The translations under genes and the position numbers were made by a program. This document shows positions 1-64,000 of a stretch of DNA of 64,000 nucleotides, piece by piece. Source of the stretch: Prorocentrum cordatum (Eukaryota). Positions within the stretch are counted from its first letter, which is position 1; every line of letters starts with the position of its first letter. The notes under the pieces are model-generated. The model was given only the letters and a program-made list of their open reading frames with translations, searched no databases and was not told the origin of the DNA. The stretch is taken from the NCBI GenBank assembly GCA_963575745.1, contig CAUYUJ010000270.1, positions 434,001 to 498,000 of the forward strand, given 5' to 3'.

Positions 1-866
1 GCTCATGCTCGTGGTGCTGCTCTTGGTGGCCCGATGGCGGCGATGCGATGGTCACGATGATAATGGTTAGGAGGGTGCGAGTGGTGAAAGTGATAGCAAT
101 GCTCCTGAAAGTAATGCCGATGACGGCTGTGCGAATGATACTGACATTGGTGGTGACGGTGCTGCACATGCGCACGGCGACCCTCGCGATGGCAATGCAA
201 GCAATGCTGCCGCTATTGGGGCCCACGGTGTAGCGACAATCTGCAGGGCGATGATGGTGACGACGGTGAAAATGGCAGCCTCAGGCACAGAGAAGCTCTA
301 GCCAACGCGAAACCCTAGGGGAACCGATGCAGTCCTGAGAGGCCAGGCATGGCTAGAGGGGGCCATCCGACCCTCCGCATCTTGAGCTCAGAGGAGCCAC
401 TGCAGACAAGAAGCCCTCCAGAAACTTAGACCCTGACGAGGCCCGGGACTTGGCAAATCGGAGCCCTCGAAGGATCTAAGCCTCGTGGGCCCTGAAGGCC
501 CTGGCTCGCGTGGAGCCCTTGGCGCGCCCCTGGGGCCGCAAGGGGCGCCGAGGTGGTGGTCGCGATGATGAGCATGATGGCGATTCCGGTGATGATGGCA
601 CTGTCCCTGCTCGGCTTCAGCCAGAGGCTGCGTGCGCAGCAGAAGCGCCTGCGATCGCAAAAGAGTCGAACGCTGAGCACGCGCCCCAGCTGCTCTCTGC
701 TGAAGGGCAAGGCGTGCGCGGACGGCGCAAAGCAGTGCGCAGAGCGAAGCGCTGCAGCAAACTACAACGCGTTGCAATGCTAGGGCAGAAGCTGCTGACG
801 CGGCGCCGTGCAAACACGAAGCCCCACCACCCACTGCCTGCTCACACGGGCACGGCAAAAGATCAC

Positions 867-1016
867 CTGCGGTTGCCCCCATCGCCCTCGACATCCGCGA
901 CGAGTTCGCCCTGCATCTCACGCGAGAACTCTGGTGCGCCGTCGGCGAAAAGGCCCCAGCGATCGAACGCATCTCTGGTGACCTTCTGAACGTTGGCCAA
1001 GGAGGCCCTGAAGCCC
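867..1016 (-). CDS. Candidate exon E of minus-strand host gene of unknown function (GFRASLANVQKVTRDAFDRWGLFADGAPEFSREMQGELVADVEGDGGNR)
   Basis: Open frame with GC3-rich codons; ATCAG|G acceptor at 1016 (alternative CCCAG|G at 1058); CAG|GTGAT donor at 867; phase-2 start matches phase-2 end of exon D. Confidence 0.45.
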
Positions 1017-2939
1017 CTGATGGCGCGAGCCTGGCGCATAATGATCAGATGCTGGATCCTGGGCTTCTTCAAAAGCTTCTTGACCATTTTCTTGTTCCCA
1101 AGGTTGAGAGTCCGAAACCATTTGCCAGGAGGCTGCGGCCCCGCCAGAGGATCAACAGACTTGGCCACGAGCTCGGGGGCCGTACTCTTCCCTGGTGCGC
1201 AACGGGAAACACTTGAACCTCAAAAGCTGACCGTGGGTGCTTGATTCGCAAACCGCTACGGAACCGCTGCGTTCGACGTCAGAACGCAATGGGGTATCGC
1301 AATGGGATGCCCAACGCCCCCCCCGCGCCTCCACCGCGCATTGCACAAACCTGCGATGTCGTGAAAGAGCCGCGCTGCGGCGCCCCTGGGGTTTCGTGAA
1401 GACGCGCGCGCGGGGGGAGAGGGGGGCAAAACACGACGGGGCGATTAAGGGGGCCTAACCTCTGGACGCACGCCCACCACACGAACATAACTCGGGATAA
1501 GGCATTCGCATGCAATGTCTGTCCTGGCGACTCAGAGTCTGGCACCAAGCTTACTGGTTGGCGCACTGGCGCCAGCGTGCGACATCCCCCAATAGTAGCG
1601 CACCCTCCCTGCCAGAGGTTTTCCATGACGGCGACATAGCGGCCAACCCCCGTGCACCGCGTCCCATGGTGGGTGGAATGGGGGTGAAACATCGGTGGGC
1701 GATCGTGCGTTCTGGAACACAAGGACATGAAGACCCTTTTATGTAAACGCCAGGGGGCCCGTACACTGCGCCTGTGAGCATTCGTTAGTTTGTTCTGCCA
1801 GTCTCACCGAATACCTTCAAGACCCCATTTCCCATCTCCAAAACTTCTGGAACTGAATGTACACGTCATGTTAATATTGGGGACCGATCCTGTCTAATTC
1901 AGGGCTCCACGAAACCCCTTCCTGATATTCTCAAACGGGGGCAATGAGCATTCTAGGTGGCATCGGCATGGCCCCTGGTAACTAGATCACTAACACTAGC
2001 ACTCGTACCCAATGGAACACCCACCCACTTGTCGTGGACGCAGAAACCACGCAAACAGACCCCGATTCGACCGATCGCGCGCCGTTCGGGGCCGCGCATG
2101 CAACCACTGTGGCGCATTGGACCTGGGGGGGCTACAACTAAAACGGTGGCGGTAGCGCCAAAACGTTTTGACGGCCGCTCCCGCCCCCTCGCCGCACTGC
2201 GACCGCCGCCACCCGCCCGTGCCCACACGCACTGCGAAGATTTTGAACGCGCCAGCACTCACACGTTCCTGCGGCGGCTAGCCGCTCGCCAGAATCATGC
2301 GAGGCCGTCTTTGTTCGAGCGCCCGCGACAGCGCCTCGGATTCCCTGGGGGATAGGTTCCAAGTGACTTTGCCCTGGCCGACATAAGGCGGGCGCCAATC
2401 GCGGACGTTGCACAGCTGAGCAGCGCCGCCGCGTGCCAGCGCTGACCACCTCGCACGGCGGCCGCTATGAACGCGCGCCAAGCGGCGAACTGGCGCCCCA
2501 ACGGCGCAAGCGACTAAACCACGTCGGTGGCAACCTCCGCAGGGCCGCAACCCTCGATGACGTCACGGTCGGGGGCCCCGCGGCGCAGCGACCCCCCCCC
2601 GCGCCACCTGGCCCTGGGGTCGATTGTCCCTGACGTGTCTATCGCCGCACGGGCAGATTGTTATCCACGGCCACGGACGCGACAAAGCTGGAACGCGTCC
2701 ACAACTCCAATGATTAGCCCGACTGGCCTCCTAGGTCCAGAAATCCAAGGACAGGCCGCCGTCATCGCAGGCCATGCCATGGCTTCAGGACGAGACCTGC
2801 GCGGCCGCAGCCAGCGACCTGAAGCTCGAACCGCGCTCGCTGGACTCCATCGGCATCCAAATCTGGTTCACGCCTCTCCCCGGCCGGCTGCCACTCTGGA
2901 AATCGCGAACCCAAAGAGGCAAAAACTAGATATGTGTCT

Positions 2940-3306
2940 TACGTGTTTCTATGTTGTTCGCGTTCTCGCGGTTTCGGGTTTCCGACGCTCCAAGATGGCC
3001 CCACAGGCACCAAAGACTGCCCCAAGACGGCCCAAGAGGCCCCCAAGAGCGCTCCAAGACAATAAAAGATGTTTCCAAACCTGCCCAAGAGGCGCCAATT
3101 CGAGCCTTCCGCTCCCAGAGGCCCCCAGGAGGCCCCGTAAGGCCCACGAGGCCCCCAAGAAACCCAAAAAGAAGCCCCTAGAGGCACCTAAATGGCACCC
3201 CAAGAGGCTTCAAACTGCCTCCAACAGGACGCCGATATGTCCCCCGCGATATCCCAACGAACATCCTACAGGACCTACAACCCACGCGCGGTGGCGGAGT
3301 GGGCCG
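2940..3306 (+). repeat. Dispersed repeat with degenerate GGCCCCAAGA array and conserved terminus
   Basis: Similar arrays at 19500-19675, 21470-21670 and 54950-55075; terminal motif 3240-3306 is similar to 40200-40282. Confidence 0.75.
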
Positions 3307-3889
3307 ACATCTATCTAATATACACACACGCGGGAATTTCTATGAGTGAAGGGGGCCAGACGGTTTCACCGACCCTGGTACGTGGCTGAAGTGGGGCTCT
3401 GCAATGCGGAATGTTGCTGTTGTTGCTTGCCAGCCCCGCCCCTCGCTCCACCAAATGTCCCAGGGGGATGCGCCACAACCAAAGTTCCGAGGCGAGTTCA
3501 GCCGTGGCGACGAGAGCACGACGGAAGCCTAACAACCCCAGGGTCCCTAACGAAAGAAACCGAAATAACTCCATGGAAAGACAGGACACCCCCCGAACCG
3601 CGTCTTGCGAGGCCCCAGAACTTGTTCGGAGAGAATGTGCAGCCTGTTAGATAATAAAAGAGAGGGGGCAGCAGTAGCACGAGGAGGCAGACGACAAACG
3701 AGGAGAAGGAGGAGGAGGGGGAGGAGGCGGACCTCATATTCCTCCTCCTGCTCCGAACGCACCCGTCCTCCTCTGACGACGGGGCGCATGTCGCGTTTGA
3801 CGAGTCGTCGTGAAGTGGCGGCTGGCGTTTGTGTAATACTGTGCTGGAAGTGGGCGCGGTTCGATTCTGCCCCGCAATATATGCCATGA

Positions 3890-5230
3890 TGGTATGCTAT
3901 GCTCTGTTGCGGACGGACTAGCGTGACGTCGTGGCGCCTTTCACGTTAGGTATGTTTTATACTCGGTCGTTGCTGAAACTGTTCGTTTATGTGGCCAGCC
4001 TGGGCTACCCGCGCATGTCGCGTATGATAGGCCGCCCATGCTCGGTCTCTGCTGGGTTATACTCGATCGCATGTTGTTCGTTTCTGTTCTGTTCTATACG
4101 CATATGATTGTTTCTGCTATGCTCTCGACGAGGCGGCGTGACGTCGCGACGCCTGTCCGTTTGAGAAGTCGTCGGCTCGATCGTTGCCGCGCCTATTTTC
4201 TTGTGGCCAAGCGCGGATGCTGACAGTGCGCCCTTGATCTGTCGTTGTTCCCTTAAGCCGTGTTCACTTATGATGTACCCGATAAGGTTCTATTATGCGA
4301 TGCGGCACTATGATACATTCAGCTGTCGACGGGACGGCGTGGCACCGTGGCGCCTGCCACGTTATATGCGTCGTCTGGTCGGTCGTTGTTGCGTCTGTTT
4401 GTACCTGTGGCCTCGCCGACCTCGGCGCGCACGTCACGTTTGATCCTGTTTTGGATTGGCCTATATGTTATGGCATTCCTCTTCAAGACTGCTCTACTTC
4501 AGTCCTCTTGCTTTGGCGCCGCCCTGCACAGCCACAACCCCTGGCATTCCAAGGGGAGGGCGCTGACCCTGAGAAAAAAACTACGGCTGAGCTAAAACCC
4601 CCAGCCTCCAACAACCTACAGCTCGAGAGTGCGGCCAGGGGCGGGGCCGCCGAGCCGCCAGGGCTGTGGCCGGGGACGACGCCAGGGACGATGCCATGGC
4701 CCACTTCTGCCGCCGTATGCTCTGTTATGGTAACCTCTGTCAATGTATGATGTGTTATGCTATGGTAGTCTCTGTTCTGTGGCACCACGTTATGGCATGA
4801 TACGTATGCTCAACCAGGCCTGGTTACACTATAATGTTATATGTGACGTTGCGTAGGATATGACCAGCTCAAAATGTTAAACGAAATATAGCCAATCGTG
4901 TTACACCTGAGTCGTGGACGTAGAGGCAGGAGTAAGAGAACAATTCTGGAATGGTGTGCTGGTTGCGGTGGGTTCAATGCGGCAAGACATGTTGACTTCA
5001 ACATGTTCTAGGTGTGCTGTGCTGTACTATGTCTGTTCTGTTCACCAGGGGGTTGCGTGACGCCCTCACGCCTGTCACGATAGATACGTCGTCCCATCGT
5101 TCGCTGCTGCGCAAGAGCGTTCATGTGACCAGCCTGACCTCGGCTTGCCCATCGCGTTTGAATATATCGTGGTACAACATACAACGCAGTGATGCAATGT
5201 GTTGTCATGTTACCAAGTGATGCGATCATG
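3890..5230 (+). repeat. Degenerate ~210-bp repeat, about 4 copies
   Basis: GCGTGACG..CGCCT..CGTT...TCGTT...GTGGCC...CGT(T/A)TGA units near 3921, 4135, 4337 and 5056. Confidence 0.55.
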
Positions 5231-5719
5231 TGCTATGCTATGATATAGTAAGCCACTATGTGAAATGCAGACTGTGTCATGTTACGTTATGTCATGGTGT
5301 GCTCTACCAGTGCTTGGTAGGACGTGTGGTGCCGTCGTATGCACTGGATGCTTCATGCCAGTGCGCACGCTGTTATGATGTCCTGCGATGTCCTGTTCTG
5401 GTCTTTTACCTGGATATTCACAATCCCTGCAACATGTTCCGATCATATATCATGGTCAGTGGGCTCCGCAAATGGGATGGGTAAGAAGGGATAGTGCCGT
5501 CAAGCATAACATAAGGTAACACTGAAGGGAAGAAGCCGGCCCACCGGCCTACGCACGCGCGCGCGCCGCAAGCTCGTTCCTTTTCCGTTTCCCTAGAGCC
5601 AAAGTAAAATAGCTGCGGGAGCAGAAGTAGTCAGTCAGTACAGCAGGCAGACAGCGCGCGCAAGGAGAGAGAGCAAGCAGGGCGAAAGATTGGTGGGGCG
5701 GAAGGGGTGCATTGACTGT

Positions 5720-7350
5720 TCTGGCATACTATGGAATGGTACGCGTTATTTTCCCATGGTGGTATGATCAACTGTGCGATGCTATGCGATACTGTGTTCT
5801 GTCACTCCTTGTCATGACATGATGTGTCATGGTACGCAATGGTGTGTGCTCTGAGGCTGTCCTACGATGTGATATGTTGTGCCATGGCATATGATACTAT
5901 GGCACGGTATGGTATGGCAAATTACGGTATGTTCTGCACGGTTCTCATTTGAGGTATGGTGGTATGATCTGTGCTGAAAGGTGTATACTATCATGCCGTA
6001 TGGCGGTATGCTATGCTATGTCCTGCTATGATGTAGCATCGTATGCCGCGCTATGTCATGCTATGGTTTCTCATATGTGATGCGATGATACGTGTCATGT
6101 ACTATGTGTTGTGATGCTGTTATGTTGTGGTATGGTCTGTCATATTATGGCATGGTCTGCTCTGTCGTGTCACGTCATGGTGTGTTATGCTCCGTTATTC
6201 CCTACCTAGGCTCTGCCTAGAAGGGTTCTTACCTTAGAGCTTAAAGGGGCCGGGCAATGCTACCCGCCCCGGGCGGTTCCCCCAGCATCCGGCCGCGGTT
6301 CCCCCAGCTACGTCCCCTTAGCTTAGCGTTGCTTATCTCATCTAGCTCAGCCTAGCTTAGCTTAGCTTAGCTTAGGTTAGCTGTGCCTAGCCTAGCTTAG
6401 CTTAGCTTAGCTTGGCTTAGCTTAGCCTGGCCTAGCCTAGCTTAGCTTAGCTTGGCATAGCTTAGCTTACCTTAGCGCAGCATAGCGCAGCGCAGCATTA
6501 GCACAGCATAGCACAGCATAGCATAGCCAAGCATAGCATAGCATAACATAGCATAGCTCAGCATAGCATAGCATAGCGCAGCATAGCATATCATAGCATA
6601 GCACTGCTTAGCACAGCACATCGCAGCATAGCATAGCATAGCACAGCATAGCCTAGGATAGCATAGCATAGCATAGCATAACATAGCATCGCCTATCATA
6701 GCATAGCGCAGCATAGCATAGCAGAACATAGCATGGCATATCATAACATAGCGCTGCATTGCATAGCATAGCATAGCCTAGCATAACACAGCGCAGCCGA
6801 GCGTACCCTAGCATAGCATAGCATAGCATAGCGCAGCATGTCCCTAGCATAGCATAGTATAGCATAGCTCTTCATGTAGATGTAGATGCAAGTGTAGATG
6901 TTAATGTAGCTGTCGGTATAGATGTAGATGTTGCTTTCCTAGCTGCTCCAAGTCCTAGGTAGGGTCGCAATGGGAGAATATGGTGCTACGTATGATCCGA
7001 TATGTCATATAGTCACGTGTTATGCTGCTTCGTGTTAGAATATGATATGGCATGGTATGTGAGTCTGTGTCACGTTATGTGTCGGTATGTTCAGTTACGC
7101 CATGTCTTATTCGGGTAAGCTTGCGTTGCCATATGCAGGAATGCTCTTTGCTATGATGCTGTGCTACGGTATGCACTGCTCTGCCATGGTGTGCTGTATT
7201 ACGAAATGTTATGGCATGATCTTGTATGTTATGCTAGAATATGTCCTGCTAGGTGATGTGGTGTTATGCTCTGTTCTGTCAGAGCTTATACTTATACTTA
7301 GTGCTGTGCTGTACTAAATTATGTTAGTCTGCAGTACCGCTCCGTCATGC
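5720..7350. repeat. Pentamer satellite region: degenerate (TATGC)n flanks with an internal (GCTTA)n/(GCATA)n block in opposite orientation
   Basis: (GCTTA)n 6318-6475, (GCATA)n 6476-6870, (GTAGAT)n 6875-6930; degenerate TATGC/TATGT on both sides. Confidence 0.9.
6200..6964. mobile_element. Putative non-autonomous TIR element carrying satellite
   Basis: Perfect 11-bp inverted repeat CCCTACCTAGG (6200-6210) / CCTAGGTAGGG (6954-6964); no TSD seen. Confidence 0.45.
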
Positions 7351-7375
7351 TATAATTTGTCGGCGTGAGGCGGAA

Positions 7376-7650
7376 CACTCGGGGATACTCGGAGGACCTG
7401 GTGATCTGGCGGCCGCGGTATGCAGAGTGGCGCGAGGCGGGACATTCGGGTACACTCGGGGGACCGGGGGATCTGGCGGCCGCGGTATGCAGAGTGGGCG
7501 AGTCGGCGCGAGGCAGGAAACTCGGGGACACTCGGGAGACCTGGGGATCTGGCGGCAGCGGTATGCAGAGTGGCACGAAGCGGGACACTTGGGGACACTC
7601 GGGGACACTCGGGGTACCTGGGGATCTGGCGGCCGCGGTATACAGGGTGG
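7376..7650 (+). repeat. Minisatellite, 4 copies of ~67-77 bp
   Basis: Core GATCTGGCGGCCGCGGTATGCAGAGTGG at ~7403, 7470, 7546 and 7623, with ACACTCGGGG sub-repeats. Confidence 0.9.
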
Positions 7651-8344
7651 ACGGGTCGGGAGGTCTGTTCTTAAAACCGACCCCAGCTTGCCGGGTGGGG
7701 AAGAAGACACGAACACCTTGATCCTCGAACCTCGACCCACAATCCTCGGTCAGAGCAGGACGCCTGTCTCGGGAGGAGTACTGGCCAGGCTTTCGAGGAA
7801 AAACGACAACATTAAAATCTGCACCCCGAGGATCCCGAGGACGACAACGAGGATGAGGACGAGGACGCATTGGTGGCCCTGCCGAGCCCAAGACGGGCCA
7901 CCCGCGACCCTTCAACCTCGACCCTCGAAACCCAAAAGCTCCAACCAAACAGTTTGAAACAGTCACATGATGCCTGTTTGTGTTGCGTCAAAGCACCCAA
8001 CCATGTGGCGTCATGTTTTTTTCAAAACGTGGCTCCCTAGAGGTTTGGACCCCTTTCCCTAGGACCGAATCTTCAGTCTGGGTTGTTTCCTGGCGGCCCT
8101 GTGGCCCGGTGAAAACCCAAGGATCGGAAAATCATAGAAGACCTTATGTCGTGTTTTTGCTCGCAGCCCGAGGTCAGGGTGCATCAATCATTGAACCTTG
8201 ATCCCAAGTCGAAGCGGCAGGCCGCGTTGAGCCCTGACTGGCAGATCCTAGGGCCTTCGTAAGGGCACCACTTTGGAGGCCGGCTGGACCACCGGCTTCC
8301 CCCGCAACTCGGGTGGCGGTACCTCACGGCGGCCGATCCGTCAC

Positions 8345-9241
8345 CTCCTCCTCCTCGAAGATCAAAGCTGATGGCACTGCCAGGCGGATCCTCGATACCA
8401 TCTTGGTCCTCCTCCTCATCATCATCTTTCTTCTACTCCTATTACTCGCTCCCCCTCCTTCTCCTCCTCTTTCTCCTCCTCCTCATCCCAAAAATCACCC
8501 TTCCTCGTTCCTCACAATCCTCTTTCCTCCTCGTTCCTCCTCCTCATCGTATTTGCTCCTCCTCGTTCCTCCTCTTCCTCCTCCCCTGTCTCATAATCAG
8601 CATCATTATCATCCAGCAGCATCAGCAGCATAATCATCGTCCTTCCTACTCGCCATTCCTCCTCCTCCTGGCTCCGATTCCTCGCTTCTCCTCATCCTCC
8701 TCCTCGTCATTATGCTCTTCCACCTACTCCTCCTTCTCCTCCATGCTCCCCATTATCTCCTGTAGATATCGCTCCTCCTTTTCCTGCTCCTCCTCTTCCT
8801 CCTCATCATCATCATCATCAACAGCAGCAACAACAGCAGCTGCAGCATCGTCATCTCCGTCCTCCTCGCTCCGCCTCCTCCTCATCGCTCCTATTCCTCT
8901 TCAATATCCTCCTATTCCTGCTCCTGCTCCTGCTCCTGCTCCTCCTCCTCCTCCGCCTCCTCCTGGTCCTCCTCCTTCTCCTCCCCCTCAACCCCCTCCT
9001 CCTCCTTCTCTCCTCCTCCGCCTCCTCCTCCTCCTCTCCTCCTTCTACTCCTCCTCCTTATCCTCAACTTCCGCCTCTTCAGCATCAGCATCATCATCAT
9101 CATCAGCATCATCATCATCATCATCATCATCATCAGCATCAGCATCGGCAGCATCAGCATCGGCAGCACCATCAGCATCACCATCACTATCATCACCATC
9201 AGCATCATCATCAGCAGTACCACCGTCGTCGCCATTACCAC

Positions 9242-9285
<44 letters not shown>

Positions 9286-9782
9286 CCATCAGCATCACCA
9301 TCATCATCATCAGCATCATTCTCATCTCATCATCAGCAGCATAAGCATCAGCATCAGCATCAGCGTCATCATCATCACCACCTTCATTACCAGCAGCATA
9401 ACCATAATCATCATACTCATCATAAGCAGCATCATCAATCCTCAACATAATCATGTTCAGCATCATCATCATCAACATCATCTTCAATATCCGAATCGTC
9501 GTCACCATCGCCATCGTCGTCATCATCATCAACAAGATCAGCATCCTTATCATCGCCGTCGCGCCGTCACTTTTCCCGAAGTCATCATCATCATCCTCCT
9601 GCTCCTGCTCATCCTCCAATGCCTCCTGGCTCCTCCTAACTCTTCCCTGCGTCGCCCCCTCCTCCTCCTCCTCCTCATCATCATCATCAGCAGCATCCGC
9701 AGTACCATCATCAACATGATCAGCATCAGCAGCATTATCATCGTCGTCATCAGCCTCATCAGCCTCATCAGCCTCATCAGCC

Positions 9783-9821
<39 letters not shown>

Positions 9822-10589
9822 CCATCATCATCATCAGCAGCAGCAGCAGCAACATCATCAGCATCAGCATCACCATAATCACCAGCTAATTCTAATCACC
9901 AGCATCATCAATTTCACCAGCAACAACGTCAACAACACCACCAGCAGTCCTTTCCGCCTCGCTCCGCCTCCTCCTCCTCCTCCTCGCTCCTCGTCCTCAT
10001 GGTTGCTCCTCCTCCTCCTCCTCATCATCATCATCATCCTCAGCCTCATCGCAAATATCGCCATCCTCACCATCATCTCAATCCTCCGTATTACCATCGT
10101 TATTATCATCCTCATCATCATCATACTTGTCATCGCCATCAGCAGCATCATCCTGATCATCGTCGTCGTCATCGTCGTTGTTGCAACCTTCAGCATCATC
10201 CGCAGCCCCGTCTTCATCTAATGCCGCCTCGCTCCTCCAAGCTTCTCCATGCCCCTCCTCCTCCTCCTCCTCCCTGCTCGGCCCTCGTCCCCTCCTCGTT
10301 CCTCCTCCTACTCTTCATCCTCCTCCTACTCCGCCCTGCTCCTCACCATCCTTCTCATCCTCCTCATCATCATCATCGTCATCATCACCAGCAGCATCTT
10401 CACCCTCATCCTCATCGACATCCTCAGTATCATCTTCGACAACGTTTTTTGTCGTCAGCATCATCAAACTCATTGCCACCATATCATCATCATCATCATC
10501 ATCATCATCAGCAACAGCATCCTCATCAGCATCATCAGCACCAACATCACCACAAGTATCATCATCAGCAGTGGCATCATCATCATCAT
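8345..10589 (+). repeat. Low-complexity (CCT)n/(CAT)n/(CAG)n microsatellite field; left flank of the YR element
   Basis: Direct inspection. Confidence 0.95.
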
Positions 10590-10593
10590 GATC

Positions 10594-10728
10594 GGGCCAG
10601 AAAACCTTTTCAGACGCGCAGCGTGGCAGAGCGGCAGGTTACAAAGTTAAAGGCACGAGCTGACGCACGGCCGCCTGGGGCGGCTGCAAACAATTACAAT
10701 TTGGTCTGGTGAGGCCTGGAGATCTCCC
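10594..10728 (-). repeat. Split direct repeat B2 (3' terminal)
   Basis: GGGCCAGAAAACCTTTTCAGACGCGCAGCG...GGAGATCTCCC; near-identical to 10898-11032. Confidence 0.95.
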
Positions 10729-10736
10729 CCAAGGCA

Positions 10737-10780
<44 letters not shown>

Positions 10781-10805
10781 GGGAGGCAGGACGGGGTTCG
10801 GGACG

Positions 10806-10881
10806 GCGCAGCAAAAACCTTGAGGGTTAACAAAGGCCGCGGGGAGGCACGATCAATGCTGTGCACCGCACTCTCATGATC
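10806..10881 (-). repeat. Split direct repeat A2
   Basis: GCGCAGCAAAAACCTTGAGGGTT...GTGCACCGCACTCTCATGATC; matches 17155-17227. Confidence 0.95.
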
Positions 10882-10897
10882 TACCCACCCCCCCTCT

Positions 10898-11032
10898 GGG
10901 CCAGAAAACCTTTTCAGACGCGCAGCGTGGCAGCGCGGCAGGCTACAAGGTTAAAGGCACGAGCTGACGTACGGCCGCCTGGGGCGGCTGCAAACAGTTA
11001 CAGTTTGGTCTGGTGAGGCCTGGAGATCTCCC
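10898..11032 (-). repeat. Split direct repeat B1
   Basis: Copy of 10594-10728; abuts the MTase stop codon. Confidence 0.95.
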
Positions 11033-11845
11033 TTATCCACGGAGTGGACTGCTTAAAAGTCGCTTATGAATTAAATCTGACAGCACCCTAGTCAGTTCTT
11101 TAGGATAGGCTTGAGCACGTAGAGTATTCCAATTTCCAGAACAATCCTTACCCTCCAAGACGGTATGGCGGCAGCCTGTACGAGAACATAACCCCTTCGA
11201 CATAACACATCTGCAATCTGCCGGAGAGAGATCAAGCCCGTGGGATAACAAAGTAGTGGTCTTTTTTCCAAGCCTCTCCGTACTGACAAAAATCAAAGTG
11301 CACAAACGCGGGAGATAAAACCTCGGCCCAAACAACGTCATCTTTGCATGCTTTTTAATAGCGGGGGCCTTCCAGACACGACTCGTGCGAGGGTTCTCGA
11401 TAGTCCAGGGGATCCCAGCTTTAGACGCAGCCTGACAACAACGCACAGTAAACCACATCAACCGATTTCCATCCTTGACTTTCTTGGCGTCTTTTTCCCC
11501 AAAGCCCGGCAACCCCATGATAAACTTGGCTTCGTCCCGAAGTGGCCATGGGCCGGTGCCACCCCACCTTCTCGCTCTGCTCCAAGCATTGCAGGGCAAC
11601 CCGAACCAAGGACAGCCCACCCTCCTGCTTCTAAGCAAGGCGAGGACACGCTGCTGGTTCTTCTTCTCCAGCAGATCAACGTCACTCATAATGTCCAAGC
11701 CCTCAGCTCGGACGCCGCGCCTTCTCAACGACGCGGTCAATCGGCCTGGTCCCGAGAAAACCTCAAGGCAGCCTTGGCGACCAACGAGTCCCCATCGAGC
11801 TCCACCCTGTCGCGGAACTGGAGATCTGCGCCGAGCTCTGATCAC
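11033..11845 (-). CDS. C5 cytosine DNA methyltransferase-like ORF of the YR element (internally frameshift-scrambled)
   Basis: Motif I CLEVFSGPG, motif IV GLPC, motif VI IENP, C-terminal AQAYP. Confidence 0.8.
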   Translation of the reverse strand: MIRARRRSPVPRQGGARWGLVGRQGCLEVFSGPGRLTASLRRRGVRAEGLDIMSDVDLLEKKNQQRVLALLRSRRVGCPWFGLPCNAWSRARRWGGTGPWPLRDEAKFIMGLPGFGEKDAKKVKDGNRLMWFTVRCCQAASKAGIPWTIENPRTSRVWKAPAIKKHAKMTLFGPRFYLPRLCTLIFVSTERLGKKTTTLLSHGLDLSPADCRCVMSKGLCSRTGCRHTVLEGKDCSGNWNTLRAQAYPKELTRVLSDLIHKRLLSSPLRG

Positions 11846-12990
11846 CTCCTGCCGCCCTTGGCGGCTGCAGGGCGGCCTTGCGCCCCATCAGCACGTCGTC
11901 GAGAACGGCCGCGCACTTCTTCACGTGGTCGAGGGCGTGAGGCACGAGCATCGCGAGCATGTTCTGAACCTTTCCGATCTTGGTATACCGACGAAAAGAG
12001 CTCTCGGTCTGCCACCTGCCGCGGGCCATAACCGTGGCCCTGTCCCGGCGCTTCCCGACGAGGTCGTGGGCGGCACCTCCGTGCCGGCACTGGCGCAGCG
12101 ACAGGCGGTCGCGAAGTCCGAGGTCGAGAGCAGCTTCGTTCATCAATTCGTTCACCTCCTTCAGCTGGAAGTCGAACATGAAGGCGCCCCTTGCTTTGCC
12201 CCGGGCTCGCCTGTGCAGCGCCGCCCCGAGGTTGGGCAAGTGCCCCTGGTCGAGGATGAGGCTGTTGTCGGATGCCCCGACCTTGTCTGGCACCTTCTCG
12301 TCGGACCCCCTGATGATCACCGTGTCGTGGCGGAATCCCTGCCCCGCTCCTGCCACCGGCGGGGCCACGTCCTTCGCGCGAATGCTCAGCCCCTCCGAGG
12401 GCCTCAGGTAGCATGCGAAACGCACCACCAGGTACAGCGCCATGTCCTGCCTTCCCTGATGCGCCAAGTGCATCGCCAGCGCCGACAGGGTGACCCACGG
12501 CAGCGGCAGCAGGCTGGTGGGCGGAGCGACCTTCCTCCATCCCTTCAACGCCCTCTGGGCCCGCACCAGCGACCAGATCTGGCCGCTCTTCGCGTGGGCC
12601 ACTGCAAACTGCACGGCCGCGATGGTCTTCTCCGCGAGCGAGGGGCCGTGCCCGTCCAAGAACTTCACGTCGAAGTAGTCCACGAGCAGCAAGTCGGTCT
12701 GCGCCGAGATGGCCGTGGGCAACCCGTTCTCCATGCAGAAGTCCCTGAACTCCTTCAGGTAGAAGTCGTAATCTTGATTCACTGTGGCCGAGACGCTGCG
12801 CTCCTCCAGGCGAGACTTCATGCCCCGCCACGCCGGCAGCTTCCCCTTCGGGTCGAGCGCCTCTTCGGCCTTCCTCTTGTGCGACGTCAGGTCGACCGCC
12901 GCCCGAGTCCCCAAGGGGGGCGGGGGGCGACGGTCCTCCTGGGCCTCCGTCAGCGCCGTCAGCAGGCGCTTCTCCTTGGGAGACATGTGG
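11763..12990 (-). CDS. Tyrosine recombinase (start uncertain; the ORF track extends to 13451)
   Basis: YLRPSE (R), DKVG (K), RQCRHGGA, RGRW and RRY catalytic signature. Confidence 0.9.
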
Positions 12991-13169
12991 CGGTTGTGCT
13001 CCTCCTCGCCAGCGCTCCAACCCCGGAGGCTCCGGGGGCCAGTCGGCGCCGACGCCGGCGCACGGGAGAGGGTCCCAGCTGCCTGCTTCCTGCCGATCAG
13101 CTGCCTCTCCTCGCTCTCGCGCGGCAGCAGCGCGGGCCCGGCGGCGAGCGTCCGCCCGCTCCTCACGGC

Positions 13170-15300
13170 GCGAGGGTTGGTCTGCAACATTGAACTCGCT
13201 GGGCACCCAGCGCGGCCGAAGGCGACTGTTGGTGGCGAGCAAAAGGGCACCCGCCTGCTGGCATACTCTGAGTAAATCATATGAGCACGCGCGGCCCTTG
13301 GACAGCGCGAAGCACAACCCCATGCTATCGACGAGCAACAAATGCCGCTTTCCAAAATTACGGTGAGCCCGATAAAGACGTCTTGGCGCCAAGATGACCG
13401 TCCTACCTTCCTTGATCGTGATATGTTCGTCCAGGAACTTCCAGGTACCATGCAAGACGACGTCCCAGGAATCCTGCTTCATGAGACCTAAAGGTGCCTC
13501 GGGGAAATCGGGGTCCTCGGCGCACTTGAAAAAGCCCCAATCTCCAGCATCGCCCCAGAGGCCCTCCTTGGAGACCCCGGGGGCCCAGACGCACCCAGCG
13601 GAAGCGAGGTCCTCTTGGGGGTCCAACCCTAGGGAGCGAGACCTTGGGGCCCACTGGTCGGGCGCGAGTCTTTTGAAACGCCGCCTCTCATTCCACCTCC
13701 CGATCCTTCGGGCGCTCTCCGCATCAAGATCGCGCTGGCGAACTCCGTGCCCCGTCGGCGAGGCATCGGTGCACGTGACAGCGGGATTCCACCCCTGACG
13801 AAGATCAGCGACGGCGAGTGGCAGAAGACCAGACACAATACGACACTCTTTGCAGCAGCTCGGCCGGAGACGTTCGGGCTCGCAGCTCTGCGCCACGAAG
13901 TCATACAAGTGCCGCAAGACTGGGGGCGTGCTTCGATTCAACATAGCGATATACATGTAGTGCCCGATGAGCCTCTGAACGGTTTTTGCGGATACCACGG
14001 GCCCAGTACTCAACCAGTCAAACACCACGATCAACTTCCAAAGCTTGTCGGGGCCCGGGCTGAGAGTACCAGCATCCCCATGTAGAACCAAGCCCAGCAC
14101 GCGGGCGACGAGGGACGGTCCCGAGATGTCGTGTATGGTGAAGCCGTCCTGTTCCATGTCTCGCTGAACATCATCGCGCAGCTCGCCAGCTAGCTTGCAC
14201 GAAAAGGCGCCCGCATTCAAATTATCACAGTACGCCATGTAGACGCGCTCGCCTGCCTGCATGCTCGGGACGGGGTGCCCGTCCACTAGAACGAACTTAT
14301 CCGAGACCTCCCTATGTGCAACTTGCATGTGAAATTCTTGGACCAACCAGAACGACCAGGTAAAACCCATGGGCAGGACAGTCAAGCACATCGATACCTT
14401 CTCGTCCAATCCGACATCACTCAATAACTCCCCCGGTGCACCGGCTTCCAGAAGATCCCCGACGACGGCATCAACCTCGAACGCGAAGAAATCTGAAAGC
14501 TCATCGGAGACCCCGCACTCGTAGAAACAGTCCTTGATGCCACCCTCAGCCCAATACAGGGCCTGACCTACTGGGATCTCCAGGTCACTCAAAGAACTTA
14601 AACCACCTAGCTCTGTGTGCGGGGGAGGGGCGAACCTAAGATTACATTGGCGGCAGTCGAGAACCAAGCGTTGCACCCCCGACTTCTTTAGAACCGTGAA
14701 CGCCCCGATTCGAGCAGCAGGGCGCCGAGTGAACCTCGCAAGTCCCCGAGAGGCCATCCTGGAGGCAAAAGCCTTGAACCCCCAGGGGCTCTTCAAAAGC
14801 GGGTCCGTGTAGGGGGGCACTCGGACGAGACCGCTGCCCCGACGAGCATCTTGTCTTCAAAATTCCGAAGGCATTCCTGAGGCAAACCTACCAAGACTGA
14901 CTCCAATTCAACAGGCGAGCGCTCCGCGTCCAGAAACGAAAGTTTCTCCAAAACCATGGGGGCCCGGGGGCCCTGCCCCAGGTCCCCTGCGTAGTCATGC
15001 CGAAAAAACCCGAAGCTCCTGACGGGCCCCTGGGCGGGTGACACTCGGAGGCCTAGGGCCCAGCCCACGAGCGCGCCCCATCAGATGACCGAGAGCAGCG
15101 CGCTGGCACTGCGGCAACGTCATCAGGTCTGAGACGGCAGGAGGGGCGGGCGCATCACGGGCACCAAAGTACATCGAGTTGAGAGCGCCCACCGACTTGA
15201 TGACTGCAGCGGCCACGGCCCACCGACGTGTCCGGCGTCGCGTCGTCGAACGGCGCGCCCGTCGCAGGTCGCCTCGTCGCCCTTCGGCGAGTCGAGGCAA
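13170..15300 (-). pseudogene. DIRS-type reverse transcriptase-RNase H (frameshifted N-terminus; first catalytic Asp apparently mutated)
   Basis: RLVLDCR, (G)IKDCFY, LPMGFTWS, YCDNL; RNase H TDASPTG, TIKEG, LLVDS, RWVPSEFNVADQPSR. Confidence 0.9.
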
Positions 15301-15497
15301 AGGGGGTATATCGCGGTACCTGCTCGGGGCGTTCTCCCCCTCAGCAAAAGCGGCCTCGCTGCACGGCGCGGCCGCGACTCAGGACAGGCAGTCGCGGCGA
15401 GCGGGGCGGGTCGAAGCCCGCCCTCCACGCGCTGCACACAGGCTCTGGGGGGGCGCCGAGGTGCGGTCGAGCCAATCCGCGCCTCAGATCCTTCAGA

Positions 15498-16822
15498 CTA
15501 GCCAGCCCCAGCGGCGTCGGCGCCAGCCCCTCCGCCCCGGCCGCCGCGTCCGCGGCCGTGCCCAGGTGCAAGCGAGCGCGCTTCCGCCGCCTTGCGCTTC
15601 TCCTTCGAGATGGCCGCCTCAGCCCGCAGCCGGTCCGACGCATGGGCCGTCAGCGCGGGTGACACCAGCTCTCCCCCAGCTCGCATCCCGTCGCCCATGA
15701 AATGACCTGCTCCCTCGTAGCTCGGAGCACTCGGGTTGGCGTGGTGGGCGTCGGCGATCAACTGGCGCCTGCGGGCCACGGCCCCCATACACGCGAGGTT
15801 CATCACGTTGGGCCCGTCGTGCGTCACCGCGAGCTCCTGCGCCGGCGCCAGGTTAGCATCCTCGTGGACTGAGCGATCTCCATCCGGTATCTTTGCCTCC
15901 GAGAGCCACTTCGAGTGCTGCGCCCGTGGCCCTTCAGCCAACTTGATCATCTCGCGGCACATCCACTCCGTAGTCCGAGGGCCGCTCGGTGGCCAGTCGT
16001 CGAACTCCGTCATGGTCATCTCCTGCACCGACTGCCTGAACTCACGCCTTCGGGCCCGTCGGGCCCGTACCTCACCGACAGCGTCCGCACACCGTCACCG
16101 ACCGCCTGGTCCTGCCCATGCGTCGCCGTAGCTGCACGGCACCACTTGATCCGCTCCTCGCAGAACGTGTCGATCTCCGCCTGGTAGTTATTCAACTGCT
16201 TGACCAGAACGGGCCGCGGGATCTGCATGTTCGGCAGCACCATGGGTCCGTATCCGTTCGCCTGGGCCGCGCCTGCGGGCATCGTGACGATCTCGCCGAT
16301 GCTATGGCCGTCCACGTGCTCCGCGAGCACCCACGCGACGGCAGGGGCCGCTGGCCCAGCGCCGCCCGCAGCGGCGCCTGCCCCGCGCCCGGCTGGGCCG
16401 CCCGCGACAACCGCGAATCCCCCTCCGCCGCGGAGGGCGACGACGCCGACCGCCTCGGCCAGCAGCTGGTCCACCTCCGCGTCGGTCAGCGGCTGCTGGA
16501 AGCGGTACAGGCGCGCTCCACCCAGCCCGAGCGGCAGCTCCCCGTTGTCACCGAGGAACCTCACCATCTCGAACACGTTCTGATCACTCATGTCCTCGCC
16601 GTACACATCGAAGTCTGGGGTCGCAATCGTGACGAGCCCTCCTACCATATCATTCAGGAAGACCCGCTCGTGTGACAGGTCCTCGCCCGCGCCCGCGTAT
16701 TTCACCAAAGCCCGTCGAAGCGTCGCTCCCCCTGGTCCCGTCGGCAAGGGCCACCCGTCCGCTCCCCGGACTCGAGGACCTGGAGGAGCTGGTGGCCCGA
16801 CTGGAAGCCCAACTAGCGTCAT
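15498..16822 (-). pseudogene. Gag-like ORF1 of the YR element, split by a frameshift near 16020
   Basis: Two abutting ORFs (16016-16822, 15498-16028) upstream of RT; HERVFL..TPDFDVY and NLACMGAVARRRQLI motifs. Confidence 0.65.
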
Positions 16823-17123
16823 ACCGAACGCACGTGACGGTCACCTGCACGACAGAGAAAAACAGGCAGACCACTGCACACGCAATGAGCTGCCAAGCCT
16901 GGTGACCCCCGCCGCTGGGAGCCGACACCGCCTCACACTGACAGTGGCAGTGGCAGATCGGTTCCGGGATGTCTGGGCACCTGACCTCCGCCCTTCCCGC
17001 CGCCCGTGCGGCCTCCGCGGCGTCCGAGAAGACGCCCCGCAGCACCCAGGCCGAGAAGGCGGTGACCACGCTGCTGGTCGCGACCTGCACCGACGCGGTC
17101 GAGGCAAGGAAACCCCAAATCAT
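16650..17123 (-). CDS. Small predicted membrane protein (ORF0) of the YR element
   Basis: ATG just inside repeat A1; hydrophobic N-terminus, CHCHCQC motif, second hydrophobic segment WQLIACAVVCLFFSVVQVTV, basic RGRGRG tail. Confidence 0.55.
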   Translation of the reverse strand: MIWGFLASTASVQVATSSVVTAFSAWVLRGVFSDAAEAARAAGRAEVRCPDIPEPICHCHCQCEAVSAPSGGGHQAWQLIACAVVCLFFSVVQVTVTCVRYDASWASSRATSSSRSSSPGSGRVALADGTRGSDASTGFGEIRGRGRGPVTRAGLPE

Positions 17124-17154
17124 CAACCGCGGGGACGGTCCGTGCGCTCCTGTT

Positions 17155-17227
17155 GCGCAGCAAAAAACCTTGAGGGTTGACAACGGCCGCGGGGAGGCAC
17201 GATCAATGCTGTGCACCGCATTCTCAT
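17155..17227 (-). repeat. Split direct repeat A1 (5' terminal)
   Basis: Matches 10806-10877. Confidence 0.95.
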
Positions 17228-17658
17228 CATCATGAGCAGCATCAGCATCATAAGCAGACGCAGCATCAATAACATCAGGATCATCACCATCATCAGCAGC
17301 ATCCGCATCATCATCAGAATCATCATCATCCTCATCAGCATCATCATCCTCACCACCATCATCATCACCATCACCCTCACCATCGTCATTACCACCACCA
17401 TTTCCATCACCATCCCCATCATCATCGCCTCCTCCTCCGCCTCCTCATCATCAGCATCAGGATCAGCATCAGCGTCAACATCAACATTAGCATCAGCACC
17501 ATCATCACCGTCAACACAGTCAACATCATCCTCGTCGTCGTCGTCATCGTCGTCATCAGCATCACCCTCACTGTCATCATCATCACCACCATCATCACCA
17601 GCATCAGCACCAGCATCAGCAGCATCATCATCATCATCAGCATCAGCATCATCGCCAA

Positions 17659-17743
<85 letters not shown>

Positions 17744-17745
17744 TT
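17228..17745 (+). repeat. (CAT)n microsatellite; right flank of the YR element
   Basis: Direct inspection. Confidence 0.95.
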
Positions 17746-17949
17746 CGTGCTGCTTCTCTTCTCCCTTCTTGTCTCCTCTCCATCTCGAACGCGTCCTCCA
17801 TCCACCTACATCCTCCCTCCTCAGCCGTTCCTCAAGAGGTCAAGGTTAAGTCTGCATGCCCGCGACGGGGCCGACGCTCAAGGCACAAGCGGGGGAACAC
17901 AAATCCGGGCGAAAAAACCAACAGAATGCAATTGCGAGTACCGCATCGT

Positions 17950-18570
17950 TGATACCACTTGGGCGGAGCTCACAATGATGCCACGAAACGTGTGAGCGGC
18001 GTGCAAATATGGGGCGGAACCGCCTGCGAACCCGCCAACCGGGGCCTTCGGTGGAGCTCCCTTTGGGGTCACGAAACTTGTGAAGTGTGTGCCGAAATGG
18101 GTGCGGGACCGCCATGCGGACAGTGCCGCTGGGGCCTTCGGTGAAGCTTCCTATGGAGCCATGAAGCGTGCAAGGAGTGTGAAGAGTCGGGCGCGGGGCC
18201 GTCACGCGAACGCAGCCACTGGGGCCGTCGTTGGAGCTCCCTGTGGGGCCACGAATCGTGTGAGGGGTGTGCCGAGATAGGTGCAGGGCCACCATGCGAA
18301 CGCAGCCTCTGGGGCCTTCGGTGGAGCTCTCTATGGGGCCACGACGCGTGTGAGAGCTGTGCCAACATGGAGATGCGGAAGGCAGAGGCAGGCATGGGCC
18401 TGGGGGAACAGCAGGAGCAGGAGGAGGGAGGAGTGAGGAGGGGGAGGACGGAGGAGGAGGGGAGGAGAGGAGAGGAGAGGAGAGGAGAGGAGAGGAGAGG
18501 AGAGGAGAGGAGAGGACGCGGGGCGCCGTCTCTTCAAAACGAAGACGCAACACCACGCGATGGTTGGGAA
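17950..18570 (+). repeat. 90-bp tandem array (~4.7 copies), (GAGAG)n and a terminal hairpin motif
   Basis: GGGGCCTTCGGTGGAGCTCC units at 18041, 18131, 18221 and 18311 (period 90). Confidence 0.9.
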
Positions 18571-19145
18571 AGACAGGCAACCATTCACCGACGGAAATCT
18601 CACAACATTGATTTCAAAGATTGTGCGCATTCGGCCGTCACCCTCCAGTCACCCATCCAAAACTCGTTGCATTACGATGGGGCGATCATCTATCGGCAGA
18701 CACGCCGGCGGCGTGCCCGACGAAGTTCCAGGATGGGCGCGACACTGCATCCGATCGGCGCAACCAGGCTTCCACCTGGTGGGGGCAATGGGGCCAATCC
18801 GCCACATGAGACTGTACGCGCTCGGCACAGGAGCGTTCCTCCTCGCAAAGAAGGGCCAACACGCCAAACAACGCCGAACCACACCGGTACGGCGGCTTCA
18901 CGCAGAAGTGACGACGGCGTTGGTTCCTTGTTCCGAGTGGAGCGGTCAATCTTGAGCAGGTCGCAGCTCTCCGATAATCGATCGATGCATTTGTCGGCTG
19001 AATCCAAGCCAGTGGCGGCATTCAATTTTGAACGCTCGAGCTAGGGCCGCCGCCGCGTCGACGCGGTGCGAAACTGCCGCAGAAAGAAATACGTGGCGAA
19101 CAGACAGCTTTGACAGCAGCCCCAGGACACCAGATCCAGCGTATC

Positions 19146-19198
19146 CTGGGCGGCTTCTGGTTGGGAGGCCTCGACCGCTGCGAAGCCTCCATCATGTC
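19146..19198 (-). CDS. Candidate exon D of host gene (DMMEASQRSRPPNQKPP)
   Basis: Pyrimidine tract plus CCGAG|G acceptor; AG|GA donor; phase 0 to phase 2. Confidence 0.55.
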
Positions 19199-19744
19199 CT
19201 CGGAGGGCGCGAGACAGAGACAGAGAGATAGAGGCACTCATACAGGCAGGGAAAATCCTAGTACTCCTCCTCCTCCTTCCCTTTCCCTAATAACCAAATC
19301 CTCCCTCTCGCTCCCCTAGAGGTGTCGGGCCATTTCACCTGAGAAGCTCTCACCAAACCTCTGAGCGCAGGTGTTATGACAAGCCCTTCTCGTCCCTCTT
19401 CCAAGACCCAAGACCTCCCCTCCTCGGCCGGGGTTCCCCACCTCAATCAGTGTCTAGGCCCCCCCCCCACCTTTCCGCGAAGAGTTCGTTAGAGCGTCCA
19501 AGGTGACCCCAAATGGCTCCAAGAGCGCCTTTCGTGGTCCAAGATGGCCCCCAAGATGGCCCCCAACGTAGCCGACGATCACTCAAGATAGCCTTCGCTT
19601 ACCTCTAAGATGCCCCAAGATGGCCCCAAGATGGATCCAAATGCCCCCAGATCCCCCCAAGGACCCACCAAGAGGTCAACATTGTAATTATGCTAATTCG
19701 AGTGAGGGGCCGAACGGCCATTCACTGTCCATGGGCGCGTGGCT

Positions 19745-19890
19745 GAAATGAGGTGTTGCGATGCGGGTTGTTGTTGTTGGTTTTGGTATTGCTGTTGTTG
19801 TTGTTGTTGTTGTGGTTGATGTTGTTGTTAGTGTTGGTGTTGGTGTTGATGTTGTTGTTGTTGTTGATGCTGATGTTGTTGATGTTGTTA
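19745..19890 (+). repeat. (GTT)n microsatellite preceded by a conserved dispersed motif
   Basis: AACGGYCATTCACTRTCCATGGGCGCGTGGCTGAA at ~19714 and ~40368; degenerate copy at ~3360. Confidence 0.85.
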
Positions 19891-19909
19891 CCCCCTTTTG
19901 CTGGCGCTG

Positions 19910-20585
19910 GTATACACGGAATACTACATGCCGATTGCCCCGTGTAGGTGACTACTATTCCGTGCATCGGGTACACGGAATAATAAGAGTCTATCACTCC
20001 GAATCTAAATCATACAAAACGCATGCTATTCCGTTTATCAAATACACAGAACAATAGCGGCTTCGTACTCCGTATATACGGAATAAAAAAAGAACTATTA
20101 TTCCGTTGCCCAAATACACGGAATAATTCAGTCTTACTACTCCGCTTATACGAAACAGGCATGTACTATTCCGTGTATCGGATACACGGAATAATAAAGG
20201 CATCGTACTCAGAAATAATAATAATAATAATAAGAACTATTACGTGTATCGGATGTAATGAGCACGAACTGCCCATTACTCCGTGTATACGGAATAATGA
20301 ACGCCAGCTGTTCCGTTTCTCGGGTACACGGAACAAAAGGGGCACAATTTGCCGCGCATGCGGAAACAACACGCGCCTGATATTCCGTGTATCGGACACA
20401 CACGCACACGGACAATTGCGGCCTATTGCTCCGCGTATACGGGAAGAAATGCGCCTTCTACTCCGTGTATCGGATACAATATATATGGAAATGTATATAT
20501 TTATATATACACACAACAGACTATTACTCCGTGTGTGCGGAATAATGAGCGGCTTCTGTTCCGCGGGCCGGGCACGCGGAACAAA
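19910..20585. repeat. Array of ~12 imperfect palindromes TATTCCGTGTATC-N-GATACACGGAATA
   Basis: Perfect copy at 20167-20193; variants near 19956, 20027, 20066, 20098, 20277, 20309, 20525 and 20557. Confidence 0.85.
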
Positions 20586-20589
20586 AGGA

Positions 20590-20863
20590 AATCCCACCAG
20601 CCCTCTGGGCGTCGGTGGTCTAGAGAGTTTCCTATTCCAACCCTCTTTTTCCCCTTCGGGGAGGGGTTATCACTGTTCCCTATTAATAAACACCCCCTCC
20701 CCCAGGCGACTGGGGGCCAACCCGAGTCCATGCCGACACCCCCCACCATCCCTTGTAACAAACAATACAAAACACACTCTGCCTCCAAATTCGGAACAGG
20801 CGCAGCCAACCCGATGCGGCCCCCCCACACCATCCCTGTGCAAAAAACAATACAGAGTACACT

Positions 20864-20903
<40 letters not shown>

Positions 20904-21042
20904 TGCGGCGGGCGGCGGCGGCGGCGGCGGCGGCGCGGCTGCGGCGGCGGCGGCGGCGCGGCGGTGGCGGCGGCTGCAGCGGCGGTTTGGCAGCGGGGGC
21001 GGCGCGGCGGCGGCGGTGGCGGCGGTGGCGGCGGCGGCGGCA

Positions 21043-21077
<35 letters not shown>

Positions 21078-21670
21078 AGGCAGCGGCGGCGGCGGCGGAT
21101 TGGCCCCCAGTAGCTCCCCATCCCAAGACGACTGCTGAATATGCTGGGGCTCGGGCCAGACTCGGGTGCTACGTATGTGTTGGGAGAGCGGATAAAAGTG
21201 AACAAAACGGCTTGCGGGCGGGGAGCGGGTAACTTGACCCCTCCCCCTACCCCCTCCCCTGGACCTGGACGGGGGGGCCCGCGGGTCGTTGGGGCGTCCA
21301 AAATGGCGCAAGACGGCTCCAAGAGCGAAAACGCGAGAAAGCAAAAAAACATTGATGTCTCTTGGGTGGAATGATTTTTGCATCTTTTGGGGCCCAAGAG
21401 GCGATTCGAGGCACTCTAAAGGGGCAACGCTAATTGGCCACCCCCCTTCTTTGATAGATCTCCTCCAACATGGCCCCAATAACGCCCCGAAGGCTCCCAA
21501 AAACGCCCCAATAGCGCACCAAGAGGGCCCCGAGAGGCCCCAAGAGGCAACCCAGAGGCCTCCAAGAGGCTCCCAAAAGACCCCAAACAGGCCCCAAGAG
21601 GCTCCCCGAGATACGCAAGAGGCCCACGGGACCGCCAAGAGGCCCCAAAGACGGCCCAAGAGGCCCCCAA
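20590..21670 (+). repeat. Composite dispersed repeat (homolog at 54525-55080), interrupted by (GGC)n at 20864-21098
   Basis: Shared AATCCCACCAGCCCT..TCCCCTTCGGGGAGGGGTT, CCCCTCCCCCTACCCCCTCCCC and GGGGCARCGCTAATT..TTCTTTGAT, then a GGCCCCAAGA array. Confidence 0.8.
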
Positions 21671-21679
21671 GCTCGTCAT

Positions 21680-21955
21680 TGTCCTCTTCCTCCTCCTCCT
21701 CCTCCTCCTCCTTCCCCTCTTTTTCTTCCGCCTCCCTCCTCCCCCTCCCTTTCCTCCTCCTCCTCCTCCTCCTCCTCCTCCTCCTCCTCCTCCTCTTTCT
21801 CCTTCTCCTTCTCGCCCTCCACGTCCTCGCCCTCCTCCATCTCCTCCTCCTCATCTTCCTCCTCCTCCTCCTCCCCCTCCTCCTCCTGCTCCTCCTCCTG
21901 CTCCTCCTCTTCCTCCTCCTACTCCGACGACGACGAATCCTCCTACATCCTCCCC
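21680..21955 (+). repeat. (CCT)n microsatellite
   Basis: Direct inspection. Confidence 0.95.
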
Positions 21956-24333
21956 CTCTTGGGGCATATGGCGGCTTACCCTGCCCTTTGTTTTTCTTCA
22001 TGCTCCCCCGCTTCCCTCATCACCTCCACTCCCCTGGGACTCATTTCTGGACGGGCTGATGGGGGTACTTTTTGATTGGCGGCTCCAAGGACATATCCAG
22101 GAAGCGGGACGGTCTCGACTGGGTTACAGGGCGAGATCATTAGCGGCGACTGTGCATAGGCCGACGCAGCAAATGCACGTGCCAGGGACAAAATGCCCCC
22201 CATTAAGATGCAGGCGACCCGGAAGCGGGGACGCAGGCATCATAAGGAAACGGACGGAGGAGAAGTCGCACAGTGGCGCCAGCTCAGTCCGTACCGACCA
22301 GCGCGCAAGGGCGTGGGTCACGCCGCGCTGTGGCAGCACGGAGGGGCCAGTGGGGCCGCGCCGTCCATCGCGACGAGGAGGCGAAGGAGCGGGGAACGGC
22401 GGCGGGCGCGAGGGCACGCGAGGACAGAAGAGGGAGGGGACCGAGGAACGCCTCACTCACAAAGACTCCTGGAAATACTCGGGCATGAGCGACCGACCTA
22501 TGCGAGGAAGCGTCGGCCCTGTCTTCCGAGTCCACAACCTGCAACTGCCTGACTCTGGAAGCCAGGGGGGTACAACTGCAATCACTGGTCGAGCACCACG
22601 GGCCACCCTGCGGGAGGGCCGAGAAGCACTGCCAAAGGATATACCACTTGCGCAGTAGCCAGAGCTCGAAGGCGGCGCCCGCCGTGGGAAGCGAGACAAC
22701 CGGGCTGTCGGCGCACAACGCGGGAAGCTCATCCGTCACGGGGGGCGGGGGCACAAAGATGCGAGCGTCAACCGTGGTAGCAGGGGCGGACCTGATGGGG
22801 GAACAACGGCGCCCTGTCAAAGGATGAACCACTTGTCAGGACAGCGCTCACCTCAGGTCCGGCCCCAGGCGGTGCCAGAGCGGGGCGGCGCGCCGGGCTG
22901 CGCCATGCCGTAGCCCAGCACCTGTAGCGCTGCGAACCGCTCCCAGTCCACGCGGGCGAATCGCGCCCGCTCCAGGGGCTGGAGGAGTCCGTGCCTGCGG
23001 GGACAGACTGCCGCAGACCTTGGCTGCCCAGATCATCGCATGGCATCCGCGCTGTCCGAACGCACCTCGGGGCCCTGCCAGTGAGCCCCCAGGTGTCCAT
23101 GGATGCCCGAGTGCTCCGGTGGAGCGGGTCGGCGGGGGGGAATTCGCTCGGCACTGTGCGCCGTATCAGCGCAAGAGGAGGAGGAGGAGGGGGGGCGCAG
23201 CCGATAGCCGCACAATCCAGTGAATAGACGGAGGAGGAGGGAGAGGCAACGCCAATGTCGAAGCTGCGCGGGCAGAGTGGCCTCTGCGATCCCTCCGCCG
23301 CTCCCAGCGGAGGGCCCTCAGCGACCGCGGGGGGAACAACGCGCCAGACCTCGGCGGGGGTCTGCGCTGTCACTTGCCCGGAGCAGCACAGCCTGGAGGA
23401 TGCACGTGAGGTGTTGCCACGTGAAGTGGCACGTCGGACGTGACCAAGGCCACCGAACTGGGATGGTCCGTCACATTGCAGCGCACCCAGGCGGGGCGCA
23501 CTTGGACGGGGGCGCAGCAAGAGCCGCAAAAAATGATGAGTGGTAAAGAATGGTGGAGCGCGTGGGGTGCGCCTCTGGCCAACATTCCCAGTCGCCCAAA
23601 GTAGGGGCCCCGGAGGGGCGGACATAGACGGACCCTCGCCCCGTGGGAATCGGGTCAAAGGGGGGAGCACGGGGGGGTGGATTATTTCAGCCACCGCCCC
23701 ACTGTCCAGGATGGGACCACGAGACCAGCGTGGGCTGTCTAGTACGCAGCGCATGGGTATTGGTGCACCTCTGCCCCATAAGAGGTAGCACGGGGGTATT
23801 AAGGCCAAGGCCTGGCGCTGCGGTGAAACCTGCCCCCATCAAGGTCAGGAGCAACCACGAGGGAAGCTGGGCCGTGGGGGACTGACACCTCACGCTGCCC
23901 TCAGCCCCCAATCCCTGCGTCGCTGTGCGAGGCAAAGGGCCGGTTGAGGACCACGGGGCTGCCAACCCAGCGGGCTCCGCCCGGAGCTGCGGGGTCCCAG
24001 ATGGCCCGCAGGGTCAGCGCGACGGAGACCACCTTGTATAGGGAGGGGAGGGGTTGTTCCCAGCTGCCCAATATCGATATTGCCCAGGAAGCACGCGTTG
24101 CGCTCCATGACGGGCCGAGCAGCAACTCTGAGAATCTACATTTTCTGGTGGAAGAAAAAGTTTGAGCCGCAGACACGCTGCGCGGGCCACCCTCCGCGGG
24201 AAGCAGGGGAGGGGGCGGGCGAGCAGGTGGGGGGGAAGCGGGTATCACGCACAGCGAAAGGTCCCAGACAAGGCGGGCCGACACCCCCGACCGGGGGGAG
24301 GGGGTGGGCACCAGCGGCCAGGCAATACCACGA

Positions 24334-24969
24334 TCACTTGGGGCAGAAGTCCCATCCCCGCTGACGCTTGTCTGCGTAGTGGGTTTCACCTCTGGGGGAG
24401 GACCACTTCCCCTTGGCCTTCCAATCCGCGTCGGCCCATGTGTCTCGCTGATGGCCCCACTCGTCCCATGACTGCCATTTACTCCAGGGTGCTGCCGATC
24501 CAGATGCACCTGTCCGTGCGGCAGCCCTGTCTTCAGTAGGCCATGGGGGGGTCTTTGTAGCCTCCTTGCCCTCGTCGGCCCACGGGGGTGGGCGTCCGCT
24601 TCCGATGGGCGCGTCGGCAGTGCGTACTCTGGTGTCGCGCTGCGTGAGTCTGCGCTGCTTCTCCATGCCGCTTGGCCAGTCGACGTGGAGCTGGTATTCT
24701 CTGTCCATCCTGTAGGCGTCGTATCCCAATTTGCTCCATGCCTGGAGGAAATCGTCGCAGTGCTGTACCGTGTTTCGCCTGGGGTCGGACTTGATGTTGG
24801 CCCAGGCGCTCCCTTGCCTATAGGCTGCCTTTCTGACCCAGGCGCTCCATGCCCCATTGAACGCGCCTCCCAGCGTCTTCTGCATTCGTGTGATCTTATA
24901 TGGTGCCGGCTCGTCCCTTGCGACGTCTGCATCGTCGATGGGTCTCAAGTACATGGGGAGGCCTCCCAT
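24334..24969 (-). CDS. Unknown domain with Trp-rich tail; probably the frameshifted C-terminus of the helicase polyprotein
   Basis: 211-aa protein-like ORF; linked to 25188-28868 via an in-frame TAG and ORF 24945-25157. Confidence 0.5.
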   Translation of the reverse strand: MGGLPMYLRPIDDADVARDEPAPYKITRMQKTLGGAFNGAWSAWVRKAAYRQGSAWANIKSDPRRNTVQHCDDFLQAWSKLGYDAYRMDREYQLHVDWPSGMEKQRRLTQRDTRVRTADAPIGSGRPPPWADEGKEATKTPPWPTEDRAAARTGASGSAAPWSKWQSWDEWGHQRDTWADADWKAKGKWSSPRGETHYADKRQRGWDFCPK

Positions 24970-25187
24970 GGGATCATCAGGGCGCGCTGGTGGGATTGCT
25001 GCGGTCCGTGCGTCGCGCCACCAGCCCTGGGCGTTGTGCCGCGGCCTGGTTGCGCTGCGAGGCGGTGTGGCTGAGCGTTCTCTGGTGCTGTCTTCGTCGG
25101 CTGTGGGTGGTCGGCGGCCCGCTTCGTTCCCCGATTGTCTAAGTGTCCTGCCGTCACTGACTGCGTGAAAGCTCCAGGTCCGCTCCT

Positions 25188-28100
25188 CTATAGGGCGGGC
25201 TTCGACCCTCCTCCATGCGCCACTGGGTGCTCCTCGATCAGTAGCCTGCGCAAATGGCGACCAAGCTTTCGAGTCGGCCCTGCGGGGGGGCTGGGTCCAG
25301 AGTGGGGGGGGGGGCTTTGGGTCGACTTCCGGTCGGTGGGTGCTGGGCCGCCGGCGTCGTCCTCCTGATGTGCAAGGCTGGCCTGCGACCCGGAGTCTGA
25401 GGTATCCGGCGGGCTGCCGTGTGCCTGGGCGTCTGGCTCGGATTTATTGTTGGCATCGTCATCCCAGTCAATCCCTTCCACGTCGCCGTCGCCATTCCAG
25501 TGCTCTGATGAGGGCGGCTCCTTTTCTGGGGCCCCATCGGGCTGGCCAGGTGCGTCGGGTTGTTGGGGGGAAACGTTTGCGCGGGTCGGGGAGGCGACGC
25601 GATCCCCAGCGTGCTGGTTGGTTGGGGGTGATTCCTTACACTGGGGCCTGTTGAGCCAGCTGGCGGCAGGAGACTCTTCTTCTGCCGTGCCTCTGGTCGT
25701 CGCATCCTGGGGCTGGGCGGCGAGGAGTTCAATCGTTCCTCTGGTTAGGTACTTCTCCAGCCTTGTGAGGAACTGCGTGGGGACATGCAACGGCTGTCGG
25801 TAGGGGCCCTGCCCTTTCTGATGATCGGGGTTGCTTGCGTAGCGCTCCCATTCCTCTTGATACTTTGGGTTGCTCTCCACCAAGTGTGAGACTACCCTGG
25901 CAGCTGCAGCCCTCTGTCCGTCCCATGGGATGCATGGGGGTTGGCCGTTGCTTGGGATATCCTCTCCGTAGATTGAATCCAGGAAGGGCAGCAATTGCTC
26001 GAAGGGCCATCCCGTTTCGTCAGTTACATCGCCCTCGATGCCCTTCCCCTGTTGCTGCGCGAAGGCCGCCCAGAGGGTGTAGGCTGCGTGGCTCCACTCG
26101 ATCAGGTACTTCACCAGGGCACGAACAGGGCCTCTCGACTCACCCCCTGCCAAGCGGAGGGTGGAACATGCTGGTAGCAGGGGCGCTGGGGGCGGCGGCA
26201 GGTCGGGAAAAGAGTGGTCGATGGAAGCTCCATCGGTTGAACCCCTTTGTTCACCGTGCACAGTGGGGGGCCGCGCCGACCAGTCATCGCGCGGTGGGAA
26301 AGGCGCGTCCGTGTCCGCGACTGGGGCCCTGCTGGCTGGGGAGAGGTGCGTAGACATGTCGTAGTTGTACCAGCCCTCGGGAATGTCAGTTGTGGCCTGC
26401 CGCATGGCAGGGATGGCAGGGTACACCTCGTTGGTGTAGTGGTCGAGTATGCGGTCGAGGACGCCCGGGGCAATGTTCCAGATGTGAACAAGGCACCTCC
26501 TGCAGGCCCATTCCGCGTTCCACTGCCGCGTGACCCATAGGAGGGGCATTGCGTCCCACGGCGGGAGTCCTGTCTGCTCGTTGCAGTTTGCTTCTGCCCC
26601 TGGGCGCCACATGAAGCATCCGAGGGCTGGACGGCCCGGCTTCCATTCCAGCAGGGGGGAACGGGGGGGGCAGCTGTCACGCGTGGCCGAGTGCATTTGG
26701 GCGCGGTGCGCTTCTGCACCAAACCTGCCGTCGGCAAGCCCGCGGGGTGGGAGGGCGGCGCCGGCACTGGATGGCCGGAAAGGGCGCGGCGCACGCATGA
26801 CGAGGCCCATCAGGGAGGAAGGGGCCGAGGCGTCGTTAGGCCGACCGAGCCCCAGCGGGAGGCTGGTCAGCGAAGGGAGGGTCCGAGCTCTCTTGCGCGC
26901 TCGGTCTTCTTCCATTCTGCGCTTGTACTCCTGCAGACGCTGCTGCATGGCCCTCTTGGCACCGCCTTCAGCCTGGTTGGGGCCAGGGACATGAACCCCC
27001 TTACTTCCCAGGGACCTGACCCAACACAGCTCGCAGAGCCATCTGCAGTTCTTTCCCTTCATGTATGCCTGTGCGCGGTTTTGAGCTAGCAGCTCACGGG
27101 TGTCGTCATCCTCCCAGGTGCCAGCTGCTCCCTGCAATCCCGTGCTGGGGCAGAAGTCGCAGTTGTAGCTGGCGTCCTTCTGCAGCCTGCAGAATCGCTC
27201 GTCCCGTACTATCGGGGGGGATAGCGCTGTACCTGGAGCTGGTGAGGCCGGGGGGTTTTCGTCAAGGCGGCGGTTGGACAACGCGACCCCGCCTCCTATG
27301 TACTGCAGGTCTGACATGGTGCGTGGACTGCCGAGCCCCTCCTCTGATCCGGTCAGCGCCTTGTGCAGCTGGCAGATGGGGCAGTCTCCACTGCTTAGCT
27401 GGTTGACATTCGCGGGCTGGACTATCACTTCCAGTACGCGCATGGGGGCCTCCAGGGTGAAGTCATGCTCCTGCATTCCTGCCCATATCTGAAGGCATTT
27501 GTGCGTCGCCGCAGTCTGATGGTGATGAGCGAAGGTGGCCAGCGTGCTGATATGGCGAATGACCTGCTCCATCTTGGCGTGGGGGGAGGCGAAGCCGGCA
27601 AGCTTGAAGCCCCACGCGGCAGCAAACTGGCTGCGAAATTCCTTGTGGGCCTCCTGCCACGGAAGGCAGAGACCCATCGCCGCTTCTATGATGTCACCTG
27701 TGGCCTCTGGATGTGGGAATGGCCAGAGTGTAGCGCGCGGCTCCCGCAGTTGCAGCATCATCGCCACAAGTAGGACTCTGAGCGTGGGGGCATTGAGTGC
27801 GCGCCCGTCGTTACCACGCAGGGCAGGCGTGATAATCGAATCGGCCTGTTCTGGGCGGAGCAAGGAGTGCAGGTGCTCCATCCCAGGGTGCACCCTGTGG
27901 CGTTTGCAGCTGCATGTGGCGGGGCCCCAGGCAGCGGGGAACTGGGGGAGCGCGCCGACGGGGGTGCACCTGCTTGAGGGCTTGGGGCGGCGATTGTTAC
28001 CAACAACGTGGGGCAGCGGGGGGAGTGAGGTGAGCGGGACACTCAGCTGCGTTGCGTGCCAAGGTGTGCCCAGTCCTCGGAACCAGACCAGGGCTGCCCA

Positions 28101-31100
28101 CGTCCGGTTGTATACCAGGTTGCTGGCGTCTATTCCGACCTCCACGTCCAAGCAATACCCCAGGTGGCTCCAGGCTTTCCTATCGAGACTGCCCGGCTGC
28201 CTGGGGGTGGCACCCATGGGCCACTGGTGGGGATGGAGCCCGGCGACCGTGTAGAGGATGATTCCCATTGTAGGGTCGTCGACAAGCTTCTGCATGCTGT
28301 CTGCGATGGCTTCGCCGAGCTTGTCCCAGGAGAACAGGGGATCGAGCGGTGCAGCGATGCGCTCCGCAAAGCTGTTCTCCATGGAGGTCTTGGCCTTCTT
28401 GACGGCGTCGCCTAGACCTCTCATGCTATCGCCCCCGGTGTGGGTGGGGGCGGCAGGTGTCCATGTGGTGAGGTCCTTGATGGGGTCAAGCTCCTCGTCG
28501 GTCTGCAGCCTTACCCTTGTGCCCAGGTCGGCCCCTTCGAAGCGGACCCAAAGTGTGGCAAACCTCCCGTGCTCCGAGACCTCCCGCAAGCGAGCTCTTG
28601 TGGCAGTTCCAAACATCCTTCCGTCCCCGAGAATGACCACGTTGGTGGTGGCGCGCGCGATCGCGACCTTCACTCTGTTGGGATTGTCCATGAAACCCCA
28701 GTCATGCCAGCTGTTGGACCGGGTGGTCAGGTAAATGACTAGATCTGCCTCCCCGCCCTGGCTGGAGTCTATGGTGGAGATGGTTAGCTTGCCGCTGGCA
28801 AGGTGCTCCTCTGCAATTTGTCGCAGCCCGGGGAAACGCAGGCCGATGCTGGTGAGGGGGAGCTTCATTGTGCGAACACGCGCTCGTGGTCCTTGGTGTC
28901 ATCGTCGTGCTCGGGGGGATGCGTGGGGTGACCTCCCGTCTTGGCTGGTCCGCCCTTGCCCTCCCCTTTATCCTTGGCCTTGGTCTGCCCGAGGGCGCCG
29001 CTGATGCTTCGCCCTGACTGGGGCCGACCGTCTCAAGGACTGCACATTGTAGCTGGTAGCCTACCACGAGGCGCACTGTCGTGCCGTTCCTCATGGCAGG
29101 CAGGAGCGCTCGCACCATGTCCACTGTCTGCGCGGCCTCTGGGAGGTTCGCATACCCCGAGTGCAGGTTGGAAGTGACCTCGAGGGAGGGGTTGTCCACC
29201 AGGAGGAATCGGTGCCTTTCTTCTGGACCCTGGGGTTCCGGTGCAAGGTCCCGCAGCATCTTCTCCAAGTCTTCCGAGGGGGTGGCCGTGGCTTCGGCTA
29301 GCGCTTCGAGCCTTTTGCTGTCCCAGGGCAGTAGCTCCCGCCATGGTAGTCCTTCAACTAGTGGCCTTTGCGCGAACGGGTCGGTGAGCCCCGACCGTAT
29401 TGAGTTATTGTAGAAGGCAACATTGGGCCAGGACAGGAGCAGGGGGTGCATGCGCTAGCAGAGGCTTAGTTGCACCACTGCTGATGTATCATCTCCCAGG
29501 GCGTTGTGCAGCCGATCGAATATGGAGATGCATAGCCCGAGGTCGGCTGCCTTTCTGGAAAGGACGGCGGGGGGAAGTTGTTTGGGGTCGCCCACCGGCA
29601 CCAGGTGTCTGCCGGAACGGATGACGCTGTCGAGCGACATGGCAGCCATCAGCTCGTGGGCCTGTCCTACTTCGTCGATGATGAGCAGGGCTATTGGTGC
29701 AGCATGCCTGAGGGCCTCCGCGGACTCGTGCGCCGCGATGATCGTCTTGGCGTCCCTAAGCAGCTGTGCACGGAAAGCATTGAACTCCTTGGAGGACCCG
29801 CCTTGGCGCGGGGGGCGATTGCGCGTTCCGTAGAAATTCCCCCCTGGGGTGAGCGGGGCAAGTCTCTGCGCCACCCGGGATTCTTTGGCCAGACGGACGC
29901 GCCTGTTGGGGAAGCTTGTCCTTTGTCCTAGTCTGCAGGCTTCGTGCGCACTCCCGAGGCCAATGGCAGGCTGGCCCGCTGCTGTGCTGGACCCGGCGGT
30001 CAGTGCAACTGCCTGTCCATCGGGGAGCGAGTCGGCCCAAGTGTCCATGGTGGCGACTGAAAAGACTGTCTTGCCAGTCCCCGGGGGCAATGTACGACTG
30101 CCGCGTGGCGTTGTCTGGTGGCGGCCAGGGCACGCGCCGCATCGTCGTTAAGTCGATGGCGCTTGGCGCCATCGTCAAGGGTGAGTGCTGGGGGGAGGTC
30201 TCTGACTCGCTGAAATACCTGCCCAGTAGCATTGTCCATTTCTTCGTCGGAGAACTTAAGGGCGCGTCGAATGGCTTCTCGTTCTGCTGCTGCGGGCTGG
30301 CAGCGCCAGTGTTCGCCACTGCCGGGGGTGTGCCTGGCAAGGTGCCTGGGCCCTGATGGTGGCCCTCGCTCGCGAGAGGGGGGAAATGCCGTGCGTCCTG
30401 ATTTTTTCAACGTCGTTGGCCAGAGTCCTGTTCTTCCTGTCGGTGGTTCGGAAGGTGAAGGGGAAGGAGATGACGTCGAGAGGCGTGCCCGCAAGGTCGT
30501 CTGGGGCCTGCTGCAGCTTGTAGATTTCGCTGATGGCATTGGAGATCCGCCAGTATTGCAGCGCGGGGGGTGCCTTGTCCAGCCTGCACCAGCCGCCCCC
30601 CTCCTTCTCTGGTTTGGGGCGCGCACCGTCGGGGTGGAACTCCCCAGATTTTCCCGCGTCGTACAAGGCCATGGCTTGGTTGGTGGGGAACTTGGCCCCC
30701 TGTCGTAGTCCCATGGCTTCGCAGTCGTGGAGGGGGATGGCGCTTCCGAAATCTGGGGGGCCAGGGAAGTTTGAGCGAAACAACCTGGTCCGCCGTTGGG
30801 CTGGTGATGTTGAGAAGCATCGTGCGAGCTTCCTGCCCACCCTCCTGCCTTCTGAACAGAATCTTGAACTCTCTTGGCCATTGCAGGTGCAGCAGCAGCT
30901 TCCCCTCCTGGGTGGGAAATGCGTCGCGCAGCCTGTACTTGTCTAGGAGTTCGCAGGGGGTCTGCTCATTGATGGGGGTGACCGACGCGGCAAGCGCGCA
31001 GCTCTGCCTTCGTACCAGGTCCGTTCTGGCCTTGGCAGAGCCGTCCCACGCGGTTTCGGTGGCTGCCATGCACGCGGCCCAGGCCAGCCTGTCCAGGGCG

Positions 31101-32036
31101 TTCCCTCTTTGTCGTAGATCCTGCTCCCAGTGCTTCGGGAGGCCCACCCCGGAGGGGACCGAGCCCAAGGGGGATGTGGAGGCGGAATTGGGCTCCCGGG
31201 CTGCTGGCGGGGACAGCGTCAATCCGGGTGATGGCGTCTGCTGCTGCAGCCGCTGATGACTCCATTATCGCCTGTCCGCTCAGGGGGGGGAGGTCGCCCG
31301 GCCAGTCGTCTCCGCCCTCGCGCGAGGGTCTCGCCCGATCCATTGAATCCTGAGAGGAGGCCCTGCTGGGCGCATTGGCCCGTCTCCCCCTCGGGAGCGG
31401 CGAGGTGGATGGCCACCCTAGTGGGGCGGGGGGCGCATCTGTGGGTGGTGGTGGCGGCGGTGCTGAGCCCCCCCAGGCTCTGACCGTGCTCCAAGGTGTC
31501 ACACCCCAACCCCCTCGGCACTGGCCGGGCGGTCGTAGGTCTGTCGAGTGAACGGCGTCAAGGGAGATGGAGAAGTCGAGCGAGTCGTTGCGGAAGGGGA
31601 AATTGACAGGGACGTAGTCCCAGTCTTCTGGAAAGCTCCACCCTGGCAGATGTGAAAGTGGGCCCGCCTTCACTGGGCCTGGCAGCTCCCAGCCGGGCCA
31701 TAAGTGCCTGTCAATGGTGCGTTTGGTCACCTTGTCTACACTCTGACCCAAGGTCCTGGTCCAGATATTGCCTTGGTCGGTATAATGCCTAGGAGTCTGG
31801 CCACTTTGTGCCCCGCTGCTTCGCTGCCTCCTCGGCATGGTCTCCTCCCAGGAGGTGTTCTTTGCCTTCGCAGTATCTTTGGCACACCTCGCACCACCAG
31901 CACCATTCATGGTTGAAGTGCGCTTATCTGAGCCATGGGCACTCTCGCGCACAGAAAGGAAATAGGCCATCAACCTTGCCCGGGCCCTGAGCACGGGGTT
32001 CGGTGGGGGAAGGCCATCTGGCCAGTGGCCCGCCAT
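25188..32036 (-). pseudogene. Upf1/SMUBP2-family SF1 helicase polyprotein (AAA_11/AAA_12), frameshifted; helicase core ~28600-30150
   Basis: RLND...(C)PPGTGKT, IIDEVGQ, VGDPKQLPP, SIFDRL, RMHP, YANLPEA, GYQLQ, TIDSSQGGEADLVI, RSN, GFMDNPNRVKVAIARA. Confidence 0.88.
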
Positions 32037-32144
32037 TGCTCTTCTTCGTCATCCCGCAGAAAAAGGGGGGAAGTGCAGCCGAGAGCCGCAGAGCTGGAAA
32101 ATGTGGGTGGTGGAGGACGAACTTGAGCCGCGGCAGAGATGACC

Positions 32145-32800
32145 TCAGTGGTCGCAGGAATCGGCCGATCGGCGATCCGATCGGGGCGGAGCAGAGGGGG
32201 GAGGGGAGGGGGGGCATTCCAGCAGGAGAGCGGCCTCAGCCGCTTCCGCGGGGTCGCATAGGTTGATCTCCCGTAGGTCGATGCTGGGAAAATGCTCGGG
32301 CTGGGAGGGGGCGTCACTCGCCCAGTGTACGTGTGAGGTGACGGCGGTCACGCCTTCCTTGCGGAGGGCACCCGCCCAATATACCCCGATGGTGGCCAGG
32401 CTGTCCGCGGCCTTGTTTAGCCTCCGTCTGACCGCTTGCCACGTGGGCACCCAGCCAGCACCTTCTGCCTGCCCAAGGGCGCCCTCCATCTGCTGGGCCA
32501 GATGGAGCCTTCGGCACCTGGCGGCACCAGCGCCGTATCGGACCGCTGCGAGGTTGTCGCCGACAATCCGGGCCGTCCGGATTGGGCCCTTGAGGTGGGG
32601 GAGCAGCGCCAACCCGGCTCGGCAGCCTGCCACTTCCGCCATCTGTGCATTGTCGCAGTCGGGAAGTGCGACGATGGCAATGGCCAGGGCCCGGGGGATG
32701 CCAGTGTTGGGATTGCGATGCCACGGGATGGTCCCAGCGCCGGAGACTTTGCCCGCGCCTTCGATGGACCTTGCGCCACCGTCGAAGGTGACTTCATAGG
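32145..32800 (-). CDS. RNase H1 domain of the LINE polyprotein
   Basis: TFDGGAR..GAG, NAQMAE, IVGDN, VRRRLNKAADSLA (D-E-D-D tetrad). Confidence 0.9.
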
Positions 32801-33484
32801 GCCATCGGGTGGAGTTGGAATCGGGGAAGGGCGAGCTGCGGACAGTGACCTCGTCGCCTGGCTCCAGGCACGCGTTGGCGATCAGCGTGGTGGTGTGGAG
32901 CCCGCACTCCCGACCGAAAGCTGAGGACCATCTGGCGGTGGGAGAGTCGTCGGTCCTAGGGCAGGGGAACCAACTGTTTCCTGGGGGCATCCATGCAGCC
33001 CGAGTCTGGGGCGCTTGTAGGACCACGATTATATCCCCCGGGTTGTGGTGTCTGGTGACAACAGGGAGTCTGCGGATCTCACCTCCTGCCCTACGTGCAT
33101 GTCGCTGCAAGTGGGGCCTCGCGGCGCCACAGATCGCTCTTTCGGGGGTGGTGCACGGGTTGCAAGTGCGGCAGGTGTCGCGCAGGACGGTCCAGACGGC
33201 TGTCTCGTCTGGGTTGCTGCTCCTGGGGGGCTCGTCCACCCCGAGCCCCTCCTCCTCGCTGTCACCTTGCTGGTCGATGTCGGTGGCCACTATGCCGCGC
33301 AAAATGAGTCTGGCGGCTTCGACGGCCTCAAGGGGGGAGGCGGTGAGGTTGACGCAGTACCTGAGGGGAATTTGGTGCAGCACTTTGGCAAGCATAGGTT
33401 GGTGTTCGCCGCTGCTGGCGATTGCTTGGGCGAGGGTTGGTGGGGTCGTCTGAGCCCCGTATGGTGCGCCAGGCTAGTGCCGCG

Positions 33485-33550
33485 GCTGGGCACCAGTGCC
33501 AGACGTGCTCCGTGGTCGCTTCTCCGAGCCCACAGAGTGGGCAGCGCCCG
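33485..33550 (-). other. LINE-type CCHC zinc knuckle
   Basis: CPLCGLGEATTEHVWHWCP between RT and RNase H. Confidence 0.8.
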
Positions 33551-34789
33551 TGCGGTCCGCTTCTGTTGGGAGGTTGTAGGTGCCCCCGCGTGCTTGTGTA
33601 GGCCTCGGCCTGGTCCCTTAGGGAAGGGGGGGATAATTTCAGGGGGCAGGGTCTGCCAGAGAGCGGATGCATGTGGGCCTGTGCCGATGCATCTCGCGCA
33701 CCAGGCAGCGCCCTCGTCGTCGGGGCCGGCGGTGATCCATGCGTTTCTGGCTGGTGCTCCGCATGGGCACCTGTGTGGTATTCTTTCGTCGTCGCCCCTT
33801 CGTCTTGCCGAGCCAGGTAGACCGCTGCTGAGGGCCCTAATCACGTGGTGCGCTTCAGTGAAGGAGGTGCAGCGGTGTAGCAACTGCCATTCCTCCCCGT
33901 TAAAAGGTTGCCATATCCTTCCTTGGCTGGCTTCCAGGAACCATCTTGTGAAGTTTTGGCTGTGCATCGGGGCCCGTGCGGCCGTGTAGGAAATCCTGCC
34001 GACATGTTTGCCTTCGAGGAGGTCGGGTTGCCGTTTAGCGCGCTGCAGGGCCCGCGCGGCTTTCCGTTCGGAGATCATCTTGGGTCTTGGGGGGAACGCC
34101 GCAGGCTCCTGAGCTGCACGGTTTCCCCCTTTCAGCAATTTGTCCCACCTGGTGCTGGCTCGCTCCCTGACAGGGAAGGGCCCCCAGAAATCGCTGAGGG
34201 CGTGTGCTCTGGCAGCGACCGCGCAGGCAGTCGCGACCGGGCACCTGGGGGCGCCCAGTGCCTGGAAGCGAATGCCCACTCCCGTGAGGACAAAGTCAAG
34301 GACCCAGGAGGACCCGGCCAGACCAAGAGCGGTCCTTAGTTGGGCACGTAGTTCGCGCACTTGCACAACGTCGGGGAGGGCGTAGCGAGCAGCGTGCGGC
34401 GCCAGTGAGACCAGGTGCGCATTCCAGGCGGCGGCCGTGCGCGAGGGGGGCATCTTTGCCAGGTGCAGAGCCATTGCTCTTTCTCTGATCTTGGGAAGGG
34501 GGCGGTCCCATGTGCCTTTGCATATAGGGCGTCTTCCTGCTCTTTAGTGGGCCCCCCGTTCGATGGAGGCCCATCGCTTCCCGCGGCGCGGGGAACCCCC
34601 ACTGCCCCCAGGTAGGGCCACTGGTCCCGCGCTGAGGAACCTCCGAAGGGAGTGTGCTCCATGAGGGCTCGCCACCACTCGTGATTGCCGGCTGGGACAA
34701 GGGCTGCATTGAAAGCGCGGCTGCAAGTGCGTTGATAGGGGGTGCAGCAGTTGGGTCGGCACTGCCCTGCGCTGCATACCACGAGTGTC

Positions 34790-35800
34790 TATATGAGCTC
34801 GCCGGGGGGCCCAGAGATAAGCACGCTGTCACCGTCCTGCTCGTAATGGGCGGGTGCCTCTTCCAGCGCGGCTCTGAGCGCTGCGGAGTCCTCGGTGCGG
34901 ATTCCTCTGCATCGGCGGGCCTCGACCAGGAGTCCAGCAGCCTTGGCGGCCCAGGGGGGGGGCGATGGCCGCACGTAGCGTCTGTTTCGTTGTGCTGAGT
35001 AGAGCGGCGAGGTCGTCGACGTAGGTGGGATCATCGCCCCCTGTGATGGAGGAGATCGCAGAGATGAGGGGGTCGTACCTCATGCTCCAGAGGAGCGGGG
35101 AGGCTGTGCCACCCATCCCAACCGACCTCAGTAAGCGCCGCTCGGGACCTTTGTATTTTCCCTTTCAAATCCGTACTCTTCGCTCGGCGACCAATGAGTT
35201 GAGGGTCTGCAGCAACCGCGAAGGGAGCTTCCATCTACGAAGGAGGCTGTCCACCCATTGAAGTGATATTCTGACGAAGGCCTTATTCTGGTCGCAGAAG
35301 ATGACAGCAGTGCCAGGGGCGTTACCCAGCGTGGTAGCGGCGCGGTTGACTAACGCATCGACAGCGGCGGTGTGCCGCCCCAGGAGTGCGGCCCAGGCGG
35401 GGCCTGGTTCCGCTGGGGGCTTGGGGGGAGAGCTCAGGTGCCAGGTCACCTTTGTGATGTTGGGGCCGCATTGTCCTCCTCGCTTGGCAGCCCGGTTGGG
35501 GCTGAGGAGCGCTTCGACAGCCGGGCCTATTAGGTCAGCCAGAGAGGCGCCGTACAGCCGTCGAATGCAGGTGGGAAGTTGCAGCGGTCTCATGTCGTTG
35601 GGGGCTTCAGCGCCGGGCCTCTTCCCGATCCACACCAGCAGGTCGACAGAGGGTCCTAGCACCTCCTCGATGAGTGACGGGTTGAGGTCGGCGGCGTACC
35701 GCGCCTGGGCGATGAGGCAGGCGACGAATCTTGCCCCGGGGTGATATGCTTCGCACGGCACCCCGCCCACCCCTGGGGCGCTCCCGCCAGGGGTGAGGAC
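34790..35800 (-). pseudogene. Non-LTR reverse transcriptase (frameshifted)
   Basis: SAPGV(G)GVP, WIGK, MRPLQL, FCDQNKAF, GMGGTASPLLW, YVDDL. Confidence 0.92.
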
Positions 35801-36679
35801 GATGGCGGCTAGCCTTGCCCAACTTGGCCTGGGCCTGTCTGTGACCTCGATACCGGGGTGTCGCTGGAAGTAGAGGTCGAGTAGTCTCTTGGCGGTGCCG
35901 GGGAGAGGGGGGGCAGAATGCCATATCGCACTGCGGCTGTCCCAGACGACGTTGTCGATCTGGTTGGGCCTGTCGCGCCACGTGCCGCTGTGGTCGCGCG
36001 CGCCTAGGCTGGCGTGGGTTTTCTTGTATATCTCACGCCCCGTCCTGCAGTGGGCTGCCAGGGGTGAGCGCTCCGCCCCGGGACCTCCTTGTGAGGGGGA
36101 CAGGCGCGCTGCTCTTCTCTGCGTGACCTCGGCGCCCAACGCCCTGAGCCGCCGGCCAGCCTGGTCTGGGGCGAGGTCCTGCCCATCCCAGCCTTACTCG
36201 CGAAGCCAAGCCGCCAGTGTTCCCACAGGGCGTGTCGTCTCACTCTCCTGACTAGCTGCTGCGAGCAGAAGGCCTGGAGAGGCCCGCGTTCTGTGCGTTT
36301 TCCATTATTTCCACCAGTCCAGCAGTGCTGAGGAGAGGGCATGCCTGCCGAATCCCATGAGGGTAGCGAGGACAGGCGAGGTGGGGCCACCGCCTTCTGG
36401 CCCCCCTACCGCGCTAGGTTGCGCACTGGGGGGGTTGTCGAGAGAGGCGTCGCCATCGTCGTTGTCCGGGCGTCGGTCGGGGAACCCGCCCGGGCAAGCT
36501 GGTCTGATCCAGTCGGTCGGCTGGAGGAGGCCGCACAGGCTGACAAGCGGGACACCGAAGGAGAGCTCAAGGTGAGCGTAGAGCTCTCGGAGCTCCGCGT
36601 GCGCAGCGGTTGGGAGATTCCTGAGGTCTGCGGTTTTCATGGTATCATCCCTTCTAGCCCTCTTCGCACCCTGTGGTTC

Positions 36680-37345
36680 GAGTGAAATGAGGGCGTGGTC
36701 CGACAGCGTGAGTCTCCACAGTTTACGGGGCTCGTATGCGTGGACATGCTGGACTGGGCATGCACACATGTCGATCTGCGATTCGCTCTCCCTGTCGATT
36801 CTGGTGGGGCCGGGCATGTGTATGGCGGCTGGACCGGAGCTGGTCAGAACGCCCCCCAGGAGGGCTGCGGCCTCCACCTCTCCGTCTCTTGGGTGCTCGA
36901 GCTGCAGGTTGACGTCGCCGCCCCAGTATGTGTCGAGCGGCTCCCAATGCTCCACCGCTACGGCGATTCCTGCAAGGGTGTCCTCCTTTCTGGTAGGGGG
37001 GGAATACACTGACACCAGACGAACTCTCCTTTCGCGTTGCTGGACGATAGCGGAGAGGGCGCAGCCTGGGGCCAGGATCTGTTGCTCCAGGACGGGAATA
37101 CCGTGGGGGGGGGGATGCCGACACCTCCGGCGAGTCCTCCAGTTGGCCCGAGGTACCTGGGGGAGGCCACAAGAGTCCTCGCTGGAAACATAATTCTCCA
37201 AACCTCAGCTTCATGCTCAGACCAGTGCGTCTCTTGGATCAGGGCGATCCTATTATTCATCGTGACCTGGGTCAGCAGCGCGTGCTTAATCTGGTTCTTT
37301 CCGGCTGTGCAGCTTCTGAGGTGCCTCGCGTTCCAGCAGCTGATC
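36680..37345 (-). pseudogene. Apurinic-like (APE/EEP) endonuclease (frameshifted)
   Basis: CWNAR, IALIQETH, SVYSP, GGDVN, SQIDM, LSDHALI. Confidence 0.92.
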
Positions 37346-37869
37346 CTGGGCACACTGTTAGGGGGGGTGGTGTTGAGGGCCCGTATCACGTCATCTGAGG
37401 TGAGGCTACCGCACATGGTGCCCCATGTGGGCTGTCTCCAGGGGTCGGTGTGCAAGAGAGACCAAAGGCCTCTCGGTCCACGAACCTCGTGGTGGCACAT
37501 GGCTTCAAGTGCCCCGTTGAGCGCGCGTCGCGCCTGCGCCCAGGCGCGCGCGCGAGTCCCCGGCGCCAGGGCGCGGCGGGGGGGGGGCCCCAGCGCTCGG
37601 TGGAGCGTGCTGGGGCCCTCAGCCGAGTCTAGGGGCTTGCTAACTCGGACAGGAGGGCTTCTTCGCGCCGGAGCTGTTCCGCGATGTCGTCTGGGAAAGG
37701 GTGGTTTCTGAGCTGTGCCCGCGGGCATTGTCTTCCTGCGCGCGCCCGCGCCGCTGTCCACGCGCGCGCTATCTGGCTGCCCGTCGGGGCGGGGGCGCAG
37801 GCCAGTGCTTCCGAGCGTCTTGTGGTCCAGGAGCGCATCGCAAAGACTATCCTGCGTTGGAGGCAGCGC

Positions 37870-38980
37870 GGATCGAAGTGTATGCCGACCGCGTCGTAGA
37901 GCGTCCTGTCGCTTACTCCGAGTCCGCGGTAGTACCCAGCCAAGCCTACAGCTCTTGCTCTTTCGTCTGCGCTGGGGGGTCTGAGCCCGTGAATTCTGCC
38001 CTCCTTCACTAACCATCTTCCCCGGGCCCTGACCTTGTCTTCCGTGGCCGGGCTCTCCTTTCCCTTCCGGACATGACTAGTCCGAGACCTTCGGTGCACC
38101 CTGTAAATCGCTGTTCTGCACCGCAATCAGCGAGCATCTGCCTTGCCCCTTGCTTCAGCTCCGCTGGGTTCCGGAGGAACCACCTGTAGTTACTGTCTTC
38201 GTCGTATAGGGGGCATGGGAGGTGGGTCTGGTAACTGCTGGGAAGAATGGCGTCTGGGTCGTCCTGGGCGGTCCTGGACTGCGTCCATGTCGGGATCCTT
38301 CCGTCTGGTCTGTATGCCCATCTAGGCTCCCAAGGACTGGGGAGTCGGTTGCATGCTATCGCGCTGGTGCGGGGGGGGGGGAGATCGCGATCCATAGTCG
38401 CTCTCTGGGGCTGGCCACATGTTCACCCGCGTTCATTTTGACTGCCCATTCGGGGCTGATCTCCTCTATGGCCATTCTCATGGCGCCCCGATGAGCCAGT
38501 GGCATGGAGGCCACGTTCCCCACTAGGACCAGGACCGAAACGTCTGGCCTTCTCTTGTTTGCGAGGTACCACGCTGTTGGGACTGCAAAGAAGTGGGAGG
38601 ACTGAGCTCCTGTCAGACCATCCCTGCCAGCATGAGTGCCTGCTGCTGATAGGTTGTTACAGGGGGGTCCTGCCACTATTAGAAGGGTGCTGCCCTGGTC
38701 CAGGGAGTCCACGTGTTTTTCCCAAGGGGTCCCGTTGTCGTGGGGGTCCTTACGTCTGAAGAGGTCCCATACATCTTCCGCTGTTTGTCTATGCGGTGGG
38801 CCCCCGTCTTGAGGGTCTGGGGCGTTTGCCCATCTGCGCGTCACCGCCCCCGCCGCAGTCCTATTGTGCTCCACGAAGGCCGAGGATCGAAAGCTGCTGG
38901 TGGCTCCTAGCTTGCTAACGAGGTCGCCCACCGCGAGTCTGGCGATTCCCCAGCCGTCGAAGAGTAACACCAGGTGTAGG
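37870..38980 (-). pseudogene. C5 cytosine DNA methyltransferase domain N-terminal to APE
   Basis: LFDGWG (I), AGPPCNNLS (IV), V(G)NV (VI, ENV mutated), SPRERLW (VIII), RPPSADERARAVG (IX), DAVGIHF (X). Confidence 0.85.
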
Positions 38981-40284
38981 GGGCAGCATTCGCTCGTGGG
39001 GCCGTGTTGTGCTGCAGATCCGCCTCCACCTGTCCTTTGCTCCTGCTGTGTGAAGTTCCGTTCCGCTGCTTCCTGCATGCGGAGCCTGCCCGCATGTCGT
39101 CGACCGCCTGGTCGGGTCCCAGACGGATGGTGCCTTGTTCATGCAGGGACTGTAGCGCGTCTCGGATGGTGTTGTTGTCCAAGCCTGCTACCTGGCAGGC
39201 GGCAAGCACCTGGTCGGGAGGGGCTCCTGGGGAGAGCCCGGTTTCGCGATCTCTGTGCTGTGTCCATACCTGTTGGGGGACGTCGATTGGTTGTGGGGCT
39301 GCGGTGGGTTCGGGGGGTGCAAGAGGGTTAATCCTGGGCCTTACCGTCCTCGTTCCTTCTCCCGGTCCTCGCAGTTCAGCTGAAGTGCGTGCGAGACCCC
39401 TTCCAGGTCTACTCTGCACCGGCACTGTCGGTTGAGATTCCCGCATCGTTGCCAGGGACCGGGAATGGTTCTCTGCCGGCCTCGCGGTTCTCGGCTTTGT
39501 CCTGGGTCGCGTGCTCGTTCCCAGGGGGCCAGCCTGCCGGGTCCTCCTACTTCGGCTTCTACCTTGCCGTCGTACGGGGCCTATCGGCGTCCTGTCCCTG
39601 CTCTGCTGGTTTGCCTGCTGCTGGTGTTGGCGTTGGGTTGTGGTCACCTCAGCAGCGCCTACCCCTAGGGGCTGGCCCTCTGAGTTGTGCATCCTCTGCG
39701 GGGGGGTCAGAGGAAACCCTGCCTCAGCTTCCTGTGGCGGTCGTTCAGTGGGGCTGCCGTGGGGCGGGTCCCCCCTGAGGTTGAGCCAGGTGGGGTCGAC
39801 CGCCCTGAGCCCGCTGGTATTGGGGCCGGGAGCGTCACCCATGGCGACGGAGAGGATCCTTTCGAGGATCTCTTCGGTTAAGGGGGAGAAGGGGCATGCC
39901 GGCCCTCCCGCGTCGGGGATTCCGTTAGCTGCGGCTTGTAGGTGCGCGCAGGCGTCGCCCGCGGTTAGGGCCGCGCTCTCGGCCCCCCTACGCAGTGGGA
40001 GGGACTAGGATGCACGGACAGAGCAGAGTGGAGGACAGTTCGCAGCGCCATCGCCTGGGGCACTTCCATGCTTCAACTCGCAAAGCAGATCAGACAGGTG
40101 TTCACCAGAGCCTACTTATCTCACAGACTGATCACCCCCTTCAAGGCATACTGGGCACAGCACCCGCCGATCGGCACAAGGAGCTCGGCTCCCGAGAGGC
40201 CTCCCACGATATCAGAACGAACCACCAACCAAGAAGCTGTTAACCCACAACCCAGGCACGGAAGCGGGATGGGCCGAAGGCCAC

Positions 40285-40640
40285 TGTACATATGTATGTG
40301 TGTAAATACATGTGTTTATATGTGCATACATATATGTACATGTGTACACATCAGGAGTGAGAGGTCCAACGGTCATTCACTATCCATGGGCGCGTGGCTG
40401 AAGTGAGGTTCTGCGGTGCGGATTGGTGTTGTTGCTGCTGTTGTTGGTGATGATGTTGCTGCTGTTGATGTTGTTGGTGTTGTTGCTGGTGGTGTTGCTG
40501 TTGTTGTTAATGTTGTTGTGGCTGGTGTTCGTGTTATTATGGTGTTGCTGCTGCTGGTGTTTGTGGTGTTATTATTGGTGTTGGTGTTGCTGTTGTTGTT
40601 GTTTGTTGTTGTTGCTGCTGTTGTTGCTGTTGTTGCTGAA
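40285..40640 (+). repeat. (TA/TG)-rich tract, conserved dispersed motif and (GTT)n
   Basis: Same layout as 3310-3430 and 19690-19890. Confidence 0.8.
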
Positions 40641-40649
40641 CTCTCAATT

Positions 40650-42010
40650 CTGAAGAAGAAAGAAGTGTTGATCCCCCCTGCCCGGTGCACACTGTATTGG
40701 TTCAATTGAGAAGCCTTTTCCCAGGGCTCGCATCCTGTTTAATTTTCAGAAAAAAAAACCTTAAACTGCACCCCTGGCCCCCGAGTTACAATAATAACGG
40801 CTTCAGCCTGATACTTCCTCACATGTTTCCAAAGTCGCACTCTCGCGCGGGACGTCCTCGCTAGTTATGCAGGAACCGCGCTCTCGCGTGGGAATTCCTC
40901 GCACTTTATTCAGACGCCGCGCCCTCGACACTCAGGACTCGCGCTCTCGCTTTGGTCTTTCTAACGATTTACTTTGGAATCGCGCTATCGCTCGCACTTC
41001 CCTCGCGATTCAAGTAGTTTTCATGCTTCAGCAAAACGCCTGCTCGACCTGGTCGCCTGGGCCTGCCTTCCCGACCCGCCCGTTCGCCCGATGGGCCCGT
41101 CTGGTTCTGCCACGTGCGTTTTGCTCCTCGCCCCCCTCCTGCTAATCCCGTGCTCCATCCTTCTCCCTCCCCCTTCCATCCATCCTCTCTTCTCCTGCTT
41201 CAGGGGTTGCACCGATTGCACGCGGCAGGTAAAGAAGGTATACCCCCAGGGGGTCAGATCGAAAACGAAGAGGGCGGGCACCAAGGGTCTGCGATAATTA
41301 TACGCGTTGAATGGCACGCGAAGTGGTAAGAGTGAACAGTGTTACTGTGATTGGTGTTGATGTTGTTGTTGAGGTTGTTTGTTGTTGCTGCTGTTGGTGT
41401 TGTTGATGTTTTGTTGTTGTTGCTGATGCCGTTGTGTTTGTTGTTGGTAATGTGTGATCATGTTGTTGTTGCTGTTGTTGATGCTGGACTCTCACGAATG
41501 AAATAATAATTATTGTTGTTCCCCCCCCTCCGGTGCACATTGCATTTTTCAATTGAAGTGCCCCTCCAGCGCTTGCACCACGTTTTTTTGTCAGGGAAAA
41601 TAACTCCTCCTCAAACTGTGCCCCTGGCCCCCGGTTTACAACAACAACGGCTCCCGCTTGATATTTCCTCGAGATTTGCTCCGGCCCCCCGCTCCCGCTT
41701 GAGACTTTCTCGCAATTTACTCGAGAATCGCGCTCCCGCCTGAGACTCCCTTGCAATTTACTCAGGCGCCGCGCTCTTGCCATTCAGGAATCGCGCGTTC
41801 GGTGGGGACTTCCTCAAATTAAATTAGGAATCGTTCCCTCGCAGGAAACTTCCTGGCGAATCACGCAGAACCCACGAAGAAATATATACCCACCAAAAAT
41901 GATATGATCGAAGGCGAAGAAGGCGGGTGTCGACAGTTCGGGACATGCATACTGAATGACACTCGAACAAATAAGAGCGAACAATAGTTAAAATATTGTT
42001 GTTGTTGTGT
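40650..42010 (+). repeat. Degenerate tandem duplication with (GTT)n tracts
   Basis: 40673-40960 resembles 41521-41830 (CCGGTGCACA..TCAATTGA..AAACTG..CCCCTGGCCCCC..TTACAA); 41255-41350 resembles 41905-42000. Confidence 0.7.
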
Positions 42011-42027
42011 TTGGTGTCGACGTCCCC

Positions 42028-42222
42028 CACGCGACCGCCCACCCGCGACCTATCTGCGACCCACCCGCGATCCGCCCGCGACCAACCCGCGACCCATTCG
42101 CGACCCACCCTGCGACCCGCTCGCGACCCGCCCGCGACCCACCCGCAACCCGGCCCACGACCCACCCGCGACCCACCCGCGACCCAGCCCGCGACCCACC
42201 CGCGACCCACCCCGCGACCCAC
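42028..42222 (+). repeat. 11-bp minisatellite (CCCGCGACCCA)n
   Basis: Direct inspection. Confidence 0.9.
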
Positions 42223-42469
42223 CAACACTGCTTTTTCACTGAAAAACAGTGCCTGCGGCAAGCGCGTTGTATAACTTGTAGATGTCAAGCGCCTGCGGCG
42301 GAATTCTTCATAGCCTCGCAGACTGCCGACGCCCCCGCCACCCCCTCACTCTTATCCGCAACTGCGGGGTGCTACATAACTCACCCTTGTCTGGCCACAA
42401 AACGTGTTGGCAGGGCGGGCAGGGCACTTCGCCTGAGGATTCCTCGCAACGTATGGTCCTGAAGGTTGA

Positions 42470-42930
42470 AGCTTCCAACGGCTACGGCACACGGCCGTTT
42501 TCTACATGAAGCTCTCGCCTTAGCGCCGCGCCCACTCGTCTCCACAGCTTGCAACAATTGCAATAATGGACGGCGACCGTTGCCAAAGTGGAGCCTTTGC
42601 TTAAACGCCACGCACATTAGCTGTTAAAGCATTCAACCAAAACAGGGATGGAGGGCGGCTATTTTTCAAAATTAGGCCCTCGCCTTACCGCCGACCGAAT
42701 TCGTTTACATGTTGAAGGATGGAGGGCGGTTCTTTGTCAAAGTGGGGCTCTCGCCTGAGAGCCGCGAACATTCGTCTTACACGTTTGCAACAGTTACAAG
42801 GCGATTTCTTTTCAAAGTTGGGCTCTCGCTAGAGACCCCCTTGATCGCAGGAACCAAACAGTTGGCCAGAGGTTACTGATGCACGGATGGAGAACGGCTT
42901 CTTCTAAAAATAAGACTCGCACTTGAGACT
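42470..42930 (+). repeat. Degenerate tandem repeat family, also at 48455-48940 and 59230-59640
   Basis: GGATGGAGGGCGG..TTTCAAA..GGCTCTCGC units. Confidence 0.7.
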
Positions 42931-43104
42931 GCCTAGCACTTAGGAAACCATACACATGATGATATGCAAGACCATCGTCTGTGATCGCTTCACTGGCGCA
43001 AAATGTCAAGCCTCCCCCGCTCTGGAACTGGCTCCCCCACCCTCGAACATCTTCCCCCCGCCTGTACGGAACCCGGCCCCCCCCGCCCTCGCCGCCGCCA
43101 AACA

Positions 43105-43852
43105 ACGACGCCGTCGTCGTCCGTCGTCGTGTTCGTCGTCGTCGCGTGCCTGCGAGTCGGTCGATTGGGCGGGCGGGACCCGTCGTCTACGTCGACGTCC
43201 TCGTCGTCGTCGTCGTTGTCGTGGCCGTCATCGTCATCGTCGTCGCCGTCCTTGTCGTCGTCGTCGTCATCGTTTGCCGGCGCTGGGCGTCGTCGCCGTC
43301 GCCGTCGCCAGTGCCGTCGCCGCCGCCGCCGACGCCGCCGTCGTCCTCGTCGTGGTCGTCTTCGTCATCGTCGTCATCGACGTCGTGGGCGAGTCGGACG
43401 GGCAGGCGGCGGGGCACGTCGTCGTCGTCGTCACCCCTGCCTCGCCGTCTCCTGCCCCTCCACCTCCAGCTCCTACGCACCCTCTTGTTCCTCCTCCTGT
43501 CTCCTCTTTTTCTTCCTCCTCCGCGGCGTGGTAGACGTCGCCGTCGTGGTGGTGGGGGTCGTCGTCGTCATCAGAATCATCATAAGCATCACCACCACCA
43601 CCACAATCATCCTTATCCTCATCAGCATCATCATCAGCATCAGCATCATCATCAACATGATCATCACCATCATCATAATCAGCATAAACATCATCGTCAT
43701 CGTCATCATCATCATCATCATCCACATAATCATCCTCGTCATCATCACCGTCATCATTATCATCATCACGACCGGTATAATCTTCCTTCTCCTCCTCCTC
43801 CTCATCCACCTCCTCGTCATCACCATCATCTTCATCCTCTTCATTATCAACG

Positions 43853-43907
<55 letters not shown>

Positions 43908-44090
43908 GATCATCATCATCATCAGTACAACCAACCTCATCATCCTTCTCCTCCTCCTTCTCCTCCTCCTCCTCATCATCATCAGCATCATCAGTATCAT
44001 CAGCATCGTGCTTCTCCTCCTCATCATCAGCATGATCAGCATGAGCAAACTCATCATCGTCACCATCAGCATCATCATCATTATCATCAC

Positions 44091-44175
<85 letters not shown>

Positions 44176-44290
44176 TTCATCTTCATCATCAGCATCAGCA
44201 TCAGCATCAGCATCATCAGCAGCATCAGCATCAACATCAGCGTCATCATCATCATCATGATCCTCCTCCGCCTCCTCCTCCTCTTGTTTC
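43105..44290 (+). repeat. (CGT)n/(CAT)n/(CCT)n microsatellite field
   Basis: Direct inspection. Confidence 0.95.
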
Positions 44291-44369
44291 TCATCCCCCT
44301 CCCTCCGTCCTCGTCCTGCCCGCGTGCTTGCGCGGGCAGGGCGGCCCCCGCAGCAGGAGGAAGAGGCTC

Positions 44370-44432
44370 CTCGCGCATCTCGTTTTCCGTCTCGGAGAAG
44401 GGGCGGTCGTACTCGGCCCAGTCGTTGCGGTC
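44370..44432 (-). CDS. Candidate exon C of host gene (DRNDWAEYDRPFSETENEMRE)
   Basis: CAAG|G acceptor, GAG|GA donor, 63 nt, phase 0-0, GC3-rich. Confidence 0.6.
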
Positions 44433-44778
44433 CTTGGTCCAGGCGTGCGGGGATTGCGAGGGGAGGGGGAGGAAGAGAGGACGCGAGGGGACTGGGGAGG
44501 TGGAGGGGGCACGGGGTGAGGCGAGGGGGACTGCGAGGCACGAGGAGGGACAGAGCAATGAGGCGGCGGGCAGGCGAGGCGGTGCGAGGCACTGAGGGAA
44601 GGTAGGAGACAACGGGGGTCGGTAGGTGAAGCGAAGGCGAAGAGGGGCGAGAGAAATGGGCACGGGGCTGGGGGAGGGAGAAGATATGGGAATAAGGAGG
44701 AGGGGGAGCAAACACAACTGCGCACACATTTTCCTCCGCCATCACCACGGTCAATACAGCATGGGGCACAACACGGGC

Positions 44779-44781
44779 GCG

Positions 44782-44880
<99 letters not shown>

Positions 44881-44918
44881 GCGCGCGCGCGCGGGCGGGC
44901 ACACACACACACACACGC
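44779..44918. repeat. (CA)n-(CACG)n-(CG)n compound microsatellite
   Basis: Direct inspection. Confidence 0.95.
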
Positions 44919-45949
44919 TTCTTTCTTTCTCACACGCACACACACTTATGGTCGCATGCAGCGAACAACTGGGGCGGAAGCCGCTCGAGCGCCCAAAGGA
45001 AGTTAAAGGCGGTCTAAAAGACTCAACAAGGCTACCAAGGATCGACCCTAGAAAACAGGCAAGCGGAAAGACATGGAACGCCAACATACTGTTTGATTCC
45101 CGGCCAGTTGATCCAACACAGCGAAAGATTAGCAACGCCGCTTATGAGAATTACCACCGAACGTTGTTGATGGAGTGAGTGGCGCTGTACGCCCAGTGCA
45201 GAAAAAAAGGGGGCATGCAGGCCATGCAATGCAAGCGCCTCCAAAGGAAAGCGCAACAAGAGGGAACGACTGTACAACGCGAGGCGGAAAGATAACCGCA
45301 AGGGCGGCTCCGCAGGGCCGCAGGGCAGAACGCCAAGACAGCAGGCGAGTGGCGAGGAAGAGGAAGCTTCCAAGACAGAAGCCTAGCGAACGACTCCGGG
45401 AAAGCAGAGTGGCGCCGACCCACGAGTGGACGACCTGGGAGAGCAAGGAGGGAGGAGCAGGAGACGCCTGGGAGCCAGGGCGAACCCAGCGCCGGCAAGC
45501 GAGAAGGGAGGGGACCGACAGACGACCCGAGGAGAAGGGGAGAACGAAACCCCTGGCGACCACCCGAAGCGCGGGCGGAAAGAGACCAAGAGCACCGAAC
45601 AAATCCGTATCCGCGCCCTCGTGGCCTGGATTCTGGGGCGCGATCCCGCGGATACGCAATCGCACGGATACGTTTCGCGCGGGGCCTCCGAGAAACAACG
45701 CCCCGCATCCGCGGCGTCGCGGCCCGAGGGCCTGGCCCACGACTGCGCCGATACGGATCTGTCATTCGCCCACGAGGAGAGCATGACGCGACGCACGACG
45801 GCGAAGGAGGGAAGGACGATCCACCCTGCGGCGCGAGATTGGCTACAAGGCCAATTGCACGAGAGCGCCGGCGCGACCGCGGCCACCGCCGCTTCGCCGC
45901 AAAGCCTAAGCCAAGAAAGACCATCTCGCAGGCGCCAATACGTCAGCGA

Positions 45950-48440
45950 TAGCAGGGAAGATCGGGGAAGCGTCAGACTCGGGTACGGGGGACTCGGGTT
46001 CGCCTGACGGGGTGACGAGACCCAATCTGAAATTTGACGCGAGCTCCCGCTGCACACATCCCACGAAAGCTGGACTGTCAAAATCCAGGACGTGCTCGTC
46101 AAACAGCGTCGGCAAACCCCAGTTTCGGCGTACTCGAGTCTTACGTTTCCCCGAGAAAAGAACGGCGGGGTGGCGATCGCAACACACAGGACAACAGGAG
46201 CGGGCACGCGGAAGCGCGCCGGGCGGGAGGCCCAAAGAGGTGGGCAGCCGATGCAGGCCCAGGAAAAAGCAGCCAACACCAGGGGAGACCGTCGCAGTCG
46301 GCACCTCCACGAGGAGAGAAGATCGGCGCAGACAGGTGCAAGAAAGGAGGTCCCGCAGGGAGGGCGTCGCAGTCGGCAACTTTACGAGGCATGCGTCGCA
46401 CCAAAGGGGTGGCCCTGGCCGCCATAGGGAATGGGTGGTGGTCAGGAGGCCTTCCTTACACAACGAATAGCAAACATGAGAAAACGGCCGCCCAGCCATG
46501 GGGGGGGCACCAACCGCAAAATGCCGATCAGGGCGGCTTTGACCCGCCCGAGGCGGTGGCCCGTCCGAGGCGGTGGCCCGTTCGAGGCTGTTGCCAGGGA
46601 GGACGCTGGGGAGCGGAGGGCGAAACGGCGAGCGGGAGAGGAAAGCGCAGGAAAGGGTTTGGAATGTAGAGCACAAGGACACACCTGCGTTGCCAGCGGG
46701 CGAAGGGGACGGGCTCGGGGGACTTCCCTTGTAGCCGTGCGTCGACGGACATGCCAGAGTCGCGCGCGGTCTTCCTCAACTTGTCGTGGGCGTCCTGGAA
46801 GCTGTGGGGAAAATTATGCGCGCATCAATGGTTCCAAGTCGCTTTGCGGATGAGCCGGTCGGTGCTGTCGAAAACTGACCGGAAGATGGCCAGGCGCAGC
46901 AGGGCCACTCGTAATTCGCCGTTTCCAAAATCTTCCCACTGGTACACCCGGCACTTAGCAGCCGAAAGGTGTCGTAGTCCGCTGGGAGTTCCAAGGGGAA
47001 CCCAGAGAAAGGCTGTCAAATTCCGCATGGCAGCGGGAGTGGTCCAAGCATGCGGGCCAGGAAATAAGATAGTGACAACCTTCCGTTCGATCGTCTGCCA
47101 GGCCGCCGGCATGGGGTCCAGCTTGAGCAAGAACGACACAATGGTGAAAACGTAGATGCGATATGCGAGGATGGTCAAGGGCATGCCGCCCCCGACGTCT
47201 CTCCACACAAGAGGCTCGCAGCAAGAATTTCTCCGTAGCTTCTGTCCCAGTGCTCCACCCGTTCGGGGCCCACCAAGGATCCCAGATAAGTTGCGCAGCG
47301 CTGGACAGCGAAGTCGGCCCCACGAGGGAGCGGCGCAGGCGAGCCGATGGCGAACTTGAGGCAGACGGTCCAAAGACAAAGGGGGCCAAATACTTTTCCC
47401 TTGGTGAAAACTGAGACCCGAACTCTGACAACTCTCTTCGAACAATTGCTCTGCCGCGTTCTCCACCCCGCGGGGATGTGCAACCACCAATTCTTCCGCG
47501 CAGACACGAGGCGCAGATGTCGGGAGAAGGCGGGGAAGACGACGCAGAAGTACATTAGACAACACTGCGAAAAGGAATGGCGACAATGAAGATCTTGAGC
47601 GGACCCCAGCCGTAAGAGTGAAACCAAGGAGGACGCCCCCTGCGGCAATGATGGAGCAGCGGTTGTTTTGGTATATAGCGCCGTGACCAAACGAACACAC
47701 CATGGAGGCCATCCCCGGGACTCGACCGCATCCGGCAGGAAATCCTGGCACACACTTGGGAACGCCGCCTCGAAGTCGAAGAGAACGACTGCGGCATCAT
47801 CGTGCATGAGAGAATTGTGCAGCATCGCCACCTCCAAGTCATAGAGGTTAGAAAGCATCGATCTGCCCAGATGAAACCTCGCTGCGCTGCAGAGATGGCG
47901 CGTACGATACCAGGTCCGATGTAACAGCGCACGGCACTACAAATTCGTGATGTCGAGGAACCGCATCGTGGCTGTGAAGACGCTGGTGCCCTCCGCCGTG
48001 ATGACTACTGGTTCCTTTGGAAGGAAGACCGTGGAACTCTCGTAGAAAGCCTCCCAGTCCTGCGCCTACTGATCAAGCCCACCAGGGCAGACGATGGTCA
48101 GGAAGGCGCTACAAAGGACCCGGGCCACCATGAGGCCCAGCCGACAACTTGCCTTAAATGAATGCCGTCGGGCCCAGGAGAGCTGTCGCTGGTGTGTTGG
48201 ATGGCCCTCTCGAACTCGGAGTACAGTACCACGTCGCCCGGGACATATCTGGCGAGATCAAGGGGAACATGGCGAACCTCCTCTTCCAACCACGCCCGTC
48301 GGAGTGGCGCATTAGTATCGCGCTTGCGGAAGACCTTGGACCAGCGTTCGCGGAGAATATCGGCCGCGTGCTCGGGGGCAGAACTCACGTGACGCTGAGC
48401 GTTGCAGAGGGCATAGATCGTGCAGCAACACATGAAAAAT
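45950..48440 (-). pseudogene. 5'-truncated, heavily degenerate LINE (L1/Tx1-like) RT
   Basis: DSSPGPDGI, AQRGFI, LFDFEAAFPSV, AGVR..LSPFLF, CAEE (decayed YADD), SGLSFHQGKS. Confidence 0.85.
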
Positions 48441-50269
48441 GAAACAGCTACACAGATGAAGGCCAGCTTGTTTTAAAGTGGAGCTCGCCTGAGATTTCAT
48501 CAAAGTACCACCAGCAGTGTAACATCGCGCAACAGTTGCACGGATGGCGGGCGGCTCTCGCTTGTGGCTTCCCCAAATCTATCGGCCAGAAGCTTGAACA
48601 TATGTGGCAACAGCATCGGGACAAGGAGCGCTTCCCTTTCAAAATGGGGGCGGTTGAACATATAAAGCTTGAAGACGGAGTGCGGCTCCTTTTCAAAATG
48701 GGGTTCTCGCGTGAGACTTCCTCAGCGGACAAGACTTCTAAACGAGTGCAACAGCACACGGATCGGGGGCGGTTCCTTCTCAAAACGGGGCTCTCGTTCG
48801 ACACCTCATTGACGTTGTGACCATAAATCATCACATTCCCTCGCACTCGTTAGAGGAATGCAAGGCAGCTTCTTTTCAAAACGATGCGCTCGCCTAGTTG
48901 GTAGGCCCATCGGGGTCCTCGTCTTTCAAGGGTCGCTTGTTGTTGCAATGAGGGAGGATTGTGGGGACTTGCGAGGAACTTTGGAAGGGAGGGTGTATCC
49001 TCTTCATTCGTTTCATGCTCATCCTCCTCGCCTTCTTCCTCGACCCCTGCGGGACGGGAGCGCCGCGAATCCTCAAAGGACTTGGGCAGCGGCTTCCCGA
49101 ACTGCTCCTGGGCCCCACCCCCACACAGAGGGGGTCGGAGGAGAGAGAAAGAAGAGCTGGAAGAGAAAGGAGGTCGACGACGAGGATGACAAGGAGTCCT
49201 CCTCCTCCTCCTCCACCTCCTTCTCACTCGTTTGCTATGACGCCTCCTGCTGTTCGCGTTCTTCCCCCTCCTTCCCAGAGGAGGAAGAAGAGTGAGACGA
49301 TGAGGAACAGGAAGAGCGAAGAGGAGGAGGAGGAGTAGGACGAGGAGGAGGAGCAGGAAGATGATGAGGACGAGGAGTGAGGATAACAAGGGAGGCAGGG
49401 GGAGAGGGGGAGCCAGGAGGAGGAGGAGGAGGAGGAGAAGGAGGAGGAGGCGGAGGACGAGTGAGGCTCGGAGCCGCCTCTACGACTCCCACCATGGCAC
49501 GTCATTTCGCGCTGCAGCTCGAGCTCCTGCATGCGGGCCCTGTGCTTGGCCTCGTCGCGCTTCACTTCGAAGGCCTGACGCGGTTCCTCGAGCGCTTCAG
49601 ATGAGCCTCCCGCTCGCGCTCACGGCGGCGCGGTCGGCATCGGCCTCCTTCCCTCGACGCCTGGCAGCACTCGCAGAGGCGACTCCGTGACACGTCGACT
49701 GAAAGATGCCCATGACCTTGGAGGAGTAAATCGCGTCAGGGACTATCGACTCGATCCGTTCGATCGCAGCCCGAGCCATCTACCCGTCGGGCCCCTCCTC
49801 CCCACAATTCTGGAGGTTGGCCAACATGGCGCCAATACGACTACAACATGAAAGGCATCAATTGGAAGATACTAATTGCGGGAGGCGCGGGCGCGCGAGA
49901 TCCGAACCGGAGTCCCCTTTGCCCACGTCCCTGGTTGCAGTGGACAGCGCGAAAGCCACCGCATGGCGACCGCCTGGACCGTGGGCGGAAGTGCTGTTCT
50001 GCACTCGGTGAACCAATCCTGCCGACTCCTTGACGTTGTCGCCGTAGGAGGAGAAGAATCGGGCGGCGTCTTTGTGGATAAGTACATACGGTCCGATCCC
50101 TCCACTCAGACATTAGTGCCTTCTCATCGTAATGTTGGGCCCCGACCACCAGATGACTAGACGTGAGAGGTGTGTGAGTACATCGTGCAGGGGCGCCCGC
50201 AAGGTGGCCGCAAATGCTTGTTTAGGCGCATGCGCCCTCTCTAAACAGTCCTTCCACTCCTCCTACTGC

Positions 50270-50366
50270 TCTTCTTCCTCATCCTCCTCCTGCTGCTGCG
50301 CCTCCTCCTCCTCATCATCGTCATCATCAGCAGCAGCAAAATTGTTATTATCACCATCAGCATCAA

Positions 50367-50440
<74 letters not shown>

Positions 50441-50465
50441 ACATCATCATCATAATCATCATCGT
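50270..50465 (+). repeat. (CAT)n microsatellite
   Basis: Direct inspection. Confidence 0.95.
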
Positions 50466-50516
50466 CGGTCCGCCCCGTTATCCTCCTCCCCATCACCCAT
50501 ACCCCCTCCCCCTGGC

Positions 50517-50583
50517 CAAGATCTTGTACCACCTTCGGTCGGCGCGGAGCATGTCGTGCGACAAGATGACTTGCTTGACAAAC
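50517..50583 (-). CDS. Candidate exon B of host gene (FVKQVILSHDMLRADRRWYKIL)
   Basis: CCAG|G acceptor, TTG|GC donor, phase 2 to phase 0. Confidence 0.6.
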
Positions 50584-53500
50584 CTGGCCCGCCACTCCCG
50601 CTTTGCTCCCAGGTCACCATCCCTCTCCCTCAAACAGGCTGCGACAACGAAAACCTCCCCTACCCGAGAGTGCGCCAATGAGGTATTTCCCGAGTTTCGG
50701 AATGTGTGCCCACTTCGGGCTCCAGGACCGTCCGAAATCGATCCATCACGAAGAACTGGTCAGGATGAACCCCGGGAGGGGTCTGGGGCTTAATTTGAGT
50801 GGATATGGGCAACATCCTTCTCCACTCAGGACTCCACTCCCCCACCCTGCTCCTTCTCACTGTCCACCCGGCCCCCCCTTCCCTCCATCCAAGCTCCGTC
50901 TCTCTCCTCCCTATCCCATTCCCCCCTCCCCGCCCTGCCCCCCCGCGAGGTTAGTGGGGGAATGGGTTTAGCATGATCCCCCCTCTCCACGGAACCGTCC
51001 CGCCCATCCTCTATGCCTGCTTCCTCTTCTGTGCTCCCTGCCATCACGCACACGGTTCGCCCACACGTGCTGATAACTCGCGCGGCACGGTCCGATTGAT
51101 CCCACCGCCGACCCGCCCGGAAACGCACTCGAATACCTGCGCTGGACCGCTGCTGCCGTACACGCATTGACTGGACACACAGGTCACCCGAGCCAGCCCA
51201 GTCCGTGCTCGAGCTGGTCTCGTCAGATTCGAGACCAAGGGCAAGCAACAACGACAGAACGGACACCAACTCATGCGCTTGACACAGACGACCGAACGGC
51301 ACGGCATATAAAGAAACCTCGCCGACTTCAGCGGGACGGCGCAGGGGATAACAGGGGGCACCAGCAGGCGCTTATGGATGGCCCTCGTGAGCGCTGCCTG
51401 AGCCCAGGGGACCCTGCCAGCATCGGAAAGGCACGCCACGCGCGAAAGCCGACATCATAACTGGTCAGCACGGCTAAAAACGCGACATCACCTCTGGCTC
51501 GACATCAAAACCATCGGTACTCTCGGGGAGCTGCCACCCACGCCACGGCCACGCGACGATGACGCACCACCCGCAACCGCTGCTACCACGACCACCAGGT
51601 GCCACCAATACCTAATACCACGACTGTCACCGCAGCAACGAGCTCCAAACCTCCGACGAAGGCTCCCAAGAGCATTCGACCGCTTCCCACTGATCTGCCT
51701 GTCGTCGGGGGCCATTATCCGACGGGCCCCGGGCCTGCGGATGGCTCCCCGACGCCGAGAAGGGCGAACGAAAAGTTCGGCACGATTTTTTCTCGAGTCG
51801 CCAAGACGCCCGGGCTGACAGCCACCGCGGCCATTCATTCCGCTCGCCCCCCGTCCCTCCCCTTCTCTCCTTGCTGACGAGCACGGGCCAGAAGATGCGA
51901 TAGCCAGCTGCTTCTGGCGATGGTCATCGGGAAAAGAACACGATCAATCCCCTCGTTGCGCCCGCCGCCCCGCCCCGCGGGCCCAAAGTCCGCCACCGAT
52001 GGCCCCCGCCCACCCGCTCTTTTTACGAGGTCCATCAGCAACGCCGTGGCGCGCAAGGGCTACGCAGCCCGAGTAAGCTGTTGTCCCAAGATGGCTGACG
52101 TTGCCGCCCTTACACAGGCATGTGGCATTCGTCGCCCTAGGCATCATCGTGCACCTGAACACGTGCCTGCTGCTGCTGGTCAAACACGACCAGTGTAGCG
52201 GCCGTCGCCAGCACGAAAACGACGCCCGAGGCGCTCGCCTTGCTCCTCCTCGTCCCTTCCGTCTCTCGTCGCTGACGTCTTTGTGGGGACATCAACCGCG
52301 TCCGCATGTGGTCACGCCTCCAGCTCAAAATCGCTCCTGCTGCTGCTCATCAGCGCTACGGGCCGCCAGCCCATACGCAGCTGCTGCCGCAACCAGTTCG
52401 CCGGCGTGTACCCTGTACTCGTGCGCCGCCGCGCGAACCCCTTGTCTTTCGCGAAGATTCTGTAGGCCCAACTTCTGCTGCCGTGTGTGTGTGTGTGTGT
52501 GTGTTTGTTCCTGTTGGACGGCTTAATGTACAACTTCGCGGGCCGTCGCCGGACTATGCCCCAACTCTTTTGCAAGTTTCAGCGCCACCTCAACAGCCGC
52601 GCCATGACGTGTCATACGTATCTGTAGCTGCGAGTGCTGCTTCTCCTGCTGCGTTCCTCCTGCAATTCCTGGAGCCGCGAGGTAGGCGCAGGTGGCGGGC
52701 GATACGCCTCGGAAATCGGAAACGCCATGCCGTGACAGGCTTGGCGGCCCGCGTCTGCAAGCCAGGGGGAGGGCGGCCTGGTGACTCCTTGCGCATCGAC
52801 GCTCGTCGTGACGCCAGAGGCGTCGCCTACCTCGTGGAACCATCCTGAGGACAAGTGGAACTGAGCCAGTCGCAATCACGCTGGCTGTCCCACAAGAGGT
52901 GTCTCCTCCGCGAGCGGGATTTGACTTGCTGATCCCTTTCGCTGTGCAGTGGTAACCGAGGCCCAATGCAGCGCTCAGGGCAGCACGAGCGATCCGTTAC
53001 ACAGCGGAGCTGGAGATGATGGGCTGGTCGGCGCAGGAGCTGCGGAGGTGGACGATGGCGGGCATCTGTTGGCAACATCCTGTCCTTGTGAACATGCGGG
53101 TCCGTCGCCCTCAGGAGGCCGAGGCCCCCTGACGCATGGTACCATGGCAGCATCCAGCCTCTGTTTGGTGCAGGTTCATTGTCTCGCAGAGCGGTGCCCC
53201 TGCTCTCTTGATGGACCGACACCGCCCCCGACCGTTTCAAAACTCCTCTTTGCCCTGCGCAGTCTTCCTGCATGGCTGATGGCTCCCGTTGTTGTGCAGG
53301 CTCGTAATGCGCAGTGCAAGTTCCATCCTTGTCTTGCAGCACGTGTGTCCCTGCCCTCTTGATGGATCACCCCCGCCCCCGCCCGCTCTTGAGCGTCGGC
53401 ATCACGCGTCGCCTGCTCCAGGCGATATGTTTACTCCTTTTGCTGCCGTGGTCGCTCTCAGTGCGAGTCTGATGTGCAGTCGCAGCGCAATGCTGGGGCT

Positions 53501-54524
53501 CAGGTCTCCTCATTATGGGTCGCCCCCGCCATGCCTGCTCGCGTGCTTGTTTGGTGTCTGGCCTGCCACCTGGTCGGCGGTCCGCTGCATGTTTTGCAAG
53601 TTCGCGCTCTCCGCACCGTTCTTTCCGTGGCCGCTCAGCCCAAGGGACTCTAGAGTCTGTCTTCCAGTGCTTCAGTACGTGCGCTGGGACAGTGCACTCC
53701 ACCCTGGCCCCGTGTTTGATCCCCCACCTAAGGCCTGGGTTGGGGCCAGCCCGTCCGGTGTTCGAGCCTCCATCGCTTGAAGTGACACCGCGCTTTCTCA
53801 CCTACCATACTTGATTAGAGCTGGCGATCATGATGAGATATGCTCGATGCGCTGCGCGCCTGTCTCTCTGCGAGCATTGTGCTTCACAGCTTGATGCTTA
53901 TGCCACCGTCAAACGACGACCCCTCTCTCGGGGACCTTTGAAATTGGCACTAGCACCCATGTCGGCGGTCGCCTCCACCAAAGGATTTCAGTGTTCAGGG
54001 TCAAGTTCGGACCTGTGAGGTCGCCCGAGGATCAACACCAACACCAAAACCGAGGATCGTATCCCGTTCCCCAGGACCGTGTGCTCGATCCCGATTCTCT
54101 TTGAGGGTCGTAGTGCCCGATAACAGGCCCCCTGGAAGACTCTGAGAAGGCGGCCGTGGTGATATGTCCGTGATACCCACGGCCTGGCTCCTGGGGTCAA
54201 AATCGACCCCAAGGAGCCCACACACAATGTTTGCTGGCCTGGAAGAGGAGACGACGGGTGCGGAAAGCAATCACTTCGCGGTCGGGATTGTGCGTAGGTG
54301 CTAGCGTGACTCAGGGGTCTGGTTGGTCATTTATTCTTGTCCGCGCCGACGGTCCCCGATATAGTTGGCCTGGTTGGGGTGTGCATAATGTATAATCTGG
54401 GTTGGCAGTCGTAGTCTGCTGTATTCGGCGGTGTCTCGCTGTGCGGAGGTGGGTGGGCGTGGCGCGTGAGCGAGAGGGATGGGGGGGGACAGCTGCTCGC
54501 GATCGGTTCATAGCGGCGTTCCCA

Positions 54525-55080
54525 GAATCCCACCAGCCCTTTGGGCGTGAGTGGTTTAGAGAGCCCGCTCTGTTCTCAACCCCCTTCTTCCCCTTCGGGG
54601 AGGGGTTTACCCCTCCCCCTACCCCCTCCCCCTGGGCCTGGAGAGGGCGCCCCGCGGGTGGTTGGAGGGGTCTTTTTCGACTCCTGGGAGGGCTAAAAAA
54701 CGACACCCCTCACGAGGATTCTGGCCCCGACGGGGGGAGGCAGAAAAATGCTCCCCTCTTCTTTGAAGCCAGAATCATTGATTTTACTACGGTTTTGGCC
54801 CCATTTTGGCCTTCTGAGGGGGCAGCGCTAATTAAAGCTCCCCTCTTCTTTCAAGCCAAAATCATTGATTTTACTAAGGTTTTGGCCCCATTTTGGCCTT
54901 CTGAGGGGGCAGCGCTAATTAAAGCTCCCCTCTTCTTTGATCGATTTCCTCCAAGATGGCCCCAAGAAGCGCCCAGGAGGCACCAAGAGGCCCCAAGATG
55001 GCCCCAAGAGGCCCCCAGGAGGCCCCCAAGAGGATCCCAAACGGCCCAAAGAGGCCCCCCCGAGGCACCCAAGACGCCGA
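54525..55080 (+). repeat. Composite dispersed repeat with internal 87-bp direct duplication
   Basis: GCTCCCCTCTTCTTT at 54750, 54837 and 54924; homologous to 20590-21670. Confidence 0.85.
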
Positions 55081-55142
55081 AAAGCCCATCAGGACGACCC
55101 TCTACTCGCCTGGGCGTCGTTTCTGGACGGGCAGGAGGAGGG

Positions 55143-55330
55143 GCCCGAACGACTCACACCAGGACGAGGGGCCCGAACAACTCACACCACGAGAAGCCCG
55201 AACGACTCACACCAGGACGAAGAGCCCGAACGACTCACACCACGAAGAGCCCGAACGACTCACACCAGGAAGAAGGGCCCGAACGACTCACACCAGGACG
55301 AGAAGCCCGAACGACTCAAACCACGAGGAG
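55143..55330 (+). repeat. Minisatellite, 7 copies of 25-28 bp (GCCCGAACGACTCACACCA core)
   Basis: Direct inspection. Confidence 0.9.
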
Positions 55331-56924
55331 CGCTTTCTCTCCCTCCTCCTCCGCCTCGTCCTTCTCCCGCTCCCACCACAAGGAGGATGTACAAGGAGGC
55401 GGGAGGAAGGAGGAACAGGGGAGATATGCGGGGGCAGGCGGACACACGCCTGAAAAACACGACTGTCGGCATGCTTCGCAAGAGTTGCTGTTTTGAGATG
55501 GGCTGGTGGGGATACGCGAAGCGTGAAGAATTTGCTTGAGCGGGGTTCGAGCTTACCGTCAAGACGCTGAAACAAGGACCACTTCGGGTTCAGGAGGGGC
55601 GCTGGTTTTCCGGTCCTCAGATCCAGGTCGGGGAACCTGTTCGTGGCCGAGGCTCGCCGTGGCCAGAAACAAACCCGATTCGCCGTTCCTTCTGGTAGCG
55701 CGGTGACTGTAGAATCGAAAGGGGGCCCTTCTCCTGGAGCGCCCTCCGACCAAAATTCCGAGGCGGATCTAGAGCGGTGACGGCGGGAGCGCCTCGGGGA
55801 GGCCCCAAAGAAGCTCCCAAAAACGCACGAGTCTCTCGATCCTCGATCTTGGCCAACAACGACGACAACGACGACAACGACGACGACGACGACGACGAAC
55901 GACGACGACGACGACGACAACGACGACGACCGAGCGCGTCTTCCTCGCCCTGATTCGGCTGCCCTCCCCCCCAGAGGGGCGACCCTCAATTCCGAAATCC
56001 TCGAAAGCCTCGATCCTCGAAGCCTCGAGCCTCCATTCCGAAAGCACGGGTCCTCGACCTCCGACCTTCCAGTACATTATGCTCGCCCAGCATCGGCTGC
56101 CAGGTTGGGAGGCAACTCTGGGACATCTTTTTTCGGCCAGAAGCTCTTGATCGCATGGCGATCAAACCAGAGATGAGCGAAGGATTTCAGCATTGTTCAA
56201 CCGATCCCTATCCCACTGGCAGGGCCTTTAGCCCCACTTGCCGACTTACCCTCCTAGGTGGGGATACGTGCTGTTCCCTTCGAATTTCGCGGGACCTATC
56301 CCCACCTGGACGAGTGACCTGGTGGGGCTGAGATGCAATGGACGTGATCTGTTCGACGATGTTTAGGATTGAGCGGGACGACACCATATTTGGTTTCAAC
56401 ACAAGGAAATGCCAGGGCCGATTCTGAACTCCGACCTCCAGGAGTTGCAAACTGACCGGGTCGAGGCTCGCTTCAAGCTGGGCAATCCGAGCGAGAAAAT
56501 CCATCAGACCTCCTCCGACGACGACGTCGCCATCATCGTCGCCGTCTTGGAATGGTGCCCGAACGCTTCTTGCTATATTTGGCGCAGCTCGAGAAACTGT
56601 CCAGGATGGACCCTGGCAGAGGTCGGGGTACCCAATCTCAGCGGATTTCTGAAACCCAGGCACCTGGCGTCGCGAGGGATTAAACCCACCAAGCTCCCAT
56701 ACATCCTCGACCTTTCACTGTTGTTGCCATGCTGAACCTCCTGGGCACTCTCGCCGCCACTGCCGAAGTCCCCTCACACAATTCTGACTAGAACGCACCC
56801 CAAGGCACGACCTTGAGGCAGCGGCAATGAAGCTGCCCAGCCCTTCCTGAGGCTGGGCATCCTGAGGCCCGATTCGGGCCCCAGGGCCACGTGAAACAAA
56901 ACTCGACGCCAGCATACATCACCC

Positions 56925-57546
56925 CTACCTCCTCCTCCTCCTCCTCCTCCTACTCCTGCTCCTCCTCCTCCTCCTCCTCCTCCTACTCCTGCTCCTCCTC
57001 CTCCTCCTCCTCCTCCTCCTCCTGCTCCTCCTCCACCTCCTCCATTCCTCCCTTCCTCCAACCTCCCGCCTCCTCCTCCTCCTCCTCTGCCTCCTCCTCC
57101 TTCCGCACTCCTCCTCCTCCTCCACCTCCTCCTCCACCCTCCCTCCTCCAACATCCTCTCCTACCTCCTCCTCTCCTCCTTCCTTCGCTCCTCCTCCTCC
57201 TCCCCTCTCTCCTCCTCCTCCTCCTCCTCGTCCTTCTCATCCACCTCCTCCTCCTCCTCCTCTTCGTCCTCCTCCTCCTTCATCCTCCCCCTCCCCATCA
57301 GGAGGAGAGAAGGACGCGGGCCACTCTCCGCCCCCACCGCTCGGTCTGCTTCGACTTCTCGGCGATGAGCTTCACCGATTCGGAGTTGAAGACGCTCCTG
57401 CCGTCGCCAGCGGAGGTTCTGAACCACAAACTTCTCTGTTTCCTCCTCCTCCTCCTCCTCATCATCATCATCAAAACCACCACAACCGTCATCAGCATCA
57501 ACATCCTCATCAACATCCTCATCCCCATTACCATCCTGACCACCAC

Positions 57547-57614
<68 letters not shown>

Positions 57615-57652
57615 ACATCCTCATCAACATCCTCATCCCCATTACCATCCTG

Positions 57653-57691
<39 letters not shown>

Positions 57692-57790
57692 ATCAGCATC
57701 AGCAGCATCAGCATCAGCATCAAACGTCTGCATCAGCATCAGCATCACCGTCATCATCACAATCATCATGCGCCTCATCCTCCTCATCCT
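56925..57790 (+). repeat. (CCT)n and (CAT)n tracts flanking exon A
   Basis: Direct inspection. Confidence 0.9.
57338..57397 (-). CDS. Candidate exon A of host gene (SVFNSESVKLIAEKSKQTE)
   Basis: GGCAG|G acceptor, CG|GT donor, 60 nt, phase 2-2; unique island between microsatellites. Confidence 0.6.
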
Positions 57791-58094
57791 CATCCACTCC
57801 TTTCCCTTCATAAATAACTCCTTCCTACCGCAGCCCCAGGCCAGTCAGAAGGGCGCGCTGGGCGTTTCGCCTGACCTTCCTCACCATGTATGATCCTGAA
57901 GCTTAAGGCTTGCAGCAATTTCACAGGTAAACGTTTTTCCCTTCCCTTGTCACGGTCGTTGCCCGGGGGGGGCTCGCGTGGGAGGGCAACAATAACAGCG
58001 GCCACGGCGTGCACCCGCCAGGGTGCGTCCGCGCCACCGGCGCATCAATCGCCTGTGTGCTCGGCACGCGACAAGGCCCAAGGCCTGCGTTCAA

Positions 58095-58360
58095 CACAAC
58101 GCCGCCTGTGTACTCCACAATGCCTCCGTACACCACAACAGCCGCGTGCACCCCAGCACCACGTCGCCTATGTACACCGCAGTGTCTGTGTAAACTGCAG
58201 CAGCCGTGTGCGCAACAGCGCATGAGTACACCACATTGCCTGCGTGCACCAGAGCGCTTGTATACACCACAGCGCCTGTGTCACCACAGCAGCCATGTGC
58301 ACCGCAACGCCTGTGCACGCCACAGGGCTTCCATGCACCACAAGGCCTTTGTACACCAGA
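58095..58360 (+). repeat. Degenerate ~18-24 bp minisatellite (CACAGCGCCTGTGTACAC-like)
   Basis: Direct inspection. Confidence 0.7.
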
Positions 58361-59884
58361 ACGCCGAACGTGCCAGCAAGCACGTTAGTAGTTTGCGAGG
58401 CTTATTTGCGGGGCACGCCACAGATCACGGACGCCCTCAGGACTCGTCATTCATCTCCTCCTCCTCCTCCTCCACCTCCTCCTCCTCCTCCTGCACCTCC
58501 TCCCCCCGCCTCTTCCACTTCTCTTTCAACGGTCTTGCTGGCCTTCGCTTTGGGGCGAATACGGAGCGGGAGGAGGAGCAGCAGAAGCAAGAGGAGCAGT
58601 AACAGGAGGAGCAGCAGGAGCCTCACGACGCGGTCGAAAGCTCCAAGCACCGTCGGCATTGGTTTGTAACACCGCGTGGATTTCAATACTGAAGGATATC
58701 CGCTCTCGGAGGACCATGGAGGTCATCGACCTCATCTTCGATATCGATTTCGGGCCGTGGACTCGTTTCTGAGGGTCCCGGGGCCCGAAACGAGCCCCTG
58801 CGTCGCGTTCAACCTCGAACGCCCGCTCAGCCGAAAGCCGATCGACATCGCCCCCCCGACCCGCAGCCCTCCGAGTAGGGCACCTTGGTAATGAGTCTGT
58901 CTGAACGATGCGCACAGCAACAGCATGCAAGCGCCACAACACGCATGTGAGCAACGAAACATGACTTCCAGCACCACGCCATGCCTACAAGCTCGGCGCC
59001 GCAACAGGTGGCGAACCTGCGAGCGCCACATCACGTTTGTGAGCACCAAAGCATGCCTCCTAGCACCACGCCAGGCTTGTGATCACAGCGCCATACCCGC
59101 GGGGGGTCCGCCCCCTAGCACGTAGGGGGGGGGTCCAGGCCACCCGCCCAGTACGATCGTTACCGTTGCCAGAGGGGGGGGCGGGAAACGAGCGTTACGC
59201 TGGGGAGTGTTCAACAAAAATGATCACCAGATAGAGGGCGGGTCGCTTTCAAAGCGTGGCTATCGCCTTAGGGCCGCGCAGAGTTGCCCTAAGCAATTGC
59301 AGGAGCTTCGTGGATGGAGGACAGGTGGTTTATCAAAACGTGGCTCTCGCCCCAGCGCCGCGCACACTAGTCTTAAACGCTTGCAAGGGCTTCACGGACT
59401 GAGGGCGGGTCGTTTTCAAAGTGTGGCTCTCGCATTCGCGACGCGCATATGCGCTTTAGTCATTGCAAGCATCTCACGGATTGAAGGCGGTTCCTTTTTA
59501 AATTGCGGCTGTCGCCGTAGCGCCCCGCAAGCATTCCTTTTACACGTGCACAAGATCTTCACGGATTGAGGGCGGATGATTTCCGCCATGTGGCTCTCGC
59601 CTGGGTTCCGACCGCATTCGTCTGGGAAATTTGCAGGAGTTCCACGGATTCCCATGATTAGCGGAATTGTGTGTTCAAAAGATTCAAAATTGCATGGGCG
59701 CAACAGCTGCGTTGAATCGTGGCGTTTCAAGTCCCAGGAACTGCGTTTGGGCACGATTCAGGATCGCCAAAACACAAACGTAGCAGTGACTCGCGGCGTC
59801 GAACACAGAGGCATGGTGTCCAGGCAACGTTCAGGAGTTTCAGACGGTTGTTTTCCAACGAGCCGGTTCCTGAATTAAGATTAT

Positions 59885-61518
59885 CCTGACAGCGCAACCT
59901 AACAGCGATGTGTATAAGCATACCTGGAAGTATTCCCCTTAAGTTTCAGGTGAGAAGCCAGTTGTAGAATTCTGCTGTTCTCGCAGTCGCAGTCGCATTC
60001 GCAATGACAGTCGCAGTGGCAACGGCCTTAGGATCCAATAGAATCCTAAGGATTCCGAGGGATTCCTAAGGCATCCTTAGGCATCCTTAGGAATCCATAG
60101 GAATCCTTAGGAAACCTTAGGAATCCTGATTCCTATGGATTCCTAGGGATTCCGAAGGATTCCTGAGGAATCCTAAGGATCCCTAAGGATTCCTGAGGAT
60201 GCTTAACTATGCTTACGTATTCCTAAGGATGCCTACGGATTCCTAAGGATTCCTATGGATTCATATGGATTCCAACGGATGCCTCAGCCTGCCTCAATTT
60301 CAGCCTCAGCCTCAGCCTGCCTCGGCTTGCCTCAGCCTCAGCCTCAGCCTGCCTCAGCCTCAGCCTCAGCCTACCTCAGCCTCAGCCTCAGCCTGCCTCG
60401 GCCTCAGCCTGCCTCGGCCACAGCCTGCATCAGCCTCCCCTCCTCCCCCCCCCCTTCCCCCCTCCCCTTCAGCCTCACCTTGTCTCAGCTTCGGCCTGCC
60501 TCGGCCTCATCCTCAGCCTCAGCCTCAATCTCAGCCTCAGCCTGTCTCGGCCTGAGCATGCCTCGGCCTCAGCCTCAGCCTCAGCCTCAGCCTCAGCCTG
60601 CCTCAGCCTCAGCCTCAGCCTCAGCCTGCATCAGCCTCAGCCGCAGCCCTCAGCCTCAGCCTCAGCCTGCCTCAGCCTCAGCCTCAGCCTGCCTCAGCCT
60701 CAGCCTCAGCCTCAGCCTGCCTCAGCCTCAGCCTCAGCCTGCCTCAGCCGCAGCTCAGCCTCAGCCTCAGCCTCAGCCTGCCTCAGCTTCAGCCTCAGCC
60801 TCAGCCTGCCTCGGCTTGCCTCAGCCTCAGCCTCAGCCTGCCTCGGCCTCAGCCTCAGCCTCAGCCTGCCTCAGCCTCAGCCTCTCAGCCTCAACCTGCA
60901 TCAGCCTCAGCCTCAGCCTGCCTCAGCCTCAGTCTCAGCCTGCCTCAGCCTCAGCCCGCCTCAGCCTCAGCCTCAGCCTGCCTCGGCCTCAGCCTGCGTC
61001 AGCCTCAGCCTCAGCCTGCCTCAGCCTCAGCCTCAGCCTGCCTCGGCGTGCCTCAGCCTCAGCCTCAGCCTGCCTCGGCCTCAGCCTGCCTCAGCCTCAG
61101 CCTGCCTCAGCTCGGGCATTCGAAATATGGCACAGGACTGGTGTTCTGGGAGCACGAAGATCACGAAGTGGCCCACAGTTGGCTCCGGGCAATCAAAATA
61201 TTGTACAGGAGTGGTGTTCTGGAACACGAAGAACACGAAGTGGCCTACAGTTGGCTCCGGGCATTCAAAATGTGGCCTGGGAATGGTGTTCTGGGAATGC
61301 GAAGAACACTAAGTGGCCTACAGTTGGCTCCGGGCATTCAAAATGTGGCCTGGGAGTGGTGTTCTGTTGGCTCTGGGCAGTCACAATGAAGCCTGGGTAA
61401 GGTTTTTAAGAGTCCCCGGTTTTCCCCGGCATCCCCCGGATCCTGCCCAGACCCCCCTGGGGAATCAGGATGCTTTCTTTTGACCCCACTAGGAACCTAT
61501 CAGTCTTCGCTGTCAGGT
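59885..61518. mobile_element. Non-autonomous TIR element copy 1, containing (GGATTCCTAA)n, (GCCTCA)n and a 73-bp repeat
   Basis: CCTGACAGCG (59885) and ACCTAACAGCGA (59897) are inverted to TCGCTGTCAGGT (61507-61518). Confidence 0.6.
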
Positions 61519-62257
61519 AAAAGAGTTTGGATGAAGGGCGCCTTGCAAAATCATGGAGGAAACTTGGATTCACGCTGGTCCTAATCCTATTGTTCGTCCG
61601 TATCCCTCGCCCCATCCGTACTCGTATCCCACTCCGCGCTTCGATGCCCCCGTCCTCCTGACTCCTTTCTTTCTCCTCCTCCTTCTCCTCATCCTCGTCC
61701 TCCTCCTCCTCCTCCTCCTCCTCCTCCTCTCCTCGTCGTGCTCGTCCTCGTCGTCGCCATATCCCGCGGACCCTCTTTCTCTTTCTCTCTCTCTCTCTCT
61801 CTCTCCTGTCCTCCATCTCACCTGATCAATCGTCATCAGCGCCGCTCAACGATGCACTGTTCAACCGAACTTGCAGGGCGGGCCCTTTCGCTGATCCGTG
61901 CTTCGCTGCGGGTCGTCTGCGTCGTCTGCGCGCCTCGTTTTCAGCGTCATTGTCGGCGTCGTCGTGGTCATGGTGCGCGTTGGTTTGCTCGGAAGTTGCT
62001 CCTCTTATGCAATGGCCACCCAGTTGGCGTGTCAAGCATCGCGCGCCGCCTGGCTGTCCGTCTGTCCGTCCGTCTGCCTTTTTTCCCCGGCTGCCTGAGC
62101 CGCGGTGCTTGGAGCTTCCTAGCTGTGGGACGCGTCGTCCACCGCCATTGTCGTTGTCGCCGGCATCCGAATCAGTGGCCCTGACGAAAAGGCGGCAGCG
62201 GCAAAGGCAATGCCGATGCGAGCCCAGAGTATATAGCAAAATGATCCCGGCAAAGCA

Positions 62258-63772
62258 ACCTAACAGCGATGTGTAGAAGCATATCTGGAAGCATTCGCCT
62301 TAAGATTTAGGTCAGAATCCAGTTGTACAATTCTGCTGTTCTCGCAGTCGCAGCCTCAGCCTGCCTCGGCTTGCCTCGGCCTCAGCCTCAGCCTGCCTCG
62401 GCCTCAGCCTCAGCCTCAGCCTCAGCGTCAGCCTCTCAGCCTCAGCCTGCCTCAGCCTCAGCCTGCATCAGCCTCAGCCTCAGCCTGCCTCAGCCGCAGC
62501 CAGCAGCTTGCCTCAGCCTCAGCAGCCTCAGCCTCAGCCTCAGCCTGCCTCTCAGCCTCAGCCTCAGCCTGCCTCAGCCTCAGCCTGCCTCAGCCTCAGC
62601 CTCAGCCTGCCTCAGCCTCAGCCTGCATCAGCCTCAGCCTCAGCCTGCCTCAGCCGCAGCTTGCCTCAGCCTCTCAGCCTCAGCCTCAGCCTGCCTCAGA
62701 TTCAGCCTCAGCCTCAGCCTGCCTCGGCTTGCCTCAGCCTCAGCCTCAGCCTGCCTCGGCCTCAGCCTCAGCCTGCCACAGCCTCAGCGTCAGCCTCTCA
62801 GCCTCAGCCTGCATTAGCCACAGCCTCAGCCTGCCTCAGCCTCAGCCTCAGCCTCAGCCGCAACTTGCCTCAGCCTCAGCCACAGCCTCAGCCTGCCTCA
62901 GCTTCAGCCTCAGACTCAGCCTGCCTGGGCTTGCCTCGGCCTCAGCCTCAGCCTGCCTCGGCCTCAGCCTCAGCCTCAGCCTGCCTCAACTTCAACCTCA
63001 GCCTGCCTCAGCCTCAGCCTGCATCAGCCTCAGCCTCAGCCTGCCTCAGCCGCAGCTTGCCTCAGCCTCAGCCACAGCCACAGCCACAGCCTCAGCCTGC
63101 CTCAGCTTCAGCCTCAGCTTCAGCCTGCCTCGGCTTGCCTCAGCCTCAGCCTCAGCCTGCCCCGGCCTCAGCGTCAGCCTCTTAGCCTCAGCCTGCATCA
63201 GCCTCAGCCTCAGCCTCAGCCTGCCTCAGGCTCAGTCTCAGCCTGCCTCAGCCTCAGCCTGCCTCAGCCTCAGCCTCACAGTTGGCTCCGGGGCATCAAC
63301 ATGTAGCCTGGGAGTGGTGTTCTGGGAACACGTAGAACACGAAGTGGCCTACAGCTGGCTCCGGGCATTCAAAATGTGGCCCGGGAATGATGTTCTGGGA
63401 ACGCGAAGAACACGAAGTGGCCTACAGTTGGCTCCGGGCATTCAAAATGTGGCCCGGGAATGGTGTTCTGGGAACACGAAGAACACGAAGTGGCCTACAG
63501 ATGGCTCCGGGCATTGAAAATGTGGCGCGGGAGTGGCGTTCTGGGAGCACGAAGAACACGAAGTGGCCTACAGTTGGCTCCGGGCATTTAAAATCATGCC
63601 CAGGAGCGGAGTTCTGGGAACTTGAAGACCACGAAGTGCGTGACTGTTTGATTAAAACGAATTCCCCGGCATCCCCCCGGCATCCTCCCCCGGATCACGC
63701 CCAGACCTCCCTGGGGCGTCATGATGCTCTCTTTTGACCCTACTAGAACCCTATCAGTTTTCGCTGTTAGGT
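62258..63772. mobile_element. Non-autonomous TIR element copy 2, containing (GCCTCA)n and a 73-bp repeat
   Basis: Perfect 12-bp TIR ACCTAACAGCGA / TCGCTGTTAGGT; homologous to copy 1. Confidence 0.6.
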
Positions 63773-64000
63773 AAAAAGGGTTTCAACCAGAGTTGCGTGA
63801 CTGCTGATCAGGGGGGGTTGTGCTCAGGGGAAGCTGCAGCAACCCTCATCGATCTGCTGTTAAACCGAACATGCAGGGTGGGTCCGTTCCCTAATCTTTT
63901 ATTCGGCAAAGATTGCGCACGCGCGCCTCGTATTTGTCATGTTGTCGGCGTCGTCGTCGCCTTGGTCATGGTACGTGTTGCTCTGTTCGGGACTTCCTCC

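Follow-up and report, generated by a model that had tools for sequence, protein, structure and literature searches.

The minus strand of the window, a 64,000-nucleotide stretch of the Prorocentrum cordatum genome, probably holds between 22.0 and 40.1 kb a dead and near full-length copy of an unusually large LINE-type element. It is very likely that this block is one non-LTR retrotransposon with three genes on the same strand (ORF1-ORF2-ORF3), and that the helicase encoded by ORF3 belongs to the element as a conserved, integral gene and did not arrive by chance transduction. Taken together with the roles proposed below, the three-gene LINE is the best explanation overall, with a probability of about 0.75. 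The element and its non-coding 3' part were delimited as follows.

22030..40285, minus strand: whole element, with approximate limits set by the GC step, the tandem-repeat boundary and the flanking simple repeats
39842-24334, minus strand: coding core, from the start of ORF1 to the end of ORF3
22030..24333, minus strand: 3' region of about 2.3 kb, presumed 3' UTR, with element-like GC but neither a conserved ORF nor codon periodicity

The block is distinct in composition. Measured in 2-kb windows, its GC content stays at 0.63-0.665 throughout 22001-40000 and is 0.585 and 0.51 in the neighbouring ones. TRF detected no tandem arrays inside 22030-40080 and 87 in the flanks (37 on the left, covering 16% of the bases, and 50 on the right, covering 24%). 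The observed/expected ratio for CpG is 0.74-0.80 and uniform over the ORFs (about 0.77, versus 0.86-0.92 in the flanks), and that for GpC is about 1.0. Three decayed reading frames lie in the block, all intronless and on the minus strand; as a control, the 22 plus-strand ORFs of at least 150 aa were searched, and none matched any Pfam family at E ≤ 0.1. The sequence-only reading had described an unbroken, microsatellite-free, apparently intronless minus-strand block at 22030..40080, and the GC plateau and the lack of TRF arrays bear this out.

Both ends are approximate: the 5' end is placed within 40080-40285, and the 3' end close to 22030. No RING-finger pattern occurs in the window, and this copy may be truncated or belong to a different subtype. 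Repeats of (CAA)n and TG-rich sequence border the 5' end, reaching about 40290, and (GGA)n borders the 3' end at 21950. No LTRs were found; the sole flanking direct repeat, a 76-nt dispersed unit plus (TTG)n, lies outside the block. The same 76-nt unit is also present at 3344-3416. There is no A-run at the 3' end of the element. When the flanks of the window copy alone were searched for a target-site duplication (TSD), the best match was a 10-mer (22100 / 40260), as expected by chance.

ORF2 carries the copying enzymes.

32145..37650 (5' limit approximate), minus strand: ORF2, from colinear tblastn matches of P0152, P0153 and P0154 and from Pfam on relatives
~37350-36660, minus strand: APE endonuclease, from Exo_endo_phos(_2) in relatives and motifs by eye
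~35900-34650, minus strand: RT, with FCDQNKAF near 35300 and YVDD near 35020, from RVT_1 in relatives and motifs by eye
~33780-33680 and ~33545-33490, minus strand: zinc knuckles, from motifs by eye
~32710-32380, minus strand: RNase H, from motifs and RVT_3 (E 0.1)

Three intact relatives of 1735-1811 aa are colinear with ORF2 by tblastn over 37635-32256 at 42-59% identity, and the frame ends at a TGA (32147-32145). Pfam found Exo_endo_phos or Exo_endo_phos_2 on P0153, P0154 and the ORF2 of metagenome locus L002; the corresponding motifs in the window are QETHW, GGDVN and SDH. Against the PDB, the ORF2 profile matched the LINE endonucleases 2v0s (E 0.01) and TRAS1 (E 0.33) and the R2 RT (7e-6). 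On the relatives, RVT_1 stayed just below its cut-off of 29.6 bits, at 23.9-28.6, and in the window itself no Pfam score for DNMT, RT or RNase H reaches threshold. With an AP-like endonuclease N-terminal to a LINE-type RT in one ORF, ORF2 is predicted to be an APE-type non-LTR (LINE) polyprotein. The order APE, RT, CCHC, RNase H that had been read from the letters is upheld by the colinear relatives, with RNase H resting on its motifs and RVT_3. The SET-like domain placed in the same ORF is unsupported: no Pfam SET domain was detected at E ≤ 0.1 on the three intact relatives, residues 1430-1615 of P0152 (zinc knuckle to RNase H) gave no usable Atlas match, and a model of 417 aa upstream of the putative SET stretch (window 33293-34543) had a pLDDT of 40.5 and was unusable.

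Upstream lies the frame that had been read as a C5-MTase at the head of the element.

37700..39842 (3' limit approximate), minus strand: ORF1, DNMT-like and frameshifted, from motifs, PDB phmmer, Atlas and a metagenome relative

ORF1 opens at ATG 39842, and its N terminus is of low complexity. DNMT motifs I (LFDGWG), IV (GPPCNNLS), VI (GNV replacing ENV) and VIII (RERLWI) lie within 38359-39138, and a conserved C-terminal part spans 38012-38422. Pfam DNA_methylase reached E 0.11 on the window, which is under threshold; the top PDB phmmer match was DRM2 (E 0.004), and 28 of the 30 Atlas matches carry PF00145 (score 0.94). The assignment as a putative DNMT, which agrees with the earlier one, combines the motifs, DRM2 and PF00145, each score being weak on its own. 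In the JGI metagenome locus L002, an ORF1 that matches both window ORF1 pieces (E 7e-15 and 2e-12) is directly followed by the APE-bearing ORF2, an independent instance of ORF1-ORF2 linkage.

The third frame begins almost immediately after ORF2.

32053..32144, minus strand: spacer of 92 nt, from the ORF2 TGA (32147-32145) to the ORF3 ATG (32052)
24334..32052, minus strand: ORF3, about 2,500 aa, colinear with intact relatives of 2541 and 2945 aa
31860..31930, minus strand: N-terminal CxxC...Hx5H zinc finger (WCEVCQ...HLLGGDH), found by eye and kept in P0155, P0175 and P0001
28620..30147, minus strand: Upf1-like SF1 helicase core (AAA_11 + AAA_12), from Pfam, PDB and motif comparison
27497..28340, minus strand: helical post-helicase domain, weakly RNase III-like, from an AF2 model, VIA-align and alignment
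26320..27220, minus strand: Cys/His-rich region (AHHH, CxxC pairs, CRWLCxxCW, CxxCLVxIWN), kept in P0155, P0001 and P0002
24337..24520, minus strand: Trp-rich C-terminal tail, from the sequence

The helicase ORF had been started at ATG 32036, about 110 bp past ORF2. A same-strand ORF does adjoin ORF2; another ATG lies at 32052, residue 4 of P0155 aligns at 32046, and the gap from the ORF2 stop to ATG 32052 is 92 nt. The intact 2541-aa relative is colinear with ORF3 from 32046 to 24676, and the frame ends at 24334-24336, after the Trp-rich tail. The claim of a Upf1-type helicase motif set was sound. Pfam detected AAA_11 (1e-13) and AAA_12 (7e-13) on the window ORF, and an intact relative matched UPF1 best in the PDB (1.8e-26), followed by SEN1 (5.6e-23) and IGHMBP2 (2.9e-22). 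The window copy has a degraded Walker A and a degraded motif VI. P0155, P0175 and P0001 retain Walker A, Walker B and motifs V and VI intact, and by these motifs the ORF3 relatives are classed as Upf1-like SF1B helicases. ORF3 shares the AAA_11 + AAA_12 core and all motifs with cellular Upf1-like helicases (UPF1/NAM7, SEN1, IGHMBP2, ZNFX1 and DNA2). It differs from them in being transposon-encoded, in its identity of about 30% or less to any named protein, and in its flanking regions of ~600 aa (N-terminal) and ~1,400 aa (C-terminal), which have no Pfam family. The N-terminal finger, we presume, resembles matrin/U1-type fingers.

Two metagenome protein clusters bear on whether the helicase belongs to the LINE. 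The 90% cluster of P0152, an ORF2 relative, comprises 12 proteins, from contigs of 26613, 18658, 27133, 10780, 8276, 2023, 15598, 8797, 9347, 24281, 833 and 13669 nt; that of P0155, an ORF3 relative, has six, on contigs of 15598, 2489, 27133, 26613, 712 and 24281 nt. Every full-length P0155-cluster member (4/4) lies on a contig identical in size to that of an ORF2 member. Same-contig status was judged from these identical sizes, and order, strand and spacing were extrapolated from the 15.6-kb case alone, in which ORF2 and ORF3 occupy 13,056 of 15598 nt. The intact relatives on the four contigs measure 1,723-1,811 aa (ORF2) and 2,535-2,541 aa (ORF3), and the variants occur in consistent pairs: two contigs have 1811 aa and 2541 aa, the other two 1723 aa and 2535 aa. 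Between the two variants, identity is 93.6% for ORF2 and 88% for ORF3; the window copy reaches 50.9% and 43.7% against them. Linkage of RT and helicase in other copies, which the sequence-only reading had proposed as its check, is thus found on all four long helicase-bearing contigs, and it supports the helicase ORF as part of the element, not a one-off capture. Since two other ORF2 subfamilies (P0153 and P0154) and a distant ORF3 relative (P0001) have no contig size in common, linkage is shown, the window aside, for a single lineage.

The helicase block is also not single-copy. ORF3 matched 579 proteins at E ≤ 0.001; seven of the ten mid-length matches that were looked up proved to be Prorocentrum cordatum proteins from NCBI, each on a scaffold of its own, and P0044, also ORF3-like, is on an eighth. 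A single copy is visible in the window, as expected if this locus were an assembly chimera or the product of an isolated 3' transduction, but the pairing recurs in metagenomes assembled independently, within a lineage of only 44-51% protein identity, and we regard such an accident as extremely improbable. Lineages with RTs of only about 50% identity have kept the helicase ORF, so the term "cargo", which had been applied to it, is probably wrong.

The helicase could instead be a separate multi-copy gene or mobile element that sits beside the LINE through site-specific upstream insertion or as nested repeats. ORF3-like proteins are annotated alone in Prorocentrum cordatum, P0001 contigs match no listed RT contig in size, and with no TSD beyond the chance 10-mer, common termini of the two halves are unproven. 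Against this, an RT ORF accompanies all four full-length helicase ORFs in consistent pairing, with at most 2.5 kb to spare on one contig; the 92-nt spacer leaves no LINE 3' UTR between ORF2 and ORF3; and the helicase has no mobility gene, such as Rep or a transposase, beside it. The helicase and the LINE are also equally pseudogenised. ORF2 has suffered three frame changes and five in-frame stops in 5.4 kb, and ORF3 at least seven frame changes and two in-frame stops in 7.6 kb; divergence, GC and CpG depletion are likewise comparable, so that the similar decay noted earlier across both halves is real. A separate helicase is accordingly improbable.

Under the three-gene LINE, the element would be transcribed as a single RNA of at least 18 kb and inserted via target-primed reverse transcription by ORF2. 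The ORF3 protein would bind this very long, 64% G+C RNA through its zinc fingers, and ATP-driven 5'-to-3' translocation might strip structure and proteins, or RNA:DNA hybrids, and so make full-length copying possible. The DNMT may act on element nucleic acid, as proposed for SymbioLINE-Dnmt. The specific role of ORF3 as a copying aid is put forward tentatively, on the basis of its domains. The toolkit for RNA remodelling, (anti-)silencing and epigenetic control that the sequence-only reading proposed would likewise be a tentative function.

A role in counter-defence instead of copying, with ORF3 still belonging to the element, is less probable. In one form, the helicase and RNase III-like protein would act as a Dicer or decoy Upf1 that destroys or sequesters element dsRNA; in another, it would shield the polycistronic RNA, with its long stretch past the first stop codon, from nonsense-mediated decay (NMD) and RNA silencing. 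UPF1, the NMD helicase, is among the closest solved relatives, and weak silencing-suppressor activity is described for insect LINE helicases in PMC6338049. The arrangement of ORF3, a helicase followed by a helical domain, also recalls Dicer. The AF2 model of that domain (pLDDT 75-95) gave RNase III chains as its top VIA-align matches (5f3o, Z 5.8; 9dei_B, Z 5.7), values under the tool's level of meaning for helical domains, with further RNase III matches to mini-III (Z 3.7) and Giardia Dicer (Z 3.4). Two motifs are conserved, G(L/I)DAxN and the DxxE-type GDxxEAxxG, the latter invariant in all four fully covering sequences. Foldseek, Pfam and PDB profile searches found no RNase III in the domain, in contrast to Dicer and RNase III proper. 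Of the RNase III-like, Zn-finger and Trp-rich parts claimed for ORF3, the fingers and the tail stand, and the first is suggested by a weak fold match and a motif. The helicase of Dicer is of the SF2 RIG-I type.

By published description, the closest known kind to the three-gene LINE is SymbioLINE-Dnmt, LINEs of Symbiodiniaceae with two ORFs (de Mendoza et al., 2018; PMC5890265). As described there, these share with the window element a DNMT ORF1 upstream of an endonuclease/RT/RNase H ORF2, a dinoflagellate host, the lack of a poly-A tail and CpG depletion, which is mild here (0.77 versus 0.86-0.92 in flanks). The window element differs in its extra ORF3 of ~2,500 aa and its size of at least 18 kb; the word "helicase" does not occur in the main text of PMC5890265. 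Insect LINEs (TRAS/R1, Jockey) carry a viral SF1 RNA helicase domain (Lazareva, 2015; Morozov, 2017; summarised in PMC6338049), which according to that summary originated in plus-strand RNA viruses, was acquired by the retrotransposon and is translationally fused in LTR cases. Both are non-LTR retrotransposons with an accessory SF1 helicase; compared with the insect domain as summarised there, that of the window is Upf1-like (cellular-type), sits in a giant ORF of its own together with additional domains, and shares the element with a DNMT.

The window element is thus read as a LINE that combines the copying enzymes with a DNA methylase and, as a standard component, a very large gene for an RNA helicase; to our knowledge, no LINE is known to carry such a gene regularly. 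A bolder reading, which we consider unlikely, is that dinoflagellates harbor giant LINEs (18 to about 27 kb) with a conserved Dicer-like third gene (SF1 helicase, RNase III and zinc fingers) that cooperates with the element's DNMT, processing or protecting its own RNA and marking its own DNA. If true, these elements would carry an autonomous RNA-silencing or anti-silencing and epigenetic module, seen in no other LINE.

The element occupies the minus strand from about 22.0 to 40.1 kb of the window, which overall is G+C-rich eukaryotic DNA with no Rfam match. GC content is 0.63–0.665 in each 2-kb window across the block and 0.585 and 0.51 in the neighbouring windows. CpG observed/expected (o/e) is 0.74–0.80, even across the ORFs, as is GC, and reaches 0.86–0.92 in the flanks. 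TRF detected no tandem arrays inside 22030–40080, compared with 37 in the left flank (16% of bases) and 50 in the right flank (24% of bases). As a control, the 22 plus-strand ORFs of at least 150 aa in the block were searched, and none matched any Pfam family at E ≤ 0.1. The features of the element are as follows.

Between ATG 39842 and ~40285, minus strand: 5′ end of the element; a TG-rich repeat, then (CAA)n, starts there.
39842 to ~37700, minus strand: ORF1, DNMT-like.
~37650–32145, minus strand: ORF2, with APE, RT, zinc knuckles and RNase H.
32147–32145 (TGA) and 32052 (ATG), minus strand: ORF2 stop and ORF3 start, hence a spacer of 92 nt.
24334–24336, minus strand: end of ORF3 (the helicase gene of ~2,500 aa), after a Trp-rich tail.
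2.3 kb beyond ORF3: 3′ region with the GC content of the element, lacking a conserved ORF or codon periodicity.
Near 22030, minus strand: 3′ end, directly before a (GGA)n tract; an A-run is absent.

A GC3 periodicity scan of the 3′ 2.3 kb revealed no additional gene, and the best candidate for a target-site duplication was a 10-mer in the flanks, as frequent as chance would give. RING-type Cys/His patterns were found nowhere in the window; should full-length elements have a RING gene further upstream, this copy would be 5′-truncated, a common state of LINE copies. Small hairpins and GNRA loops on both strands of the element showed no excess (9 versus ~6 in shuffles). A 181-nt direct repeat lies on both sides of the block (19700–19880 and 40355–40535). 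We ruled it out as an LTR because it is made up of (TTG)n and a dispersed unit of 76 nt, which recurs at 3344–3416 on the plus strand; the copies are 85% and 72% identical. The first two copies of the unit lead into the (TTG)n microsatellite and bracket the LINE at unequal distances, and the unit looks like a small dispersed repeat that is not part of the element. Trinucleotide microsatellites (CAT/CAG/CCT, GCG, GGA and others) are very dense in the flanks, where they make up 16–24% of the sequence (e.g., at 8.4–10.6, 17.2–17.8, 20.85–21.13, 21.7–21.95, 43–44 and 49.3–49.5 kb), and the 18-kb element has none. This contrast suggests either that the insertion postdates the seeding of these repeats or that it resists such seeding.

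For the upstream half, Pfam searches of the 50 minus-strand ORFs of at least 50 aa gave no more than sub-threshold matches, to DNA_methylase (E = 0.11, 38359–39138), RVT_1 (E = 0.039, 35168–36193) and the RNase H-like RVT_3 (E = 0.1, 32148–33473). We therefore turned to intact relatives. Motifs were read in the translations for DNMT (LFDGWG, GPPCNNLS, GNV and RERLWI), APE (QETHW, GGDVN and SDH), RT (FCDQNKAF and YVDD) and RNase H (FDGGAR, GDN and NKAADSLA). The DNMT lies upstream of ORF2 in an ORF of its own, ORF1, with its ATG at 39842. The best PDB matches of the DNMT (phmmer) were plant DRM2 methyltransferases (E = 0.004, at motif IV), and a language-model Atlas gave PF00145 for 28 of 30 matches (score 0.94). 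An independent JGI contig of 3.3 kb (L002) encodes a 577-aa ORF similar to both ORF1 pieces (E = 7e-15 and 2e-12), directly followed by an APE-bearing ORF2.

For ORF2, the RT piece served as query in a word-based search, which recovered three full-length metagenome proteins (1735–1811 aa, 52–59% identical), which align colinearly to 37635–32256. Their RVT_1 scores (23.9–28.6 bits) are slightly below the Pfam cut-off of 29.6, and two of the three contain Exo_endo_phos families. A profile built from these relatives matched R2 reverse transcriptase in the PDB (E = 7e-6) and the LINE endonucleases 2v0s (E = 0.01) and TRAS1 (E = 0.33). ORF2 is therefore an APE–RT–zinc knuckle–RNase H polyprotein; the window copy has suffered three frame changes and five in-frame stops. 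The order of domains on the minus strand proposed in the sequence-only reading is borne out by the Pfam hints, the motifs and the colinear relatives, with the exception of a “SET-like” domain in ORF2. That assignment is unsupported, since Pfam found nothing of the kind on the three intact relatives and the Atlas gave no usable match. A single inter-domain model (33293–34543, neighbouring the “SET-like” stretch) had a pLDDT of 40.5 and was unusable. An ORF2 scan of metagenome contigs yielded three short JGI loci (1.2–4.9 kb), none of which extends to ORF3, and viral contigs gave no match to ORF2 or ORF3.

In ORF3, an SF1 helicase was recognized by Pfam directly, with AAA_11 at 29458–30147 on the minus strand (E = 1e-13) and AAA_12 at 28705–29454 (E = 5e-5) and at the start of a 1236-aa frame at 25191–28898 (E = 7e-13). 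A HMMER search of 1.84 billion representatives, for which a 1200-aa portion of the long frame was the query, retrieved 579 proteins at E ≤ 0.001, including P0001. The 1236-aa ORF had no match in a word-based protein search, and a metagenome-contig scan with alignment A3 found no relative. Two ORF3 relatives are colinear with the window: P0155 (2541 aa, 45% identical), whose residues 4–2457 span 32046–24676, and P0001 (2945 aa, 31% identical), whose residues 8–1848 span 32013–26418. The match to P0155 is broken into eight pieces, and the ORF3 lesions amount to at least seven frame changes and two in-frame stops. The nearest solved structures to P0155 are UPF1 (1.8e-26), then SEN1 and IGHMBP2. 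P0155, P0001 and a further relative, P0175, retain intact Walker A and Walker B motifs as well as motifs V and VI; in the window copy these are partly degraded. Conservation extends beyond the helicase to a CxxC...Hx5H finger at the N-terminus and to 750 aa on the C-terminal side, including AHHH and several CxxC pairs.

Whether the helicase belongs to the LINE was probed with the 90%-identity clusters of the ORF2 relative P0152 (12 members) and of P0155 (6 members). All four full-length ORF3 members are on contigs (15598, 27133, 26613 and 24281 nt) whose exact sizes recur among the ORF2-member contigs; co-location of RT and helicase is judged from these identical contig sizes. Contigs of 2489 and 712 nt carry the other two members of the P0155 cluster, both of them 182-aa fragments. 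Pairing of the variants is consistent: an ORF2 of 1811 aa goes with an ORF3 of 2541 aa on two contigs, and an ORF2 of 1723 aa with an ORF3 of 2535 aa on the other two. Together, the ORF2 and ORF3 relatives take up 13.06 kb of the 15.6-kb contig and must therefore be adjacent. The contigs of P0001 (12584 and 19167 nt) and those in the clusters of the other two ORF2 relatives (P0153 and P0154) have no size in common, so that the linkage in other copies, proposed as a check in the sequence-only reading, covers one lineage besides the window.

Between the two variants, ORF2 differs by 6.4% and ORF3 by 12%, and the window differs from them by ~49% and ~56%; the two halves have diverged together. 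Decay is also similar in both, as had been claimed: ORF2 carries ~1.5 lesions per kb and ORF3 ~1.2, and GC and CpG o/e are uniform. The helicase block is not confined to a single copy. Seven of the ten mid-length ORF3 matches checked are P. cordatum “unnamed protein products” on seven different scaffolds, and a further ORF3-like protein (P0044) is on an eighth; judged from these sequences, ORF3 is multi-copy and dispersed in a dinoflagellate genome. Taken together, the comparisons support one giant LINE-type element with the helicase ORF as its own part.

Several other sequences were encountered in these searches. In the window, a 1004-aa open frame (11845–14856, minus strand) lies inside a block of GC 0.64–0.65 at ~12–16 kb. 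It has a weak match, below the Pfam cut-off, to DNA_pol_viral_C, the hepadnavirus-type polymerase C-terminus (E = 9.5e-4), no PDB sequence match and no similarity to the LINE ORFs (tblastn); it may be part of another retroelement. Satellite-like arrays occur at 60.2–63.7 kb (periods of ~22 and ~73 nt), 6.3–6.9 kb (~10 nt) and 55.1–55.3 kb (~53 nt). All four short ORF3 matches checked (P0004, P0005, P0006 and P0011; 72–84% identical) come from one EukProt set labelled Pyramimonas sp. CCMP1952, a green alga; either dinoflagellate-like sequence is present in this set, or the family extends beyond dinoflagellates. The P. cordatum protein P0139 (CAK0837147.1), named “Condensin complex subunit 2” in UniRef, matches the C-terminal part of ORF3 at residues 929–1072; its gene model may have been fused with a transposon fragment, or mis-named over one. 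P0134 and P0180–P0182 (CAK0865422-25) are successive NCBI gene models from the same P. cordatum scaffold, and all four belong to one ORF3-like cluster at 90% identity; they could represent tandem copies or multiple models of a single locus.

The part of ORF3 that follows the helicase was modeled with AlphaFold from an 80-row alignment (mean pLDDT 70.6; 75–95 over residues ~85–435). Foldseek found nothing at E ≤ 0.001 among PDB and viral structures. The best VIA-align rows on the helical domain were RNase III chains, with Z values below the level that the tool considers meaningful for helical folds (Entamoeba RNase III, 5.8; a trypanosome editing-complex chain, 5.7; mini-RNase III, 3.7; Giardia Dicer, 3.4). 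A GDxxEAxxG motif is invariant in all four sequences that cover it fully. Since the Z values are weak, and Pfam and the PDB profile search (alignment A5) detected no RNase III by sequence, we treat the RNase III-like fold of the modeled domain as a lead rather than a finding. A role of ORF3 in counter-defence, either by processing dsRNA or by protecting the element from NMD and silencing, is a rival to the reading given next, and a less probable one.

Our best guess, with a probability of roughly two in five, is that ORF3 is a cis-acting RNP remodeller. The comparisons themselves show that the element has three genes on the same strand, that their linkage is conserved, that the catalytic motifs are kept in undamaged copies and that the family is dispersed in a dinoflagellate genome. 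By analogy with established LINE behaviour, one long transcript would serve as both mRNA and template, and ORF2 would nick the target and copy the RNA by target-primed reverse transcription. The zinc fingers of ORF3 would grip the RNA while its Upf1-type 5′-to-3′ motor removes structure, proteins or RNA:DNA hybrid from the very long, G+C-rich template. Animal relatives of this helicase act on LINE RNPs. In dinoflagellates, the three ORFs could well be expressed by spliced-leader trans-splicing of a polycistronic RNA. A search for a spliced-leader relic with the dinoflagellate motif gave no matches at up to three mismatches, and the 3′ 10-mer of the leader is no commoner than chance. Among sequencing runs, one DNA run contained a fraction of 0.26 of the words sampled, and no RNA run was listed.

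The nearest known elements, SymbioLINE-Dnmt of Symbiodiniaceae, have a DNMT ORF1 and an EN–RT–RNase H ORF2, no poly-A, CpG depletion and a dinoflagellate host (PMC5890265). The window element has the same base plan, but adds the helicase ORF3, and a helicase is never mentioned in the main text of that paper. Insect TRAS and Jockey LINEs contain viral SF1 helicase domains that were taken up by the retrotransposon; this is a different helicase, arranged differently (PMC6338049). The literature searched, including a 2026 preprint on methyltransferase-bearing retrotransposons, yielded no description of a LINE with this gene set. Because it combines the SymbioLINE-Dnmt base plan with a gene set unmatched in that literature, we class the element among the DNMT-LINEs, distinguished by a conserved and giant third gene built around a helicase. 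It is real, multi-copy and larger than is known for LINEs.

LINEs are usually regarded as compact, with one or two genes in 4–8 kb. In this element, the third gene measures 7.6 kb, is conserved between lineages with RT identities of only about one half, and more than doubles the size of the element. This raises the question of how an RNA of at least 18 kb and 64% G+C is fully reverse transcribed, and whether a self-encoded helicase is the answer. The element extends DNMT-LINEs past the two-ORF elements of the Symbiodiniaceae type, and provides a natural example of a nucleic-acid methylase and a Upf1-type helicase in one transposon.
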